From: a virus | IMG/VR virus record: IMGVR_UViG_3300043313_001220 | Coordinates: 30,375-94,374 of that record | Length of the DNA: 64,000 bases | Reading direction: 5' to 3' (one strand) | Shown: positions 1 to 64,000 of the stretch, in pieces | Numbering within the stretch: the first letter of the stretch is position 1 | Layout: each line of letters begins with the position of its first letter | Translations under genes and position numbers: made by a program | The notes under the pieces: generated by a model | Database searches by the model: none | Told to the model about the DNA's origin: nothing | Seen by the model: only the letters and a program-made list of their open reading frames with translations

Positions 1-548
1 TCGGTGTACTGGATGCCGGTCTGGCGGGTGATCGGGTTGCGCGGGAACGACTGGAGGATGCCGGACGGCTCCAGGACCGCCTCGATCTTCTTCGTGTCCG
101 CGCTGCGCTGGCCGACAAACAGCTTGTCCTCCAGCACGACGATGTGCTCGGCGATGAACGACAGCGTCCCCTTCTTGGTCGCGCCGTAACGCGCCGGGAG
201 GTTGTCGACGGCGCGGGCGACCGACGCGGCCTCCTTCAGAGCGGCCTTCAGATGACGGCCTTCGATGTACAGGCCGTCCTGCGGGTCGCGCTTGAAGCCG
301 TTCAGGTGGCGACGCTTGTCGACCTCCTTCAGCGCCTCATCCTCAGTGACACCGCGGGCGGCCATGACCTCGGCGACCGCCTGGGCGATGATGTCCTCCT
401 TGTCGAGGCCCATCTTGCTCTTCAGCCAGCCCTCGGCGACCTTCGGGTCGGACGGGGTGCCGCCCATCAGTCGCTCGATCTGGATCTCTCCGGCGAACCG
501 GAACGGGTAGACCCGGTTGATGTCAGCGGCGAACACATTCTTGGCCAT
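1..548 (-). CDS. Cas7/RAMP-like protein (partial, runs off left edge; absent from ORF track)
   Basis: Hand translation from ATG at 548: MAKNVFAADINRVYPFRFAGEIQIERLMGGTPSDPKVAEGWLKSK...HLNGFKRDPQDGLYIEGRHLKAALKEAASVAR...FIAEHIVVLEDKLFVG...TGIQYTE. FKRD..DGLYIEGRHLKAALKEAA resembles the Cas7/RAMP 'g.p.Ip.ss.KG.lR' strand-helix motif. RBS-like GAGAGGG and a strong promoter upstream. Confidence 0.7.
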   Translation of the reverse strand, partial: MAKNVFAADINRVYPFRFAGEIQIERLMGGTPSDPKVAEGWLKSKMGLDKEDIIAQAVAEVMAARGVTEDEALKEVDKRRHLNGFKRDPQDGLYIEGRHLKAALKEAASVARAVDNLPARYGATKKGTLSFIAEHIVVLEDKLFVGQRSADTKKIEAVLEPSGILQSFPRNPITRQTGIQYT

Positions 549-591
549 CTGTGGCCCTCTCTGTGGTGTGGGTGGTGCGGTGTGCCCCAGA

Positions 592-620
592 AGCATATCC
601 CGTGGCACATGGGGTGTCAA
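592..620 (-). promoter_or_regulatory. Sigma70/HrdB-type promoter for the Cas7-like gene with overlapping operator
   Basis: Minus strand TTGACA-N17-TATGCT; plus strand TGGCAC-N5-GTGTCA palindrome at 603-619. Confidence 0.8.
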
Positions 621-1480
621 GCAGTGTGTTGGTGGAGCCCAGCTCGGGCTAGCTGGCGCGGGTCGCCAACCCGCCAACGTGCGATCCGGCAGTAGTCGGC
701 GGACAGGTCGACCGAGATGCCGACACGTCCGAGGGCTTTCGCAGCCAGAGCTGTTGTGCCGCCCCCCCCCATCGGGTCCAGCACTACGCCGCCGGGCGGG
801 CACCAGCCCTCAATGATGGCGAGCGGCCACTCCAACGGAAACGCTGAATGGTGCCGCACCCCGAGATACTCCGGCACGCGCAACGCCGCCGACTTGACCG
901 CATGTACCGACCGCATTCCGGGAATGGATCGATCGGCCTTGCGGCTGGCATAATAATCGATTCGCTGGCTAAAGTGATACCAGGTCTCATGCGTGCGTGC
1001 CGCCCGGTCCCTGGCCGGATCGGGAACCGCGTTCGGCTTATCCCAGATCACCTCCGCCCGCAAGGTTAATCTGAGATCATCCACACATGCGATGGCGTAG
1101 CGCTGGGGCAGCTGGAGCAGGCTTTTAGGACTGCCGGTCGGTACGCACCGGTTGTTGTGGCCGATGCCCTGCTTGCTGTTTGTGCCCGAGATAGTGGTGC
1201 GCGTACCGCGGCCGTATTTGTCGCCCAGATTGACCCACAATGACCCGCGCGGTTTGAGTACCCGCAGCCACTCCCGCGTGCACCGGACCAGGCTGTCAAC
1301 ATATTCGCCGGGGGTGGGCTCGGCCCCGACCTGGCCTTCGTAGACCTCGCCGCCATCCTCATAAGCGCGCAGCGACCAATATGGCGGGCTGGTGATGATC
1401 AAATCCACCGAGCCGGTGGTCAGGGGCAACGCACCCGCGTCACCCCTGACCACCAACGCCGATCCGGTCAACGGGCGCAC
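617..1480 (-). CDS. DNA methyltransferase, N6_N4_Mtase beta class (SPPY suggests N4-cytosine)
   Basis: IITSPPY catalytic motif; VLDPMGGGGTT SAM-binding motif; H.AFP motif. Confidence 0.92.
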   Translation of the reverse strand: MRPLTGSALVVRGDAGALPLTTGSVDLIITSPPYWSLRAYEDGGEVYEGQVGAEPTPGEYVDSLVRCTREWLRVLKPRGSLWVNLGDKYGRGTRTTISGTNSKQGIGHNNRCVPTGSPKSLLQLPQRYAIACVDDLRLTLRAEVIWDKPNAVPDPARDRAARTHETWYHFSQRIDYYASRKADRSIPGMRSVHAVKSAALRVPEYLGVRHHSAFPLEWPLAIIEGWCPPGGVVLDPMGGGGTTALAAKALGRVGISVDLSADYCRIARWRVGDPRQLARAGLHQHTA

Positions 1481-1716
1481 TCCACGATCTCGACGATCCG
1501 CCAGAAGGTGCCGAAGCCGTGCTCGGCACCCTCCCGCAGCCCCCCGTTGGCCAGGTCCTCGAACACGCTGGCCATCGTATGGGCGTCGACCAGGTGGTTG
1601 TGCTGGGTGTTGCCCTTCTCGGCGAACATGAACTCGCCTTTCGTCACCCGGGTCATCTCGTAGCCGTCACACGGCACGACCTTGACCCGCAGCTTGAAAC
1701 CGGCATGGTCAGCCAC
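1468..1716 (-). CDS. hypothetical protein
   Basis: GTG start with GGAGG RBS; VADHAGFKLRVKVV...; overlaps neighbours as in an operon. Confidence 0.6.
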   Translation of the reverse strand: MADHAGFKLRVKVVPCDGYEMTRVTKGEFMFAEKGNTQHNHLVDAHTMASVFEDLANGGLREGAEHGFGTFWRIVEIVECAR

Positions 1717-2101
1717 CAACGACCTCCTTCGGATGGGGCCACATGTGCGGCAGACCGCAGCCTTCGCACTGCGGCGCGCTGCTCGGGCATCCCGGCTCCA
1801 GCCGGGCCATCTCCTCGACCGTCCAGACCCGCGGGCAGGGGTCGCACAGGTCCTCGCCCTGACAGCCCCAGTAGAACCGGGTCCGGTCGAGCGACACCAA
1901 TATGGGTGCCCCGGCATGCCACAGATCCTCCCAACACAACCAGCCGTCACGGTCGATGTTGAACCAGTTCCAGTTCATCGACGACGGGACGTTGAACCAC
2001 CGCTGGTCGCCGAGCAGGACGACCGAGAACGGCGGGGGTGGCCGTGGCACGACGATCGGGCAGGGGTCCAGACCGCAGATCTTGCAGCCCCGGCCTACCA
2101 C
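1709..2101 (-). CDS. Cys/Trp-rich hypothetical protein
   Basis: 130 aa ORF coupled to neighbours; several CxxC. Confidence 0.55.
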   Translation of the reverse strand: MVGRGCKICGLDPCPIVVPRPPPPFSVVLLGDQRWFNVPSSMNWNWFNIDRDGWLCWEDLWHAGAPILVSLDRTRFYWGCQGEDLCDPCPRVWTVEEMARLEPGCPSSAPQCEGCGLPHMWPHPKEVVGG

Positions 2102-2901
2102 AGCGGTTCCGGCACCGGCTCGGGCTCAGGTGCTGCCGCTGGGCGCGGAATGACCGGCCACTCTGGGCGGCAATCCTCGGCCCGCGCCAAAGTCTCCTGA
2201 CGCTTCTGCGGGTCGGTCTCCTTGGCCGCCTCCCCGCGCAGCCACGAAGCGAAGGACTTCTGCTGCTTCGCCCGCCAACGAACCTGCTCGTCGTGGAGGT
2301 CATCCAGTTTCATCTCGGCGATCTTTGGATACTTCTTGCAGATCGCCCAGGCGACCCGGCCGGCAGCCAAAGCGTCGACCGTCGAGTCGTGGGCGTTCTG
2401 GCCGATCTCCACTCTGTAATACTCGCACAACGCCCCGAGGTTGCGCTTGCCTTTACGCCGGTCCAGTTCTTTATCTAAGATGAACACATCAACGACTGGC
2501 CGGACGCCATTCGGCAGGCGGTCGCCCAGCGTCTTGATCCCATGTCGCTCGCTCTCGTGGTGCAGCAGAGATAGGTCGTAGCCACCATTCATCGTGACCA
2601 CCGGCACGCCCTGCCCCATGAAGGTCGCCAACATGGAGGTGAACTGTTCGATCACCTCCGGCGCGGGCTTGCCATGTTCGCGGGCGCGCTCGGTCGTAAT
2701 GCCATGCACCGCCGACGCGCCAGCGGGGATCTCAATTCCCGGGTCTGCCATCCACTCGTAGACCTTCGGCAGCCGGGAGCCGCCTTCTGGTGGCCGGGGT
2801 GGGACCAGTATCACGCAGGCGGTGACGATGCGATCGTTGAACACATCAACGCCGGTCGTCTCTGTGTCCATAAGGGCGAGATGCCCGTCATACCAGCTCA
2901 T
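2095..2901 (-). CDS. DnaQ-like DEDDh 3'-5' exonuclease
   Basis: MSWYDGHLALMDTETTG (ExoI), VHGIT, NGGYDLSLL (ExoII), AHDSTVDA (ExoIII). Confidence 0.92.
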   Translation of the reverse strand: MSWYDGHLALMDTETTGVDVFNDRIVTACVILVPPRPPEGGSRLPKVYEWMADPGIEIPAGASAVHGITTERAREHGKPAPEVIEQFTSMLATFMGQGVPVVTMNGGYDLSLLHHESERHGIKTLGDRLPNGVRPVVDVFILDKELDRRKGKRNLGALCEYYRVEIGQNAHDSTVDALAAGRVAWAICKKYPKIAEMKLDDLHDEQVRWRAKQQKSFASWLRGEAAKETDPQKRQETLARAEDCRPEWPVIPRPAAAPEPEPVPEPLW

Positions 2902-3502
2902 GCTGACGCTCCCGCTTCCTTTTCGTGTGGCTTTTGATGTCGTCACGCCCACACGCTCGACAGACGCGGTGACCGCGATAGATCCTCGTGTTCGTCTCAT
3001 TCCAGGGGTGCCCCCTGGCGCAGTGCCCCTTGCGACGCCTGTTGCTAACTTGCACGCTGGCCGTAGCCCAGCGGCAGTTGTTGGGGCCATATCCGAGATC
3101 GTTGTTGATCCGGTCCAGCGACAGGTGGGGTGCGGGCCGCCGCCCCATGTCCACCAGGAAGGCCGAGAACCGCCCCCACCGGAGGCACACCGATATGCCG
3201 CGCCCCCCGTAGTTGTGGTAGTTCTTGTTCGTTGGGTTGGTACAGCGGTCCAGCATGGACCACCACGCGCGGTATTCGGGTGTTCCCCACATGCCGGCAC
3301 GCGAGCCACGTTCGATAGCCAGCTCGTCATGCAGACACCCGCACGATTGTGTCACCCCCCAGCTACGACACAGAAGTAGACGCTCGGCCCCACAGTCGCA
3401 TCGACACGCAATGCGGGGCTCATCGTTGTAGCGCGGTTTGGTCACCACCAAGCGACCAAACCGCACTCCCACCTCGTGAGTGACCACGACCCCTCGACTC
3501 AT
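2888..3502 (-). CDS. HNH homing endonuclease
   Basis: EYRAWWSMLDRC...YGGRGISVC.RW..F...DMG...SLDRINND.GY.PNNCRWAT. Confidence 0.88.
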   Translation of the reverse strand: MSRGVVVTHEVGVRFGRLVVTKPRYNDEPRIACRCDCGAERLLLCRSWGVTQSCGCLHDELAIERGSRAGMWGTPEYRAWWSMLDRCTNPTNKNYHNYGGRGISVCLRWGRFSAFLVDMGRRPAPHLSLDRINNDLGYGPNNCRWATASVQVSNRRRKGHCARGHPWNETNTRIYRGHRVCRACGRDDIKSHTKRKRERQHELV

Positions 3503-4845
3503 CGCAGTTTGGCCGCCAATGCCTGCATCTGTGCGACGGTGGCCAGCTGCCGGTCGACCCTGAACTCTTCGTGCAGCATCCGGTCGATGTCGGCGGTTTT
3601 AAGCTTTTTCATCCCCGCCGCCCCAAGCAGCTGCATCATCGCATCCTTGCGCGCCTGTGGGTCGTCGGTGGCCGCGATCTGCTCCTCCGGCTCACCGTCC
3701 TCCCACGGCGCGCTGACCGCCGGCAGGGTCGTCGACGCCTCTGGAGTGGCCTCCGGGTCAGCGGGAGGGTCGAGCAGGGCCTCGGATTCCCCCGGGTCCT
3801 CCTGCCAAGCTTCCTGGACATCCAGGCGGGCGTCACGGGCCTTCTTCGTATCGATCCGGGCCTGCGCCCGCTGGGCCTCCGACTCCTGCGTGCGCTGGGC
3901 GGTCAGCACCTGCTGGCGGGCCTGCCAGGCGTCGATCAGCTGCTGGTGGTCGCCGGTCTCCTTGATCCTCTTGCGGATCCCAGCCATCTCCGCGTTGGTC
4001 GTGGCCTTCGCGATCGCCTCCAGCGCCTTCGGGATGTTGGGGGCGGGAGGCACGGGGGGCACGGGGGGCACGGGAGGCACGGGAGGCACGGTGGCCGGAG
4101 CCGCCTCGATTGCCGTGGCGCGGGAGGGTTCGATGGCCGCCCGCATGGCAGCAGCCTGCTGGTCGCGGCCAAGCTGCAACACGGTGCTGACCGCGTCTGA
4201 GCCGACCTGCACCGTTCGGGAGGTCACCCCGTCTAACAACAGGATCGGCACGTTGTAATCTTTGGTGACCACTTTTCTCTCTTTGCGGTCGTATTGGCGG
4301 GACTCGCGGTTCTCCAGCAACAAGCGGGCGGGCAACGGCATGCGGATGCCCGCGATCATGTCGAACAGCTGGACCATCTCGCCGGCCGCATAATACCCAT
4401 GGGTCTCAAGCCCCCACACACCCAGGCCCGGCACGTCGGCCAAAAGCAAATCGACCCGGGTGGTCGGCTTACATCTCCGAGTTTCCGGGTCGCAGTCACA
4501 AGTGTCCCCATAGATCTGGTCCTGAACGCCGTCACAGCGGCGGCTGCACACGCCACCCGACCACAGCTCGTATGTCGGGTCAACAATCTGGGGAGGGATG
4601 AAGACTGGAATCAGCGCCGCATCGGTCACCACCTGCCACTGCTTGCCCCGGGGGGCGTCCGCCCATACCTCCATCTCTCCACCGTAGAGCGCTGCCACCT
4701 CTTCCACGAGGTGCTGGGCCGCACTTGTAAAGCGCAGAGTATCCAACCGGCTGGGCCGTTCCTTGCCCGAGCTGGTCTTGACCTTGCGGCCCAGCCGGAT
4801 GCGGCCCACCCGTACTGAGCGGATCTGGAGGTCTCGAATGGCCAT
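3499..4845 (-). CDS. recombination directionality factor-like (Gp3/RDF-like) recombination protein
   Basis: MAIRDLQ...VGRIRLG...PSRLDTLRFTS...CSRRCDG...CDC....CKPTTRV...GVWGLETHGYYAAGE pattern typical of actinophage RDF-like proteins; low-complexity C-terminus. Confidence 0.75.
   Translation of the reverse strand: MAIRDLQIRSVRVGRIRLGRKVKTSSGKERPSRLDTLRFTSAAQHLVEEVAALYGGEMEVWADAPRGKQWQVVTDAALIPVFIPPQIVDPTYELWSGGVCSRRCDGVQDQIYGDTCDCDPETRRCKPTTRVDLLLADVPGLGVWGLETHGYYAAGEMVQLFDMIAGIRMPLPARLLLENRESRQYDRKERKVVTKDYNVPILLLDGVTSRTVQVGSDAVSTVLQLGRDQQAAAMRAAIEPSRATAIEAAPATVPPVPPVPPVPPVPPAPNIPKALEAIAKATTNAEMAGIRKRIKETGDHQQLIDAWQARQQVLTAQRTQESEAQRAQARIDTKKARDARLDVQEAWQEDPGESEALLDPPADPEATPEASTTLPAVSAPWEDGEPEEQIAATDDPQARKDAMMQLLGAAGMKKLKTADIDRMLHEEFRVDRQLATVAQMQALAAKLR
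4045..4092 (-). repeat. 9-bp coding tandem repeat (PVPPVPPVPPVPP linker)
   Basis: GGCACGGG(G/A) repeated about 4 times. Confidence 0.8.
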
Positions 4846-5383
4846 CCCATTGCTCCTTCTTCTCGGTGTAGTCAATGAAGCGCTCCCGGTGGCGCTCAAA
4901 GCGCCCCAGGAGCCGATTGCAAGGTGTGCACAGGACGCCCCTGACGCACTTACCGCACGTGCGCTTACCCGGACAGCAGCTGTGATCGTGGTCGACCGGG
5001 AATCGCGGGGCCCCGGGTTCCCCGCTCGACATCTCGCCACAGATCGCACAGCCGCCACCCTGCGCGGCCAGCAACGCATCGTAGTCCTCGGGGGTCAGGC
5101 CATATCGCCTCAGTGTGATCCGCCGGCTGAGGGCCACCCGACGCTCTTGGTTCGTAATAGCCCACGCGCGCTGAGTGGCCGCCCTGCGCTCCGGGTTCGC
5201 GGCCCTCCATGCGCGGTTGGTGGCCGCTACGCGCTCCAGATTTGCGGTTGCCCATGCGCGGTGGGTGGCTGCGCGACATGCCCTACATTGGGACTCCAGC
5301 CCGTCCCGACCGGTCTTGCGCTTGGAAAACCCCCCGAGCCCCTTCGTCTCCCCGCACTTGCTACAGCGTTTCGTCTCTTCCAT
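4580..5383 (-). CDS. endonuclease VII-family HNH nuclease with N-terminal Zn finger
   Basis: KRCSKCGE...CRAC; YGLTPEDYDALLAAQGGGCAICG...VDHDH...VRGVLCTPCNRLLG. Confidence 0.88.
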   Translation of the reverse strand: MEETKRCSKCGETKGLGGFSKRKTGRDGLESQCRACRAATHRAWATANLERVAATNRAWRAANPERRAATQRAWAITNQERRVALSRRITLRRYGLTPEDYDALLAAQGGGCAICGEMSSGEPGAPRFPVDHDHSCCPGKRTCGKCVRGVLCTPCNRLLGRFERHRERFIDYTEKKEQWDGHSRPPDPLSTGGPHPAGPQGQDQLGQGTAQPVGYSALYKCGPAPRGRGGSALRWRDGGMGGRPPGQAVAGGDRCGADSSLHPSPDC

Positions 5384-5391
5384 CTTTCACC

Positions 5392-5757
5392 TCCTGGGGG
5401 GTCGTCGTGTGGAACGGGCCGGTTAGTCGTGTGGTCTGGGCCGGTGTCTGACGGCCTCGGAATGTCGGCGGGATTGGACGGTACTGGGTGGGCAAGTCGG
5501 GCGGCGTACGGGTTGGCAAGTCGATAAGAACGGATTCGCAGGGTCGTGCGGGCTGGGCGGACTTGTCCGGGGCTGGCATGTCGGCGCGGGAGGGGGGAGG
5601 GGGGGAATGTCGGGCTGTGCGGGTTCGCGGGCGGATGGCCGGGAATGTCGTACGGGCGGGCTGGGATTGCGACGGAGGGGCAAGTCGGTGCGGCGGGGTG
5701 TGGATGGGGAAGTCGGGTTGGGACGCACCGGTGGGGTTCGGGTTGTCGGGTTGGTCA
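5392..5757 (-). repeat. Non-coding pentamer-periodic array (CGAC anchor + NNNCC pentamers), about 13 units
   Basis: Minus strand reads TGAC..CGAC aaccc gaacc ccacc ggtgc gtccc aacc CGAC ttccc catcc acacc ccgcc gcac CGAC ttgcc cctcc gtcgc aatcc cagcc cgccc gta CGAC attcc...; fills the whole intergenic gap. Confidence 0.85.
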
Positions 5758-6123
5758 GCGCGTCGGCGGTTTGGTGAACGAACCGGAGATGTTAATCCCG
5801 TCCGCCAGGGCATCCAACAACAGGGTGAGTTTCAAGCTCGCGGCCATTCCCGCGTACATCGTGGCCCGGCGCTCGACGATGTTGATGCCGGCATTGTACT
5901 CTTTGAGCTTCGGGTCGTCACCGGCCCAGGAATAGGCGACCGATGCGGGGTCGACGGTCAGGTAGGGGGTGGCCTCGCCCTGCTGTGCGGCCTTCAGCTC
6001 GATCTGCTCAGTGCGCCGTCTGCTCCGCTCCCGGAGCTTGACCGACTCCTGCTCGTAGTGTGTGGCCAGCCGATCATATTCGACAGCCCACATCCGGGTG
6101 TCGTCGCGATCTGCGGGGGTCAT
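5755..6123 (-). CDS. hypothetical protein
   Basis: MTPADRDDTRMWAVEY... with GAGGAGG RBS. Confidence 0.65.
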   Translation of the reverse strand: MTPADRDDTRMWAVEYDRLATHYEQESVKLRERSRRRTEQIELKAAQQGEATPYLTVDPASVAYSWAGDDPKLKEYNAGINIVERRATMYAGMAASLKLTLLLDALADGINISGSFTKPPTR

Positions 6124-6196
6124 CTGGTCCTCCTCGGGGGGTACGTGGTGGGTGTTCTGACCATACCACGGGCCACACCACGTGGCAAGCAGCGTG

Positions 6197-7543
6197 TCAG
6201 AACGGCGGGCTGTCGTCCTGCCGACCAGCCGGAGCGCCCAACACCGACGCTGCGAGGGTGTCCACCCGCGTGCCAGACGGCGGGCTGCTGCGCAGCTTCT
6301 TGCCGACCGGCTTGCCATGTGTCTGCGCCAGCTCCGCCAACGCCGGGGCGACCCCACGCCCGACAGCCGCCGCAGCCCGTGCGCCACGCTCGGCGGCCGT
6401 GGGGGCATCCGGGGTCGGGGTGGCCGCCTCTAGTGCCTCCGTGGCCACGGGAGCGGCCTCCGCGACCCACTCCCCCGCCGCGACAGCAGCCGCCTCCAGT
6501 TGCTTGCGCTCCTTCGCCGCCCGCCGCTGGTCCGCCTGCCGCAGCTTCGTCACCGACTCCGCGTACTTGAACGTGTTCGCCTCGATCGCCCGCTTGCCCC
6601 GTTCGAGGGCCCAGTCGTCCGCCCCGAGCAGGTTCAGGAACGACGCGAACTCCGGCTCCTCCGCCAGCACCAGGATGAACTGGGTCTTGTCCGGGCGGAT
6701 CTGGATGATCGCCGTCGCGTCAACCTGGAGCATCGGCAGCTCCGTGCCGTCCTTCAACACGATCCACTGCGCGAACCGGTAACCGGCCAACTGTAGCGGC
6801 ATGTCCATGAACACCGCCCGGTCGAGCTTCTCCCGGCTCTTGTAGTCCACCAGCACCAGCGCGTGCTGCACCCGCGGCTGGCCCTCCGCGGTCAACCGAT
6901 CCAAGATGTCATCGGTGGCCTTCGTCCGGCCACGACGCAGGTGGACCATCGCGTCGAGCGTCCCCGCATACATGTAGTCGCGGTTGATCACCCGCGCCTC
7001 GGTCATCTCCCAGTCCTCAGGCGTCAAGCCATACTCGACCACGAACGCCTTGAACGAATGGATGTAGACCGCGATGTCGTCCTCGGGAGTCTGCCAGACA
7101 CCCGTGCTCGCCCAGAAGCCGACCACGGCGTGCACCCGGGTGCCCTCGTCCGAGCGGCGTTTCGACTCCGCGTGATGCCGGTCGCGCATGTGCCGGACCA
7201 TGCACTGCTCACACTCGCGACAGCGGCAGTCCGGGCAGCGGAAATCCCAATCGTGCTCGATCGAACAGCGGGTGTGCCATGACCGGCCACACGCCGGGGT
7301 GACCAGCGCCGCGACCAGGCCGGGCAGGACCTCGAACGCCTCGCTGGCCGACAGCCCGGCGGCCCAGATCTTCAAGCCGTCCTTATCCCAACGGCTGGTC
7401 GCGGCGGTTACTGACCTGAACCGCTCCTCCCGGTCGGTGCCCGCGAACAGCAGGTAGAACCTGCCGTCGCCGTTGGCCTCGTCGCGGGCCAGGGCGTGAT
7501 CGAGTTCGATCTCCTGGCGGGTCCCTGTCACTGTCGCTGTCAC
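6197..7543 (-). CDS. PD-(D/E)XK exonuclease (RecE/Cas4-like)
   Basis: GTRVH, YAGTLDAMV, LVDYKS, LQLAGY motifs; Cys-rich insert. Confidence 0.85.
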   Translation of the reverse strand: MTATVTGTRQEIELDHALARDEANGDGRFYLLFAGTDREERFRSVTAATSRWDKDGLKIWAAGLSASEAFEVLPGLVAALVTPACGRSWHTRCSIEHDWDFRCPDCRCRECEQCMVRHMRDRHHAESKRRSDEGTRVHAVVGFWASTGVWQTPEDDIAVYIHSFKAFVVEYGLTPEDWEMTEARVINRDYMYAGTLDAMVHLRRGRTKATDDILDRLTAEGQPRVQHALVLVDYKSREKLDRAVFMDMPLQLAGYRFAQWIVLKDGTELPMLQVDATAIIQIRPDKTQFILVLAEEPEFASFLNLLGADDWALERGKRAIEANTFKYAESVTKLRQADQRRAAKERKQLEAAAVAAGEWVAEAAPVATEALEAATPTPDAPTAAERGARAAAAVGRGVAPALAELAQTHGKPVGKKLRSSPPSGTRVDTLAASVLGAPAGRQDDSPPF

Positions 7544-7839
7544 TCGGGGGTCTCCTTGTCGCGGTGGCGTCTCACTGTGTAGCGTCGCGGTGGCCGGTCC
7601 CATCCGTCCATGCTGATCTCAAACCCGATCACGCCCACGGCCGCCATCTCATAGCGCCGCTCGTAGCTGGCCTCGAACTCCTCGCAGAACGCGTCCCAAC
7701 CATCAGATTTGGCGACCATCCACGAAGGCAGATGGACGTACCAGCCCCGGGGTGGTCCGATAGCGTGCTGCCGCCTCATCTCATCGGCGGCGGAACGCAT
7801 GGCGTCCAAGATGCTGGGCACGGTCGGCTCGTCGCTCAT
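7540..7839 (-). CDS. hypothetical protein
   Basis: MSDEPTVPS..., translationally coupled. Confidence 0.55.
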   Translation of the reverse strand: MSDEPTVPSILDAMRSAADEMRRQHAIGPPRGWYVHLPSWMVAKSDGWDAFCEEFEASYERRYEMAAVGVIGFEISMDGWDRPPRRYTVRRHRDKETPE

Positions 7840-8250
7840 GGGCGTTCCGGGTCTCGATGTAGGTCGCACAGCCGTGCCGACTGGACGAGCGCGTCATCGT
7901 GCGCCCACTCGTACTGCTCCTGCGACAGGTAGGCGACCGGACAGCCCCGGCCGTCCTCGTGCCACACGATCCCCCGGTGTGGCTCGAAGGTGAACGACAG
8001 GTGCATCACCCGGGGGGCGTTGGCATGGTCGATCCGGTCGGCAAGCACGTGGCGAAGGAACCACCCGAGCCGGGACCGCCAAGACCGCCTGCGGTAGGCG
8101 AACCTGTCCCGCCTCACCGTGGCCGCCGATGCTTGACCTCGAACCGCCAGAACCGCCAATGGCCCCAGACGCGCCGATGTGTGGCACTGATCAGCGCAAA
8201 ACCGATCGCTAGGCCGCCATGCGCGCCGATCAGCGCGGCCTGCCACGTGC

Positions 8251-8478
8251 TCATCCTGCCTCCTCCTGTGGTATGCAGGCCCACCAGCCATCCAGCCACG
8301 CCACATCGACGCAAGCCGGACCGTGCGAGGGCCACGGACCGGGTGATCCTACCGGGAGCGGTGCCGGCTGTCCAGCCGGCGGGTCGCATGACGGGGGATG
8401 GCCAAGCAGCAGCAGAGAGGCCATGCCGCCCAGGGCGAACGTGACGAGCATCAATATCACGGTTTCAGCCTTCGACAT
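8251..8478 (-). CDS. small membrane/secreted protein
   Basis: MSKAETVILMLVTFALGGMASLLLL hydrophobic N-terminus. Confidence 0.55.
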   Translation of the reverse strand: MSKAETVILMLVTFALGGMASLLLLGHPPSCDPPAGQPAPLPVGSPGPWPSHGPACVDVAWLDGWWACIPQEEAG

Positions 8479-8480
8479 CG

Positions 8481-9329
8481 TCAGACCTCGCCCCGCAGCA
8501 TCGCATCCCGGTGAGCGCGGACCGCTTTGGTGCACGGGCCGTGCTCCCCGCGACGCCGGTCCCCGTACCGCTTCGACCCCTGGTCGGTCGAGTCGACCCA
8601 CCGTGCCGGCTGGCGGTCCGGGCCACGCCGCGGGTCGATCCCACAGGCCGGGCGGTCGCTGCCGCCGATGAACGCATGCAGCGCCTTGCCACCGGACACG
8701 TACCGCCAGCGTGGCATGTAGCGGCTGCGGGTGTGCTCGAACGCCCCGATGTTGTACGGGTCGTCCATCTCCACCATCGGCCCCGCCCGCCGCCAGGTCC
8801 CCCGGCGGGTCGGGGGGGGGGTCTCCAGGATCTCCTGTGGTATGTCGAGGCCCCGGGCGATGGTCTGCAGGGCCATCGCCCGCGCCAGCTCCTGCTGGTC
8901 GGTCAACGGGCGGGCCGCCGGCACGGGGAAGGGCTCGCTCAGCTCGTGCGCCAGCCCATAGCGGTCGGGGTCCAGACCCAGCTCGCGCAGGGCAGGGTCG
9001 AGGATCCGCGTCTTCAGGTCGGCTAGCCACGACTGCTCGGCAGAGGTGAGGAACATCCGACGCGGCTGCTCGGCAGTCACCGCGGCCCCCCCACGTCTGT
9101 AGTGGCCGCCGAACTCGTGGAGCCACTCCCCCGGGCGCACCCGGATCGGGTCGGCGTCGGAACCCTCGACGGTAAACAGCAGATCCACCACACCGGCAAG
9201 GTCCGGTTCGAGCCACCAGATCAGTCGGGGGGTGGCCGTCAGACCGGGGACCATGAACCGTCGGAACCCGGGCGAGTCGATGTCACGCGGGTTGCCGGTC
9301 CACTGCATGTTGCTGACCGGGATACTCAC
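8481..9329 (-). CDS. hypothetical protein
   Basis: Long ORF in coupled operon; start uncertain. Confidence 0.5.
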   Translation of the reverse strand: MSIPVSNMQWTGNPRDIDSPGFRRFMVPGLTATPRLIWWLEPDLAGVVDLLFTVEGSDADPIRVRPGEWLHEFGGHYRRGGAAVTAEQPRRMFLTSAEQSWLADLKTRILDPALRELGLDPDRYGLAHELSEPFPVPAARPLTDQQELARAMALQTIARGLDIPQEILETPPPTRRGTWRRAGPMVEMDDPYNIGAFEHTRSRYMPRWRYVSGGKALHAFIGGSDRPACGIDPRRGPDRQPARWVDSTDQGSKRYGDRRRGEHGPCTKAVRAHRDAMLRGEV

Positions 9330-18363: not shown

Positions 18364-18622
18364 ACTCCGGGACTCCGGGACTCCGGGACCACCCGGGGGG
18401 CTGTCTGAGAACGCTGGTCCCGGAGTCAGCTCACACATGGCGTGACACAATCCGTGTCACGCCATGTGTGGTATGGCCTCTTACCCCGTAAAATAGATAA
18501 AAATAAATATTTATTGCTTTTCGTCGTAACGCGACCACCCTGTGCAGAACACCCCCTGGCGGTCCCGGAGTCCCGGAGTCCCGGAGTCAGGCCATCGAGG
18601 GTCCCGGAGTGGTCCCGGAGTC
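18364..18622. promoter_or_regulatory. Putative replication origin: inverted iteron clusters around AT-rich core
   Basis: (CTCCGGGA)x3 at 18365-18388; inverted TCCCGGAG copies at 18418, 18563-18586, 18602-18620; long palindrome CACACATGGCGTGACAC..GTGTCACGCCATGTGTG; AT core 18489-18521. Confidence 0.7.
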
Positions 18623-18687
18623 GCAATTACGGAGAGTGACCGACACGCGAGTTGCCACGCTGGAAAGGCCGCTGTAGGGTGGACGGC

Positions 18688-18915
18688 GTGACGACACCGA
18701 GCAAGACCACATGGGACACCGTCGAGTTCCGTCTGAACAGAGCCGCCAAGCTGATGTCCGAAGTGGACAGCCTGTTCCAACTCGGATTCGACACCACCGA
18801 GGAGGATGCCGCCAACCAGATTGCCCTTACCCAGCTGCTGGTCGCGGCGGCTAACGCCCACCTCCGGATCGCCGAGATGGAGATGACCGGCCACGCCTTC
18901 CGCCGCCACCAATGA
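18688..18915 (+). CDS. hypothetical protein
   Basis: Downstream of promoter TTGCCA-N17-TAGGGT (18652-18680). Confidence 0.6.
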   Translation: MTTPSKTTWDTVEFRLNRAAKLMSEVDSLFQLGFDTTEEDAANQIALTQLLVAAANAHLRIAEMEMTGHAFRRHQ

Positions 18916-20195
18916 CCACCACCATCCCCCGGGTCAAGCTCGCCCGGACCTACGCCGAGCTGCCGGCCTACCAGCCCGGTCACTGGCTCGTGGCCGGGAC
19001 TCCCGGATGGCTGCCGTACCCCTGCACCTGCTGGTACGACAATTGCAGCTACCCGAAGTGCCCGGACCGGGGGCGGCCGGAGGGAGACGCCCTGCCACCG
19101 GGATGCTGCGGGAGACGCCCTGTCGTGGCCGGGGAGCGCGCAGAAGCCCCCGCCCGGGGTTCGAATACCCGCAAGGGCCGTTCGTCAACGTGGAAGGCCA
19201 CGGAGAGCCCCAGGCGCAGCACCCGCCCGGCGGATCTGCCACAGCGAGCGGTGGGTGGTTCGTCCTCGGTGGCCGGGGATCTGTGGGCGGCCCCGTGGGA
19301 TGCCGAGCCCGCCCCGTGGGATCTGGACGAGCCGGATCCCGGCCTGGGTGGCCCCGACGACCGGTCTCCCGTGGCCACGGAGACACCGAAGCCGGCTCCC
19401 GGGCATTCGAATGGGGATGCGGCCTCTCGTCAACATTCCGAGCCAAGCGACGGACTTTACCCGCACGGCGAACGTCAACGATCGCAGGTCGAACACTGTG
19501 CCTGTGTCACACCCTGGGACCCGCCGCCGCCGGTCCTCTTGGTGGCCGACGCCAAGACGGGTCCGGTCCGGGCCGCGATCGCCCTCGACCTGCGCGGCCC
19601 GGCCGGTGACCAGCCACGGCAGGACCCCCGCGACCTCGCCGAGAAGCTCCTGGCGGAGCGCGGCTACGGCCTGAAAGGCGGCTGGAAGGACGGGCGGCAC
19701 ACGCTGCTGCTGCCGGAGGGCAAGCTCAAGACCCGTCCTGGTTTCCTGGCCGAAGCATTCAACACCGCCTCCGGCCTGCGAGAGAGCGCTCTCGCGGTGA
19801 TCGACACACCGCCGGAGCAGGCCGGGGGGGTTCATTGTCCGGACTGCCACAAGGACTGGCAGAGCGCGGGTGCCTACGGGATGCACCGCAGGAAGGGCAA
19901 CGGGATTGATTGGCCTCGATGGGCCGAGCGCTGTGTGGACCCCGCGACGATCCGGGTCGTCCCCCGAAGTGCTGGCGCTAGCGCCAGCATATCACGCCGA
20001 TCAAGCCCCGGGCAATATGATGGAGCACCACTGTTGAAGCGCGGACCGAACGGCGTCTGGCATCTGGACCCGCTCGCCCCGTGGGGTCCCGGAGGCCCGC
20101 CGTTCAGCCCCGGGAAGGCGATGGAGATCTATGAACGGGGGCGGCGGGAGCTGAAACGTTGGCATTTCGGGAAGGGCCACAACCGCGAGCGCTGA
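18912..20195 (+). CDS. hypothetical protein with Cys clusters
   Basis: 427 aa coupled ORF; CPDC..HRR zinc-finger-like segment. Confidence 0.6.
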   Translation: MTTTIPRVKLARTYAELPAYQPGHWLVAGTPGWLPYPCTCWYDNCSYPKCPDRGRPEGDALPPGCCGRRPVVAGERAEAPARGSNTRKGRSSTWKATESPRRSTRPADLPQRAVGGSSSVAGDLWAAPWDAEPAPWDLDEPDPGLGGPDDRSPVATETPKPAPGHSNGDAASRQHSEPSDGLYPHGERQRSQVEHCACVTPWDPPPPVLLVADAKTGPVRAAIALDLRGPAGDQPRQDPRDLAEKLLAERGYGLKGGWKDGRHTLLLPEGKLKTRPGFLAEAFNTASGLRESALAVIDTPPEQAGGVHCPDCHKDWQSAGAYGMHRRKGNGIDWPRWAERCVDPATIRVVPRSAGASASISRRSSPGQYDGAPLLKRGPNGVWHLDPLAPWGPGGPPFSPGKAMEIYERGRRELKRWHFGKGHNRER

Positions 20196-20203
20196 CACGC
20201 CGC

Positions 20204-20232
20204 TTGCCACGCCCGGTGGCGTGTGGCAGGAT
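20204..20232 (+). promoter_or_regulatory. Candidate promoter driving the large array
   Basis: TTGCCA-N17-CAGGAT just upstream of the first unit; operator-like TGCCAC-N5-GTGGCG. Confidence 0.55.
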
Positions 20233-20236
20233 AGGG

Positions 20237-21484
20237 GGACAAACCAGGCCAGTGCGCCTCCCGACTAGCCAGTTCGTACCACACGACAAGCCTGCCCCCC
20301 TCGCATCCGCTGCACACCGACAAGTCGTGCCGCCGCAAGCCCAGCCCACCCCCCGCTCGCCGACACATCTAGCCGTACCACACGACAAGCCTGCCCAGTG
20401 CAATGCCGCCCAGCCTTGACGACACCCCAGACCGACATATGCCCGACTGTTCACATCCACCCTACCGCCGTCCGACACCGCACGCCACACCCTCGCGCTC
20501 CGTACGACCAACCTCTCCGAATCTTGCCGACGCGCACGACATGCCGCTCTCGACACCGCCCGACCCGCACCGACACAGCACGCCGGTCCGACCCAACCGA
20601 CACGCCCGGCCACCGCAGGACTCACGACAGATCTGCCCAGCGCTCACCCATGCGACTACCCGTCCCACAGCTGGTCGGCCCCTACCCCGACACCCGACAT
20701 GGCCCATCTGTCCCAGCCGCCCGACATGCCATCCCAGCCGAGTCCTCCCCGACACTCCACCCTCAGCCGCAACGCCCCGAGACGACAGATCTGTTCCGCC
20801 CACCCCATGTGACTACCCTGCCCGGCCCTGCTCCAATATCGACTACCCGACGCAACCCCAGAGCCCCCGCTGACATATCCAGCCCGCCCGCCCCAGGCGA
20901 CCAGCCACCCCAGCTCCTGTGTCGACAACCCGATCGGCGTCACGCCAGACCCAACCCGACGACAGCCCAGACCCGCACTGTCTTACCCCGTGCTCGGACC
21001 GCCCATCCCACCCGACAAGCCCACCCGGGCCGGTACAACCCCAGCCGTGCCCCACCCCCCGACTACCCTACACACCCCAGTGCGGATCCGACACGCCATC
21101 TCATCGCACCGCCGCCGACTACCCCGGCCCTTCGTGCCCTGTCTCCGACGACCCGTGCCATCCGACAAGCCCAGCCGCGCCGATGCAACCCCACTGCGAC
21201 CATCCATCCCGCGTCATTGCGGGCCCGACACGCCATCCCTGGCATCCCCGACCCGGTACCGACAAGCCCAGCCGCCGCGCTTCATATCGACAAGCCGACC
21301 CACGCCACCCCGTGTCCTCTCCCGGCCCGTCCGACAGTGCGTCCCCACGCCGCCCAGTGGCTTCCCCACCCATCCCCCATGGCACGCCCGATCAAAGCGG
21401 CGTACTGACGAGCCCGTCCCCACCCGGCCCCCCGACAAGCCGAGCGAACTCCAACCCAGCCCCTACGACAACCCGCTGGACCGA
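20237..21484 (+). repeat. Large non-coding pentamer-periodic array (about 40 units), candidate guide-RNA array
   Basis: CGAC followed by aagcc/taccc/atgcc/acgcc then 2-8 NNNCC-like pentamers, e.g. CGAC aagcc caccc gggcc ggtac aaccc cagcc gtgcc ccacc ccc CGAC. Confidence 0.88.
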
Positions 21485-21498
21485 TAGGGAAGAGAGAT

Positions 21499-22965
21499 AT
21501 GGACAGGCGATACGAGAGTGCCGATGTCACAGCGATCTGGAGCGACCAGGGCCGCAACCTGGTCGAACGCAGCATCTGGGTCGAGGTGATGCGAGCCCAG
21601 CGCGAAGCCGGAATCGACATCCCGGAAGACCAGATCGACGCGTACGCCGACCTGGCAGCCAGCCAGGCACTGCTGGACCCGGACCACGAGGAAGCCCTGC
21701 TCGAAACGCAGGACATCGCCGAGCTGGAGAGAGAGACCAAACATGACCTGTACGCCCGACTGCGGTGGTTCAACGAGAGTGTCGGAGGCGACCACGCCCA
21801 CCGCGGGTTGACCTCGGCCGACATCACCGAGAACACCCAGCAGATCCAGATCGTCGCCTCCGCCGAACTGCTGCTAGAACACGCTGAGCAGGTCCTGCGC
21901 CGGATGTACGAGCGTGCCGGGGTGTTCGCCACGGTGCCGATCGTCGCCCGCACCCATGGCCGACCCGCGCAGCTGACCACCATTGGCAAGCGGATCACCG
22001 ACTGGATGCAGGAGCTGATGGGGGCGATGGTCACTCTCCAGGGGGCCATCGAAGGTTACGTGCCGCGGGGGATCAAAGGCGCGGTCGGCACCAGTGCCGA
22101 CATGGCGCGGACGTTGCTGTCCGGCCTGCCGGAGGGCAGCCCCGCCAGCAGGTGGGTGGCCGCCCGCCTGGCCGCCGGCACGCTGGACGACCGGGTGTCG
22201 TCCAAGCTGGCAGGCGAGACCACATCGATGCTGTCGACCGGGCAGTGTTACCCACGCTCGGCCGACCTGCCGATCATCTCCGCGACGTTGCAGCTCGCCG
22301 CCGCGTGCGGCACGGTCGCCACTGCCGTGCGGCTGATGTCCGCGCTCGGCCTGGCGGTCGAGAACCCCGACGCGCATGTCGGGTCGTCGGCCATGCCCCA
22401 CAAGAGCAACCCGCGCTACAGCGAGCGGGTCTGCAGCCTCCAGGTGGTCGCACGCGGGTATGCGGGAATGTTGCAGGAGACCGCCGGCACGCAGTGGCTG
22501 GAAGGTGACGTGTCGACCTCTGCGGCCCGCCGGATCGCCCTGCCGGGGCTATTCCACACGGTGGATTCGATGCTGGCCAACACCGCCTGGGTGTTGGACC
22601 ATCTGGTGTTCGACCTGGAGGCGATCAAGGACGAGCGCGACCTGTGGATGCCGGAGATGGCATCCGGCGCGCTGTTGGCCGCACTGGTCGAGAACGGGGT
22701 GCCACGTCAGAAGGCACACGAGGTACTGCGGCACCATTATCGGCAGATCGGCGGCCCGGACTGCGAGAGCGACCGATCGGGGACGCTGATCTACCACCTG
22801 ACCAGTGAAGACGCAGAGTTCCGGCTGACTGCGGAGCAGACCCAGGCCGCGTTCGACCCGGAGATGTTGGTTGGTTCTGCGGTGGCGATCGTGGAGGCTG
22901 TGGTCGGTGCGGAGCTCGGCGAGCTGCTGGATGCCGACCCGGAATGGCCTGGCGACCTGGTGTGA
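21499..22965 (+). CDS. purB: adenylosuccinate lyase
   Basis: TKHD, HRGLTSADI, ARTHGRPAQLTT.GKR, KGAVGT, GSSAMPHKSNP signature. Confidence 0.93.
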   Translation: MDRRYESADVTAIWSDQGRNLVERSIWVEVMRAQREAGIDIPEDQIDAYADLAASQALLDPDHEEALLETQDIAELERETKHDLYARLRWFNESVGGDHAHRGLTSADITENTQQIQIVASAELLLEHAEQVLRRMYERAGVFATVPIVARTHGRPAQLTTIGKRITDWMQELMGAMVTLQGAIEGYVPRGIKGAVGTSADMARTLLSGLPEGSPASRWVAARLAAGTLDDRVSSKLAGETTSMLSTGQCYPRSADLPIISATLQLAAACGTVATAVRLMSALGLAVENPDAHVGSSAMPHKSNPRYSERVCSLQVVARGYAGMLQETAGTQWLEGDVSTSAARRIALPGLFHTVDSMLANTAWVLDHLVFDLEAIKDERDLWMPEMASGALLAALVENGVPRQKAHEVLRHHYRQIGGPDCESDRSGTLIYHLTSEDAEFRLTAEQTQAAFDPEMLVGSAVAIVEAVVGAELGELLDADPEWPGDLV

Positions 22966-23268
22966 CACAGGGCTTGCCGCCCTGCTCGCCGACCAGCGCG
23001 GTTACCTCACCGAGGAGATCGCCGCCCTGGCCACCGGGACGATCGTGAATGTCACCCGCGCAGACGGGGAGTACCTGTACACCCTCACCATCAGCCGGAC
23101 CCCCGGCTGCTGATCGGCGACACGGGGCGGTGGCCATCTGGTCGCCGTCCCGCGGCGTACCCGACCACACCGCTTGCCACCCCCGAGAAGGGGTGTTACG
23201 GTGGCCCCAGCGCACCACCATGCATGCACCACCCAACGGCCCCCCGCCACGGAAGGAGCACAACCCCG

Positions 23269-23919
23269 ATGTACGAGTTCTTCACGACCACGTTCTTTGG
23301 CACGCAGATCCCCACTGCCGCAGCCATGGGCGTGGGAGCTGCCGGCCTGGTCGCAGGCGCGACCTTCGCGGTCCTGACCGTCCGCGACAAGCTGAGCAAG
23401 GCCCGCAAGCTGATGGCGATCGCCATCCGATACGAGTCCGAAGCCGACCGTACCTACGCGAAGATCCGCGCCCTGACCGACCCGACCTGCTCGGTCCCGC
23501 TCGTGGAGTTGTTCCCGCCCACCCGGGTACAGCAGGTCCGCCGTGCGGTGGCCGAAGCTTTCGAGCGCGCCACCTGGCGCAACGAGAAGGCCACGGAGTG
23601 GTCCCCGGGGTGGGCGGACGGCGAGCTGCGTCGGGCGATCGACCAGACCGCCGACGTCCCCCACGTTGCCGAGCCGGCACCGGCCCCCACCGAACCCCCG
23701 GCCCCGGTCTACCGGACCCGCCGTGACCCCTCCGAGCGGGTCCCCGCACGGGACCGCTGGGCCCCCCGGATGACGCAGCTGCTCGGTGGGCCGATCCCGG
23801 TGCCGCCGCTGTTCGCGTCGATCCAAGTGCCGGCGCAGCGTCGGCCGTCGCCGCTGGTCCTGGCCAACCTGCCGGCCGACCCCACGCGGCAGTGGCGGAC
23901 CAAGACGGTAGCCGCGTAG
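23269..23919 (+). CDS. membrane-anchored hypothetical protein
   Basis: N-terminal TM helix; promoter TTGCCA-N17-TACGGT at 23174-23202. Confidence 0.6.
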   Translation: MYEFFTTTFFGTQIPTAAAMGVGAAGLVAGATFAVLTVRDKLSKARKLMAIAIRYESEADRTYAKIRALTDPTCSVPLVELFPPTRVQQVRRAVAEAFERATWRNEKATEWSPGWADGELRRAIDQTADVPHVAEPAPAPTEPPAPVYRTRRDPSERVPARDRWAPRMTQLLGGPIPVPPLFASIQVPAQRRPSPLVLANLPADPTRQWRTKTVAA

Positions 23920-24066
23920 CCACCATGAGCTCGATCAACCGCGCCCCCCATCACAAGCCCTGGACGCCCCCGCGCCCCCGGCTGTACCCACCCCGGCCCA
24001 GCGGCCGACCGTGCGACATGCGTCGCTGGCCGACCGTGCCCACCATGCGAGGCGAGGAGGAGTTCG

Positions 24067-26319
24067 GTGGCCGAGAGCAACCAGACGACCAGCATCGACC
24101 ATGTTGAAAGTCCCAGGGTGGAGCCGCCCGGGGATGTGCGACTCCAGCTCGCGGCACTCGAAGGGTGGGCCAACAACCGGGCCATGCAACCCGAGATGCG
24201 GCTGCGTGCCGCGCTCCAGGCCCTCGCCCTGTGGCGCAAGCTCTACCCGGACCCCGAGGGGGACTGACATGGCACAGCGCTGGGCGGTACTTCGCCCGAA
24301 TGAGGACGGCCAGCACTTCCGGATGATCCGCGACGCCTCCATGTACCACATATTGGGCCACCCGGAGGAGTACGGCATTGGGAGATTTGCGGCGTTGGAT
24401 GAGCTGGACCCAGACCCGGCGGTCTGGGAGCCTGGCACCGCTGTCCTGCTGCGGGTCGAGGTCGTGGTCCCGGAGGCCGCTGGCGGCTACAAGCTCCCGG
24501 AGGACGCCGAATGAACCCGCGCCACACCCCCGAGTCGCTGCGCGCCCACAGCGCGGCCACCCTCAAGCTGGCCGAGTCTCACCTGAACGCGTCGAGCGAG
24601 GCATACCGCAAACGCTCCAGCATCCGCGGCGTGACGTTGGGCCCGGCCACCCACGACGCGCTTGCTGAGGCGTACCAGGCGTGGCGTGAATACCGGGCCG
24701 ACACCGCCCCGCCTGGGTGTCAGGATCTCATGATCCCTGAGCGTCAACCCGACGGCAGCGCGCCGGGGCTCACCCGCGTACACGGCTACGACGTCACCAT
24801 CGGCGATGTTGACGGTGGCATCGCCTGGGATATCGGCCCCGAGCCGCTGGTCCCCTTCGTATTCAGGGAGGTTGTCGAATGAGCGAGCTCGACGAGCCGC
24901 AAGACCCGCTGCTGGTCCAGCTGCACGACGCCCGGCTGGACCAGCAGGATGCCCACACCGAGGCCGTCCGCCTGATCCGCCATCTGTACGTCGACCTCGG
25001 CCAGGACGCGGGCGGTCCGCTGCACGTGGTCCTGGACGATGGCAATGTCGGCGACTTCTGGCTGCACGCGGGGCCGCACACCGATGGCTACGACCGCTAC
25101 GGCTATCTGTTCAACGGCGACTTCGCGCGTTGGTCGCAAGCCGGGGACGACGTCTCCCTAAAGCGCCGGAACGCCATCCGCGACACCTGCGAGCAGATCC
25201 TCGCCCTGCTACGCCCGATGTCCGAGCAGCATCGCCGCGACGCGATCAACGAGTTCTGGAAAGGATGGCGACCGTGAGCGGCATCCCGGCGGAGCCCACC
25301 TCGGCACAGTGCGACGCCAAGGAGCGCGTCTCAATCCCCGGGTCGACGGCCGTCGCCCATGCGGTCTGGTGGCCGCAGATGGGTGGCAAGCCCGGTAAGG
25401 CCGTAGCGACGATCGGGGACTGCTCGACGGTCTGGCTATGGCATGACGGACAGCTGCCGCTCAACGGGAGGGAACCCCGCCAGATCCACCTGTGTGGCTA
25501 TGGCGAGTGGATCGAGACGTTTGAATGGCTCAAATCGCGATATGAGCAGGAGTTTGACGAGGAGCCGGAGCCGTACGTCTGGGTCCTGCCGCAGGGGGTG
25601 ACCCGCGAGCAGGCGCAGGAGGTCTACGAGAAGATCGTCGCCTGGGGTCTGTGGGAGGTCGACCCGGGCGGGTTCCGGATCCGGACCTACGAAGAGGCGC
25701 ACGGGCCCTGCGAGCCAATCCCATGTCCGCCGTTCCAGGAGATCACCCTGCAAGCCTCGGCAGAGCGCATGGGACCGGCCCCGATCGACCAGAATCTGGC
25801 CATGCCTGCGAAGCTGGACAGCGAGTGGATGGACAGCTGGATGGGCGTGGTGAGCGCTGCCACAGCGGCAGGTTTCCTCCAGATCGACCTTCTACCCGCG
25901 CCCGGACCGGCGCAGATGCCCCGAATCATCACCCTGCCCGAGGGTGTCAACGCGGAGGAGGCCGACCGCTGGGTCCAAGGCTGCATCCAGCTCGGGATTA
26001 TCGAAGCCGGCACTGGCGGTGTGCTCTACCTCCCCCACGGGCAGCAGTTGTGAGGGCGCGCAATGTCGCTATCGCCGCGGCGATCGCCCTGGTCTTGGCC
26101 GGTGTCTGCTTCCTGATCCCCCCCAGCCCGCTCTACCCAGACGGGTCCGACCCGAACCCCGCCCCGACCCTACCGGCCTCTACTACGGTCGAGTACGTCC
26201 CGGTCGAGGGCAAGCTGGTGGTCTGTGTCTTCCGCTCCAACTACGGCATCTCCTGCGACTGGGCGAACGCCCGGCCGCTCGACGCCGGCACGACAGCCCA
26301 CGCCGTTCCGCCCAACTGA
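24067..26319 (+). other. Run of small coupled hypothetical genes (24067-24267, 24269-24514, 24511-24882, 24879-25277, 25274-26053, 26050-26319)
   Basis: ATGA/GTGA stop-start overlaps; no recognisable motifs. Confidence 0.6.
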
Positions 26320-26425
26320 CAATCCGCCCCATGCCTTCCACGATCCGCCCGACAGTGCGTCTCGACCCTGATCCACGCGTGCTACTGTTCAACCTCACGC
26401 TTCCCCTCCCATCCCGGACGACAGG
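26317..26425 (+). repeat. Mini pentamer-periodic array, about 2-3 units
   Basis: TGAC aatcc gcccc atgcc ttcca cgatc cgcc CGAC agtgc gtctc gaccc tgatc cacgc...ccctc ccatc ccgga CGAC aggagacac ATG. Confidence 0.7.
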
Positions 26426-26431
26426 AGACAC

Positions 26432-26827
26432 ATGCAACCCCAGATGAAGAAGCCGATGTACAGCGGTTTCGGCCAACGCAATAACACCACGGAGGCGCTC
26501 AAGATCGACCGGGCGTTGAAGGCGCAAGCCGAACACGACACCGAGAAGCTGCGCAAGCAGCGGCCCCAGGCGCTGCCGATGGCTCCCGGTCAGCGGGCAC
26601 TGACCTACATCGGCCGTCGGGCCACCCCGGCGCAGCGCCGCCGGGTTGAGAAGAAGAGTTATCGCTGGGCCCGGGGGGGACCGTGGCACAATCTTGGTTT
26701 GGACGTGTCAACTGCGCCCGACGGGCTGGAAGACCGGCCCGAGCTGCCCGAGTGGGACCCGACGGAGTGCAGTTGCCACATCAACCCACCGTGCCATTAC
26801 TGCACGAGCCAGGAGTTCAACCTGTGA
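26432..26827 (+). CDS. hypothetical protein with C-terminal CSCHINPPCHYC motif
   Basis: Small Cys/His metal-binding motif seen in phage proteins. Confidence 0.6.
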   Translation: MQPQMKKPMYSGFGQRNNTTEALKIDRALKAQAEHDTEKLRKQRPQALPMAPGQRALTYIGRRATPAQRRRVEKKSYRWARGGPWHNLGLDVSTAPDGLEDRPELPEWDPTECSCHINPPCHYCTSQEFNL

Positions 26828-27525
26828 CCCGCCAACAGCAGATCGAGCAGATGCTCGGCATCGAGACCCACCTGGATGTCGCCGCGAGCTGGGCGACGTT
26901 CGACACCGACGAGTACTACCTCAAGGTGCAGGGGGTGCACACATGGAAGCTCAAGGACGACCTCAACCGGTACGCCCTGGTGATCGAGAGGACGCGCCCG
27001 GATCTGATCATCGAGGTCGGGACGAAATGGGGCGGTTCGGCGTTGTGGTTCGCCGACTTCGGCATCGACGTGGTCACGGTCGATATCGATCAGAGCCTCA
27101 CCGGCCCCGCACATGGTTTCGACGTTGACCGCGAACAGCCCCACATCCAGTTCGTTGAGGGGGACTCGGTCAACCTGGACACGCTGGCCCGGGTGTCCTC
27201 CCTTGCCAGCGGCTACGAGCGGGTCATGGTGTCGCTGGACGGCGAACACGCCGCACCCCACGTCTACCACGAGATCCTGGCCTACGGGCCGATGGTCAGC
27301 CAGGGCTGTTACCTGGTGGTCGAGGACGGGATCTTCGACCTGGTAGACCCGAGTGTCGCCCACCGCGGCGGGGCGCGCATCCCGACCGAAGGCGGCCCGC
27401 TTGCGGCCATCCGCCAGGCCGGGCTGCACACCGACCCGCGCTGGGTGCGGGACGTCGAGGTCGAACGGCTGACGCTGCGCAGTTACCATCCGGCGGGTTT
27501 CTGGCGCAGGGCCGAGGTCGACTGA
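26824..27525 (+). CDS. CmcI/rhamnosyl O-methyltransferase-family SAM methyltransferase
   Basis: DL.RY...I...RPDLIIEVGT.WGGSALWFAD; VMVSLDGEH...HV..E..AY...VS.G.YLVVEDG. Confidence 0.88.
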   Translation: MTRQQQIEQMLGIETHLDVAASWATFDTDEYYLKVQGVHTWKLKDDLNRYALVIERTRPDLIIEVGTKWGGSALWFADFGIDVVTVDIDQSLTGPAHGFDVDREQPHIQFVEGDSVNLDTLARVSSLASGYERVMVSLDGEHAAPHVYHEILAYGPMVSQGCYLVVEDGIFDLVDPSVAHRGGARIPTEGGPLAAIRQAGLHTDPRWVRDVEVERLTLRSYHPAGFWRRAEVD

Positions 27526-27932
27526 TGGGCTACAGCGCTGACATCTCCGGCGAGATCCGGATCGTCCCGCCGATCCCCTGGGTCGAGTTCGCCAACAGCC
27601 CCCACTACCGCGCGGTCAGGGACTGGGCATATGGCAACGATCTGTGCTTCGAGGTGGTCGAGACCACCACGGCCACTAACGATGGCGTGCTGACCAAACG
27701 TCAGGCGGTCGCGATCGTCTGCGGGGGTGACGAGCGGCGCGGCAATGATATCCTGGAGGAGCTGGAGGCGATCGCCAAAGCGCATGGCCAGGGTGGCCAG
27801 GGGCGGGTGTTCGTCGGTCGCCTCGACGTCCGGTGGCCGGATTTTGAGGGCAGCGAGAAGCGGTACAAGATCGTCGACGGTCACGCGGTGGAGTATGCCC
27901 CGTCCATCTTGTGGCCGAATGCGTCCGAATGA
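27525..27932 (+). CDS. hypothetical protein
   Basis: MGYSADISGEIRIVPPIPW...; coupled. Confidence 0.6.
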   Translation: MGYSADISGEIRIVPPIPWVEFANSPHYRAVRDWAYGNDLCFEVVETTTATNDGVLTKRQAVAIVCGGDERRGNDILEELEAIAKAHGQGGQGRVFVGRLDVRWPDFEGSEKRYKIVDGHAVEYAPSILWPNASE

Positions 27933-28218
27933 GCTGGCTTCGGGAGGCCTGCCCCGCGTGTCAGGCCCCGGTGGTCTGGGCGATCAGCATCACCACGGCC
28001 GCATGGACGCCGTTGAATGCGGATCCGACGCCTGACGGCACGCTGGAGCTGCAGTCAAGCTGGGACGGGCATCCGCGTGCCCGGAAGGTGTCGCCCAAAC
28101 TGGCGTTCGGCCGCAAGGAGCTGCGGGCCCCGCATGCCACGACCTGCACCCGCAAAGAACAGCTAAAGCTTCATCACTATGGTCCGCCGCCTGCTGGCAC
28201 CCGTGGGGAACCGGCCTG

Positions 28219-28710
28219 ATGGCGGATATCGTCATGCGCGTCTGCTCGCGGTGCAAGGAGGCCAGGCCGTTAGCGGCCTTTGCCAAGAAGGGTGGCCGAC
28301 CCGATGGCGTGAGTTCCTACTGTCGGCCCTGTGTGGCCCAGAGGAATAAGGAGTGGCGCGAGCAACCCGGCAGTCGAGAGCGCACGAGTGTCAGACATCG
28401 AGCTTGGGCGGAGGCCATCAAAGTAAAAACGCTGGCCCACTATGGGGGGGTCTGTGTCTGCTGCGGCGAGGACGACATCCGGTTCCTAACCTTCGACCAT
28501 ATTGACGGGGGCGGCAAGCAACACAGAAGGGCCGAGATGGGAAGCATGCCGCTGTCGAGGTGGCTACGTAACAACGGCTACCCGGATGGGTTCCAGATCC
28601 TCTGCTGGAGTTGCAACAGCGGGCGGCACTTCAACGGCGGTGTCTGTCCGCACCAAGACCCTGGCGGGCGCATCACATGCGCCTCTTACATTCCGCCGAC
28701 CAGCGCTTGA
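28219..28710 (+). CDS. HNH endonuclease (YGGxCxCCGE family)
   Basis: CSRC..CRPC; HYGGVCVCCGE...FLTFDHIDGG...QILCWSCN...GVCPHQ. Confidence 0.85.
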   Translation: MADIVMRVCSRCKEARPLAAFAKKGGRPDGVSSYCRPCVAQRNKEWREQPGSRERTSVRHRAWAEAIKVKTLAHYGGVCVCCGEDDIRFLTFDHIDGGGKQHRRAEMGSMPLSRWLRNNGYPDGFQILCWSCNSGRHFNGGVCPHQDPGGRITCASYIPPTSA

Positions 28711-29029
28711 CACACCGCTTGACAGGGGTGCGAGCCGGAGGTAGGGTACCGGCTGCACCCCTTCCCGCTACCCCCGGACGGACACCATATGACGACCACC
28801 CACCCCGCTCGCAACCAATCCGCGGCCACCCAGTGACCATCCAAGAGATCGGGGTGACCCTGGTGATCGTCGGGTTCTGCGCCTGGACGATCGCCTGGGT
28901 CGGCCTGATCTCCTACGGCCTGGTGTGGCTGCCCCGCGACCGGAGGGGGGCCACGATCTCACTCGGCGCGGGGTCTGTGATCCTCGCCAGCGGCCTCACC
29001 ATCCTGACCCAAGCCCCCGGAGGACTCCA

Positions 29030-30382
29030 GTGACTGACCCCACCGAGACCATCGCCGACCTGGAGCGCGAGCTCGCCAACATCCACAAGGTTCACATCGA
29101 CGACGTCCGGGCGCTGGTCCTACAGTTCGAGACCGAACAGGACCAATGGGCCGAAGAGCTGCGGAGGGCCCGCACCAGCGAGTGCGGCGCACTCTGCAAG
29201 GATATCGAGAACGACCGCGACGTTCTGGCTGAAGAGAACATGCTGCTGCGCGACCAGGGTGTGCCCGGGGTGATGCACGAGACTGACCGGGCGCTCTACC
29301 AGGCGATGGTCGCCGACCGGGACCGTTTCTCCGGCCTGCACCGCAACCTGGGTGAGCGTCAGCGGCGGCTGATCGGCGAGTATCGTGGGGCCCGATATGC
29401 GGTCAAGCTGGTCGGTGAGGTCGAGACCCTGCTGAGTGTCGCGCTCGGCAGGCCCGGGGGAGTCAACCGTGACAACCTGGTCGAATCGCTCGGCGAACTG
29501 ATCAAAGAGCGCGACCGGCACCGGGATTCTGCCTGGGCGCGGGTGTCCGACACCGAGGAGCACAACGACCAACAGCAGTCCATGCAGTACACGATCGAGA
29601 CCCAGCTGCGTGTCGATCGTGCGCCGCTGGAGGACCTCATCGTCCAGAAGCGCATCACGGAGGCGCAGACCCGCGAGGTCGAAGGGCTGGCCAACCGCCG
29701 CAACGAGCTGGTCCAGCGTGCCCTTGCAGCCGAGGGGCAGGTCAGGCGAATGGCCGACGAAGCCACACGAGAGGAGGCCCGGAGGGACCGGGAGATCAAC
29801 GAGGCGATCGCCGCCCGGGACGGCGCGTTGGCTGAGTGGTCCAAACGGTACAACGGCCTGGAATCTGCGGCCCAGACGGTCGGCCAGCAACTCACCCAGC
29901 AGATTCGGCGCAACGACCAGCTCCGCGAGCGGCGCAGCGCGGACACCCGCCTGCTGCGGATCGCCTTCAGCACGATCGAGGCCGGGTTGCATGAGGGCGG
30001 CTGGCAGAACCGCCCGGATTGGCTGGAGCGGACCCGCGAGTGGGTTGCGGCATTCCATGCTCGCGAGGACGCGCGGCACGCGCCCACCGGGGTCGACCCC
30101 CTGGACGGATTTGCGGTCCGGGCGTTCAGCAACGGGGCCCGAGAGCTGGTTCAGCTGGCCCACCGCGAATGTGACCCGCGCACCTATCCGGAGGCCCCTG
30201 GCGGCATCCAGTTGACAGTACTGACCCGCGACGCGCACTGGCACATGGCGCAGTTCCACGACGAACAGCCCGACGAGGCATCTCCCGACGACGAGAAGTC
30301 GCCGTGTGAGGACATCTGCCACCCGAGCCAGGGTGCGTGCTGCGGCAACCCGGGAAAGCCCCCCACGGAGGTTAACGAATGA
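29030..30382 (+). CDS. coiled-coil hypothetical protein
   Basis: Heptad-rich 450 aa ORF with GGAGG RBS. Confidence 0.6.
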   Translation: MTDPTETIADLERELANIHKVHIDDVRALVLQFETEQDQWAEELRRARTSECGALCKDIENDRDVLAEENMLLRDQGVPGVMHETDRALYQAMVADRDRFSGLHRNLGERQRRLIGEYRGARYAVKLVGEVETLLSVALGRPGGVNRDNLVESLGELIKERDRHRDSAWARVSDTEEHNDQQQSMQYTIETQLRVDRAPLEDLIVQKRITEAQTREVEGLANRRNELVQRALAAEGQVRRMADEATREEARRDREINEAIAARDGALAEWSKRYNGLESAAQTVGQQLTQQIRRNDQLRERRSADTRLLRIAFSTIEAGLHEGGWQNRPDWLERTREWVAAFHAREDARHAPTGVDPLDGFAVRAFSNGARELVQLAHRECDPRTYPEAPGGIQLTVLTRDAHWHMAQFHDEQPDEASPDDEKSPCEDICHPSQGACCGNPGKPPTEVNE

Positions 30383-31166
30383 ACGGCAAGCACAAACTTC
30401 CGCTCGCCCTGGCAGCCGCAGCAGTCCTCGCGCTGACCTGCGGGCTCGGTATCTGGGTCGTCGGAGGCGGCCCCAACCCCGCCCCGGTCCAACAGCAGCA
30501 ATGGGTCGAGACCGAAGACTGCGACGCCGAAGACTGGGCCAACTACGAGGCAGAATGCTACCGGGCCAGCCCGAAAGCGAAGACCACCCCCCGCAAGACT
30601 GCCGCGCCGAAGGCCCCGACCGCCCGCAGGTCGCGGTGAACCCCGCCCGGAGGTTCCACCGCTACCTGGGCTGCCGGACCTGCGGGGTCGAAGCCGGCAA
30701 ACCCTGCTGGCGGGTGCCCGTCCGGGAGGCCACCCCCGCCTACGCGCGCGCCACCAACATGACCCCCCACCCGGGGCGCGTCTTCACCCGCGAGCGGTGC
30801 GGCCTGGGACGGGGCGGTCTGGTGGCCAGCGACTGCAACCTGCCGCCGAACCACAGCAGTGAGTGGCACGTCAACAAATACGACCAGAGGTGGAGGGCGT
30901 GATGAAGCAGGTCCAGCTGCCTGACAGGATCAGCTACGACATGGTCACGACGGCCCTAAAGGCGCTCGGGCTGGAGCGAGGTAACTCGGCCTGTGTGGAG
31001 ATCTCTGGAGACGAGGTCACCGTGAGTCTTGGGGTGGCCGGTGGCAATGGCAGTATCACGCGCGTCTACCCGGTCAACGCGATGCCCGTCCGTTTCGCCC
31101 CACGAGAGGACGCGTAGACCGGCCCCACGCCCTGATCGGACATCCCCCAATAGAAGGAGAGAAGCA

Positions 31167-31661
31167 ATGCGCAGGACCAGGACCCCCTGGCACGAATCGA
31201 ACAACCCCGGGACGCTGGTACGCGGCGCGACCTGGCGCGGCTGGGTCTGGGTGATCACCGCCGTGGTCATGGTCGGCCTGATCCTCGGCGGTGTCTGGTG
31301 GTTCAAGGTTGCCACCTCCGAGATCAAAGGCGCGGGCGACGCGACCATCCAGATCAACAGCGGCAAGAACCAGATCGCCGTACAGGAGGCATTCGAGGAT
31401 CTGTACGGCAACATCCTGGCCTACGACCGCAACCTCGACCAGGCGGCCCGCGACAAGGCCGAACACCCCGGCGACAGTTTCTTCGCCACCAATTACAGCG
31501 GCCTGGTGAAGACCTGCAACGACGCGGTCACCAAATACAACGCCGACGCACGCAAGGTCAGCCGCTCGAAGTGGCTGACCAACGACCTGCCGTTCGAGAT
31601 CGACAGCAGGGACCCCCTCACGGACTGCCGTGAGACCAATTACAAGGAGACCCCCCGATGA
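31167..31661 (+). CDS. membrane protein
   Basis: TM helix WVWVITAVVMVGLILGGVWW; AGAAGGAG RBS. Confidence 0.7.
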   Translation: MRRTRTPWHESNNPGTLVRGATWRGWVWVITAVVMVGLILGGVWWFKVATSEIKGAGDATIQINSGKNQIAVQEAFEDLYGNILAYDRNLDQAARDKAEHPGDSFFATNYSGLVKTCNDAVTKYNADARKVSRSKWLTNDLPFEIDSRDPLTDCRETNYKETPR

Positions 31662-32221
31662 ACGGCAACATCCCCCCGGCCGACCACCGGCCGTTGACCC
31701 GCACCCAGAAGATCCGCGCCGGCATCCTGGTCGGTTTCTGCGGCGCGCTGGCCGTGGTGTTCCTCACTGCCAGCTCGTGTGACTCGGAGTCCGACTCCAG
31801 CGAAGCCGCCCGTGCGGACCGTGAGGCAAAAGCTGCCAGCGTGGTCCTGTGCGGTGCGGCGAACGACTCGCTGGAGTGCAAGAACCTAGCCGAGCGCGAG
31901 AAGCGCAACTCTGACCCGAGCAAGATCCAGTACGTCTACCTCTACAACTTCGACGGGTCGATCAAGGGCTACTTCACCATCAAGGGCAAGGTCTCGTCGA
32001 CCCAGTCCCAGATGGGCCCGATGGACATCCTAGTTGACGGCTGCACCCGCGCCGGGGAAGACTGCCCGCAGCCGATGGAGGCCGCCGGGGACGACGGGTC
32101 GTTCGGCCCGAACGAATCCGGGATCTTCTTCTTCACCACCGAAGGCATCATGGTTACCTACAGCGGCGACTACCTGCTGTCCGATGCTCCGTTGAAGCTA
32201 GAGGTCAAGAAGCTCAACTGA
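31658..32221 (+). CDS. putative lipoprotein
   Basis: Hydrophobic signal ending LTASSC; GYFTIKGKVSS, DDGSFG.N..GIFFFT. Confidence 0.65.
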   Translation: MNGNIPPADHRPLTRTQKIRAGILVGFCGALAVVFLTASSCDSESDSSEAARADREAKAASVVLCGAANDSLECKNLAEREKRNSDPSKIQYVYLYNFDGSIKGYFTIKGKVSSTQSQMGPMDILVDGCTRAGEDCPQPMEAAGDDGSFGPNESGIFFFTTEGIMVTYSGDYLLSDAPLKLEVKKLN

Positions 32222-32307
32222 CCTGCCAGCTGGACAGGCGGCCCGGTCTCTGGTGTAGTTGTGGAGACCGGGTCGCCCCCTATCGACCCCCGAGAGAGCG
32301 GACAGCC

Positions 32308-32676
32308 ATGCAAGACCCGACCTGCGCCTTCTGCCGGATCATCGCCGGGACCAGCTCGGCCGAGATCATCGCTGAGTGGCCGGACACGATCGCTATCGTC
32401 CCCCTGGACCCGGTCACCCCGGGGCATCTCCTGGTCATCCCGAACGCCCACGTCGAGGACTTCATCCACGACCCGTTGGTTACAGCCACGACTGTTGCCC
32501 GCGCCGCCGAGTTGGCCGACAATCTGCGGATCGACCCGGCGAACCTGATTACCAGCGCCGGGCGGCTGGCCACCCAGAGTGTGTTCCACCTCCACTTCCA
32601 CCTCATCCCGCGCAGGCGCAACGACAAGATCCAGCTGCCGTGGCACTCCGGCAAACACGGGGAGGCAGCGGCATGA
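32308..32676 (+). CDS. HIT-family nucleotide hydrolase
   Basis: CAFCRII; PVTPGHLLVIP; QSVFHLHFHLIPR. Confidence 0.92.
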   Translation: MQDPTCAFCRIIAGTSSAEIIAEWPDTIAIVPLDPVTPGHLLVIPNAHVEDFIHDPLVTATTVARAAELADNLRIDPANLITSAGRLATQSVFHLHFHLIPRRRNDKIQLPWHSGKHGEAAA

Positions 32677-33378
32677 GCCGGGTGTTCTACCACGAGCGCA
32701 CCAATGCGCGTCACTGCGGCCAACCGGCGCGGTTGCACATCATCCGGGAGGACCACCCGGCCAAGGTCGGTGGGATCGGCCACTGCAACCTGCCGCTGCG
32801 GGACGGCGTTCTGCTCGCCGACATGCCGCTCTACCCACCCGCCGGGCTCGCCTGGTGTCCGATCTGCATCGGCAGGTTGGCCGGCGTGCTGGATATGCTG
32901 GGCAGCTTGGCCCGGTTGTTGGCCGGAGTCGAGGCCAACCGTGCTGCTGATGAACTGGAGGAGAGCCCGTGACCCCCGACGACAAGGATTGGGATACTGC
33001 TGTTGACTGGCTCCTGAACAGCGGGCTCGTCGACCAGGATGCTCTGGACGCCTTCTGGATGCTGTCGCAGGGCTTCTGCACCGAAGGCGAAGCCGACCGG
33101 GGGGCCATGGACGATGGGACCCCGATGCGCGTGGCCCGAGCAGCACACAACCCGGGGGGCAGGCGATGACCCCCGGCATGCTCGTCGCCGGTCTAACAGC
33201 AAGGAGGCGCTGACATGTTGCCACGCTACGCCGCTATCTGGCGGGCCGCCTACGAAGAGATCCCCCCGGGTGACGAGGAGATGCGGCCCAGCCTCGCCCA
33301 CGCGATCGCATCGGCGGTTGAGGCCGGTCTGAGCTGGACCAGTCCTGATGCTGGCCCCCCGGCCGAACCGGAGGAATC

Positions 33379-33822
33379 GTGAAGACCATCCATATTGCCA
33401 TTGGCAACAGCGACGACGAGCTGACCCAGGCCGAATGGTCCGCGTTCACCAAGGCTGTTGACACCGAGGTCCGAGCGGCCTGCGCCTATGCCGGCACAAA
33501 GGTCCACGGCTGCTGGCATTCACTGCCGAACGCCCCTTGGCAGAACGCCTGCTGGTCGATCGGGGTCACCGACGACATGGCACACGTCTTGACGCCCCTG
33601 CGGTTGGCGCTGGGGACACTGTGCTATCAATATCGCCAGGACTCGATCGCCTGGACCCTCGGCGACACCGAGTTCATCGCCCCCACCGACCCGGTTGACC
33701 ACGCCGTGCCCGCCGAACCGCCCCAGGTCGGCGACGACTACCTGCCTGACGCGGATGCCGACCATCTGAGCTGGGGGGTCGCCGCCCACGAGTGGGACGA
33801 CCGGATCGAGCGTGAGCTGTGA
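33379..33822 (+). CDS. hypothetical protein
   Basis: IAIGNSDDELTQAEWS...PWQNACW...YRQDSIAW. Confidence 0.65.
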   Translation: MKTIHIAIGNSDDELTQAEWSAFTKAVDTEVRAACAYAGTKVHGCWHSLPNAPWQNACWSIGVTDDMAHVLTPLRLALGTLCYQYRQDSIAWTLGDTEFIAPTDPVDHAVPAEPPQVGDDYLPDADADHLSWGVAAHEWDDRIEREL

Positions 33823-34272
33823 GCGTAGAACACACCGAAACACCCCCTGAGGCACCCTGCGAGGATCTCGAACGTGGCGCGCTCCGGTTCTGGTTCTACG
33901 AGGGTGTCGTGCTGGAGGCCGCCGATCACAGCCTCGTGAGCACGAGCGATCTGCTGGAGTTCGCCCAGTACGCGCAGAAGCACTATCCGGGTAGCAAGGT
34001 GCAGGTGCACGCCTATGGTCTGCGCGTGACCAAGACGGCCGGTACCGTGGGGCCGCGCCTGGAATGGAGGGACTGGGACTGATGGGCCGACCCGCGCGGA
34101 TCAGTATCGGGATCAAGATCGGCCACCGGATGTACGAGGATGTGCTTACCGTGTCGGTCGGGTTTGACGGCGTGGCGACCAACGAGAACATCGCGGATGG
34201 TCTGGAGATGCTCGCCAAGGCAATCCGCGAGCAGATGGCGACAATGAAAGCGCCGAGAGAGGGGGCTGCCCC

Positions 34273-35172
34273 ATGAAGGTCAACCTCGTCAGTCGCGATA
34301 ACGGGGTCGGCCTGACCCACGACATGGGGCTGCTGGAGAGCATCTTGCAACCTGCCGGCCATCAGACCCTGCGGGTCGACTGGCGTGCCCCGACCATGCC
34401 GAAATGCGACGTCGCGATCTTCCTCGAACTGTTCAACCCGAACCTCGCCCGCTACACCCGCGGCATGGTCGGGATCTTCAACCTTGAGTGGTTCCTGCCA
34501 CGCTGGAGGCCCTACCTGCCCCGGTTCAAACAATTGTGGGCCAAGAGCCGCGAGGCTGAAGGCGTCTACAACCGCCTCGGGCTGCGCAACCACCGGTACA
34601 CCGGGTTCCTGACCCGCGACCTGTACGACCCGGCCGTGACACGCGAGGCCCGGGTCTTCCATCTGGCCGGGCATTCCAGGCTGAAGAACACCGAGGCGGT
34701 GATCAAGACCTGGAAGGACCACCCGTGGCTGCCGCCGCTTACCATCGTGGCCAACAACGAGTATGACACCCCCGAAGGTGTCACCCTGCTCGGCCGGCAG
34801 ACCGACGAGCAGATCAAACACCTGATGAACAGCCACCAGATCCACCTGTGCCCCAGCCGCACCGAAGGGTGGGGCCACTACATCACCGAAGGGCTGTCGA
34901 CCGGCGCGGTGGTGCTGACCACCGACGCCTCGCCGATGAACGAACACGTCCACTCCAGCGGGCTGGCGCTGATCCCGCCCGCCAGTTCGGTGCCCCGGGG
35001 GCGGGTGGCCGAACACACCGTCAGCTCGAAAGCCATCGCGGCAGCGGTAGAGTGGGCGGCCGGTCTGTCCAACTACGAACGGGAGCAGATCGACCAGCAG
35101 GCCCGCACCCACACGGCCGCACGTAACGCGGCCTTCACCGAGACCGCACTCAGCTTACTCAGGAGGATCTGA
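34273..35172 (+). CDS. GT-B glycosyltransferase (GT4-like)
   Basis: HLCPSRTEGWGHYITEGLSTGAVVLTTDASPMNE (EX7E motif). Confidence 0.88.
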   Translation: MKVNLVSRDNGVGLTHDMGLLESILQPAGHQTLRVDWRAPTMPKCDVAIFLELFNPNLARYTRGMVGIFNLEWFLPRWRPYLPRFKQLWAKSREAEGVYNRLGLRNHRYTGFLTRDLYDPAVTREARVFHLAGHSRLKNTEAVIKTWKDHPWLPPLTIVANNEYDTPEGVTLLGRQTDEQIKHLMNSHQIHLCPSRTEGWGHYITEGLSTGAVVLTTDASPMNEHVHSSGLALIPPASSVPRGRVAEHTVSSKAIAAAVEWAAGLSNYEREQIDQQARTHTAARNAAFTETALSLLRRI

Positions 35173-35175
35173 ACC

Positions 35176-35781
35176 ATGCACATGCACGAGATCATCGACC
35201 AGCAGCTCGCGGCGTTCCGTGCCTTGACCGGTCGGACCGCATTGAACATCGTCGAGACCGGATCGATCAGGTTCAACACTCCGGAGCACGAGCAGGGCGA
35301 CGGCTGGTCAACCCTGCAGTTTGCCCGCGACGTGCAGGCCAACGGAGGCAACCTGATCAGCATCGACCTGGACACCTCGGTGGCGCGCGAGGTGCTCACC
35401 CAGCGTGGGATCGAGGTGGAGGACAACTCCGACCTGTGCGGCATCCACCTGGTCGAAGGCCACTCGATCGAGGTGCTCGCCCATATGGCGCTGATGGAGA
35501 ATGGCTACCAGCTCCAGCGGCCGATCGATGTGCTGCTGCTGGACAGCGACAACGATGCTGACCTGATCCTGCACGAATGGCTGGTCGCCAAGCAGCTGCT
35601 GTCTGGCGATGCGCTGCTGATGGTGGATGACGTCGACCTCAGCTCCCCGAACGTGGTCAAGGGCCACAAGATCGCCCCGTGGCTCGACCAGTACGACGAG
35701 ATCGAGTACCGGGTGGTCCCCAGGACCGGCGGCGGGGTCCGGACCGGTGTCTTGACCGCCCACATCACCAGGGTCTGGTAA
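35176..35781 (+). CDS. class I SAM methyltransferase
   Basis: IVETGS...GWST; ISIDLD; IDVLLLDS; LLMVDD. Confidence 0.8.
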   Translation: MHMHEIIDQQLAAFRALTGRTALNIVETGSIRFNTPEHEQGDGWSTLQFARDVQANGGNLISIDLDTSVAREVLTQRGIEVEDNSDLCGIHLVEGHSIEVLAHMALMENGYQLQRPIDVLLLDSDNDADLILHEWLVAKQLLSGDALLMVDDVDLSSPNVVKGHKIAPWLDQYDEIEYRVVPRTGGGVRTGVLTAHITRVW

Positions 35782-36043
35782 TGGGCCACGGTGCAATGAT
35801 GGGCCACCCCCACAGCCTGCCCGACTGGGTCATCGACCTCGTGGCCGGACTCGCCAAGTACGACACCGAGCACCCGAAGTTGTACGCCCAATATGTGGGC
35901 AGCAGCGAGTGGCAGCAGGCCGACTGCCCGTGCGGGCTGTTGGAGTTGGTGCCGCACGAGGTGCGCATCTACACTGCCGGCTGGGCCGCCGCCAAGAGCC
36001 GACAGGCACTCGACGCCCCCCAGCCAGACGAAGGGACCCCCTG

Positions 36044-36931
36044 ATGCAGCTGGTCATCGTCCCCGCCTGGCGCAGACCCGAGTTCCTGTGGGCATGCCTC
36101 CAACGATTGCAGGCCGCCGACCGGCCGGACCTGCGGTACCTGATCTCCCAGGACCGCGGCCACACCTACGAGGTCGCCCGGATCGCCATTCAGTTCCGGA
36201 AACGGCTCGGCGCAGGCCGGGTCCAGATCGCCAGCCGCCGGCACAGCTACCACGGCAACAGCTTCAACGTGCTCGAATCCTACCGGGAGGCGGTCTCCGG
36301 GCGCGGTGCCGAGCCGGAGCTCGTCCACCTGGTCGAAGAGGACATCCTGGTCGGGGTCGACTACTTCGACTACCACGACCGGGCACACGCCCTGCACCCC
36401 GGCACGTTCGCAGTCAGCGCCTGCCGCAACCACCAATACCCGGTCGACGTCAACCCGCCAGCCGACCCGACCACGATCTACCGGCACCACAGCTATCAAT
36501 CCCTGGGGGTCAGCTTCAGACCGGAGGTGGTCCGACAATTCGCGGCCCACGCCGCCCGGCCTTACTACCGCTCGCCCGGCGCATACTGCAAGAGCGCCTT
36601 CCCCGACAGCGAGATCCCCGCTGGCCACTGCGAGCAGGACGGGCTGATCAACCGGGTCCGGGAAGCCGGCAACTGGACCACCGTCTACCCGACCGTCCCC
36701 CGGGCCTACCATGCCGGGTTCTATGGCTACAACCGGCGCGGCGGGTGGCTCAACCGGGAGGACAAGACGAGCGCGCGGCCCGAGCAGCGTGGCGCGCAGC
36801 TTCTCTCGATGGCCGGCGATGTGTTGAACAGCCGTGCGCGGCATTACAAGGATCTGACCACGACCCCCCTTGATGAGAATAGACCGGCGTTGACCCATTT
36901 GGTCGTCTGGCCGGAGTTGGGAGATCTGTGA
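36044..36931 (+). CDS. GT-A glycosyltransferase
   Basis: LVIVPAWRRPEFL; LISQD; HLVEEDILVG.DYF; EQDG; HAG. Confidence 0.8.
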   Translation: MQLVIVPAWRRPEFLWACLQRLQAADRPDLRYLISQDRGHTYEVARIAIQFRKRLGAGRVQIASRRHSYHGNSFNVLESYREAVSGRGAEPELVHLVEEDILVGVDYFDYHDRAHALHPGTFAVSACRNHQYPVDVNPPADPTTIYRHHSYQSLGVSFRPEVVRQFAAHAARPYYRSPGAYCKSAFPDSEIPAGHCEQDGLINRVREAGNWTTVYPTVPRAYHAGFYGYNRRGGWLNREDKTSARPEQRGAQLLSMAGDVLNSRARHYKDLTTTPLDENRPALTHLVVWPELGDL

Positions 36932-37854
36932 ACACCCCCCCTGGAGTCGACCCGCATTGCCGGGTCACGATGCTGATCCCGAGCCGGGACCGGCCACGGC
37001 AGGCGATCGAAGCCGCCATCTCGGCGATCGAGAACGCCGTGCTGCCCAACACGAACGTCCAGATCATTGCGGATGGCCACGACTGGGGCAGCCCGGTCGG
37101 GTTGCAGTACAGCGACGCCTGGGGCATGATGCGCCGCCAGCTGCCCGGGTACGCCCACCGGATTCAAGCAACCTATCAGGCCCCACATCTGGGGCTGGTC
37201 GCCACCCTGAACCGACAGGTCACCGTCACCGTGGGGGTCGATGGGTTGGCGAACGAGCACTGCTGCAACCAGGTCAACTGCGGGCGGGTCACCCACGTCG
37301 GGTTCATGGGCGACGACCACCGGATCCGCACCCCCGGGTGGGACCACACGCTGGCCGCAGCGGCGGGCCCATGGGGGATCGCCTACGGTGACGACGGCAT
37401 CCAGGGGGCGGAGCTGCCAACCGCGGTGGTGATGTCCGCCGATATCATCCGCGTGTTGGGGAAGATGGGGCCGCCGACCCTGTACCACATGTATGTCGAC
37501 AATTACTGGCGGACCCTGGGCGAGAGCATCAACGGTCTGACCTACGTGCCGGGTGTCAGCATCCCGCACCTGCACCCGTCCGTCGGTCTGGCCGAGCTGG
37601 ACGAGTCGTATATGCGGACCAACGCGCCGGAGCAGTACGAACGCGACAGCGCCGCCTGGGAGCTGTATCAACGGGTCCAGCTGCTCGACGACATCGAGCT
37701 GATCCTGCACCACAAGGGACGCGCTGCGCGGGAGCTGGAGATGTTGAAGGCGGCGGTGATGCACGGCCTGGTGTCTGAGAGGATCGCCATCCCCCCGGAG
37801 CTGGTGGCATTGTACCCGGAGGCCATCGCGAAGCTTGGCGAGGAGCAGTCGTGA
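36928..37854 (+). CDS. GT2-like glycosyltransferase
   Basis: MLIPSRDRP; GFMGDDH..RTPGWD; IAYGDD; HMYVDN; IPHLHP. Confidence 0.85.
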   Translation: MNTPPGVDPHCRVTMLIPSRDRPRQAIEAAISAIENAVLPNTNVQIIADGHDWGSPVGLQYSDAWGMMRRQLPGYAHRIQATYQAPHLGLVATLNRQVTVTVGVDGLANEHCCNQVNCGRVTHVGFMGDDHRIRTPGWDHTLAAAAGPWGIAYGDDGIQGAELPTAVVMSADIIRVLGKMGPPTLYHMYVDNYWRTLGESINGLTYVPGVSIPHLHPSVGLAELDESYMRTNAPEQYERDSAAWELYQRVQLLDDIELILHHKGRAARELEMLKAAVMHGLVSERIAIPPELVALYPEAIAKLGEEQS

Positions 37855-38390
37855 CCACGCCGGAGGAGCTGCCGACCGTCCACATCGTCCTGGGGCCACA
37901 CGACAGCACCCAGGCGTGCCCGGTGGATGCTGGTTGTGACGGACACACAGTCATCCCGCTGGGGTTGAGCACAGCCAGCGGGCCTCCCGAGGTCAAGTGC
38001 CTGCGGGTCTCGTGGCTGGAGGGCTACGACACCCCCCTGGTCGAGATGTGGGCCGAACGGGACCGCGACAGCTGTGACGGCCCGGCCAGCTACGCGTATT
38101 GGCGGGTCAGCCAGCCGTGGGTCACCGACCACGGGGAGTGGCTGCGGCTGCTGGGGACCGCCAAGGTGACCACGTTCGAGCCAGTCAAGCCGGCAGAGCC
38201 GAAGATGCGCGGGCCAGAACGGGCCGACCTTGGGTTCCTGGCGGACGGCGAGCGGCCTCCGCCCGCCCGTGGTCCGGACATCGTCGCCCGCGCCAAGCGG
38301 CAGCACGACCGTGAGTGCAGCTGCGACCCGCGATACCTCATGTCGTGCCCCCGTATGGCCCAGGCCATCCTCGATGCGGGGGTATCGTGA
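37851..38390 (+). CDS. hypothetical protein
   Basis: Coupled ORF. Confidence 0.55.
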   Translation: MTTPEELPTVHIVLGPHDSTQACPVDAGCDGHTVIPLGLSTASGPPEVKCLRVSWLEGYDTPLVEMWAERDRDSCDGPASYAYWRVSQPWVTDHGEWLRLLGTAKVTTFEPVKPAEPKMRGPERADLGFLADGERPPPARGPDIVARAKRQHDRECSCDPRYLMSCPRMAQAILDAGVS

Positions 38391-38902
38391 GTCTCCGCCT
38401 GCTGGTCACCGGCTCCCGCAAGTGGGTGCACACTGCATCGGTCAACGAGGTGTTGAGCTTCTACACCCGGCTGGCGTTCGAGTATGGCGAGCGCCTCGAA
38501 GTGGTCCACGGGGCCGCCCGGGATGGCGGAGACGCGCTCGCGGCTGGCTGGGTCGCGCGCTGGTCGAAACGCGGGTGGCCGGTGAGCCAGGACCCCCACC
38601 CGGCAAACTGGGCCGCCCCCTGCGACCCGAGATGCCACCACGGGCCGCGCGGTGTCCACAAGGACGGCCGGACGTTCTGCCAGTATGCCGGCCATCGGCG
38701 CAACAGCGCGATGGTCGCGTCGGGCGTCCAGGCATGCGTGGCGTTCTGGCGTGGCGGCTCGCCTGGCACCCGGGATTGCTTCGAGAAGGCCGAGGAGGCG
38801 GGGGTCACCCCGCTGGTGTTGAAGTGGGACGACCGGGAGCTGGTCAAAAATGAGTGGCTGATCCAGCACACCCCGGGCTTCAAGACGGCGCTGTTCTGGT
38901 GA
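38387..38902 (+). CDS. YspA/DUF2493-like SLOG-family protein
   Basis: LLVTGSR; VVHGAARDGGD; AGHRRNSAMV; AFW..GSPGT..C. Confidence 0.85.
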   Translation: MSLRLLVTGSRKWVHTASVNEVLSFYTRLAFEYGERLEVVHGAARDGGDALAAGWVARWSKRGWPVSQDPHPANWAAPCDPRCHHGPRGVHKDGRTFCQYAGHRRNSAMVASGVQACVAFWRGGSPGTRDCFEKAEEAGVTPLVLKWDDRELVKNEWLIQHTPGFKTALFW

Positions 38903-39601
38903 CCGGGAGAGTCTGATGCCGATAGTCAAGGTCACGTCGGGTATAGCGACGGTCGAGCTGGACGCGAGTGAGATCAGCATCAAAGAGCTGTGCGCGCAGG
39001 CGCTCGACACGCTGGAGAAGGCGCACCGGATCGAGCGCGAGGTCCACCGGGTCCCTCCCGCTGGGTTCGGGATGATCCAGCCGTGAGCGGCCTCCCGACG
39101 GCACGGCGGTGGAAGCGGTCAGATGTGACCACCGAGTTGCTGTGCTACGCGATCCACCGACACGAGATGGGGGCACTCGATATCTTGCACGCGGCCCTCG
39201 GCATACCGGCCAAGGTGCTGGTGGCGGCGGTGCACCGGGACGCCACCCGGGGGTTCGTTGACTGGGGCGTGTCGCCGTGGCGGCCATTCTTGGCTGCCCG
39301 GGGTTTGAACTGGATAAGAGCCGGACTATTCGAACGGAGCAAGTAGATGCAACCAGAACTACCGATCTCGCCCGACTCCAAGCCTGACGGGAGTTGCTGC
39401 TTGCCACCTGCCAAGCCAGAGGAGCGCCAGCACCGGGTTGATATCAGCAGCGATTATCCCGGTCCGGCTACGATGTCCGGTACCCAGACAGTGATCGGTG
39501 GGGACGAGTTTGTGGCCGCCGCCCTGCGTGCGTTCGCGAACAAGATCGACCCGCCGCCACCTCCGGTGGCCAAGCCACCCCTGCACCGCTGAAACACCAC
39601 A

Positions 39602-39632
39602 GACGCCCCCCGCCCCACGTGGTGGGGGGCGT
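39602..39632 (+). terminator. GC-rich hairpin
   Basis: GACGCCCCCC...GGGGGGCGTC inverted repeat after ORF ending 39592. Confidence 0.55.
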
Positions 39633-39715
39633 CCCCATATCTGTCGTCGCACCGCGATGACTGGCTGTGCCACGGTGTGAGGTGCTACGATCGCGGCAAA
39701 GTAGAGGAGGTTGCC

Positions 39716-40378
39716 GTGGGCCCCCCCACCGCCGAGGAGCTGTACGAACGTCGGATGCAGGTCTACCAGCTGCGCCGCAGCGGCAGCGGCGTCACCGCGA
39801 TCGGCCAGAACCTGGGCGTCTCCCAGGCGACTGTCAGCAAGGATATGGCTTGGCTGCGGGCCAACGGTTACGAGCTCGGCGGCACCGATCTGCAGATCTA
39901 CGAGAGCGCCCGCGACCGTGCCCGCACCACCAACACCAGCGACCCCAGCCGGATCGCCGAGCTGCGCCACAAGATCGTCACCATGCGGCTGGAAGGTCAC
40001 GTGCCGCGCGATATCGCCCGCACGCTCGGGGTGGCCCTGCAGACCGTCCAGAACCACCTGGCGGCGGTGTTCAACGGGCTGACCACCCCGAAAGCCGAGG
40101 AAGCCCGCCAGCTCGAACTGGACCGTTACGACCGGCTGCTGACCAAGCTCGAACCGGGGGTTGAGGTAGGGGACGTCAAATCGATCCTGGCGGCGGCGAA
40201 GATCGGCGCGCAGCGGACCCAGATCCAGGGGCTCGACAAGCCGATGAGGATCGAGATCACCAACGTGACCGTCGACGCGATCGATGCCGAGATCGCCCGT
40301 CTGACCGAGCAGATGAATCAGGCTTCGGGTCGGGACCACGTCGACATCGAGGGCGAGGTTGTCGACAGTGGATCTTGA
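39716..40378 (+). CDS. terminase small subunit (tandem HTH)
   Basis: Two HTH motifs (IGQNLGVSQATVSKD; IARTLGVALQTV); directly upstream of TerL. Confidence 0.75.
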   Translation: MGPPTAEELYERRMQVYQLRRSGSGVTAIGQNLGVSQATVSKDMAWLRANGYELGGTDLQIYESARDRARTTNTSDPSRIAELRHKIVTMRLEGHVPRDIARTLGVALQTVQNHLAAVFNGLTTPKAEEARQLELDRYDRLLTKLEPGVEVGDVKSILAAAKIGAQRTQIQGLDKPMRIEITNVTVDAIDAEIARLTEQMNQASGRDHVDIEGEVVDSGS

Positions 40379-43097
40379 GGACCGGTTCGTCGACCTCGAT
40401 CTGGAGGACCAGCTGCGGGCGCAGATCGCCAAACTGCGGCAGCTGCGCGAGCTGAAGGTAAAAGAACAACAGCAGCAAGCCGAAGGGGCGCGGCAATACC
40501 TCAACGATCCGGTCGGGTGGATCGAGCGGTTCGTTAAGTGGGGTGACGGCGAGGGCCATCTGACGGATTATCAGGCCGAGATCGTCGCCGAGCTGCCGAG
40601 GCGCAAGCGGGTGGCCGTGCGTGGTCCACATGGTCTCGGCAAGAGCCAGGATGTAAATGCGTCTATTGCTACGCCCACCGGCTGGACCACTATCGGGGCC
40701 CTCCGGCCCGGAGATGAGGTCTTCGACGAGCAGGGCAAGACCTGTCGCGTGGTGGCCAAGTCCCCGGTCTGGCAGGACGAAGCCTTCGAGGTCGAGTTCT
40801 CCGATGGCCACATAGTGACCACCCATCCGAACCACGAATGGCACGCGGTTGACGTCTACGTGCGGCCCAGGGGTGTGCGGGACTGGCGTGACCACTGGGC
40901 GGCCACCCGGCGGGTCACCACAGCCCGGATGGCCGAGACCCTGCGGTCACCCGGCGGCCAGCTGCGATGGCGCGTCCCAACCGCCCGCCCCCTGGAGCTA
41001 CCGGCCGCCGACCTACCGGTCGACCCCTACGTCCTGGGGGTCTGGCTGGGAGACGGCGACACCAACGGGGGGGCGTTCACCCTCAACCGAGACGATGCCC
41101 CCGAGGTGGTGGCGCGCATTCCCGGCGGCCACTTCGCGCCTTACGCCGAGAAACCGAATTGCCGCCGCTACGTCGTGCTGGGTCTGATCCACAAACTGCG
41201 GGCTGCGGAGGTGCTCGGCCACAAGCATATCCCGATCGCCTATCTGCGCGCGTCGATTGAACAGCGCCGCGAGCTGGTCCGGGGGCTGTGGGATTCTGAC
41301 GGCTACCGCCAGGCCGGGGGCTGCGACGAGATCAGCTTGAACAACCACGAGCTGGCGCTGGGGGTGCGGCAGCTGCTCCAGACCCTCGGCCTGGTCGCAC
41401 GGATGACCCAAGGCGACTCGGTGATCTGGGAAGCTGGCGTGCCCCGCAAGACCGGGACCCGCTACCGGGTGTCCGCGCGGTTTGACTTCAACCCCTACCA
41501 CCTGTCGCGCTACGACTGGACCCCCCGGGGAGCGCAAGCGTCGCGGCACACTCAACGGACCGTCGTTGACGTTCGTCGGGTCGCGGACCAGCCGACCCAG
41601 TGTATCGAGGTCGACTCCCCGTCGCACCTCTACCTGACCGGCGAGGCGTTGATCCCGACCCACAACAGTGCGTTGGCTGCGATCACCACCCTCTGGTTCG
41701 CCACCACCCGGGAGCAGGCGGGGCTCGACTGGAAGGTCCTGACTACCGCGTCCGCCTGGCGACACCTGACCAAATATCTGTGGCCGGAGATCCATCTCTG
41801 GAGCCGCCGCCTCGATTGGGACGCGCTCGGCCGGCAGCCGTACAATGAACGGTCGGAGCTGCTGGCGTTGACCCTCAAACAGCGCTGGGGGGCCGCCTCC
41901 GCGGTTGCCAGCTCCAAGCCGGAGCTGATCGAAGGCGCGCATGCCGACAGTCTGCTCTACCTGATCGACGAGGCTAAGATCGTGCCCGACAACGTGTGGG
42001 ACGCGATCGAGGGTGCGTTCTCCGGTGGCCGGATGGAAGGCTACCCGGAGGCCCTGGCACTGGCGATCTCCACCCCCGGGCCGCCGGTCGGACGGTTCTA
42101 TGACATCCACCGTCGGGCCCCAGGGCTCGAGGATTGGTGGGTCCGGCACGTCAAGGTCGAGGAGGCAATCGACGCGGGGCGGATCTCGCAGGCGTGGGTT
42201 GACCAGCGGCGCAAGCAGTGGGGTGCCGACTCGGCGCTGTTTGCCAACCGCGTCCTCGGGGAGTTCCACGCGTCCGACGAGGACAGCCTGATACCGCTGG
42301 CCTGGGTCGACGCGGCCATCGAACGTTGGCGCGACTGGGACGACGCCGGACGCCCGGAGCTGGTCATCCAACACCCGCAGGTGATCAGCGTTGACGTCGC
42401 CCGGTCCGGCAGCGACTCCACGATCATCGGCCAGCGGATCGGATGGGCGATCACCGAGTTCGAGACCCACAACCGCGAGGACACGATGAAGACCGCCGCG
42501 CGGGTCGGACCGTTGATCCACGACGCCGACGACGACCGGCCCCGGGTGGTCGGGGTGATCGACACGGTTGGGGTCGGGGCGGGTGTCTACGACCGGCTGC
42601 GCGAGCTGAAGTACCCGGTGGTCGCCTACACCGGGTCGGCGAAGACCGACTTCCGGGATCGCACCGGGGAGTATGGGTTCGTCAACACACGGTCTGCGGC
42701 CTATTGGAACCTGCGGGAGCTGCTCGACCCGGCGAACGACAGCATATTGATGCTGCCGCCGGATGATCTGATGATCTCCGACCTGACCACCCCGACCTGG
42801 GACATCACCTCAGGTGCGCCGCCGAAGATCGTGGTCGAGAAGAAAGACGACGTCGTGGCCCGCCTGGGTCGTTCGCCGGACCGTGGCGACATGGTGGTGA
42901 TGGCGTTCTGGTACGAGCAGCTGCGCAAGGAGGCGCAGGTCGCGAAGACCCCGGAGGGCAGACTGCCGGTGCACCGAGATCTGTCGCCGCTGGCCGCCCA
43001 GCAGGGCAACGACATAGGGGTGCAGATGCCGCGCCGGATACCGGGCATCGGGACCATCCGGAGGCCCCGTGCGTCGGCGATGGGGCCGCTCGGGTAG
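40359..43097 (+). CDS. terminase large subunit containing an intein
   Basis: Walker A GPHGLGK|S split by intein; Walker B LYLIDEA; AISTP; nuclease SVDVARSGSD, DTVGVGAGVYD, SPDRGD. Confidence 0.93.
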   Translation: MSTVDLEDRFVDLDLEDQLRAQIAKLRQLRELKVKEQQQQAEGARQYLNDPVGWIERFVKWGDGEGHLTDYQAEIVAELPRRKRVAVRGPHGLGKSQDVNASIATPTGWTTIGALRPGDEVFDEQGKTCRVVAKSPVWQDEAFEVEFSDGHIVTTHPNHEWHAVDVYVRPRGVRDWRDHWAATRRVTTARMAETLRSPGGQLRWRVPTARPLELPAADLPVDPYVLGVWLGDGDTNGGAFTLNRDDAPEVVARIPGGHFAPYAEKPNCRRYVVLGLIHKLRAAEVLGHKHIPIAYLRASIEQRRELVRGLWDSDGYRQAGGCDEISLNNHELALGVRQLLQTLGLVARMTQGDSVIWEAGVPRKTGTRYRVSARFDFNPYHLSRYDWTPRGAQASRHTQRTVVDVRRVADQPTQCIEVDSPSHLYLTGEALIPTHNSALAAITTLWFATTREQAGLDWKVLTTASAWRHLTKYLWPEIHLWSRRLDWDALGRQPYNERSELLALTLKQRWGAASAVASSKPELIEGAHADSLLYLIDEAKIVPDNVWDAIEGAFSGGRMEGYPEALALAISTPGPPVGRFYDIHRRAPGLEDWWVRHVKVEEAIDAGRISQAWVDQRRKQWGADSALFANRVLGEFHASDEDSLIPLAWVDAAIERWRDWDDAGRPELVIQHPQVISVDVARSGSDSTIIGQRIGWAITEFETHNREDTMKTAARVGPLIHDADDDRPRVVGVIDTVGVGAGVYDRLRELKYPVVAYTGSAKTDFRDRTGEYGFVNTRSAAYWNLRELLDPANDSILMLPPDDLMISDLTTPTWDITSGAPPKIVVEKKDDVVARLGRSPDRGDMVVMAFWYEQLRKEAQVAKTPEGRLPVHRDLSPLAAQQGNDIGVQMPRRIPGIGTIRRPRASAMGPLG
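40644..41666 (+). mobile_element. Class 3-type intein with LAGLIDADG homing endonuclease (341 aa)
   Basis: Starts SQDVNASIATPTGW; block B HPNHEW; VLGVWLGDG and LVRGLWDSDG; block F QCIEVD; ends IPTHN|S. Confidence 0.9.
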
Positions 43098-43103
43098 CGC
43101 ACA

Positions 43104-43140
43104 TGGGGATGCCCCCCGGCCGTGAGCTCGGGGGGCATCC
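43104..43140. terminator. Hairpin between convergent genes
   Basis: GGATGCCCCCCG...CGGGGGGCATCC. Confidence 0.7.
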
Positions 43141-43155
43141 GGTGGACGTTGACGG

Positions 43156-43611
43156 TCAGAAGACGCCCGAGGCGTCCAGCGCAAACAGGATGGCCTCGAA
43201 CGCCGCGACCTCGTCATCCTCCGGGCTGGTCTTGACGATCGCCAATGCCGCCAGCCGCAGTGCGTTGCGCTGGTCGGCGGTCAACACGACCCGCAGTTCG
43301 CCAGCGACCGATTCTTCCCGGGCCGGGACCGGCCGAGGGAGATCTTCGAGGTCGAGGTAGCTGACCAGCAGCATCTGCACGAGGTGATCGACCGCCCGAT
43401 CCTGCGCCGGGCCGGTGCGCTCCTGGCAGATCGCGATCTGTGCGCCCAGCTCCTCGTCGGGGCCATCGTCGCCGTCTTCTTGGCTGGTGATGTTGTCGAC
43501 CTGGCAGGCGATGGCCTCGTCGATGACTACCGCGTTGTAGCCGTCGCGGGTGGTGACGTCGACCAGCTCGACGGCGTCATCGCGGGTGGGGCCTTCGGTC
43601 TCGTAGTTCAT
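43156..43611 (-). CDS. acidic hypothetical protein, paralogous to an internal segment of the protease ORF
   Basis: AVDHLVQMLLVSYLDLEDLP vs AVDHLREMLLRSYLDVEDLP near 50370-50430. Confidence 0.65.
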   Translation of the reverse strand: MNYETEGPTRDDAVELVDVTTRDGYNAVVIDEAIACQVDNITSQEDGDDGPDEELGAQIAICQERTGPAQDRAVDHLVQMLLVSYLDLEDLPRPVPAREESVAGELRVVLTADQRNALRLAALAIVKTSPEDDEVAAFEAILFALDASGVF

Positions 43612-43983
43612 GTCCGTCTCCTTCGGTTGGTGTGGCGGGGGGCGGGTGATTAGATCTTAGAGATGCGCTGGTCGGTGACGTTGTGGGTGCAGCGGTAGCC
43701 ACCCTTGGCGTCCAGCCAGATGATCGCGAAGCCGTCAGGTCCGTTCATCGTCAGCTCGCGGACCTCCAGGACGACACCCTTGACGCGCGGGCCGCCGGGG
43801 CCCTGGAAGACGATCTCGTCGCCCTGGCGGTACTCGGTGCGGTCCATGTCCGGCTCCTTCGGTCTAGGGGGCGGGCCCCCCTGCATGTTCCAGTTTACCA
43901 GGTGACACGCCACGTGTCAAGCCCCGTGCCACATCGAGCGGCACGGGGCTTGTGAGGTGTGTCACATCAGCGCCATGGGCCTT

Positions 43984-44673
43984 CTAGAAGGGAACGACGC
44001 ACTCCGCGTGCCGGCAACCGTCCTGGCGGCAGTAGAGGCCATCGCCCCGCGAGCTGTGGTCGCACGCCCCCGGGCTGACCAGGTTCAGGTGGAAGCCCGA
44101 GACATATCGCACGCCCTCGTTCGGGTCGTGCTCGTTGTGCCCGACCTTGCCCGGCCAGGTCTCGATGCCGTACCACTCGGTCTCGGCACTGCCCGACCAG
44201 CAGATGATCGACGAGACGACCGGCGCGACCGGCTCGGGGTGATCGGTGGCGGCGGCAGCCTCCGCGCGGTGGTGCGACCGGCGCTCGGTGTAGATCGACA
44301 GCATGTCGGCCACCCGGGCGATCGCGCCCTTCGCGGTGCGGCACGATTGGACCAGCTCGGCCAGCTCGGAGTCGCTGTACGCCTCGATCACGATGTCCCA
44401 ACCGGCGTTGTCGTAGTTGGCCATAGCGTGGGCCTTGACCGCGTTGATGAGGTTCCAGACCCGGCTGGAGATCCGTACCAGTCCGTCAACATCCAGGAAT
44501 CGCGACCGGGCCATCTTAACGCAGGGGGTGCAGTTGGCAGTCTCGTTGGTGAACTCGCGCTTGCCGGTCTTCATCGCGCCACACAGCGGGGGCGAACTCC
44601 AACCGACGTTGATCGCCAGGTGGACGGTGCTCGCGCCAGCGCGGGCGGACTTGACGGTGACGACCTCGTTCAT
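43984..44673 (-). CDS. hypothetical protein
   Basis: GGAAGGA RBS; HAMANYDNAGWDIVIEAYSD. Confidence 0.6.
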   Translation of the reverse strand: MNEVVTVKSARAGASTVHLAINVGWSSPPLCGAMKTGKREFTNETANCTPCVKMARSRFLDVDGLVRISSRVWNLINAVKAHAMANYDNAGWDIVIEAYSDSELAELVQSCRTAKGAIARVADMLSIYTERRSHHRAEAAAATDHPEPVAPVVSSIICWSGSAETEWYGIETWPGKVGHNEHDPNEGVRYVSGFHLNLVSPGACDHSSRGDGLYCRQDGCRHAECVVPF

Positions 44674-44701
44674 GGGGGTGTCCTTCCGGGGGGTGGGTGG
44701 G

Positions 44702-45052
44702 TCAGACCGCGAGCAGGGCGAGCAGATCGTCGGCAGGTGCCGCGACCGGGGCGGGGGCGGCGAACTGCCGGTTGATCTCGGCAACCCAGGCGGTGTGTGC
44801 GGCGCGCTGGGCGGCGGTCGACAGGTCCAGCTTGGTGGCGCACAACGCCCGGTCGCGGGTGGCCGACCAGCGGTGGGTGGCCGCCGAGTGCTCGGCGTGA
44901 ACCCGGGAGACCAGGGCGGCGAGGGCCGCGCGGTTGCGCTCGATCGGGCGGCGGACCCCTGCGATCCAGGCCCGGACGGTGCGGGTGGTGACGCCCAGCT
45001 CGCGAGCGATCTCCGCCTCGTTCATGTCCAGGGCCTGTGTCAGGTTCCGCAT
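44702..45052 (-). CDS. HTH transcriptional regulator
   Basis: MNEAEIARELGVTTRTVRAWIAG; promoter TTGACA-N17-TATACT (45128-45100) overlapped by operator. Confidence 0.75.
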   Translation of the reverse strand: MRNLTQALDMNEAEIARELGVTTRTVRAWIAGVRRPIERNRAALAALVSRVHAEHSAATHRWSATRDRALCATKLDLSTAAQRAAHTAWVAEINRQFAAPAPVAAPADDLLALLAV

Positions 45053-45253
45053 CTCGGGCTCCTCCGGTCGGGGGCCAGTGCCTCGGCCCTTCAAAAACAA
45101 GTATACCAGGTGGCATGCCGTGTGTCAAGTCGCGTGACACTCAACCCGGTATCGGATGTGTGAGATGTGCCACATCTGCCGCTGCGGTGAGATGACTACT
45201 TGTGCGACAGGGTCCGCGGGTGTAGCGGCCAGTTACAGCAACGCGGCTCGGCA

Positions 45254-45628
45254 ATGTACAATCGTGCTATGCAGCTCAACGCGTTGATGGTCCTTATCTT
45301 CGTGTTGGCGACTGCCCGAGCCACCGGCCTGCTCACCGGGACCGACGAGATCACCCGACCATACGTGCGGGGCACGTCCGACGACAACGGCGACACGGTA
45401 ACCCCAGGCCTGGTCGGGCGGATCAACCCCGACGAGCTGGAGCGCGGCTGGCGGCACCTGCTCGCCTACCTGCTCACCTGTCAATGGTGCGCCTCGACCT
45501 GGCTCGGCCTGTTCGTGTTCGCCCCCCTCGCCTGGTGGTACGGCAGCAACCCCTGGGCGCTCGTGCCCTGCCTCGGTCTGGCATTCAGCCAGGTCACAGG
45601 AATCATGTCGAAGTGGGGGCGCGAGTGA
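45254..45628 (+). CDS. DUF1360-like membrane protein
   Basis: LATARAT.L...DEIT.P; YLLTCQWCASTW. Confidence 0.75.
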   Translation: MYNRAMQLNALMVLIFVLATARATGLLTGTDEITRPYVRGTSDDNGDTVTPGLVGRINPDELERGWRHLLAYLLTCQWCASTWLGLFVFAPLAWWYGSNPWALVPCLGLAFSQVTGIMSKWGRE

Positions 45629-47604
45629 CGGTTAAGACCTCCGCGAGTACGGCCGTCGCCATCCGAGGCGCGTGCACCGAGGTCGCCAAGCGCAGCGGCA
45701 GGCAATGCAAACAGACCCCCCGAGATGGCACCGACCGGTGCCGATCACACGCCCGGCCACCGCGCACCGCCTTGACCGCAGCATCCGCCCGCATGTCGAT
45801 CAACGGGGTCGGGTGGAAGACCTGGCGGTTCGGCGACCAGGCGTGGCAGCTCGAAGCCTGGCGGATGTACGACGTCATTGGCGAGATGCGCAAGTTCGCG
45901 AACACCATCGGCGCGCAGGTCTCGAAGTGTCGTCTCTATGTGGCCGAGATCGACCAGAACGGCGAACCGGGCAAAGAGGTCGAAGACCCGGAGATCGCCG
46001 CACTCGCCCAAGGGCCGCTCGGCAAGGGCCCGAAGAAGGACGAAGCCCTGCGGCTGCTCGGTGTCAACCTGTCAGTGGTGGGGGAGGCATATGTCGTTGC
46101 CGAGGCGGACGGCGCTAAAGGCGGCGACGATCTGTGGTACGTCGTCTCAGGATCGGAGATCCAACAGGCCGGCAACCGGTTGATCATCGCCCGCGCGGCA
46201 CAGGCCGGGCTCGGTGGCGAGCTCGAATTCCGCGAAGATGTCGACCTGCTGATCCGCTGCTGGACCCCCCACCCCCGCCGGACGATGTGGGCGGACTCGT
46301 CGGTGCGTGCAGCCATTCCGGTGCTGCGCAAGATCGAGACGACCATGAAGCGGTCTTTCGCCGAGCTAGACTCGCGGCTGACCGGTGCTGGTGTTCTGCT
46401 CCTGCCCCAGAATATCGACTTCCCGCGCGGTGACGGGGCCCCCCGCGACATCGACGGCCTGGCGCAGGTGTTCATGAACACCGCCGCCGCCTCGATCGAC
46501 GACCGGGCGTCATCCGAGGCGATGGTGCCGATCCTGATCACCGCGCCGCCGGACTCGATCGACAAGATCAAGCATCTGACGTTCTGGTCGGACATCTCCG
46601 ACAAGATCCAGGAGATGGAAGACGCCAGCATCCGTCGCCTGGCCGTCAACCTGGACATCCCGCCCGAGGTCCTGATGGGTGTCGGGGATTCAAACCACTG
46701 GAACGCCTGGGCCGCCGACGAGGCGAATATCAAGATCTTCGTCGAGCCGATCCTCCAGCGGATCGCCGAAGCCCTGGACCACGGCTACCTCGACGCGGCA
46801 CTGGAGTTCATGGGGCTCGACCCCGAGAAGTACACGTACGCGTTCGACATCTCCCCGCTGACCGTCCCACCGGACCGGACCGCCGACGCGTTGCAGATGC
46901 ATGGTGCCAACGTCATCTCCGACGAGGCGCTGCGCGCCGCGGGCGACTTCAGCGACGATGACGCACCCAGCGGTGAGGAACAGGTCAAACGGCTGCTGGC
47001 CCAGGCGATCATCGCCAAGCCGGAGCTGCTGGAGAACAAGGCCATCCAGAAGCTGTTCGGGGTCAACCTCGACCTGTCCGGACTGGCCCCCGCGCCAGCG
47101 GCCCCGCCCGGTGGGATGCCAGACCCGGCGGCGGCGGAAGAGCCGCCACAGGCCGGGGACGCCGCCGCGGCCGAGGTTGTCAAGGAAGCCCCCCAGACCA
47201 ACCCGAGCCGCAACGTCGGGCGCTCGGAGGGTACCGCATCACTGCTGATGCTCGCCAACTACGCGATGACCCGCGCACTCGGGGTGGCCGGCAGCCGCCT
47301 GGTCCCCCACACCCAACGTGACCAATACCCGGGGGTGCCGAAGCACGGACTCTACGCACAGTACGGCGCGGTCACCCACGAGAAGGCCCAGCAGATCCTG
47401 CGCGGGGTGTGGGCCGACCTGCGCTCGGCTGCGATGGTCGACCCAGAGCTGGCCGCGCTGGACGTCGACCGGTTCGAGCAGCTGCTCAACAGCGCCTGCG
47501 TCGACCTGCTCACCCGCGGGCGTGGGTACGATCCGCAGGAGCTGAACGACGCGCTGTCGCTGTTCAGCCGGCAGCTGTTCACCCCCGCGCCTGTGGGGGC
47601 GTGA
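45625..47604 (+). CDS. portal protein
   Basis: WQLEAWRMYDVIGEMR; RCWTPHP; SRLTGAGVLLLP; RLAVNLDIPPEVL.G..NHW.AW; position after TerL. Confidence 0.85.
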   Translation: MTVKTSASTAVAIRGACTEVAKRSGRQCKQTPRDGTDRCRSHARPPRTALTAASARMSINGVGWKTWRFGDQAWQLEAWRMYDVIGEMRKFANTIGAQVSKCRLYVAEIDQNGEPGKEVEDPEIAALAQGPLGKGPKKDEALRLLGVNLSVVGEAYVVAEADGAKGGDDLWYVVSGSEIQQAGNRLIIARAAQAGLGGELEFREDVDLLIRCWTPHPRRTMWADSSVRAAIPVLRKIETTMKRSFAELDSRLTGAGVLLLPQNIDFPRGDGAPRDIDGLAQVFMNTAAASIDDRASSEAMVPILITAPPDSIDKIKHLTFWSDISDKIQEMEDASIRRLAVNLDIPPEVLMGVGDSNHWNAWAADEANIKIFVEPILQRIAEALDHGYLDAALEFMGLDPEKYTYAFDISPLTVPPDRTADALQMHGANVISDEALRAAGDFSDDDAPSGEEQVKRLLAQAIIAKPELLENKAIQKLFGVNLDLSGLAPAPAAPPGGMPDPAAAEEPPQAGDAAAAEVVKEAPQTNPSRNVGRSEGTASLLMLANYAMTRALGVAGSRLVPHTQRDQYPGVPKHGLYAQYGAVTHEKAQQILRGVWADLRSAAMVDPELAALDVDRFEQLLNSACVDLLTRGRGYDPQELNDALSLFSRQLFTPAPVGA

Positions 47605-48416
47605 TGGCCGAACCGGTGTGGGACGGGACCGGCGTCGACCCGTGGATGCCGAGGCGTCTGGCTGCACAGGCCGAGGCTGTGATCGGCGAGCGGACCGTGT
47701 TCGACGACTACCTCGCCCGGTTGTCCCGCTGGCTGGTCGACACCCGCCGGGCGGTGATGCGTTCGTCGATCGTCGACCCGGATGCGGTCTGGTCGATGTT
47801 GCTGTCGTGGGTGGATTCGGTCACCGAGTTCGTCCACTCGACCATCGCCGATCTGGTCGGGACCGCCTATCGGAAGCTGCTCGGACCGGGCTACATCTAC
47901 AGCCAGCGGCCCCACGTCACCGCATACCTGGCGGAGGCGCAGAACCGGCTGGTCAACGTCCCGGAGCAGGTCTACGACCGGATCGTCGGGCAGATCGCCG
48001 AAGGTGCCGGGATGGGCGAAGGCATGGATCAGATCCGCAAGCGGGTCGAAGAGGTCTTCAGCCTGACAGGCACGCCGTATTGGCCGAACCGGGCTACCAA
48101 TGTCGCTCGCACAGAAACATTGGGCGCGTTAAATGCTGGGCGCGAGGGCGCATTTAATACGGTCGCTCAGGAGCTGGGCGGCGAGTTTGACCATATGTGG
48201 CTAGCTACTGCGGACTTGCGGACGCGCCCCGCCCATCGTGAGGCTGACGGCCAGCGGGTCCCGCTCGGGACCCCCTTCATGATCGGCGGTTTCCCGATGT
48301 CGCGGCCCGGCGACCCATTGGCCCCCATCGATCTTACAGCCCAGTGCCGTTGCACGACTTTGCTCTTGCGACCCGGCGAGAACGTCGACCTCAGTGACCG
48401 CCAGATGGTACGCTAA
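47604..48416 (+). CDS. MuF-like minor head protein
   Basis: RATNVARTE; WLAT.D.RTRPAHREADGQ; PGDP; QCRC. Confidence 0.88.
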   Translation: MAEPVWDGTGVDPWMPRRLAAQAEAVIGERTVFDDYLARLSRWLVDTRRAVMRSSIVDPDAVWSMLLSWVDSVTEFVHSTIADLVGTAYRKLLGPGYIYSQRPHVTAYLAEAQNRLVNVPEQVYDRIVGQIAEGAGMGEGMDQIRKRVEEVFSLTGTPYWPNRATNVARTETLGALNAGREGAFNTVAQELGGEFDHMWLATADLRTRPAHREADGQRVPLGTPFMIGGFPMSRPGDPLAPIDLTAQCRCTTLLLRPGENVDLSDRQMVR

Positions 48417-48442
48417 ACCGCACGAGAAGACTGGAGATAGCG

Positions 48443-51214
48443 ATGGCTGGGACCAGATGGCGCGGACTGCTCGCACCGATCAACAAGCCGACCGGTGACG
48501 GCCGACGCATCGCCCCCGGCGGGTTCACCAACCGGCCCCTGCCGTTGCCATTGAAGTGGCAGCGGGCCGACAGCAACGGCCACGACGAATCAGTGACAGT
48601 CGGCGTGATCGATGTGCTCAACATCGACGAAGAGGCCGGGGAGGTGTGGGGTGAGGGCGAGCTGTTCGACGACGTCAACCCGGCCACCACCCCGCAACTC
48701 GCCGAGGATGCCGCCACCGCGCGCACCCTGATGGAGAAGCGCGTGGTCGGCCCGTCCGTCGACCCGGGCTCCGCACAGGCGACGGCGGTCATGACCGGCA
48801 TGGACCGCGCCCCGACGATGGCCGAGATCCAGCGGTTCTGCGACCAGAACGACGGCAACATGCCGCCAACGGAGATGCTGTTCACCGACTACGAGATCGC
48901 CGGTGCGACCCTGGTGCCGATCCCGGCGTTCTCCGAAGCCCGCCCGCTGGAGCTGATGGCAGCGGGGGCTGGTCTGACCGCGTCCAAGGTGCGTTCCGGC
49001 GGTTGGGACAGCCTGCCGATCGCCGCACGCGACCGGGCGTGGGACGGCGACGCCGCGAAAGCCCGCCTGGCCACCGACTGCGGCCTGGACGGCGACAGCC
49101 CCGATTGGGACTGCTACGCCTCCGGGTTCCTCTACCAGTATACCGACCGCGACCCGCAGACCCGCGGCGCGTACAGCTTCCCGGTGGTTGATGTCATCGA
49201 CGGGCAACGTCAGATCGTGCCGGCAGCGGTCTACGCGGCGGCCAACATCCTGTCCGGGGGGCGCGGCGGCACCGACATCCCCGCCGAGAAGCAGAAGGCG
49301 ATGCGCACCGTGGTCGCGTCGCTTTACAAGCGGCTGGCGAAGGAATTCGACGACGACAGTGTCCGCGCGCCGTGGGCCGGCAAGATGTCGGCCATCCTGG
49401 CGGCGGCGGGGTTGCCCCCGCTGGACGGATCGCTATTCCTCGACCCGGAGCTGGACCGGATCACCCCGTTGACCCGCGAGCCGATGGGCAACGGGTGGAC
49501 GCGGGTGTTTGGCCACATCGCCACCCACGACGTCTGCCTGGTCGGGCAGCCGGGTGGGGTGTGCACCACAGCGCCGTTCAGTGACCAGGACTACCAGACC
49601 TTCCACCGCTACCACCGGACTGCCGGCGGGGTCGAGTTGCCGCTCGCGGTCGGTCGTCTGACCGCAGCGCACGGCCAGCTGTCGGCCACCTGCCGGTGCT
49701 GCCCCGGCAATGATGACCACGCGTGCAACAACGTCGGGTTCGGTGCGGCGGTCGCGCACCACGACCGGATGCGGGTGCTGGCTTATGGCCGGGCGGGCGA
49801 GGACGAGCGGAACAACGCGATCTGGTTTGCCGGGGTCGAGGCCCCGGAGGTGGACGAGCGTGACGTCAAGCTCTTGAACCGCCGGAAGGTCTCCGGCGAC
49901 TGGCGCGAGACCGCAGGCAACATGGAGCTGGTGGAGATCCTGGTGCTGTCACGCCGGGAGCCCGGCTTCCCGCTACCGCGGGTGTCGGTGGAGAACGGCC
50001 GGCAGCGCTCGCTGACCGCTGCCAGCCCGATCGGGGCGATCATCGAACGGGAAGGCGGCCAGGCGGAGGTGATCGACACCGGGCAGCTCGGCGAGGCGAT
50101 CGGTCTCGCGGTCGCGGGAGTGCTGGGCGAGTTCGGATTGAATCCGAGGCAGAGACGCGAGCCGGAGCCGCCGGATGCCGGCCAGGGTGGCGGAGACAGC
50201 CCGGTGGCAGATCGGGGGCGCGGGGCATATAATGCTGCCGTAATGAACGGAGCGCTAGCGGCTCAGGCCGAGAACGAAGGCGACCCGGACGACGAGCTGG
50301 AGAGCCAGATGGGGTTCATCCAGGGATTGATGGGCGAGCAGGACGTCGACAGCAGCCTGGAGATCAATATGGCGGTCGACCACCTACGAGAGATGCTGCT
50401 GCGGAGCTATCTGGACGTCGAAGACCTGCCGGAGTTCGACACGGATGGTCTCCCGGCGGTTACCGCTGCCGCAGCCGTCCACACCGGGGCGATGGTCGCC
50501 TTGCGGATGAGCGAGGCCGATGCCGCCCGACTGGCTGTGACTGACGGCGAGCCGCTGGACCAGCTACACCTGACGCTGGCCTACCTCGGGGATGCCGACC
50601 AGATCCCGCCGGAGGTCCGGGAGAAGATCGCCGCGAGGATGGGCCGGGTCGCTGGCAGTTACAAGGAGCCGTTGGTCGGGGACGGTTTCGCAGTCGATGT
50701 GTTCAACCCCGGGACGGCCAACAACCGGGACACGGCGATCGTGATGGGCGTGGGCGGTCAGTCGGTGGCCGACGTGCATGAAGCGGTCATGGGCGGGCTC
50801 GGCGACATCGAGGAGCTCTCGATGCCCGAGCAACACGCCCCGTGGGTGCCCCACACGACCTTGCAGTACACCGACGATCTGAACCGCGTCAAGGCCCTCG
50901 CGGACCGGGTCGGGCCGGTGACGTTCGACCGGCTGCGGCTTGCGTTCGGCGGCGAGGTCACCGACATCCCGATCGGGGCTGCGACCGCCGAGGGTGGCGA
51001 CGAGGATGACCAGCAAGGCGCGGCATTTGCGAGCGGTATCGAAGGCGGTAAGATGTGCGCCAAGATGGGCTGCGGCAAGAACAGCACCGAGTGCGCCACC
51101 TGTACCGACTGCACCCCAGCAGTGCTGGGGACCCGCGCGCAGGCGGCGACGCTGGCCCTGCGGGCGACCCTGGCGGCCAGCCAGCTCGGGTGCTGCAAGA
51201 CCCCCGCGAGATGA
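48443..51214 (+). CDS. capsid maturation protease multidomain protein with C-terminal 2H phosphoesterase
   Basis: PTGDGR, GH..S..VG, PSVD, IAGATLV..PAF protease motifs; HLTL (50567) and HTTL (50852) 2H motifs. Confidence 0.8.
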   Translation: MAGTRWRGLLAPINKPTGDGRRIAPGGFTNRPLPLPLKWQRADSNGHDESVTVGVIDVLNIDEEAGEVWGEGELFDDVNPATTPQLAEDAATARTLMEKRVVGPSVDPGSAQATAVMTGMDRAPTMAEIQRFCDQNDGNMPPTEMLFTDYEIAGATLVPIPAFSEARPLELMAAGAGLTASKVRSGGWDSLPIAARDRAWDGDAAKARLATDCGLDGDSPDWDCYASGFLYQYTDRDPQTRGAYSFPVVDVIDGQRQIVPAAVYAAANILSGGRGGTDIPAEKQKAMRTVVASLYKRLAKEFDDDSVRAPWAGKMSAILAAAGLPPLDGSLFLDPELDRITPLTREPMGNGWTRVFGHIATHDVCLVGQPGGVCTTAPFSDQDYQTFHRYHRTAGGVELPLAVGRLTAAHGQLSATCRCCPGNDDHACNNVGFGAAVAHHDRMRVLAYGRAGEDERNNAIWFAGVEAPEVDERDVKLLNRRKVSGDWRETAGNMELVEILVLSRREPGFPLPRVSVENGRQRSLTAASPIGAIIEREGGQAEVIDTGQLGEAIGLAVAGVLGEFGLNPRQRREPEPPDAGQGGGDSPVADRGRGAYNAAVMNGALAAQAENEGDPDDELESQMGFIQGLMGEQDVDSSLEINMAVDHLREMLLRSYLDVEDLPEFDTDGLPAVTAAAAVHTGAMVALRMSEADAARLAVTDGEPLDQLHLTLAYLGDADQIPPEVREKIAARMGRVAGSYKEPLVGDGFAVDVFNPGTANNRDTAIVMGVGGQSVADVHEAVMGGLGDIEELSMPEQHAPWVPHTTLQYTDDLNRVKALADRVGPVTFDRLRLAFGGEVTDIPIGAATAEGGDEDDQQGAAFASGIEGGKMCAKMGCGKNSTECATCTDCTPAVLGTRAQAATLALRATLAASQLGCCKTPAR

Positions 51215-51224
51215 GGAGCGGACC

Positions 51225-51362
51225 ATGTGCAGATGTGGTAGCAAGACGAAGTTCAAGGTTGTCCTGCCGAACGGCAAGACGATGTTGAAGAACAGCCGGG
51301 CCGCGGCCGAGTTGGCCAAGGCGAAGGTGCCGGGGGCGACGATCGTGGAGGTCAAGAAGTGA
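51225..51362 (+). CDS. small basic protein (MCRCG...)
   Basis: GAGGAG RBS; 45 aa. Confidence 0.55.
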   Translation: MCRCGSKTKFKVVLPNGKTMLKNSRAAAELAKAKVPGATIVEVKK

Positions 51363-51646
51363 GCCCGTTCGGCGTTGGCATCCCGGTTCATTATGTCGCC
51401 CGAGGGTCGGCAGACGGCAGGTTCCCGTCGATCTGCCGCGCCGCCTGGGTCACCGAGATCGACGCGGACGACCCGGACACGGTCGGTGTGTTCGTCGCCA
51501 ATCCAACGGGGCTGTTTTTTTACAGCCTCGGGGACGGTGGTCTGCCTTACGACGACGGCCACCCGCCGGACGGCTCTCTGGGGGCGACATGCGGTGACGG
51601 CATGATCTATCCGGGCGGCACCTGGCACCGGCCGCCGGGGGCGTGA
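51359..51646 (+). CDS. hypothetical protein
   Basis: G.PVHYV..GS.DG..PS.CRAA.VTE...NPTGLFF...GTWH. Confidence 0.65.
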   Translation: MSPFGVGIPVHYVARGSADGRFPSICRAAWVTEIDADDPDTVGVFVANPTGLFFYSLGDGGLPYDDGHPPDGSLGATCGDGMIYPGGTWHRPPGA

Positions 51647-53031
51647 ATATGGACCTGTCGATCCGCGCCCGCGCTGCCACCGCCATCTTCGACATGGCGA
51701 CGTTCGGCTTCAACCCCGGCCAGAAGCGCGGTCCGGATGGCCGGTTCATCAAGATGGGCGGGCGCGGCAGTGCCGGCAAGGGCGGCCTTCCGAAAGGCGC
51801 GCGGCCCAGTGAAGGCGGCGGGGCCGGTGCTGGTGGTGGTGGCGGCACCCTCCCGGCCGCGACGCCTCCTCCACCTGCTCCCGCCGCGCCCCGCCGCATG
51901 GACGAGCTGGATCGACGGATCGCCGACAATGAGCAGTTGATCAACGAACCCGGCGAGGAATACCTCGCCGACCGTCGCCGCGCCGATCTGGAGATCCAGA
52001 AGAAGGCGCGAGCCACGTTCGGAGACCCCGAGCCGGGCGAGACGGACGCCGAACACGAGGCTCGGGTGTTCTCGAAGATCAAAGCGGCTGCGGCTGTCGT
52101 AGATGACGCGAAGGCCGCAGGCTGGGTGTCGCGCGTTACCCACGGTACGGACATCAGCGGCATGCCGTTCGTGACCGTCGAGGTGGGCAACCCCGACACG
52201 AAAGAGACCTTCAGCACGACCTGGCACACCCGCAAGAACGGCACCTACCAGCTGTTCAGTCAGTCGACGGTGACGCGGGTTAGCGACAAAGGCATATTTG
52301 AGGGTGGCCGGAGATACGGCAGCGAGCGCACACCCACCAAGCTCCGCGAGATCATGGCACAGGAACCCGCGGCAGGCGCTCCGGCTGCTCCTGCGAACCC
52401 GGCGGCGGCCACCCCGGGGATCGGGTCGGACGGCCAATACGTCAAACCGGTCAAGCAGGTCGCGACCTGGAACGGGCAGGTTGAGACCCGGACCTCTCGA
52501 CACCCATACAACTACGTGTCAGTCGTGCAATTCGGTGGCGACGAACCTGTGATCCTGTCGTGGCATCGCACCCGGGCGGCAGCCGAGAAAGGCACACTGA
52601 CCAAAAACCAGCGCGACAACGGGTCGCGGGTGGTCGCGGTGGCCGAAGTCAAACCGGAGCAGCCGGGGGAGAACGCCTCCGCCAGTGCTGAGGCGCAACG
52701 TCTCGACCGGCTGGTGAAGAACGCCACCACGATGTACGGGTCGGACGAGTCGAAGTGGCCGGCGCGGGCACAACAGGACGTCGCCCGACTGCGCAAGAAG
52801 CGGGCGGCGATGTCCAGCGATGCCGACGTCTTCGCGATGCCCGATGACCTTGCCGACCACTGGATCCACGGTGAAGGTGCGGCCAAGATCCGCTGGTGCA
52901 CGGAAGGGGCCTTCGAACGGGCGCGCAGGGCACTACGTGAGCACGTCCCCGCGCCGATGCTTGACGGCACGGTCGCCAACCTCTACAAGCGGGCATGTGG
53001 CAAGTGGCCGGGACAGGACCGGGACCAATGA
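51643..53031 (+). CDS. putative virion-associated protein with RARAA/FNPxQxRGPDG signal
   Basis: N-term DLSIRARAATA...FNPGQKRGPDGRF; C-term W..GEGAAKIRW..EGAF.R...G..ANL. Confidence 0.7.
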   Translation: MNMDLSIRARAATAIFDMATFGFNPGQKRGPDGRFIKMGGRGSAGKGGLPKGARPSEGGGAGAGGGGGTLPAATPPPPAPAAPRRMDELDRRIADNEQLINEPGEEYLADRRRADLEIQKKARATFGDPEPGETDAEHEARVFSKIKAAAAVVDDAKAAGWVSRVTHGTDISGMPFVTVEVGNPDTKETFSTTWHTRKNGTYQLFSQSTVTRVSDKGIFEGGRRYGSERTPTKLREIMAQEPAAGAPAAPANPAAATPGIGSDGQYVKPVKQVATWNGQVETRTSRHPYNYVSVVQFGGDEPVILSWHRTRAAAEKGTLTKNQRDNGSRVVAVAEVKPEQPGENASASAEAQRLDRLVKNATTMYGSDESKWPARAQQDVARLRKKRAAMSSDADVFAMPDDLADHWIHGEGAAKIRWCTEGAFERARRALREHVPAPMLDGTVANLYKRACGKWPGQDRDQ

Positions 53032-53384
53032 GCGGGCTGCCACGAGCACTCGACACCCAGCGGGCCGCCTTCACTTTGGCCGCCCAACGCGCCAGGTTCG
53101 GCGCGATGCACACGCTGGCCGTGGAAGACCCGGTGCGGTACACTGCTGGCACGAGACTACCCGAGAGAGACACAGCCATGAGCACCCTGAATGTTACGGA
53201 CGTTGCCAGCGGCAACGTGCTCGACCGGGTCACACTCGACCCTGCCGGCAACCTGGGCTACGAGACCGGCGCGGCCCGCGACATGTTCGAGTCGCTGATC
53301 AACAGCCTCGGGATCACCCCGGCAGAGGCGTTCGAGATGCGGACCGGCTGGTCGAACGGCTACGTCTCCGCCAAGCTGATCTGA
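53028..53384 (+). CDS. hypothetical protein
   Basis: Ends GWSNGYVSAKLI; start uncertain (53028 or 53178). Confidence 0.5.
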   Translation: MSGLPRALDTQRAAFTLAAQRARFGAMHTLAVEDPVRYTAGTRLPERDTAMSTLNVTDVASGNVLDRVTLDPAGNLGYETGAARDMFESLINSLGITPAEAFEMRTGWSNGYVSAKLI

Positions 53385-53391
53385 GGTCGGC

Positions 53392-54249
53392 ATGTCGATG
53401 GAGCTGCAGGCACGGGCGGCGGTGGCCCGCTTGACCCTCGATATGCTTGCATTTAACCCGCGTCAGCTGCGCGGGCCAGACGGTCGGTGGATCAAGAGCG
53501 GAGCCGGAGCGTCGCCACCTGCCGCAGCCCCCGCACCACCTCGTGTCGCACGCAAGCCGGCAGGACGGACCGGTGCCAACAGCTGGCTCGATGCCATCCG
53601 CCGGGGCGAGTCGACCGACGATGCCAAACGCCAGATCGGCGAGATGTTCGAGTACACCGACCCGCAGACCGGCTACCGGTCCGAGGTCACGCAGGTTAAC
53701 GCGAACGGCAGCGCCGAGCGGCCATCGTACTTCGCGATCATCTCGATCAAGGACCCGACGGGCCTGGAGGTTGGTCGGGCCACCCGCAGTGTCTGGCCGA
53801 TCAAGACCGACCCGTCGAAGTCCGGGGTGCAGCACGGGTCGTTCCTGCTGAGCAGACGCGTCCAGGGCGGCGGGTTCTCCAAGCGGTGGCTGGCCCAGAT
53901 GGAGGACCGCTACCGCGAGGCCGGCATCGACCGGATCACGCTGTTCACGGACGACGTCGGCGGGTACGCCTGGGCGAAAGCCGGGTTCGACTTCGAGAAC
54001 CGCGACGGCGCGAAACACGTTGCCTCCCTACTCGGTCGCAAACTGCGCTCCAAGGAGGGCAAGCGGGACCTGCCGCAGCGGGTGATCACCGATGGGGAGG
54101 AGCTGATCCGCCGGGCGCAGTCGACAGACCCGGAGGAGCGGCCGACGCCGATGGAGTTCGCGATGCTCGGTTGGACCCCAGGGGCGCAGACCTGGGTTGG
54201 CAAGGAGTCGATGTTGGGATCTGGGTGGGGAGGGGTGAAACGGCTATGA
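53392..54249 (+). CDS. putative virion-associated GNAT-like protein
   Basis: ELQARAAVA..FNPRQLRGPDGRW; VQGGGFSKRW; VGGYAWAKAGFDF. Confidence 0.7.
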   Translation: MSMELQARAAVARLTLDMLAFNPRQLRGPDGRWIKSGAGASPPAAAPAPPRVARKPAGRTGANSWLDAIRRGESTDDAKRQIGEMFEYTDPQTGYRSEVTQVNANGSAERPSYFAIISIKDPTGLEVGRATRSVWPIKTDPSKSGVQHGSFLLSRRVQGGGFSKRWLAQMEDRYREAGIDRITLFTDDVGGYAWAKAGFDFENRDGAKHVASLLGRKLRSKEGKRDLPQRVITDGEELIRRAQSTDPEERPTPMEFAMLGWTPGAQTWVGKESMLGSGWGGVKRL

Positions 54250-54461
54250 GCAGGCCGACACGCAAGACCGTGCTGAAGCAGCTGTCGGAGCTGAACGCAC
54301 GGTGGGTCGATCGTCTGGTGGCACAGGGGGCGACGACCGACGAGTACGGCCAGCCGGTCGGGGTGACACCCGACCAGGAGGACGAGTATCTGTCTGCGGT
54401 GCAGCGGGTGCTGAAAGGCGAGGGGGTCGGACGGTGAATCTCAGCCTGCGGGCGCGCTGCT

Positions 54462-55385
54462 GTGGCCGCACTAGATCTGGCCGCACTAGATCTGGCCATC
54501 ATGGGGTTCAACCCCGGCCAACGTCGCGGTCCGGGTGGCCGGTGGATCAAGATGGGTGGCAAGGGTAGCGCAGGCGAATCGGGCCCTGCTGTAGGGCGCG
54601 CTCCCCGGCCCAAGAAGACCACCGGCAACACATCTCCCAGCGGCAAGACGGGCGGGGCGGTTGACATTATGGCCGACCTGAACGCGCGTGGCAAGAACCT
54701 CGAACGCAGGCAGGCCCTGGATGGGCCCGACACGCCTGCCAACATGGTTGAGTGGGCTGAACGGATGTTTGAGTTCAGCGACCCCCAGACTGGCTTCACG
54801 ACTCGGGTGTCCAGGGTGCGGGCGGCTGCCGCGCCAGATCCCGAGCTGGGGAAAGGGGCCTCCAACTTAGAAGCGGTTGTCGACGTCCTTGACGCGTCGG
54901 GCAAAAAGATCGGGTTCGCCGACCGACGGCTCGTATTCAACCGCGATGGTGACAAGCTGCAAATGTACCACCTGTCGTTCCATCTGGACCCGAAGGTCCA
55001 AGGTGGCGGGTTCTCCAGTCGTTGGCTGCGCCAGATGGAGGACCGCTACCGCCAGGAAGGCATAGATCGGATGGCCCTCACCGCCGCAGACAAGGTCGGC
55101 GGCTATGCGTGGGCGAAAGCGGGTTTTGATTTTGAACACCAGGCCGCAGCGGAGGGAGTGGCCGCCCGATTGAAGACGATGGAGAATCGACTTACCGCAG
55201 CCGGCATGTCTCCGGAAGTGAAAGCCGAGGGGGATGAACTGATCCGCCGCGCCAAGTCGGGCAATCCGGAGGAGCGGCCCACCCCTATGGAGTTCGCGAT
55301 GCTGGGCTGGACCCCCGGGGCCACGACCTGGCCCGGCAAGCAGTTGATGTTGGGTGCCGCCTGGGACGGGGTGAAAGAGCTGTGA
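54462..55385 (+). CDS. paralogous GNAT-like virion-associated protein (N-terminal signal frameshifted)
   Basis: FNPGQRRGPGGRW; VQGGGFSSRW; VGGYAWAKAGFDF; ERPTPMEFAMLGWTPG shared with 53392 ORF. Confidence 0.7.
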   Translation: MAALDLAALDLAIMGFNPGQRRGPGGRWIKMGGKGSAGESGPAVGRAPRPKKTTGNTSPSGKTGGAVDIMADLNARGKNLERRQALDGPDTPANMVEWAERMFEFSDPQTGFTTRVSRVRAAAAPDPELGKGASNLEAVVDVLDASGKKIGFADRRLVFNRDGDKLQMYHLSFHLDPKVQGGGFSSRWLRQMEDRYRQEGIDRMALTAADKVGGYAWAKAGFDFEHQAAAEGVAARLKTMENRLTAAGMSPEVKAEGDELIRRAKSGNPEERPTPMEFAMLGWTPGATTWPGKQLMLGAAWDGVKEL

Positions 55386-56701
55386 CACTTGATCTGCGGG
55401 CTCGCGCTGCCACGGCGTTGTTGGAGCTGGCATTCAACCCGCACCAGCGTCGCGGCCCGGACGGCAAGTGGGTCAAGATGCCCACCAATGAGCTGAAGCG
55501 GCCACGCAGGACGAAGAAGCCGCGTGCCGCCAAAGCTGTGGACGCTCCCGCCCCTGCCGGGATCCGGTCGGACGAGCTGCCCCCGATCAACCTGCCCGAC
55601 CCGATGGTCGAATACCGCCGGATCCGCGACGAGTACAACGATGCCGTCCTGTCGGTCGCCCGCTATGTGACCGACAAGAATGGCCTCGCCGGCAAGAAGG
55701 ACGACGATCTGGCCGAATATTTGGCTGCTGCGGAACAGCCCGGCGGAGAGTTCTTCAGCCAAGATGACGCCGTTGATGATCTGCGCAGTCTGCTGGACAC
55801 CCGATATCGGGATGTCGCCATGGGGCTGGACTGGACCCCCCAACTACCAGAGACACGCCCGGTGCCGCTCCTGCCGCCCGGTCCCCGCACCTCGGGGGGT
55901 CCGCGCCCGCCGCTCACCGACCGCTACGAGGACCGCCGGCAAGCACTGGACCGCAGCATCCGGTCCGGCATCGACGGCCAGGACCTCATCGGCGGCGGGG
56001 AGATGGGCGACACCCGTCGGATCCAGCTGGCCGACGGGACCGAGGCGATCTACAAGCGGGCCATGGGCGAGTGGACCGCCGGGTGGGGCAAGCGGGAGCA
56101 GACCGACGCGGAGGAGCTGGGGGCGATGGTGGCCGCTGCTGTCGGGGTTCGGGCCCCGGCGATCCAGCGTATCGACGACGAGACGCTGTACATGGAGGTC
56201 ATGCCGGGCAGGCCCGCCATGTCCGAGCGCATCCACAATGTCCCGAATGAGCTGGCCGACTCCCCCCAGGGCATACGGATGGGGCTGCTCGATGTGCTGT
56301 TGAACAACGTCGACCGCCACGGTGGCAACTGGATGATCGACGACCGGGGGCAGATCGCGGCGATCGACCACGGACTGGCATTCAAGGTCAAGACCACCGA
56401 CAGCTCCTCGGCCACCCGCAGCCGGTTCTCCACCGACCACTTCATCGACGATGTTGGCGGATATCGGGACCGGAACCCGCTGACCCGGCTCGATGTCGAG
56501 ATCGTGCGCCAGCAATTGGAGGCGATCCGGCCGCGGTTCGAGCAGCTCGGGCGGGGGGAGTGGTACGGGCAGGTCCTGGATCGTCTGGACAAGCTGTCTG
56601 CCCGCGCGGCGGGTTTCCGCAGTCTACTTGAGGACACCCCGGAGATGTTCTCTTCGAGAGCCGCAGCCGCAATGGCCATCCTGCGCAGCCCAGCGGTGTG
56701 A
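55382..56701 (+). CDS. putative virion-associated HipA/PI3-PI4-kinase-like protein
   Basis: DLRARAATA..FNPHQRRGPDGKW; IYKR; E..A; DVLLNNVDRHGGNWM; AIDHGLAF. Confidence 0.8.
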   Translation: MTLDLRARAATALLELAFNPHQRRGPDGKWVKMPTNELKRPRRTKKPRAAKAVDAPAPAGIRSDELPPINLPDPMVEYRRIRDEYNDAVLSVARYVTDKNGLAGKKDDDLAEYLAAAEQPGGEFFSQDDAVDDLRSLLDTRYRDVAMGLDWTPQLPETRPVPLLPPGPRTSGGPRPPLTDRYEDRRQALDRSIRSGIDGQDLIGGGEMGDTRRIQLADGTEAIYKRAMGEWTAGWGKREQTDAEELGAMVAAAVGVRAPAIQRIDDETLYMEVMPGRPAMSERIHNVPNELADSPQGIRMGLLDVLLNNVDRHGGNWMIDDRGQIAAIDHGLAFKVKTTDSSSATRSRFSTDHFIDDVGGYRDRNPLTRLDVEIVRQQLEAIRPRFEQLGRGEWYGQVLDRLDKLSARAAGFRSLLEDTPEMFSSRAAAAMAILRSPAV

Positions 56702-56886
56702 TGGCACGCATGCCGGGGCGTCTCTTTCCGTCGTGGTGCCCCTCGTGCAAACGCCCGGCAGGTGTGGACTGCCCGGACACCGCCAAAAGCCCCCGGACCG
56801 TCCGGCGGATGTTGGCGCGCGAGCTGCGCCGCATGGTAGACTCGGCCCGACCGTGATGGCACTCCGTGATGGAGAGAGGTGGGCGT

Positions 56887-57151
56887 GATGCCCAAGTTCA
56901 ACCTTTATGAGAAGACGAGCGGCCTACCGGGGGTCACCCCGGCCCGGCTGGAGCTGGGTTGGTCCAACGGCCAGGTCCAGATCGCGACCTGTACCGACGA
57001 CCTGGACGCGCTGCGGGCGCTCGGCGCGGCGGCGGCCCCCGACCAGCCGGATTGGCGGGGGGTCTTCATGCAGCTGGACCGCGACGGGATCAACGAGGCG
57101 ATCCGCAACCTGCGCAAGATCCGCGACAGTGCATTCGGGCGCGACGAATAG
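56887..57151 (+). CDS. hypothetical protein
   Basis: LELGWS...VQIAT...LDRDGINEAIRNLRKIRDSAFGRDE. Confidence 0.6.
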
Positions 57152-57162
57152 CCAGACACAGC

Positions 57163-57188
57163 GACGCCCCCCGCTTCCGAGGGGCGTC
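57163..57188. terminator. Hairpin between convergent units
   Basis: GACGCCCC...GGGGCGTC. Confidence 0.6.
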
Positions 57189-57570
57189 TGCGTGTGCGGG
57201 TCAGTTGTTGCTGACCGTGGGGGTGGGCTCCGGGCTCTCGTCGCCGCGCTTGCTAGCCTCTACGCCGCAGACGATGAGCGCCAGGAAGCCGAAGACCAGG
57301 AGCCAGATGACCCAGCCCGGAGTATTATGCCCGGTGGGCTGGTGGGGGTTATATTCCTTGCTCATGGGGGCTCCTCTCGCGGCGGGCAGTCTGCCCGCCG
57401 GCACCGCCGGTCTGGCCCGGCCTACGCGGTCCAGGTACCGCCATCTCAACTCTCCTCTGCGTGCGGATTAGTCTCGGTATCGATCAGCTTCAGATGGGGT
57501 GCGCACAGCCGCAAGATGGTAACCTCGCCGCTCGTCGTGTCGTGGATCAACGCCCTGAGTGTGTCGCCCA

Positions 57571-58476
57571 TCAGAACCTCCATGGATGTTGGTCGGCCGG
57601 CAGGACGACTGCATTCCTAACCGTCCCACCATCCCAGGATGTGCCGCCCAGTTGGCTGTCGGGCGGCTCCTCCAGGGCGATCGAGGCGAACAGGTGGCCG
57701 TCGATCAGCTGCCGGGCCAGGTCCCTACTGACTGCCATGCCGAACGCCCACAATCCGCCCTTGCCATCGCCTTGCAATGAGTCGACCGTCCCGACCCAGT
57801 CGCTGGTCTCGCAATTCTTGCTGAGGGACATCAGCTGAGCCGGACCCCCGTCGTGCAGGACGTAGCGGCCGGAGCTGCGCAGCGTGCGGCCGTCCACCGA
57901 TGGGACGTCCAGCAGTGCGACCCGACTGCACCAACGCCACATCGGCGGATCCGGGACCTTCGACATGGGCGGCTCGAACAGCGTCATCTCGACCTGTAGG
58001 AACAGCTCCCGGGCGCGCGGCCACCGGGACCGCAACGTCACCTCCGTGCGGATCGGGTTCCACTCGTCCAGCTCCCGCAGGGCCTCCGACAGCTCCGACA
58101 GCTGGGTGGCGATCTGCGAGCGGTCCCGCTGATCGAGGTCCCACTTGGTGAGGCCGGCCAGCAGCCCGTCGATCGCCTTCTCCAGATTGTCGGTGCCCAT
58201 CGAGCCGAAGAACTCGTCCATCCGCGTGGTCGGCTCGTGGTCCTTGGACCACAGCGGTTCCCTGTCGACCAGGTACTGCCAATCGCTCCTCTTGGTCGCG
58301 TGTTCCAGGCCCTTCGCGGACCGCAGTCCGTAGCGCTGCCCGTCGTAGAACGACCCGGGACGCTTCACCGTCAGGAACGCGCACGGTGCGCCCCACTCGG
58401 CGGTCCAGTACTCGATCTCGATGTCGCTGCGGGTGAACGGGGGGGTCTTGTCGTTCATCTCAATCTCCTGTCTCAT
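57571..58476 (-). CDS. hypothetical protein with C-terminal prohead-protease-like domain
   Basis: WCSRVALLDVPSVDGRTL...VGTVDSL...LWAFG resembles the N-terminus of the 48443 protease. Confidence 0.55.
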   Translation of the reverse strand: MRQEIEMNDKTPPFTRSDIEIEYWTAEWGAPCAFLTVKRPGSFYDGQRYGLRSAKGLEHATKRSDWQYLVDREPLWSKDHEPTTRMDEFFGSMGTDNLEKAIDGLLAGLTKWDLDQRDRSQIATQLSELSEALRELDEWNPIRTEVTLRSRWPRARELFLQVEMTLFEPPMSKVPDPPMWRWCSRVALLDVPSVDGRTLRSSGRYVLHDGGPAQLMSLSKNCETSDWVGTVDSLQGDGKGGLWAFGMAVSRDLARQLIDGHLFASIALEEPPDSQLGGTSWDGGTVRNAVVLPADQHPWRF

Positions 58477-59015
58477 CGGGTGTTGCTGCTCAGCAGGGCG
58501 GCAACGATCCGGTCCATATCCATATGCTTGCTCTCGCGCCCCGGCTTGACCGCCCGTATCGTCCGCTCCAGGAACGACAGCAGGCTCCGGCGCTGCACGT
58601 CGACATACAGACTCTCACCCCGGTATTCCGGATCGCCGGCGATAAACACCAGCTGGGTGACCGTCTCGGCCATCGGGACAGCCCGGAAGTCACCCATCCC
58701 CGCTGGCGTCTGCCACATCGCGGCACTGCACAGCACCTCGCGGGATACCAGCCAGCGGGCCAGGTCGTGGTCGCAGGTGGCGCACCAGGGATCGGTGGAG
58801 ATCGCCCAGACTGCCGGGTCGTGACCACACGATGGCCGCCGCTTCGGGGCGATCACGAGGTTGATGTCGTAGGGGTGATCCGCGCGGTAGACCATCGTCA
58901 GCACCAGGTGCAGACCGATCGGGCCGTGGGGGGTCTCGCGCCCCAGGCCGTCCATGTCGGCGCTGATCGGTCCTACAGGTGTGGGTGCGGGGCGGGGGGT
59001 TGGTGTGGTGGGCAT
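58473..59015 (-). CDS. SsgA-family (SALP) sporulation/cell-division protein
   Basis: YRADHPYDI; W.VSREVL; PAGMGDFR..P; L.SFLERT..AV.PGRE...DMD..VA.LL. Confidence 0.85.
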   Translation of the reverse strand: MPTTPTPRPAPTPVGPISADMDGLGRETPHGPIGLHLVLTMVYRADHPYDINLVIAPKRRPSCGHDPAVWAISTDPWCATCDHDLARWLVSREVLCSAAMWQTPAGMGDFRAVPMAETVTQLVFIAGDPEYRGESLYVDVQRRSLLSFLERTIRAVKPGRESKHMDMDRIVAALLSSNTR

Positions 59016-59233
59016 TTCGCGGACTCCCAGCAGGTGTGATTGATCAGATGGGTGCGGGCTCGGACGGCCACCAGCCGGTGCGCTGTGCTGCTGGCCAGTA
59101 CGTGAACGCACTTGCACGAGTTCGGGCAGAGCAGCTTGTAGTGCCGCCGCCCACCTCCGGTTACGGTCCAGTTGCGTGCCAGCGCGTCTTTGACCAGCAG
59201 CCGAATATCCGTGTTGCTTGGCTGTGCGTACAC
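58973..59233 (-). CDS. HicA-like small RNase/toxin
   Basis: IRLLVKDALARNWTVTGGGRRHYKLLCP...VLASST. Confidence 0.55.
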   Translation of the reverse strand: MYAQPSNTDIRLLVKDALARNWTVTGGGRRHYKLLCPNSCKCVHVLASSTAHRLVAVRARTHLINHTCWESAKCPPHQPPAPHPHL

Positions 59234-59684
59234 GGCCTCTCCTTCCTGGTCGGGGGTTGGCAACCCCCGTGGCGAGCGAGCCGCCGATGAACACGAAGAG
59301 CAGGCCGATCGGCAGGCCGGTGGTGACATACCCCTCCGATGTGGTGAATTCGAGGTGGTCGCTGCTGGCTGTGGGGACGAGTGCGGCAGCGGTCCAGCCC
59401 GCGATCAGACCGGCGATGATCAGGGTCGCGGAGGTGATGCCCAGGCGGGTGCTGCGGCGCATGGCAGATCTCCTTCCCGGTCGGCGGGGGTGACGGTGTA
59501 GTGGCCGCTGAGCCACCCTGCCAGGTGCAGCAGGGCGCTGTAGGCCGTGAGCGGGTGGTAGGGGGTGTGGACGATGATCGCGGGGGGTGCCTTTCTGGCT
59601 GGGGGGTCTGGACTCCAGGGTACTATCTGTCACACGGCGTGGCAACCAGCACGTTGGCGGGGGGCGAACCCCCCGCCTGGCGGT

Positions 59685-60581
59685 TCAGCCGATCTTGCAG
59701 CGGGTCAGGACCGTCTCCTTGCCGTGCTTCTCGGACTCGGCCAGCCTCTTCACCGTGCCGGTCAGCGTGACCTGCGCGCCAGCCTCGAACTCGTGGTAAC
59801 CCGTCCGGAACCAGGTCACCACATCACCCTCGGCGGTGGTCAGCTTGTAGAGGGTGCTGGTGCCCCACTCGCTCTCGGAGTGGTGCGGCCTGGCCAGTAT
59901 GCCGGTGGCCGAGATCTTCTCTTTCTCGAACCCGAGCCACTGGCGCTCGGCGATCTTGGCTTCTTTGGCCTCGCGGGCCGCCGCCCGCACCTCGTGATCC
60001 GCGGCCAGCTGACCCAACAACAGCTCCTGGTTGACGGTCAGCACGCTGTACAGCGCCCGACCGGCGAGGTCCAGCAGCAGCGGGGCGTGCTGGTCGGCCA
60101 CCCGCTGGCGGTTCTCCCAGCAGGCCTCCCGGCCGCAGTCGCCGCCGTGGCCGCAGTCGTTGAGCCGACCGAACCGCTCGGCGATCGCGGCGGTCTGCGG
60201 GTTCGCGGCCAGCCATTCGGCGTGCAGGCGGTCCTCTTCCAGCCGCTTGGCCTCGCGCTTGGCGGCCCGGCGGTCTGCGGCCTGCTCGCGGTTGCGGATC
60301 TTGCGGGCGACCTCCAGGGCCGTGCCGCGCCCGACCGCCCGACCGAGACCGCTGCCGGCACACGGCCAACAGCGCCCGGCGTCGATCCCACCATATTCGG
60401 GGCGGAATCCGGTGCCGGTGCAGGTCCCGCAGATCTCGACATAGCTCTCGCCGATCCGGGCGATCTGCTGCCCGTCGAAGTGCCGGTGGCCGTCGAGCTG
60501 GATCACCATGCCGGTGGTTCGCCCGTTGTGGCCGAAGGTGCGGGCTGTGATCTCGGTGAGCTGGATCGTGAGCTTCGCCAT
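59685..60581 (-). CDS. Zn-finger plus OB-fold-like protein
   Basis: CGTCTGTG...CWPCAGSG; C-term ESEWG..TLYK....G.VVTWF...LTGTVK...ETVLTRCK; promoter TTGCCA-N18-TAGAAT upstream. Confidence 0.65.
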   Translation of the reverse strand: MAKLTIQLTEITARTFGHNGRTTGMVIQLDGHRHFDGQQIARIGESYVEICGTCTGTGFRPEYGGIDAGRCWPCAGSGLGRAVGRGTALEVARKIRNREQAADRRAAKREAKRLEEDRLHAEWLAANPQTAAIAERFGRLNDCGHGGDCGREACWENRQRVADQHAPLLLDLAGRALYSVLTVNQELLLGQLAADHEVRAAAREAKEAKIAERQWLGFEKEKISATGILARPHHSESEWGTSTLYKLTTAEGDVVTWFRTGYHEFEAGAQVTLTGTVKRLAESEKHGKETVLTRCKIG

Positions 60582-60895
60582 CGTGTCCTCCTGGGGGTCG
60601 GGGGGCGGAGCGCCCCACCCAACAATTCTAACATCTTGACACACTGTGTGGCAAGCCGGGTGTCACGACAAGTGCCATCCGATGTGTGAGGTTCACCACA
60701 CCACACCATGTCGACCACCTTGCGGCAACATGGCACGTCGAGGTACAATCGCGGCAAGGTGGAGGCGCTGCCACGGTCCGGCCGCCATCGAGTCGACTCG
60801 GTTCCACCCTGTTGACGTGCCAGTGCCGCTGCGGTCCGGCTGGGCGTGACGACTACAGACCATGTAGGCCCACCCAGTGCCAAGGAAGAGCAGCG

Positions 60896-62743
60896 ATGCC
60901 TGAAAACGACGAGACCGTAGCCCCGGTCCCGCACACGTTCCCATTCCCCGTCCCGGCCGACTTCGCCACGGCCAGCAACGACGACCTCACCGCGCTCTCG
61001 CAGCAGTTGGCCGACTATGCAGGTCCGTTCGGCAGCCGCGCCCCGCACGAGCACACCGAGGACTCGGTCGGCGCGCTGGAGGCTTCCGCAGCCCTGGCGG
61101 TCCGCATCCGCCAGACCATGTCGACCCGGCTGGAGGCTACTGGGGCCGCAGACGCGTCCATGTCGGAGCTCCAGGCGCTCGGCCAGACCGCCAACACCTT
61201 CGCGGCGGCGAACGTCGTCGAGCAGGCCCCCGAGGTCCTGGAGGGCACCGTCGAGGCGGCCCCCGCCGCGGTGACCGCCGCATCCGGCAGTCGCAACCCG
61301 GGCGTCCGTCAGATCGGCCGCAGCGCACAGCCGACCCAGCTCCCCGCGCAGATGACCGCCGGCAGTGCCCTGGCGACCATGAGCGCGTCGGCGGACGTCC
61401 CCGGCTTCACCTCCGGCCAGGACCTGCCGACGTTCAGCGACGCCGCCCGAGCTCTCGCGGCCCGGATGGACAAGTACCCGACCATGACCGCCGGTCGGGC
61501 GAAGGCGCAGATGTCGAAGACCGGCCAGCGGATGCGGCCGATCACCACCTACGACCCGCAGGGTCGCAAGCTGGAGATGAAGAGCTACACCCGCCACGGC
61601 GCGGTGCAGTTCCAGCGCAACTTCCCGGACGAGCTGCGGGTGGTCGACGGTACCAACGGCTACAGCATCGCGGAATACGCCTCCAGCGAGCGGCGGCTGT
61701 TCGGCGGCAACCTGATGGAGTCGGCCAAGAACCGGGTCGTCACCGAGAAGCGCGGTCTGACCGCCGCCGCCGCCTGGTGTGCCGCATCTGAGGTCATCTA
61801 CCAGCTGTGCGAGCTGGAGAGCCTCAGCGGCCTGCTGTCGACCCCGGAGCTGCAGACCAGCCGCGGCGGCTGGCAGATCCCGGAGCTCGGCGGCCCCGAC
61901 TTCGCCTACATCTGGAACAACATCGGCAACGCAGGTGACACCCACCTGTCGGAGGCCGACGTCCAGGAGGACGTGGCGAAGATCTGTACCGAGATCCCCT
62001 GCCCGGACTTCGAGGACATCCGGCTCGGCGTGGACTACGTCTGCCTCACCGGCGGCCTACTCCAGCGTCGCGGCTACCCGGAGATCGTCGCCCGGTTCTC
62101 CCGGGGTGCGATGGTCGCACTGGCCCACAAGATGAACCGCGGTTTCATCGCGGACCTCGTGGCCGCATCCGGCCCGGCCATCGTGGTCCCGCAGATCGTC
62201 AACGGTGATGACGCCGCGTCGGCGATCCTCGCCGCGGTCGAGATGGCGATCGTCGACATCAAGTACCGCAACCGGATGGAGTTCGGCACCACCCTTGAGG
62301 TGGTCATGCCGATGTGGTTCCTGGCGCAGATCCGTGCGGCGCTGTCGCGTCGTCGGGGTGTCGCCCTGCTGTCGGTGTCCGACGCGGAGATCCTCGACTG
62401 GTTCACGATGCGCCGTGCGGTCCCGCAGTTCGTCTACGACTGGCAGGACGCGTTCTCCGACCTGCCGGGCGGTCCCGGTGCCGCAGACCCGATCGAGGCG
62501 CTGCCGACTTCCGGCCTGTTCCTGGTCTACCCCGCCGGCACGTGGGTCAAGGCAGTGCAGGACGTGGTCAGCCTCGACACGATCTACGACAGCACCAACC
62601 TGCAGACCAACCAGTACACGGCCATCTTCGCGGAGGACGGCTGGGCACCGCTCCAGATGTGCCCGGACTCCCGCCTCTACGAGGTGGCGCTCGACCCGTC
62701 CGGTGTCGTGGGCTGCTGCCCGCCCGAGCTGATCAGCTTCTGA
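60896..62743 (+). CDS. major capsid protein with N-terminal scaffold-like region
   Basis: ASADVPGF; LTAAAAWCAASE..Y.LC; K.C.EIPCP.F...RL; RRGYPE; YPAGTWV; LDTIYDS..L..N.YTA.F.EDG; promoter TTGCGG-N18-TACAAT near 60720-60749. Confidence 0.85.
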   Translation: MPENDETVAPVPHTFPFPVPADFATASNDDLTALSQQLADYAGPFGSRAPHEHTEDSVGALEASAALAVRIRQTMSTRLEATGAADASMSELQALGQTANTFAAANVVEQAPEVLEGTVEAAPAAVTAASGSRNPGVRQIGRSAQPTQLPAQMTAGSALATMSASADVPGFTSGQDLPTFSDAARALAARMDKYPTMTAGRAKAQMSKTGQRMRPITTYDPQGRKLEMKSYTRHGAVQFQRNFPDELRVVDGTNGYSIAEYASSERRLFGGNLMESAKNRVVTEKRGLTAAAAWCAASEVIYQLCELESLSGLLSTPELQTSRGGWQIPELGGPDFAYIWNNIGNAGDTHLSEADVQEDVAKICTEIPCPDFEDIRLGVDYVCLTGGLLQRRGYPEIVARFSRGAMVALAHKMNRGFIADLVAASGPAIVVPQIVNGDDAASAILAAVEMAIVDIKYRNRMEFGTTLEVVMPMWFLAQIRAALSRRRGVALLSVSDAEILDWFTMRRAVPQFVYDWQDAFSDLPGGPGAADPIEALPTSGLFLVYPAGTWVKAVQDVVSLDTIYDSTNLQTNQYTAIFAEDGWAPLQMCPDSRLYEVALDPSGVVGCCPPELISF

Positions 62744-62796
62744 TCGCCCGGCAGCCAGCCGGACCATGATGAACATTAGAAGGGGGTGAGCAGGCG

Positions 62797-63720
62797 ATGG
62801 CATTCTTGCCGCTGGCACCAGTAACACCACCGGAGCCCCGGGCGCGCAGGTACAACCTGCTCACCCTGGCCAACGGGCCGATCGAATACGAGCGCCTGCC
62901 CGGGGCGCTCAGTGACATCGACACCGGGGTGCCGCTGCGGCTCGCCGGTGGTGTCACCTACCAGGCGAACGGTTGCGGGGTCGCACGCGAGTACCCGATG
63001 GTGTGCGGCCCGGACGACGAATCGCCGGACCTGACCGACAAGACGTTCGACTTCGAAGTGCCGTTCACCGAGAACGAACCGTTCGTGGTGTACGCGACAC
63101 TGCAATGTGGTTCCGCCGGGCGGACTGCCGCGCAGATGCGGGAACGCACCTTGCGGCGCTTCCATGACGGCGAGCCTACCGGCGTTGAACGTGGCTTGGC
63201 TCGCACGATGGCCGCAGCGGGTGGCCCGGAGCTGCTGTCGCCGGACCCGACCAACATCGTCGATGTGGTCTCCACGCTGGAGCGGTGGATCTACGGGTTG
63301 CAGGATGTGGACGTGGCGGGCGGCGGCACCACTGAAGGTGTGTCGTACGGCTACCAGGCGTACATTCACGCGCCTTCCGGGGTCGCCGCGTACGCCGGTG
63401 ATGCTCATCTGGTCGAAGATGACCGGGATGGCAACGGACCATACAAGCGGACCCCGCTCGGGTCGATCTGGGTGTTCGGTGGCGGCTACAACGGCGCTGC
63501 CCCCGGCGAGGCCGATCCGGTCGCCGGGGTCGACTTCATCTACGTCACCGGCCAGGTGACCGTGTGGCGCGACCCGGACGTGCAGATGCCTCCGGAGCGC
63601 CAGACGTTCAACCGCGGTCAGAACCAGTGGTTGGGGCTGGCCGAGCGGGCTTATGTCGTGGGCTTCGACTGTCATGTCGCCGCTGCCGGCTTCGAGTACG
63701 GGGCCGGGGTGTCGGTCTGA
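62797..63720 (+). CDS. capsid-associated structural protein
   Basis: PFVVYAT..C; YIHAP; RTPLGSIWVFGGGY; IYVTGQV..WR; N....LAERAYVVGFDC; follows MCP. Confidence 0.75.
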   Translation: MAFLPLAPVTPPEPRARRYNLLTLANGPIEYERLPGALSDIDTGVPLRLAGGVTYQANGCGVAREYPMVCGPDDESPDLTDKTFDFEVPFTENEPFVVYATLQCGSAGRTAAQMRERTLRRFHDGEPTGVERGLARTMAAAGGPELLSPDPTNIVDVVSTLERWIYGLQDVDVAGGGTTEGVSYGYQAYIHAPSGVAAYAGDAHLVEDDRDGNGPYKRTPLGSIWVFGGGYNGAAPGEADPVAGVDFIYVTGQVTVWRDPDVQMPPERQTFNRGQNQWLGLAERAYVVGFDCHVAAAGFEYGAGVSV

Positions 63721-64000
63721 TGCTGGTAACTCTCCATCTGGCTGAGGGCCAGACCGCCAAGCAGCTGATCGGTGAGGTCACCCGACTGGCCGGGGGTGCG
63801 CGTCCGCGTAGCGTCTCCGGTCGTTTCGGGGTCCTGGTCGATGCGGAGCTGGCGTACCGCTACCTCGCGGCCCGTTACGTACCGCCACCGGCTCCGATGC
63901 CGGTCCGGGAGTTGGCGTCTCCCCCTCCGACGCCAGCGGTGCCCGTCTCCGCGCCAGCGGTGCCCGTCTCCGCGCCAGCGGTGCCCGTCTCCGCGCCAGC
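63720..64000 (+). CDS. hypothetical protein, partial
   Basis: ATG overlaps upstream TGA; open to window end. Confidence 0.5.
   Translation, partial: MLVTLHLAEGQTAKQLIGEVTRLAGGARPRSVSGRFGVLVDAELAYRYLAARYVPPPAPMPVRELASPPPTPAVPVSAPAVPVSAPAVPVSAP
63933..64000 (+). repeat. 21-bp coding tandem repeat
   Basis: GCCAGCGGTGCCCGTCTCCGC x3 or more. Confidence 0.85.

What the first reader, a model, noticed from the sequence alone, without database searches (positions are those of the whole stretch)
1..620. Stand-alone Cas7/RAMP-like gene with its own strong promoter and no other cas genes nearby
Seen: an ORF missed by the track (it runs off the edge) with an N-terminal beta strand, an LMGGTP loop, FKRD..DGLYIEGRHLKAALKEAA and a TGIQYTE segment, driven by TTGACA-N17-TATGCT. 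Established: Cas7/RAMP proteins polymerise on RNA with a fixed nucleotide footprint per subunit. Inference: this is the effector for the pentamer arrays, possibly silencing rival phage or host genes. No cas1/2/3/5/6/8 genes or CRISPR repeats are visible in the window.
Basis: partly seen in the sequence, partly recalled or inferred. Interest (0 to 1): 0.9.

Follow-up and report, generated by a model that had tools for sequence, protein, structure and literature searches.

The report
Phage Vipr protein, C-coded guide arrays
The gene encodes a small Cas7-like RNA-binding protein of the phage-borne VIPR family (a CRISPR relative first described in 2026), and it is followed directly by an array of five-base-step guide units, so it is a real but divergent example of a published kind.

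Summary
A minus-strand ORF starts at window 548 and runs off the left edge. The full gene is 248 aa. The reported motifs and the TTGACA-N17-TATGCT promoter are all present.

The protein belongs to a large unannotated family (750 clusters at 50% identity) of actinophages and prophages. A family profile matches the profile of the characterised SUSP1 Vipr (PDB 36pp) at 94% probability, E 9e-8.

The gene is not truly stand-alone. A 427-nt array of CGAC-anchored NNNCC pentamers starts 2 nt after its stop codon, just outside the window. Four more arrays lie inside the window. In 47 of 50 related loci the same kind of array abuts the gene on its sense strand, and never on the antisense strand.

There is no cas1, no CRISPR array and no Pfam RAMP hit in the 94-kb genome.

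Differences from published VIPR:
- The sense strand is C-coded rather than GGY.
- Three guanine-reading residues are replaced.
- Units lack a 3' tail.
- The clade's partner gene is absent from this genome.

No targets were found. This scan has already met the same clade on other DNA.

The parts
1..548 (-). vipr-like gene: the 5' 182 codons of a 248-codon ORF. The rest lies left of the window, down to window -198 (genome 30176-30922; L001:1305-2048:-).
   Evidence: RAMP fold. Homology to the SUSP1 Vipr family.
592..620 (-). Promoter-like site TTGACA-17-TATGCT upstream of the gene. Its -35 overlaps a palindrome, TGACAC-N5-GTGCCA.
   Evidence: 10 of 12 positions; 1 site against 0.3 expected. This is a consensus match only.
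5400..5748 (-). Array B: about 13 CGAC-anchored units of NNNCC pentamers inside the leftward operon. It ends at the ribosome-binding site of the next gene.
9773..9889 (-). Array C: a small array of 4-5 units.
20237..21484 (+). Array D: the largest array, about 46 CGAC-anchored units, 48% C and 20% G, lying between a weak promoter-like site and the next + strand gene.
26291..26422 (+). Array E: 3-4 units; a weak case.

Best explanation
The gene encodes a divergent member of the Vipr family, the single-RRM, Cas7-like RAMP protein of phage-borne VIPR systems.

By homology, one protomer binds each five-base repeat of a guide RNA. The protomers form a filament that holds the fixed bases and presents the variable bases to double-stranded DNA. 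Binding silences genes of competing phages or other mobile elements.

In this phage the guides would be the roughly 85 short units of five arrays, each unit written CGAC + (NNNCC)n. One array starts 2 nt after the gene's stop codon and probably shares its transcript.

Shown here:
- the fold
- homology to a characterised Vipr
- the tight, strand-specific linkage of gene and array across the family
- the fast turnover of the arrays
- the absence of cas genes

Inferred:
- that the C-rich sense strand is the RNA that is bound
- that the RNP binds DNA
- the pairing rule
- the targets
For: Fold:
- The AF2 model has pLDDT 75.8.
- All top Foldseek PDB hits are Csm3 or type VII Cas7, E 3e-5, probability 1.0.
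- The BFVD hits are small viral RAMP-like proteins.

Sequence:
- The family profile A3 matches the SUSP1-Vipr family profile A2 at 94.4% probability, E 9.4e-8, over 127 columns. The match is collinear through helix 1, the thumb and the G-loop.
- An HMM of A2 picks this ORF as its only hit among 1,323 six-frame ORFs of the genome.
- The SUSP1 protein is PDB 36pp, 'SUSP1 Vipr protein'.

Linkage to arrays:
- 47 of 50 loci have at least 3 units within 1.2 kb on the sense strand, and 0 of 50 on the antisense strand.
- Unit density upstream of the gene is 10.2 per kb on the sense strand against 0.15 per kb on the antisense strand.
- In the array next to the gene, lag-5 C periodicity has z = 5.4, and there are 14 units against 1.3 in shuffles.
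- Pentamer position 5 is 83% C and position 4 is 62% C, while positions 1-3 are near-random.

Turnover: arrays share 56-59% nucleotide identity where the flanking vipr genes share 87-89%.

Context: this is a complete phage genome with no Cas1, no CRISPR array and no Pfam RAMPs hit.

Mechanism of the family.
Against: - The direct single-sequence comparison with SUSP1 Vipr is weak (probability 4%). The narrow profile reaches only 29.5%.
- The sense strand carries no GGY motif.
- Three of the four side chains that read the two guanines in SUSP1 Vipr are replaced: D177, W178 and R138 become A219, S220 and T182.
- Units are short (a median of about 5 pentamers against 9-16 published) and have no conserved 3' tail.
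- The clade's usual partner gene is missing from this genome and resembles no published vap that I could test.
- A target search under 20 pairing models gave nothing above shuffled guides.
- No RNA data exist for this phage.
Confidence: 0.8

Rival explanations
1. It is a VIPR system with canonical chemistry. The arrays are transcribed antisense to vipr. The guides are then G-rich (GGNNN)n-GTCG RNAs, equivalent to the published NNNGG class, and the 'C code' is only a strand artefact.
For: - The reverse complement of NNNCC is GGNNN. The discovery paper lists NNNGG, YNNNG and NNNNG repeats as alternative vrRNA types.
- Read antisense, each unit ends in a fixed GTCG, which would mimic repeats followed by a 3' tail.
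- The best-conserved pentamers lie next to that end.
Against: - The C-rich strand is the vipr sense strand in 47 of 47 loci that have an array. In SUSP1 the vrRNAs lie on the vipr sense strand.
- In most relatives the array fills the gap between the co-directional partner gene and vipr and ends at the vipr ribosome-binding site. An antisense promoter would therefore have to sit inside vipr.
- All five arrays of this genome follow the direction of the local genes.
- The guanine-reading residues D177, W178 and R138 are not conserved.
Confidence: 0.2
2. It is a decoy Cas7: a captured type III Csm3-like subunit that the phage uses as an anti-CRISPR by poisoning host Csm/Cmr complexes. On this reading it is unrelated to the C-rich tracts.
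For: The best solved-structure matches are Csm3 subunits, including the Csm3 of mycobacterial Csm complexes. Many actinobacteria carry type III systems (general knowledge).
Against: - There is no sequence-level match to any Cas7, Csm3 or Cmr4 model in Pfam, NCBIfam or PADLOC. The only signal is a weak Csm4 G-loop hit, E 0.0027.
- The profile match is to Vipr, not to Cas7.
- The near-universal strand-specific linkage to pentamer arrays would be left unexplained.
Confidence: 0.05
3. It is an RRM-fold nucleic-acid-binding protein of the replication and recombination module, for example a single-strand binder or a regulator that coats C-rich tracts of DNA or mRNA, with no guide function.
For: - In this genome the gene sits between a DNA methyltransferase and a RuvC-like resolvase, in a block of exonuclease, HNH and Gp3-like genes.
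- The RRM fold is common.
- No targets were found.
Against: - This neighbourhood is not conserved in relatives, whereas the array is.
- The variable positions of the arrays turn over while the fixed C's and the CGAC anchors stay, as expected for guides rather than binding sites.
- The protein is homologous to a protein shown to be RNA-guided.
Confidence: 0.1

Closest known systems
Type II VIPR system of Escherichia phage SUSP1 (Vipr ALH47069.1, PDB 36pp; vap1; four vrRNAs). Sources: bioRxiv 10.64898/2026.04.26.720920 and 10.64898/2026.04.26.720927.
   Same: - It is phage-borne.
- It has one small single-RRM RAMP protein with a G-loop and thumb, and profile-profile homology (94%, E 9e-8).
- There are no cas genes and no CRISPR array.
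- 5-nt tandem-repeat arrays lie on the sense strand next to the gene.
- The variable positions are hypervariable between relatives.
   Different: - The protein is 248 aa against 195 aa, with a three-helix insertion after strand 1.
- The G-loop reads GIGASRSQGYGR instead of GVGDWRPRFGR, so D177, W178 and thumb R138 are replaced.
- The repeats are NNNCC on the sense strand instead of YNNGG.
- Units are short, start with CGAC, have no folded 3' tail and lie back to back.
- There are about 85 units in five dispersed arrays against four vrRNAs.
- There is no vap1 homologue.
Non-canonical VIPR arrays: NNNGG, YNNNG and NNNNG in 10.64898/2026.04.26.720920; GAC/NN, CAC/NN, WGT/NN and TGH/NN in 10.64898/2026.10.21.760802. 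Also the 'staggered' arrays of the first paper.
   Same: They have 5-nt periodicity with a fixed part other than GGY, a Vipr-like fold encoded nearby, and units that abut each other without spacers.
   Different: The text I could read does not name a CC-fixed or C-rich motif or an actinophage clade. I could not see the supplementary tables or figures, so whether this clade is already among the 667 classified systems is unknown.
CRISPR-Cas Cas7 subunits Csm3 (type III-A) and type VII Cas7.
   Different: - There is no sequence-model match.
- There is no cas operon, no CRISPR repeats and no Cas6 or Cas10 partner.
- The footprint is 5 nt rather than 6 nt.
- The conserved Asp after strand 1 is not invariant, so RNA cleavage is not expected.

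Membership tests
VIPR / Vipr protein | Single-RRM RAMP fold with a glycine-rich loop and a thumb | tested here: met
   The AF2 model has the order b1-a1-b2-b3-a2-(G-loop)-b4. Csm3/Cas7 chains are the top matches. The G-loop G216/G218/R221/G226 is invariant.
VIPR / Vipr protein | Detectable homology to an experimentally characterised Vipr | tested here: met
   hhalign of A3 against A2 (the SUSP1 family) gives 94.4% probability, E 9.4e-8, over 127 columns. The A2 HMM finds only this ORF in the genome, E 0.0027. The narrower profile gave only 29.5%.
VIPR / Vipr protein | Viral or proviral locus without cas genes or a CRISPR array | tested here: met
   The record is a complete 94-kb phage with terminase, portal and other phage genes. 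There is no Cas1, no Pfam RAMPs hit, no spaced repeats and no Rfam CRISPR family.
VIPR / Vipr protein | 5-nt tandem-repeat guide array next to the gene | tested here: met
   An array starts 2 nt after the stop codon. 47 of 50 related loci carry one within 1.2 kb on the sense strand.
VIPR / Vipr protein | Canonical GGY/NN (YNNGG) repeat on the transcribed strand | tested here: not met
   The sense strand reads NNNCC (position 5 is 83% C, position 4 is 62% C). Only the antisense strand would read GGNNN. SUSP1 arrays are G-rich on the sense strand.
VIPR / Vipr protein | Guanine-reading residues of SUSP1 Vipr (D177, W178, R138; R179 for Y3) | tested here: not met
   The aligned residues are A219, S220 and T/E182. 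Only R179 is kept, as the invariant R221. H17 could not be aligned.
VIPR / Vipr protein | Conserved structured 3' tail on each vrRNA | tested here: inconclusive
   Units abut each other, and CGAC is the only fixed element. This resembles the published 'staggered' arrays, whose figure I could not see.
VIPR / Vipr protein | Accessory vap gene in the locus | tested here: inconclusive
   27 relatives carry a conserved helical protein of about 180 aa upstream of the array. It has no known fold and no similarity to vap1. It is absent from this genome.
VIPR / Vipr protein | RNP formation with array RNA, sequence-specific dsDNA binding and silencing | not testable with these tools
   This needs RNA sequencing, a pull-down and reporter assays.
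CRISPR-Cas Cas7 (Csm3/Cmr4 group, Pfam RAMPs PF03787) | Match to a curated Cas7/RAMP sequence model | tested here: not met
   There is no Pfam, NCBIfam or PDB-sequence match, and PF03787 finds nothing in the genome. The only signal is a weak PADLOC Csm4 G-loop hit, E 0.0027.
CRISPR-Cas Cas7 (Csm3/Cmr4 group, Pfam RAMPs PF03787) | Encoded in a cas operon with a CRISPR array | tested here: not met

The most novel reading that the evidence does not exclude
This large actinophage clade of Vipr proteins has switched its fixed-base readout from GGY to CC. It would bind C-rich sense RNAs through a re-tooled G-loop (A-S in place of D-W) and present three variable bases per protomer instead of two. That would be a different gapped code. 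The phage would deploy it on an unusual scale: about 85 short guides in five arrays spread through both early operons, processed at CGAC anchors rather than at folded tails.
Probability: 0.45. Interest if true: 0.7.

Novelty: new variant of a known kind. Interest (0 to 1): 0.5.

Why it matters
VIPR systems were described only in 2026 and have been characterised in two proteobacterial examples. They are proposed as the ancestors of CRISPR RAMPs and as a new programmable way to bind DNA.

This finding places a very large, unannotated clade inside that family: 750 clusters at 50% identity in actinophages, prophages and Streptomyces-type genomes. It also shows that the clade departs from the published rules in three ways: its fixed bases, its guanine-reading residues and the layout of its arrays.

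If the C-rich strand is the guide, the protein would define a second recognition chemistry for this type of RNA-guided DNA binder, perhaps with three programmable bases per subunit. Even if it is not, the clade gives many natural guide sets for studying conflicts among actinophages.

Tried and rejected
- Sequence libraries. Pfam gave only a sub-threshold ANTAR hit on the helical insertion. PHROGs, NCBIfam and PDB sequence searches gave nothing useful.
- Array scan. My first genome-wide scan for long in-phase pentamer runs (at least 7-9 pentamers) found nothing above shuffles, because the units are short and the phase resets at each CGAC. Anchored patterns were needed.
- Target prediction. I tested 12 guides of at least 6 pentamers under 20 models: variable positions NNN, NN(1-2), NN(2-3), N1-4 or all five, each with skips of 0-3. 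The search space was about 0.9 Mb of related loci. Best matches equalled those of shuffled guides. That database is small. I did not scan the public collections, because exact patterns of 14-18 informative bases would give chance hits.
- Closer relative. I tried to fetch the 91%-identical relative (P0003) for an array comparison and found nothing.
- Structural comparison with Vipr. The fold libraries end in April 2026 and hold no Vipr structure, so I could not compare directly with 36pp.
- Partner protein. It has no fold match in the PDB and nothing usable in the ESM Atlas.
Neighbourhoods came from the search for related loci instead.
- Published tables. No supplementary tables were held for the discovery paper. 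I could not check whether this clade is already among its seven types.
- Other readings. I considered an anti-CRISPR decoy and a recombination-module protein and rejected both (see the rival explanations).

Full report
**Observation.** The window is bases 30375-94374 of a 94,374-bp virus record with terminal repeats and 67% G+C. The ORF in the finding is on the minus strand. Its ATG is at window 548 and it leaves the window on the left. The full gene is L001:1305-2048:-, 248 aa.

The quoted motifs are all there: LMGGTP, FKRD..DGLYIEGRHLKAALKEAA and TGIQYTE. TTGACA-17-TATGCT lies at window 620-592 on the minus strand. It is the only sigma-70-like site in 2.4 kb, against 0.3 expected.

**What the protein is.**
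- No Pfam, PHROG, NCBIfam or PDB sequence match explains it.
- PADLOC gives a faint Csm4 hit on the G-loop region, E 0.0027.
- It belongs to a large, strongly conserved family with no annotation. There are more than 1,100 clusters at 90% identity and 750 at 50% identity, of which 168 score below 1e-30.
- Family members sit on phage-size contigs and in Streptomyces, Nocardiopsis, Streptacidiphilus and other genomes.
- An AlphaFold model built on 28 homologues has pLDDT 75.8 and an RRM order of strands and helices. The G-loop lies between the last helix and the last strand.
- The top Foldseek matches in the PDB are all Csm3 or type VII Cas7 chains, E 3e-5, probability 1.0.
- In the viral structure library, the five matches with probability 0.99 or more are small phage and archaeal-virus proteins (E 1.5e-9 to 1.6e-3). 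One is named a RAMP superfamily protein.

**Link to a known system.** Earlier notes of this scan pointed me to the VIPR preprints, which I then read.

VIPR systems consist of a single-RRM RAMP protein (Vipr), usually an accessory gene (vap), and vrRNAs made of 9-16 YNNGG pentamers plus a 3' tail. They are mostly phage-borne and have no cas genes. One Vipr protomer binds each repeat. The GGY bases are sequestered and the NN bases pair with DNA, skipping every third target base. This represses rival elements.

I fetched the SUSP1 locus. Its 195-aa protein is PDB 36pp, 'SUSP1 Vipr protein'.
- A direct comparison of our family with that single sequence is weak.
- With a narrow family profile it reaches 29.5%.
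- With a broader profile of 47 sequences drawn from the representative search it reaches 94.4% probability, E 9.4e-8, over 127 collinear columns. These cover helix 1, the thumb region and the G-loop.
- A plain HMM of the SUSP1-type family finds the studied ORF as its only hit among the 1,323 six-frame ORFs of the genome.

I therefore file the protein as a divergent Vipr.

**The gene is not alone.** Scanning for CGAC-anchored pentamer runs showed a cluster just left of the window. Two bases after the stop codon, a 427-nt tract of 17 units begins (genome 29748-30174, window -626 to -200, minus strand). It ends at the ribosome-binding site of a RuvC-like gene.
- The long 'RuvC' ORF owes its Pro-rich first 78 residues to this tract.
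- In the tract, C-to-C spacing of 5 is enriched (z = 5.4; 0 of 1,000 dinucleotide shuffles reach it).
- There are 14 GAC(NNNNC)3+ units against 1.3 +/- 1.1 in shuffles.

Four more arrays lie in the window:
- 5400-5748 (-)
- 9773-9889 (-)
- 20237-21484 (+, 46 units)
- a weak one at 26291-26422 (+)

Over 311 pentamers, position 5 is 83% C and position 4 is 62% C, while positions 1-3 are close to random. There are no arrays in the first 29 kb of the genome.

**Conservation of the linkage.** I fetched 49 related loci.
- Of 50 loci, counting this genome, 47 have at least three such units within 1.2 kb of the homologue on its sense strand. None has them on the antisense strand.
- Two of the three exceptions have under 100 nt of upstream flank.
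- Unit density is 10.2 per kb upstream on the sense strand, 0.15 per kb on the antisense strand, and 0.2-0.5 per kb elsewhere.
- In most relatives the order is a conserved partner gene of about 180 aa, then the array, then vipr. The last unit runs into the vipr ribosome-binding site.
- Between related pairs, the arrays are 56-59% identical and share at most one unit. The flanking vipr genes are 87-89% identical and the partner genes 78-79%.

This is the behaviour expected of guides.

**Where it departs from published VIPR.**
- In SUSP1 the sense strand of the arrays is G-rich YNNGG. Here it is NNNCC.
- In the profile alignment, SUSP1 residues D177 and W178 (G-loop) and R138 (thumb) hold the two guanines. 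They correspond to A219, S220 and T182 here. R179 is kept as the invariant R221.
- Units are short, have no folded tail and abut each other.
- The partner gene has no known fold (pLDDT 85; no PDB match) and no similarity to vap1. It is absent from this genome.
- The preprints do mention alternative repeats: NNNGG, YNNNG and NNNNG, and GAC/NN, CAC/NN and others. They also mention 'staggered' arrays. Non-canonical variants are therefore known in principle. I could not see the figures or tables needed to tell whether this clade is among them.

**Which strand is the guide?** Read antisense, the units would be (GGNNN)n-GTCG, which would fit the published NNNGG class.

I give this reading about 20%, for these reasons:
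- The C-rich strand is the vipr sense strand in every locus that has an array.
- In SUSP1 the vrRNAs also lie on the vipr sense strand.
- There is no room for an antisense promoter between the array and vipr in the common layout.
- All five arrays here follow the direction of the local genes.
- The guanine-reading residues are not kept.

Only RNA data can settle it.

**Function.** By homology, the protein most likely coats the array-derived RNAs, one protomer per pentamer, and directs them to DNA of competing elements. I could not find targets. Under 20 pairing models, real guides matched 0.9 Mb of related phage DNA no better than shuffled guides. Silencing, the pairing rule and the targets are therefore inferred, not shown.

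**Rival readings.** An anti-CRISPR decoy Cas7 or a recombination-module RNA or DNA binder would both leave the strand-specific, family-wide link to hypervariable arrays unexplained.

**Verdict.** The system is a divergent variant of a kind published in 2026. The same clade has already been met several times by this scan on other DNA, so my interest score is moderate.

Noticed in passing
window 11644-12864 (+), 14403-15548 (+), 21499-22962 (+): There is a PurZ-like gene (phrog_1211, E 2e-80), a dUTPase/dCTP-deaminase-like gene, and an ORF the size of adenylosuccinate lyase right after the big array. The phage probably makes 2-aminoadenine (Z) DNA.
   Followed up: partly
L001:250-1095 (-) = genome 29124-29969: This is a RuvC-like resolvase (phrog_159). 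Its annotated-length ORF is over-extended by about 78 Pro-rich codons that are really the C-rich array. The likely true start is the ATG after GGAGAC, near genome 29735.
   Followed up: partly
L002-L050, just upstream of the array and vipr (e.g. L019:2121-2672, L036:9137-9679): A conserved helical partner protein of about 180 aa occurs in 27 related loci. It has no Pfam or PHROG match, no PDB fold match and no similarity to SUSP1 vap1. It is absent from this genome. It is a candidate clade-specific accessory (vap-like) gene.
   Followed up: partly
window 10803-10909 (+): A 107-nt Rfam tRNA match (46 bits) lies at the start of the rightward gene block. It is longer than a normal tRNA.
   Followed up: no
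window 63925-64000 and genome 1-64: The same 21-nt unit is tandemly repeated at both ends of the record. This repeat is what produces the 'direct terminal repeat' call.
   Followed up: no
window 5161-5269: A 45-nt tandem repeat (2.4 copies) lies between the Gp3-like gene and array B.
   Followed up: no
window 603-619 and 20204-20232: The palindrome TGNCAC-N5-GTGNCA overlaps the -35 box of the vipr promoter. A similar site (TTGCCA-17-CAGGAT) sits just before the first unit of the big array. This hints at shared regulation and at + strand transcription of that array.
   Followed up: partly
window 617-1480 (-), 2095-3330 (-), 2888-3502 (-), 3499-5079 (-): The genes upstream of vipr are an N6/N4 DNA methyltransferase, a DnaQ-like exonuclease, an HNH endonuclease overlapping it in another frame, and a Gp3-like protein with a PPV-repeat linker.
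   Followed up: partly

What the first reader, a model, noticed from the sequence alone, without database searches (positions are those of the whole stretch)
5392..5757. Second pentamer array embedded in the leftward operon
It has the same grammar as the 20.2 kb array but on the minus strand (about 13 CGAC-anchored units with first pentamers ttgcc/attcc/atgcc/aaccc). It begins at the TGA stop of the upstream gene (TGA-C doubles as anchor) and ends at the RBS of the next gene. The C-rich strand again matches the direction of the flanking genes, so orientation tracks transcription. That argues for an RNA function carved out of polycistronic mRNA.
Basis: seen in the sequence. Interest (0 to 1): 0.8.

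Follow-up and report, generated by a model that had tools for sequence, protein, structure and literature searches.

The report
Phage guide-RNA array, C-coded VIPR variant
This 370-base gap between two phage genes is a real array of about 13 short RNA units written in five-base steps. It is most likely one of five guide-RNA arrays serving a lone Cas7-like protein of the phage, a variant of the VIPR systems described in 2026 that fixes a C where the published systems fix G-G-pyrimidine.

Summary
Window 5384-5754 (minus strand) is untranslated and very C-rich (C 49%, G 19%). It carries 13 CGAC anchors, mostly spaced 5k+3 bases apart, so a unit is GAC plus 4-7 five-base steps that end in C.

A unit profile built only from the 20.2-kb array finds 10 hits here. 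Dinucleotide shuffles give 0.44 on average.

The phage (94 kb, complete, uncultured, actinobacterial type) has five such arrays. All are C-rich on the coding strand of their neighbours.

This matches the VIPR architecture (bioRxiv 10.64898/2026.04.26.720920), but with the complementary fixed base, no structured tail and arrays dispersed through operons.

Not shown: the RNA strand, the processing, protein binding and any target. No target was found.

The scan has already reported VIPR-like arrays in many other genomes and for other arrays of this genome. I rate this a new variant of a known kind.

The parts
5384..5754 (-). The finding: a C-ladder array of 13 CGAC-anchored units. Each unit is GAC plus 4-7 five-base steps ending in C. 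It fills the untranslated gap between two genes of a leftward operon.
   Evidence: C 49.5%, G 19.3%. 55 of 58 pentamers end in C. 10 profile hits against 0.44 in shuffles. Codon-position GC is flat (0.66/0.66/0.70) in the ORF that overlaps it.
5755..6123 (-). Upstream gene (122 aa, no family found). Its TGA stop abuts the array.
   Evidence: It has a ribosome-binding site and codon-position GC of 0.60/0.48/0.82.
6160..6188 (-). Sigma-70-like promoter (TTGCCA, 17 bases, TATGGT with TG) just after the exonuclease stop. It is the likely start of the transcript that carries the array.
   Evidence: In relatives the homologous promoter sits directly in front of the array.
4580..5383 (-). Endonuclease VII / HNH-type gene directly after the array, with its ribosome-binding site at 5390-5395. 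It is absent from this position in relatives, where the Gp3-like gene follows the array.
1..548 (-). Cas7-like (Vipr-type) RAMP gene, 248 aa. It runs off the left edge of the window; the whole gene is genome 30176-30922. It is the likely protein partner of the arrays.
592..620 (-). Promoter of the Cas7-like gene (TTGACA, 17 bases, TATGCT).
9706..9896 (-). Small sister array (3 anchors, spacings 32 and 28).
20201..21491 (+). Large sister array (46 anchors), used as the source of the unit profile.
26266..26486 (+). Small sister array (5 anchors, weaker ladder).

Best explanation
The gap encodes one of five guide-RNA-type arrays of a VIPR-like system carried by the phage.

Inferred steps:
1. The leftward early operon is transcribed through the array, giving a C-rich, G-poor and nearly unstructured RNA.
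2. The RNA is divided, physically or functionally, at each GAC punctuation mark into about 13 units of 23-38 bases.
3. Protomers of the phage's 248-aa Cas7-like protein bind one five-base step each. They grip the fixed C at the end of the step (with a pyrimidine preference just before it) and expose the variable bases.
4. The resulting short filaments read DNA of rival mobile elements or of the host by gapped base pairing, as shown for Escherichia phage SUSP1 VIPR.

Shown here: the array grammar, its strict linkage to the Cas7-like gene across unrelated genomes, its sense orientation relative to genes and promoters, and its rapid turnover with a conserved ladder.

Inferred only: transcription, processing, protein binding and DNA targeting.
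For: Grammar:
- The array itself is documented.
- Across 1,403 units from 137 arrays the ladder C stands at +8, +13, +18 ... +33 after the anchor (84% falling to 68%) and at -5 and -10 upstream. Spacings peak at 33, 38 and 43, that is 5k+3.

Partner protein:
- The protein has a Cas7/Csm3 fold.
- No Pfam RAMP or Cas1 match exists anywhere in the phage.

Linkage:
- 63 of 64 loci encoding a homologue carry at least 4 profile hits.
- The hits pile up in the 1.2 kb just upstream of the gene on its sense strand: 1,155 on that strand against 223 on the other.
- No other gene of this phage is shared with those loci.
- A related 80-kb phage without the gene has no arrays.

Strand:
- In SUSP1 the GGYNN arrays lie on the vipr sense strand.
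- Canonical-type loci carry a G ladder on that strand in 58 of 62 cases. This clade carries a C ladder in 57 of 64, and in 49 of 53 loci with GC of 0.60 or more.
- Promoters pointing into arrays: 9 sense, 0 antisense.
- Arrays end 15-25 bases before the start codon, which leaves no room for a divergent promoter.
- The sense RNA folds at -66 kcal/mol (z +1.35). The antisense folds at -156 kcal/mol.

Protein and code change together: the published G-contact residues R138, D177 and W178 align with T, A and S in this clade, while R179 of the pyrimidine pocket is kept.

Turnover: where the Cas7-like genes are 90-95% identical, step positions 1-4 differ at about 47% and the ladder C at 22%.
Against: - No RNA data exist for this phage or clade.
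- Sequence homology to published Vipr proteins is not demonstrable. The hhalign probability is 3% (E 0.014), although the alignment is collinear over 150 columns. The residue mapping rests on that weak alignment.
- The published hallmarks GGY and a structured 3' tail are both missing.
- Units are short (4-8 steps against 9-16 published).
- No accessory (vap) gene was recognised.
- No target was found under any pairing rule tried. The searches covered the phage's own genome, about 1 Mb of related loci, and 401 actinomycete genomes for one guide, where 11 one-mismatch hits compared with about as many control hits.
- The pairwise-alignment result on ladder conservation may be inflated, because the aligner favours C-C columns.
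Confidence: 0.65

Rival explanations
1. Same system, opposite strand. The functional RNA is the G-rich antisense transcript. It would read as GNNNN/GGNNN steps followed by GTC at the 3' end, and so fit the published 'NNNNG/NNNGG' variants without any change of code.
For: The reverse complement of the ladder is a G ladder, and the preprint lists NNNGG, YNNNG and NNNNG repeats. On the antisense strand the anchor would sit at the 3' end, like the published 3' tail.
Against: - No antisense promoter was found at any of 166 skewed segments, against 9 sense promoters.
- Arrays abut ribosome-binding sites and stop codons, so an antisense start would have to lie inside unrelated coding genes.
- Canonical arrays are co-oriented with vipr.
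- The G-contact residues are replaced in this clade.
- The antisense RNA is predicted to be strongly folded.
Confidence: 0.12
2. The RNA is bound by the Cas7-like protein but is not a programmable guide. The array would act in cis, or as a decoy. It could tune stability or translation of the operon message, store or titrate the protein, or soak up a rival's protein, as satellite 'solo vrRNAs' do.
For: The arrays sit inside operons in front of many different genes. The units are short. No targets were found. Decoy vrRNAs are documented for SUSP1 satellites.
Against: The variable positions turn over fast while the ladder is kept. That is what a guide repertoire under diversifying selection would show, and a pure binding platform would not need it.
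Confidence: 0.12
3. A Rho-loading (rut-like) or merely unstructured C-rich spacer that attenuates or separates genes, unrelated to the Cas7-like protein.
For: A C-rich, G-poor, unstructured, untranslated RNA is what Rho prefers (established knowledge).
Against: This reading explains neither the five-base ladder, nor the 5k+3 punctuation, nor the near-obligate linkage to the Cas7-like gene. A related phage without that gene has no arrays.
Confidence: 0.04
4. DNA-level sites, either iterons for a double-strand DNA-binding protein or an origin or partition element.
For: A 9-10 bp motif (CCGACWWSCC) is repeated about every 30 bp.
Against: - The spacing is not in phase with the helix (22-38 bp).
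- The strand asymmetry extends through the spacers.
- The orientation flips with transcription.
- The periodicity is 5 bases, not 10-11.
Confidence: 0.04
5. A proline-rich protein is encoded, by ORF 5361-5813 or ORF 5423-5728 on the minus strand.
For: Open frames of 150 and 101 codons exist.
Against: - Codon-position GC is flat (0.66/0.66/0.70), against 0.60/0.48/0.82 and 0.69/0.50/0.88 in neighbouring genes.
- The periodicity is 5 bases, not 3.
- The longer ORF starts inside the upstream gene.
- The sister arrays carry stop codons.
Confidence: 0.01

Closest known systems
VIPR (Viral Interference Programmable Repeat) systems. Reference: type II system of Escherichia phage SUSP1 (bioRxiv 10.64898/2026.04.26.720920, .720927 and 10.64898/2026.10.15.759431).
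   Same: - Phage-borne.
- A lone small Cas7-like RAMP with a helical bundle, thumb and G-loop.
- No other cas genes.
- Non-coding arrays with five-base periodicity, in which a fixed part alternates with hypervariable bases.
- Arrays co-oriented with the protein gene.
- The complement of the fixed base is depleted at the variable positions.
   Different: - The fixed element is C (NNNYC or NNNNC) on the sense strand, not GGY.
- There is no conserved structured 3' tail. A 3-base GAC step punctuates the ladder instead.
- Units have 4-8 steps, not 9-16.
- About 85 units are spread over five intergenic gaps across 27 kb of early operons, rather than flanking the gene.
- No vap partner was recognised.
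- The protein is not alignable with confidence to SUSP1 Vipr, and its G-contact residues are replaced.
'Staggered' vrRNA arrays of VIPR (legend of fig. S18 of the same preprint).
   Same: Units adjoin directly, and the last base of one unit is the first of the next. Here the ladder C is also the C of CGAC.
   Different: The figure, and the taxa and strand it shows, are not available to me. The text names only G-based repeat consensi.
Class 1 CRISPR crRNA bound by a Cas7 backbone (type III Csm3, type I Cas7).
   Different: The step is 5 bases, not 6. There are no identical repeats with spacers, no Cas5, Cas6, Cas10 or Cas1, and no adaptation module.
Rho utilisation (rut) sites.
   Same: C-rich, G-poor, unstructured, untranslated RNA.
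   Different: rut sites have no five-base ladder, no GAC punctuation and no linkage to a RAMP gene.

Membership tests
VIPR system | Sequence homology of the protein to published Vipr proteins. | tested here: inconclusive
   Profile-profile comparison with 18 SUSP1-type Vipr sequences gave probability 3%, E 0.014, collinear over 150 columns. phmmer against PDB sequences found nothing.
VIPR system | Tandem pentanucleotide repeats in the intergenic DNA next to the gene. | tested here: met
   A five-base C ladder appears in 1,403 units. 63 of 64 loci carry arrays, concentrated within 1.2 kb upstream of the gene.
VIPR system | The fixed GGY motif (or the listed NNNGG, YNNNG, NNNNG variants) on the transcribed strand. 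| tested here: not met
   On the strand of the gene, of its neighbours and of the promoters, the fixed base is C. It would be met only if the RNA came from the antisense strand.
VIPR system | An invariable structured 3' tail after each repeat tract. | tested here: not met
   Units adjoin through a 3-base GAC step with no conserved tail. The sense RNA is predicted to be nearly unstructured.
VIPR system | An accessory vap gene beside vipr. | tested here: inconclusive
   The neighbours here are a DNA methylase and an unassigned gene. No neighbour is shared with the 64 loci.
VIPR system | Guides match natural DNA targets by gapped pairing (the 1-base skip rule). | tested here: inconclusive
   There was no excess over shuffled guides in the phage's own genome, in about 1 Mb of loci, or in 401 actinomycete genomes for one guide. 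Power was low because the guides are short.
VIPR system | vrRNAs are expressed as discrete small RNAs and co-purify with the protein. | not testable with these tools
   This needs RNA sequencing and biochemistry.
CRISPR array | Near-identical direct repeats separated by unique spacers of similar length. | tested here: not met
   Only a 4-base anchor plus a degenerate ladder recurs. Tandem Repeats Finder reports only short local repeats here.
Rho utilisation site | A C-rich, G-poor, unstructured untranslated RNA stretch of about 80 bases or more. | tested here: met
   C 49%, G 19%. Fold energy -66 kcal/mol for 374 bases, z +1.35. This is a matter of composition only. It does not account for the ladder or for the gene linkage.

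The most novel reading that the evidence does not exclude
A whole actinobacterial and actinophage clade of Cas7-like proteins has rewritten the VIPR protein-RNA grip. A single C every five bases (NNNNC) would replace G-G-pyrimidine. A 3-base GAC step would chop early polycistronic messages into one-helical-turn mini-guides. With four rather than two variable bases per step, the DNA pairing rule would differ from the published 1-base skip rule. This would be a natural orthogonal guide scaffold.
Probability: 0.45. Interest if true: 0.8.

Novelty: new variant of a known kind. Interest (0 to 1): 0.6.

Why it matters
VIPR was described only in 2026, and all the published text available to me gives G-based repeat codes.

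A clade in which the fixed base on the transcribed strand is C, and in which the published G-contact residues are replaced at the same time, would show that the protein-RNA grip of these guides can be rewritten in nature. It would offer an orthogonal scaffold for programmable DNA binding.

It would also show that guide arrays can be scattered through ordinary phage operons, filling stop-to-ribosome-binding-site gaps. That bears on how such arrays are found and annotated in phage genomes.

For this window it explains an otherwise puzzling set of long non-coding gaps in a tightly packed phage genome.

Tried and rejected
Tools and lookups that gave nothing:
The closest relative (a 96.6-kb contig, proteins 88-91% identical) could not be fetched, so unit gain or loss between near-identical phages could not be tested.
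- No close relative exists among isolated phages.
- Rfam found no family in the array, and ARAGORN found no tRNA in the window.

Readings held before the VIPR lead and then demoted:
- Rho/rut site.
- Primase-site array.
- RNase E or toxin decoy.
- Stoperator-like sites.
- Iterons.
None of these explains the five-base ladder together with the gene linkage.

Checks that were negative or uninformative:
- A global Fourier analysis of C does not show period 5, because each anchor shifts the register by 3. The periodicity appears only when units are aligned on the anchor.
- Target searches were all at control level. They used rules NN, NNN or NNNN per step with 0-3 skipped bases. The databases were the phage's own genome, about 1 Mb of related loci, and 401 actinomycete genomes for one 8-step guide.
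- The skewed segments of locus L010 turned out to be coding DNA, not arrays.
- My crude gene caller gave only about a 3:1 majority for 'C-rich strand = flanking gene strand' across all loci. I rely instead on the promoter counts and on the position of arrays against the Cas7-like gene.

Full report
WHAT IS THERE

The window is the right-hand 64 kb of a complete 94,374-bp virus record with direct terminal repeats. Its GC content is 67%. It has no close relative among isolated phages.

On the minus strand a 122-aa gene ends with TGA at 5757-5755. An endonuclease VII gene starts at 5383, behind an AGGAGG ribosome-binding site at 5395-5390. The 371 bases between them are 49.5% C and 19.3% G.

The gap holds 13 CGAC anchors. 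Their spacings are 33, 28, 37, 38, 29, 37, 23, 24, 32, 38, 22 and 3. Read from each anchor, the sequence is GAC followed by five-base steps. Of 58 steps, 55 end in C.

The ORFs that overlap the gap have flat codon-position GC (0.66/0.66/0.70). Real neighbouring genes show 0.60/0.48/0.82 and 0.69/0.50/0.88. The gap is therefore non-coding.

IS IT MORE THAN CHANCE?

A position matrix was built only from the 46 units of the 20.2-kb array.
- It finds 10 hits above 8 bits in the finding.
- It finds none on the opposite strand.
- It finds a mean of 0.44, and at most 3, in 500 dinucleotide-preserving shuffles.
- With the four anchor columns masked, the flanks of the finding's anchors score +3.5 on average. 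The 1,982 other CGAC sites of the genome score -4.5 (sd 3.4). Other positions inside the same C-rich gap score -3.8.
- Across the whole genome only the arrays reach three or more hits per 374-base window.

THE WIDER PATTERN IN THIS PHAGE

Strong C-over-G skew marks five intergenic stretches. In genome coordinates they are 29640-30180, 35758-36131 (the finding) and 40080-40270 on the minus strand, and 50575-51865 and 56640-56860 on the plus strand. Each is C-rich on the coding strand of its neighbours, and together they hold about 85 anchors.

After the exonuclease stop at 6197 there is a promoter-like site, TTGCCA-17-TATGGT. Three related metagenome contigs have an exonuclease about 54% identical. 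In them the same kind of promoter (TTGACA-17-TATGCT or TATGAT) is followed directly by an array of 11-15 units, which runs into the ribosome-binding site of the Gp3-like gene. The array position is thus conserved while its unit sequences are not.

THE LEAD

Up to this point my best guess was an RNA landing pad for Rho or for an unknown single-strand binding protein. Earlier notes of this scan on other parts of the same genome pointed to VIPR systems. I checked that reading myself.

The preprints describe three features:
- a lone, phage-borne Cas7-like RAMP called Vipr;
- vrRNAs made of 9-16 YNNGG repeats followed by a structured tail;
- one protomer bound per five-base repeat, which sequesters GGY and presents NN for gapped pairing to DNA.

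They also mention NNNGG, YNNNG and NNNNG variants, and 'staggered' arrays whose units overlap by one base.

THE PROTEIN

Immediately left of the window edge, running to window position 548, is a 248-aa gene with its own TTGACA-17-TATGCT promoter. The first array follows it.

A model built from 24 homologues has pLDDT 78 and pTM 0.72. It matches only Cas7-family proteins.
- Foldseek gives probability 1.0 and E about 6e-6 to Csm3 and type VII Cas7.

The Pfam RAMP and Cas1 models find nothing anywhere in the phage. The gene is therefore a lone RAMP.

LINKAGE OF PROTEIN AND ARRAYS

The protein has more than 1,100 homologues. I fetched 64 loci. They come from Streptomyces, Nocardiopsis, Streptacidiphilus, Actinomadura and other actinomycete assemblies, and from viral contigs.
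- 63 of the 64 carry at least four profile hits.
- There are 1,155 hits on the gene's sense strand and 223 on the other strand.
- The hits concentrate in the 1.2 kb just upstream of the start codon.
- Typically the array fills the space from the stop codon of the preceding gene to the ribosome-binding site of the Cas7-like gene.
- None of the other genes around the arrays in this phage is shared with those loci. The protein gene and the arrays therefore travel together as a module.
- A related 80-kb phage has no homologue, and its skewed stretches are ordinary coding DNA.

THE CODE

Aligned on the anchor, 1,403 units from 137 arrays show the following.
- C stands at +8, +13, +18, +23, +28 and +33, falling from 84% to 68%.
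- C stands at -5 (78%) and -10 (72%) upstream of the anchor.
- The position before each ladder C prefers a pyrimidine.
- Spacings peak at 33, 38 and 43, that is 5k+3.

A unit is therefore GAC plus six to eight steps of NNNYC. The C of CGAC is at the same time the last ladder C of the previous unit. That one-base overlap resembles the 'staggered' architecture named in the preprint.

In three pairs of loci the Cas7-like genes are 90-95% identical. In those pairs step positions 1-4 differ at about 47% and the ladder C at 22%. The arrays thus turn over much faster than the gene while keeping the ladder. A caveat applies: the aligner may favour C-C columns.

WHICH STRAND?

The reverse complement of the ladder is a G ladder, which could in principle be the published NNNNG or NNNGG code. 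Six observations favour the C-rich sense RNA.

1. In SUSP1 itself the GGYNN tracts lie on the coding strand of vipr. The SUSP1 protein carries the published residues H17, R138, D177, W178 and R179.
2. In 62 loci of canonical-type Vipr homologues the G ladder is on the vipr sense strand in 58, and in 9 of the 12 with GC of 0.60 or more. In this clade the C ladder is on that strand in 57 of 64, and in 49 of 53 high-GC loci. The ladder base therefore changes with the protein clade, not with base composition.
3. Stringent sigma-70-like promoters point into arrays nine times in the sense direction and never in the antisense direction.
4. Arrays abut stop codons and ribosome-binding sites, which leaves no room for divergent promoters.
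5. The sense RNA of the finding is predicted to be almost unstructured (-66 kcal/mol, z +1.35). The antisense folds at -156 kcal/mol.
6. In a weak but collinear profile alignment (probability 3%, E 0.014), the G-contact residues R138, D177 and W178 correspond to T, A and S, which are conserved in this clade. R179 of the pyrimidine pocket is kept.

I put the sense reading at roughly five to one over the antisense reading. Only RNA data can settle it.

WHAT IS NOT SHOWN

- No target was found. Guides parsed as NN, NNN or NNNN per step, with 0-3 skipped bases, match the phage's own genome and about 1 Mb of related loci no better than shuffled guides. One eight-step guide searched in 401 actinomycete genomes gave 11 one-mismatch hits, about as many as the built-in control. 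The short units give these searches little power.
- No accessory gene was recognised.
- Transcription, processing and protein binding are inferred.
- The figures and data tables of the preprint are not available to me. I cannot tell whether this clade is among its seven types, or on which strand it was read.

VERDICT

The finding is real. It is one of five sister arrays, and it is best explained as guide-type RNA of a VIPR-like system.

It departs from the published description in five ways:
- the fixed base is C rather than GGY;
- units are punctuated by a GAC step instead of a structured tail;
- units are short;
- arrays are dispersed inside operons;
- the G-contact residues of the protein are replaced.

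The scan has already reported VIPR-like arrays in more than 200 other genomes, including variants with other fixed letters, and has followed up other arrays of this same genome. This array adds a well-controlled example rather than a new class. I rate it a new variant of a known kind, with interest 0.6.

Noticed in passing
window 10803-10909 (+): Rfam scores a tRNA here (46 bits against a gathering score of 29), but ARAGORN finds no tRNA gene in the whole window. It may be a tRNA-like element rather than a decoding tRNA.
   Followed up: no
window 4580-5383 (-), tandem repeat 5161-5269: The endonuclease VII gene after the array has flat codon-position GC (0.66/0.63/0.67). It contains 2.4 copies of a 45-base repeat. 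It shares an 81-base stretch at 80% identity with the endonuclease VII gene of Arthrobacter phage Kovu. Relatives lack it at this position, so it looks like an inserted homing-type gene.
   Followed up: partly
window 63925-64000 (+): 3.6 copies of a 21-base tandem repeat (98% match) lie at the very right end of the genome, next to or inside the terminal repeat.
   Followed up: no
window 18340-18621 (+): A cluster of perfect 8-11-base tandem repeats (ACTCCGGG x3.2, GTCCCGGA x3.4) surrounds an A+T-rich patch at 18490-18509, just after the primase-polymerase gene. This could be an origin or a regulatory region.
   Followed up: no
window 20190-20240 (+): The large array is preceded by an inverted repeat (GCCACGCC...GGCGTGTGGC) that overlaps a TTGCCA-17-CAGGAT promoter-like site. 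This could be an operator or a terminator in front of the array.
   Followed up: no
proteins P0230, P0235, P0260: Canonical SUSP1-type Vipr proteins (about 40% identical, D-W-R G-loop) also occur in Gordonia, Rhodococcus and Streptomyces. Actinobacteria therefore host both the G-ladder clade and the C-ladder clade.
   Followed up: partly
window 21409-22965 (+): An adenylosuccinate-lyase-like gene follows the large array directly. Other notes of the scan report a PurZ-type module at 11.8-15.5 kb, so the phage may carry modified adenine.
   Followed up: no

What the first reader, a model, noticed from the sequence alone, without database searches (positions are those of the whole stretch)
20237..21484. 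Large non-CRISPR array with 5-nt periodicity: candidate guide-RNA locus for a Cas7-like protein
Seen in sequence: 1.25 kb between two genes has no credible CDS. It parses into about 40 units, each starting (C/T)GAC and followed by 2-8 pentamers that mostly end in CC or C while the first 2-3 bases vary (e.g. CGAC aagcc caccc gggcc ggtac aaccc cagcc gtgcc ccacc). On the opposite strand this reads GG(Y/N)-NN repeated. There is no fixed long repeat with unique spacers, so it is not CRISPR, and it is not a simple satellite. A TTGCCA-N17-CAGGAT promoter sits just upstream, which suggests the C-rich strand is transcribed. One 23-bp block is duplicated (20275-20297 and 20374-20396). Inference: each pentamer is a footprint for one subunit of a Cas7-like filament (gene at 1-548), with constant bases binding protein and variable bases forming a discontinuous targeting code, and CGAC marking processing boundaries. 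From recall, and needing verification, this resembles reported viral RAMP plus GGY-NN repeat (VIPR-type) systems, but here it is C-rich in the gene-sense direction and punctuated by CGAC.
Basis: partly seen in the sequence, partly recalled or inferred. Interest (0 to 1): 0.95.

Follow-up and report, generated by a model that had tools for sequence, protein, structure and literature searches.

The report
Phage VIPR guide array, C-anchored variant
The 1.25-kb C-rich tract is a real non-coding array of about 50 short units written in five-base steps; it is best read as the largest guide-RNA array of a VIPR system (a CRISPR-related, phage-borne RNA-guided DNA silencer first described in 2026), in a divergent branch whose fixed letter is C rather than the published G-G-pyrimidine.

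Summary
Window 20237-21484 is 48% C and 20% G, with 46 CGAC against 3 GTCG. Counted from each CGAC it runs in pentamers NNN-y-C (C 81% at position 5; chi-square p 9e-30). Its 336-aa ORF has no relative. The "Cas7-like" gene is real. It encodes a 248-aa protein whose model (pLDDT 93) matches Cas7/Csm3 (Z 10.9). Its family profile matches the SUSP1 Vipr family (hhalign 94.5%, E 8e-8).

The phage is a 94-kb 2-aminoadenine (Z-genome) virus. It carries at least three more arrays of the same grammar, one starting one base after the RAMP stop codon. In 16 of 16 related loci such arrays lie beside the RAMP gene, always C-rich on its sense strand.

So this is a VIPR-type system (bioRxiv 10.64898/2026.04.26.720920). 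It differs from the characterised type in six ways:
- the fixed letter is C on the gene-sense strand
- three letters per step vary
- units are short, bounded by CGAC, and have no 3' tail
- the G-reading G-loop residues are replaced
- no vap homologue was found
- the arrays are scattered over 27 kb

The transcribed strand, the reading rule and the targets are unproven. This scan's earlier follow-up reports describe the same clade on other genomes. Verdict: new variant of a known kind.

The parts
20237..21484 (+). Array A, the finding itself. It has 46 CGAC and 4 TGAC anchors, each followed by in-phase pentamers NNN-y-C. It fills the whole gap between two co-directional genes, from 42 nt after the stop at 20195 to the ribosome-binding site of the PurB-like gene at 21499.
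1..548 (-). First 182 codons of the 248-aa Vipr-like Cas7-fold RAMP gene (P0001). The whole gene is genome 30176-30922; its G-loop GIGASRSQGYGRY lies just outside the window.
592..620 (-). Sigma-70-like promoter TTGACA-N17-TATGCT (10 of 12), 44 nt upstream of the RAMP start. It would drive the RAMP gene and then Array B.
5407..5765 (-). Array C: 12 CGAC-anchored units of the same grammar (C 90% at pentamer position 5). It sits between two minus-strand genes and ends at the ribosome-binding site of the next gene.
6160..6188 (-). Promoter-like site TTGCCA-N17-TATGGT (9 of 12), about 420 nt upstream of Array C and in the C-rich sense.
9766..9866 (-). Mini-array D: three CGAC-anchored units in a minus-sense intergenic gap.
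20206..20234 (+). The hexamers are present, but the second is weak (3 of 6) and the site overlaps a GC-rich hairpin. Its promoter status is open.
20960..21012 (+). Longest clean unit (9 pentamers). Taking pentamer positions 2-3 and skipping one target base gives GCN GAN GCN GTN ACN GTN CGN CGN AT. This has two exact in-frame matches in large serine recombinase genes, but a control pattern did as well, so it is only a weak lead.
26291..26421 (+). Possible mini-array E (3-4 CGAC units with a looser register); tentative.

Best explanation
Window 20237-21484 is the largest of at least four guide arrays of a VIPR-type system in a complete 94-kb Z-genome phage. The effector is the 248-aa single-RRM Cas7-like RAMP encoded 20 kb away. 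Shown: the RAMP fold; its profile homology to the Vipr family; the pentamer grammar; and the fact that array and RAMP gene occur together, with the same strand polarity, in every related locus examined. Inferred: each array is transcribed with its flanking genes as a C-rich, poorly structured RNA. CGAC plus a semi-constant first pentamer (W-N-S-C-C) acts as the anchor that sets the register, and perhaps as a cutting site. One RAMP subunit holds the fixed (Y)C of each pentamer with a re-tooled G-loop (A-S/T in place of the D-W that reads the two G's in SUSP1 Vipr). The variable letters are presented for gapped pairing with DNA of rival mobile elements, which are then silenced, as shown experimentally for the SUSP1 system.
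For: RAMP protein:
- The AF2 model has pLDDT 92.8.
- Foldseek's top hits are type VII Cas7 and Csm3, E 2e-8.
- VIA-align gives Z 10.9, and the top 22 chains are all Cas7-type RAMPs.
- hhalign of 79 homologues against 38 SUSP1-Vipr homologues gives 94.5%, E 7.8e-8, over 130 columns from helix 1 to the G-loop.

Array grammar:
- The same grammar occurs at genome 30175-29750 (Array B, starting 1 nt after the RAMP stop), at window 5407-5765 and at window 9766-9866.

Co-occurrence and polarity:
- All 16 related loci have such arrays next to the RAMP gene: 6 downstream, 10 upstream. They come from a Microcystis phage, IMG/VR and metagenome contigs, and Streptomyces, Nocardiopsis, Streptosporangium, Actinomadura and other genomes.
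- In all 16 the array is C-rich on the RAMP sense strand; none is on the other strand. C at position 5 is 61-91%.
- In SUSP1 the guides are also co-oriented with vipr.

Transcription context:
- Arrays A, B and C each fill a gap between co-directional genes.
- B and C have sigma-70-like promoters upstream in the C-rich sense.

Other support:
- The C-rich strand folds weakly: -29 kcal per 150 nt, against -60.5 for the G-rich strand and -59.7 for genome tiles.
- SUSP1 residues D177 and W178, which read G1 and G2, are A (71 of 79) and S/T in this family, while R179 is invariant in both.
- No CRISPR array and no canonical GGYNN run of 5 or more occur in the genome.
Against:
- The published VIPR text lists NNNGG and NNNNG repeats as alternative consensus. 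That is what these arrays read on the opposite strand, so the authors may already hold this clade as G-strand guides.
- Many units have only 4-6 pentamers, too few variable letters for specific targeting of a genome.
- No target was found under 11 reading rules in the phage's own genome.
- Skip-0 BLAST against 50,697 phages found nothing.
- Exact gapped scans of IMG/VR gave no result above a control.
- The roughly 180-aa partner gene conserved in 6 related loci has no homologue here.
- Array A lies 20 kb from the RAMP gene.
- The N-terminal third of the protein did not align with Vipr.
Confidence: 0.6

Rival explanations
1. It is the same VIPR-type system, but the functional RNA is the G-rich antisense strand: 5'-(G-R-NNN)n-GTCG-3'. 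That would be the published 'NNNGG/NNNNG' alternative vrRNA, with GTCG as a minimal 3' end, transcribed against the flanking genes.
For: The published classification lists NNNGG, YNNNG and NNNNG repeats for some types. All experimentally characterised vrRNAs are G-based with a 3' element that follows the repeats. Read on the G strand, the register here is anchored at the 3' end.
Against: It would require antisense transcription in 17 of 17 loci, including 10 where the array fills the gap between an upstream gene and the RAMP start. No promoter-like site was found for that direction at arrays A-C. The residues that read G1 and G2 in SUSP1 Vipr are replaced. There is no pyrimidine preference after the G's: position 3 is 48% purine on the C strand. 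The G strand folds as strongly as average genome sequence.
Confidence: 0.25
2. The arrays act as DNA, not RNA. They would be iterated protein-binding sites (CGAC iterons) for replication, partition, packaging or transcription control, or single-stranded DNA bound by the RAMP.
For: CGAC is repeated in one orientation at 20-35 bp spacing. Array A lies 2 kb from a primase-polymerase/D5-type helicase gene. Replication origins with one-way iterons are known for P4-type primase-helicases (general knowledge).
Against: Double-stranded binding sites do not need 48% C on one strand or a five-base phase that restarts at each anchor. The arrays track the RAMP gene and its strand across unrelated genomes, including chromosomal loci with no phage replication genes nearby. 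RAMPs are RNA-binding folds.
Confidence: 0.05
3. The tract is a C-rich, G-poor untranslated spacer with a general RNA-level role (for example a Rho-loading or anti-termination tract), or a compositional by-product unrelated to the RAMP.
For: C-rich, G-poor, unstructured RNA is the known signature of Rho utilisation sites (general knowledge). The tract lies inside operon-like gene strings.
Against: Rho sites have no five-base register and no CGAC anchors. The co-occurrence with one protein family in 16 of 16 loci is not explained.
Confidence: 0.04
4. The region encodes a proline-rich protein (the 336-aa ORF at 20398-21408).
For: The frame is open for 336 codons.
Against: No relative at E <= 0.001 in 5.8 billion proteins. 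The periodicity is 5, not 3. Open frames are expected in stop-poor C-rich DNA. The same grammar occurs in arrays without long ORFs.
Confidence: 0.01

Closest known systems
VIPR type II system of Escherichia phage SUSP1: Vipr + vap1 + four vrRNAs (bioRxiv 10.64898/2026.04.26.720920 and 10.64898/2026.04.26.720927; PDB sequence entry 36pp)
   Same: Both are phage-borne and have a lone small single-RRM RAMP with a G-loop. The protein families are profile-homologous (94.5%). There is no CRISPR array. The non-coding arrays have five-base steps with fixed and hypervariable letters and are co-oriented with the RAMP gene, upstream or downstream of it.
   Different: - The fixed letters are (Y)C on the gene-sense strand, not G-G-Y.
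- Three letters per step vary, not two.
- Units have 2-10 steps bounded by CGAC, not 9-16 steps followed by a structured invariant 3' tail of roughly 40 nt.
- There are about 80 units in 4-5 arrays spread over 27 kb, not 4 guides.
- D177, W178 and R138 are not conserved.
- The protein carries an inserted three-helix segment at residues 35-79 of the model and is 248 aa long against 195.
- No vap homologue was found.
Non-canonical VIPR arrays and 'staggered' arrays mentioned in the preprints: NNNGG/YNNNG/NNNNG repeats (10.64898/2026.04.26.720920), and GAC/NN, CAC/NN, WGT/NN and TGH/NN clusters (10.64898/2026.10.21.760802)
   Same: They have five-base periodicity with a non-GGY fixed part next to a Vipr-like fold. 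Staggered arrays have guides that abut without spacers.
   Different: The accessible text names no C-anchored NNNYC unit, no CGAC punctuation and no sense-strand C-rich polarity. The non-canonical clusters are described as about 10 repeats with three fixed letters. The figures and data tables were not available, so I could not check whether this clade is already included.
Cas7 backbone subunits of class 1 CRISPR effectors (type VII Cas7, Csm3, Cmr4, Csf2)
   Same: They are the best structural matches (Z 9-10.9). They share the RRM core, the G-loop before the last strand and a thumb-like hairpin. They polymerise on RNA with a fixed footprint, starting from a 5' handle (general knowledge).
   Different: Their footprint is 6 nt on a contiguous spacer, not 5 nt with fixed letters in every step. 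They need Cas5, Cas6 and large subunits plus CRISPR repeats, none of which were seen here.

Membership tests
VIPR system | Vipr protein: a small single-RRM RAMP with G-loop and thumb, homologous to the Vipr clade | tested here: met
   hhalign of A1 against A2: 94.5%, E 7.8e-8, 130 columns. Model pLDDT 92.8 with a Cas7 fold, Z 10.9. The N-terminal third did not align.
VIPR system | Tandem five-base repeats with fixed and hypervariable positions in non-coding DNA next to the vipr gene | tested here: met
   Array B starts 1 nt after the RAMP stop. All 16 related loci have such arrays.
VIPR system | Repeat consensus GGY/NN, or the published variants NNNGG, YNNNG, NNNNG, on the guide RNA | tested here: inconclusive
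   On the gene-sense strand the fixed letters are (Y)C. Only the antisense strand reads G(R)NNN. The transcribed strand is unknown. There are no GGYNN runs of 5 or more in the genome.
VIPR system | vrRNA architecture: 9-16 repeats followed by an invariant structured 3' tail (type II) | tested here: not met
   Units have 2-10 pentamers, are bounded by the 4-nt CGAC and have no tail. The C strand is predicted to be nearly unstructured.
VIPR system | Residues that read the two guanines (SUSP1 D177, W178, R138) | tested here: not met
   The aligned positions are A219 (71 of 79), S/T220 and T/E182. R179 corresponds to invariant R221.
VIPR system | Adjacent accessory (vap) gene | tested here: inconclusive
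   A roughly 180-aa partner conserved upstream in 6 related loci has no match in this genome (best HMM E-value 2.8). The neighbours here are a DNA methylase and a 197-aa gene with no Pfam hit. A different vap is not excluded.
VIPR system | No CRISPR array in the genome | tested here: met
   The only 20-mers present three or more times are the 21-bp terminal repeats.
VIPR system | No other cas genes | not tested
   About 20 of roughly 110 proteins were scanned against Pfam or PHROGs. None was Cas-like. The rest were not scanned.
VIPR system | Guides are expressed, bound by Vipr, and direct DNA binding by the one-base-skip rule | not testable with these tools
Gapped target searches gave nothing above control.
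CRISPR-Cas | Identical direct repeats of 20-40 bp alternating with unique spacers | tested here: not met

The most novel reading that the evidence does not exclude
This large RAMP clade (more than 1,000 homologues, found in actinobacterial phages and prophages and in a cyanophage) would use a second, distinct filament code. The guides would be sense-strand, C-rich RNAs with only one or two fixed letters per five-base step, read by a re-tooled G-loop. Each step would carry three programmable letters. The guides would be very short and cut or registered at CGAC, so a single phage could carry about 80 of them in arrays scattered through its early genes. In this Z-genome phage, replacement of A by 2-aminoadenine in its own DNA could additionally separate self from target.
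Probability: 0.4. Interest if true: 0.75.

Novelty: new variant of a known kind. Interest (0 to 1): 0.55.

Why it matters
VIPR was described only in 2026, and its mechanism is known for one G-based type. A widespread branch that fixes C instead of G-G-Y would show that the RAMP-filament code is itself evolvable. That conclusion would rest on the changed base-reading residues, the three free letters per step and the much shorter, far more numerous guides. Such a branch would give a second code for programmable DNA recognition. It would also put the system in high-GC actinophages, including one with a 2-aminoadenine genome. For this window, the result explains 1.25 kb of otherwise unannotatable DNA and links it to a gene 20 kb away.

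Tried and rejected
- Rfam on the region (E up to 1) and on the whole window: nothing in the array.
- TRF: only two trivial 10-mers.
- blastn of the array against 50,697 phages: no match.
- Single-sequence AF2: unusable, pLDDT 34.
- phmmer and a profile of the family against PDB sequences: no Vipr hit, although SUSP1 Vipr itself is there as 36pp.
As a result I obtained no DNA of the closest relatives and no RNA evidence.
- Self-targeting: 11 reading rules (positions 1-2, 2-3, 1-3 or 1-2-3 with target spacing 2-5) gave no excess over order-shuffled guides in the 94-kb genome.
- Skip-0 concatenations of the six longest units against the phage collection: no match.
- Exact gapped IMG/VR scans: the unit at 21332 gave 0 hits under both rules.
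- The unit at 21013 gave 10 scattered hits in mixed frames, consistent with chance.
- The unit at 20960 gave 2 in-frame hits at the AEAVTVRRI motif of large serine recombinases. However, the same dinucleotides in reverse order gave 5 hits (2 distinct), also in frame in real proteins.
- For the same unit, 401 actinobacterial genomes gave 13 heterogeneous near-matches against 4 for the control, in TetR helix-turn-helix regions, PdxT and others. The recombinase target is therefore not established.
- A codon-composition likelihood test of which pentamer positions are read gave no signal.
- The sliding period-5 power spectrum misses the arrays because the phase restarts at every CGAC.

Full report
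WHAT IS THERE. The window is bases 30375-94374 of a 94,374-bp virus record with terminal repeats, rated complete. It has 67% G+C. It carries a PurZ-type adenylosuccinate synthetase, a dUTPase/dCTP-deaminase-like gene, a primase-polymerase/D5-type helicase and a PurB-like lyase. It is therefore a 2-aminoadenine (Z-genome) phage, most likely of a high-GC host.

The finding's region (20237-21484) fills the whole gap between a 427-aa gene ending at 20195 and the PurB-like gene starting at 21499.

- The region is 48% C and 20% G, with 46 CGAC against 3 GTCG.
- C autocorrelates at lag 5 at about 6 SD above shuffles.
- When each unit is counted from its CGAC, position 5 of every pentamer is C in 81% of cases. 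Position 4 is C in 60% (pyrimidine 77%). Positions 1-3 are close to maximally variable, at about 1.9 bits each. Chi-square over phases gives p = 9e-30.
- The register is set by the CGAC on the 5' side of the C-rich strand (0.133 against 0.022 bits). The slack sits at the end of each unit.
- The first pentamer after CGAC is more constrained (W-N-S-C-C).
- The exact 23-bp duplicate is real.
- The 336-aa ORF has no relative anywhere.
- TRF, Rfam and a CRISPR-style k-mer check find nothing.
- The proposed promoter hexamers exist, but the second is weak and the site overlaps a GC hairpin.

THE PROTEIN. The gene at window 1-548 (minus strand) runs off the window. From the whole genome it is 248 aa. 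It has over 1,000 homologues and no Pfam family.

With a 79-sequence alignment AlphaFold gives pLDDT 92.8. Foldseek's best hits are type VII Cas7 and Csm3 at E 2e-8. An independent all-against-all alignment gives Z 10.9, and its 22 best chains are all Cas7-type RAMPs.

I recovered SUSP1 Vipr from the phage's GenBank record. Its D177-W178-R179 matches the numbering in the structural preprint, and its sequence is PDB entry 36pp. A profile of its 38 homologues matches the profile of this family at 94.5% probability, E 7.8e-8, over 130 columns from RRM helix 1 to the G-loop. The gene is thus a divergent Vipr homologue.

MORE ARRAYS, AND A FAMILY-WIDE RULE. The same grammar occurs at three further sites:
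- Genome 30175-29750, minus strand (Array B, 17 anchors). It starts one base after the RAMP stop codon and lies outside the window.
- Window 5407-5765, minus strand (Array C, 12 anchors).
- Window 9766-9866, minus strand (Array D, 3 units).
- A possible fifth array lies at window 26291-26421.

Each array fills a gap between co-directional genes, with the C-rich strand as the sense strand. B and C have sigma-70-like promoters upstream in that sense.

I fetched 16 loci encoding relatives of the RAMP at 28-86% identity. They comprise Microcystis phage Mae-JY09, IMG/VR and metagenome contigs, and genomes of Streptomyces, Streptacidiphilus, Nocardiopsis, Streptosporangium, Actinomadura and several MAGs. 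Every one has a cluster of [CT]GAC-(NNNNC)n units next to the gene, downstream in 6 and upstream in 10. Every cluster is on the RAMP sense strand and none is on the other strand. C at position 5 is 61-91%, and CGAC far outnumbers GTCG in each.

WHAT IT IS. VIPR systems are real. They pair a lone ancestral RAMP (Vipr) with vrRNAs of 9-16 GGY/NN pentamers plus a 3' tail. One protomer binds per repeat, and the NN letters pair with DNA while every third target base is skipped, which silences rival phages and satellites. The published text also mentions seven types, alternative repeats (NNNGG, YNNNG, NNNNG), staggered arrays without spacers, and non-canonical fixed trinucleotides.

The locus here meets the core definition: a Vipr-homologous RAMP, adjacent five-base arrays and no CRISPR. 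It departs from the characterised type in six respects:
1. The fixed letter is C on the strand that is co-oriented with the RAMP gene, whereas SUSP1 guides are G-rich on the co-oriented strand.
2. Three letters per step vary, not two.
3. Units are short (2-10 steps), abut each other, are bounded by CGAC and have no tail.
4. The residues that read G1 and G2 in SUSP1 (D177, W178, R138) are A, S/T and T/E here, while R179 stays invariant.
5. The roughly 180-aa partner gene found upstream in six related loci is absent from this phage.
6. About 80 units lie in 4-5 arrays spread over 27 kb, the largest 20 kb from the effector gene.

WHICH STRAND. There are no RNA data, so this is inference. Five points favour the C-rich sense strand:
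- The polarity is the same in 17 of 17 loci, including arrays wedged between an upstream gene and the RAMP start.
- Promoters lie upstream of B and C in that sense.
- No promoter-like site was found for the other direction.
- The C strand has low predicted structure, -29 against -60.5 kcal per 150 nt.
- The G-reading residues are lost.

Two points favour the G-rich strand. Every characterised vrRNA is G-based, and the published 'NNNGG/NNNNG' variants are what these arrays read in reverse. I put about 60% on the C strand and 25% on the G strand.

TARGETS. None is established.
- Eleven reading rules gave no excess of near-matches in the phage's own genome.
- Skip-0 BLAST gave nothing.
- Four exact gapped scans of IMG/VR gave one attractive result. 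The 9-step unit at 20960, read as positions 2-3 plus one skipped base, matches two large serine recombinase genes in codon register at the motif AEAVTVRRI, with different wobble bases.
- A control made of the same dinucleotides in reverse order also hit two different real proteins in frame.
- Near-matches in 401 actinobacterial genomes were heterogeneous.

I therefore report the recombinase match only as a lead. A codon-composition test could not choose a reading rule either.

STANDING. The kind of system is known from 2026 preprints. This branch looks like a distinct variant.

Earlier follow-up reports of this scan, on other genomes, reached the same reading: a C-anchored VIPR clade. I tested that claim here independently, on this genome and on 16 loci. 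First-reader notes on this genome had already flagged Arrays B and C, and I confirmed both.

Noticed in passing
window 10803-10909 (+): Rfam tRNA model match (46 bits) spanning 107 nt, much longer than a tRNA. ARAGORN calls no tRNA anywhere in the window. This fits earlier first-reader notes of tRNA-like RNAs with enlarged anticodon arms.
   Followed up: partly
window 11644-15551 and 21499-22965: Z-genome (2-aminoadenine) module: a PurZ-type adenylosuccinate synthetase (PHROG 1211), a dUTPase/dCTP-deaminase-like protein fused to a nucleoside deoxyribosyltransferase-like N-terminus, and a PurB-like lyase immediately after Array A.
   Followed up: partly
genome 1-63 and 94306-94368 (outside the window and at its very end, window about 63932-63994): A 21-bp unit (GCCAGCGGTGCCCGTCTCCGC) is repeated three times in tandem at both ends of the record, inside the terminal repeat.
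   Followed up: no
window 617-1480 (-): N6/N4 DNA methyltransferase gene directly upstream of the RAMP promoter. It ends about where the TTGACA hexamer begins.
   Followed up: no
window 3499-5079 (-): A 526-aa protein with a Gp3-like domain (recombination directionality factor of serine integrases) lies just downstream of Array C. Of note, one guide loosely resembles a serine recombinase motif.
   Followed up: no
L012, L014, L017, L019, L020, L021 (about 550-1,000 bases upstream of the RAMP gene): A conserved helical protein of roughly 180 aa sits upstream of the array and RAMP gene on the same strand in six actinobacterial loci. It is a likely accessory (vap-like) gene of this clade and is missing from the phage studied here.
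   Followed up: partly
genome 30130-30170 (just outside the window) and window 20207-20230: A GC-rich hairpin without a T-run precedes Array B (GGGGGCGGG...CCCGCCCCC) and Array A (GCCACGCC...GGCGTGTGGC). Similar hairpins follow the RAMP gene in L005 and L010. They may be a processing or attenuation element.
   Followed up: no
L005 1900-6600 and L010 3700-5521: Distant relatives (28-29% identity) carry very large arrays of the same grammar (127 and 50 CGAC anchors) with an ACGAC anchor and only position 5 fixed.
   Followed up: partly
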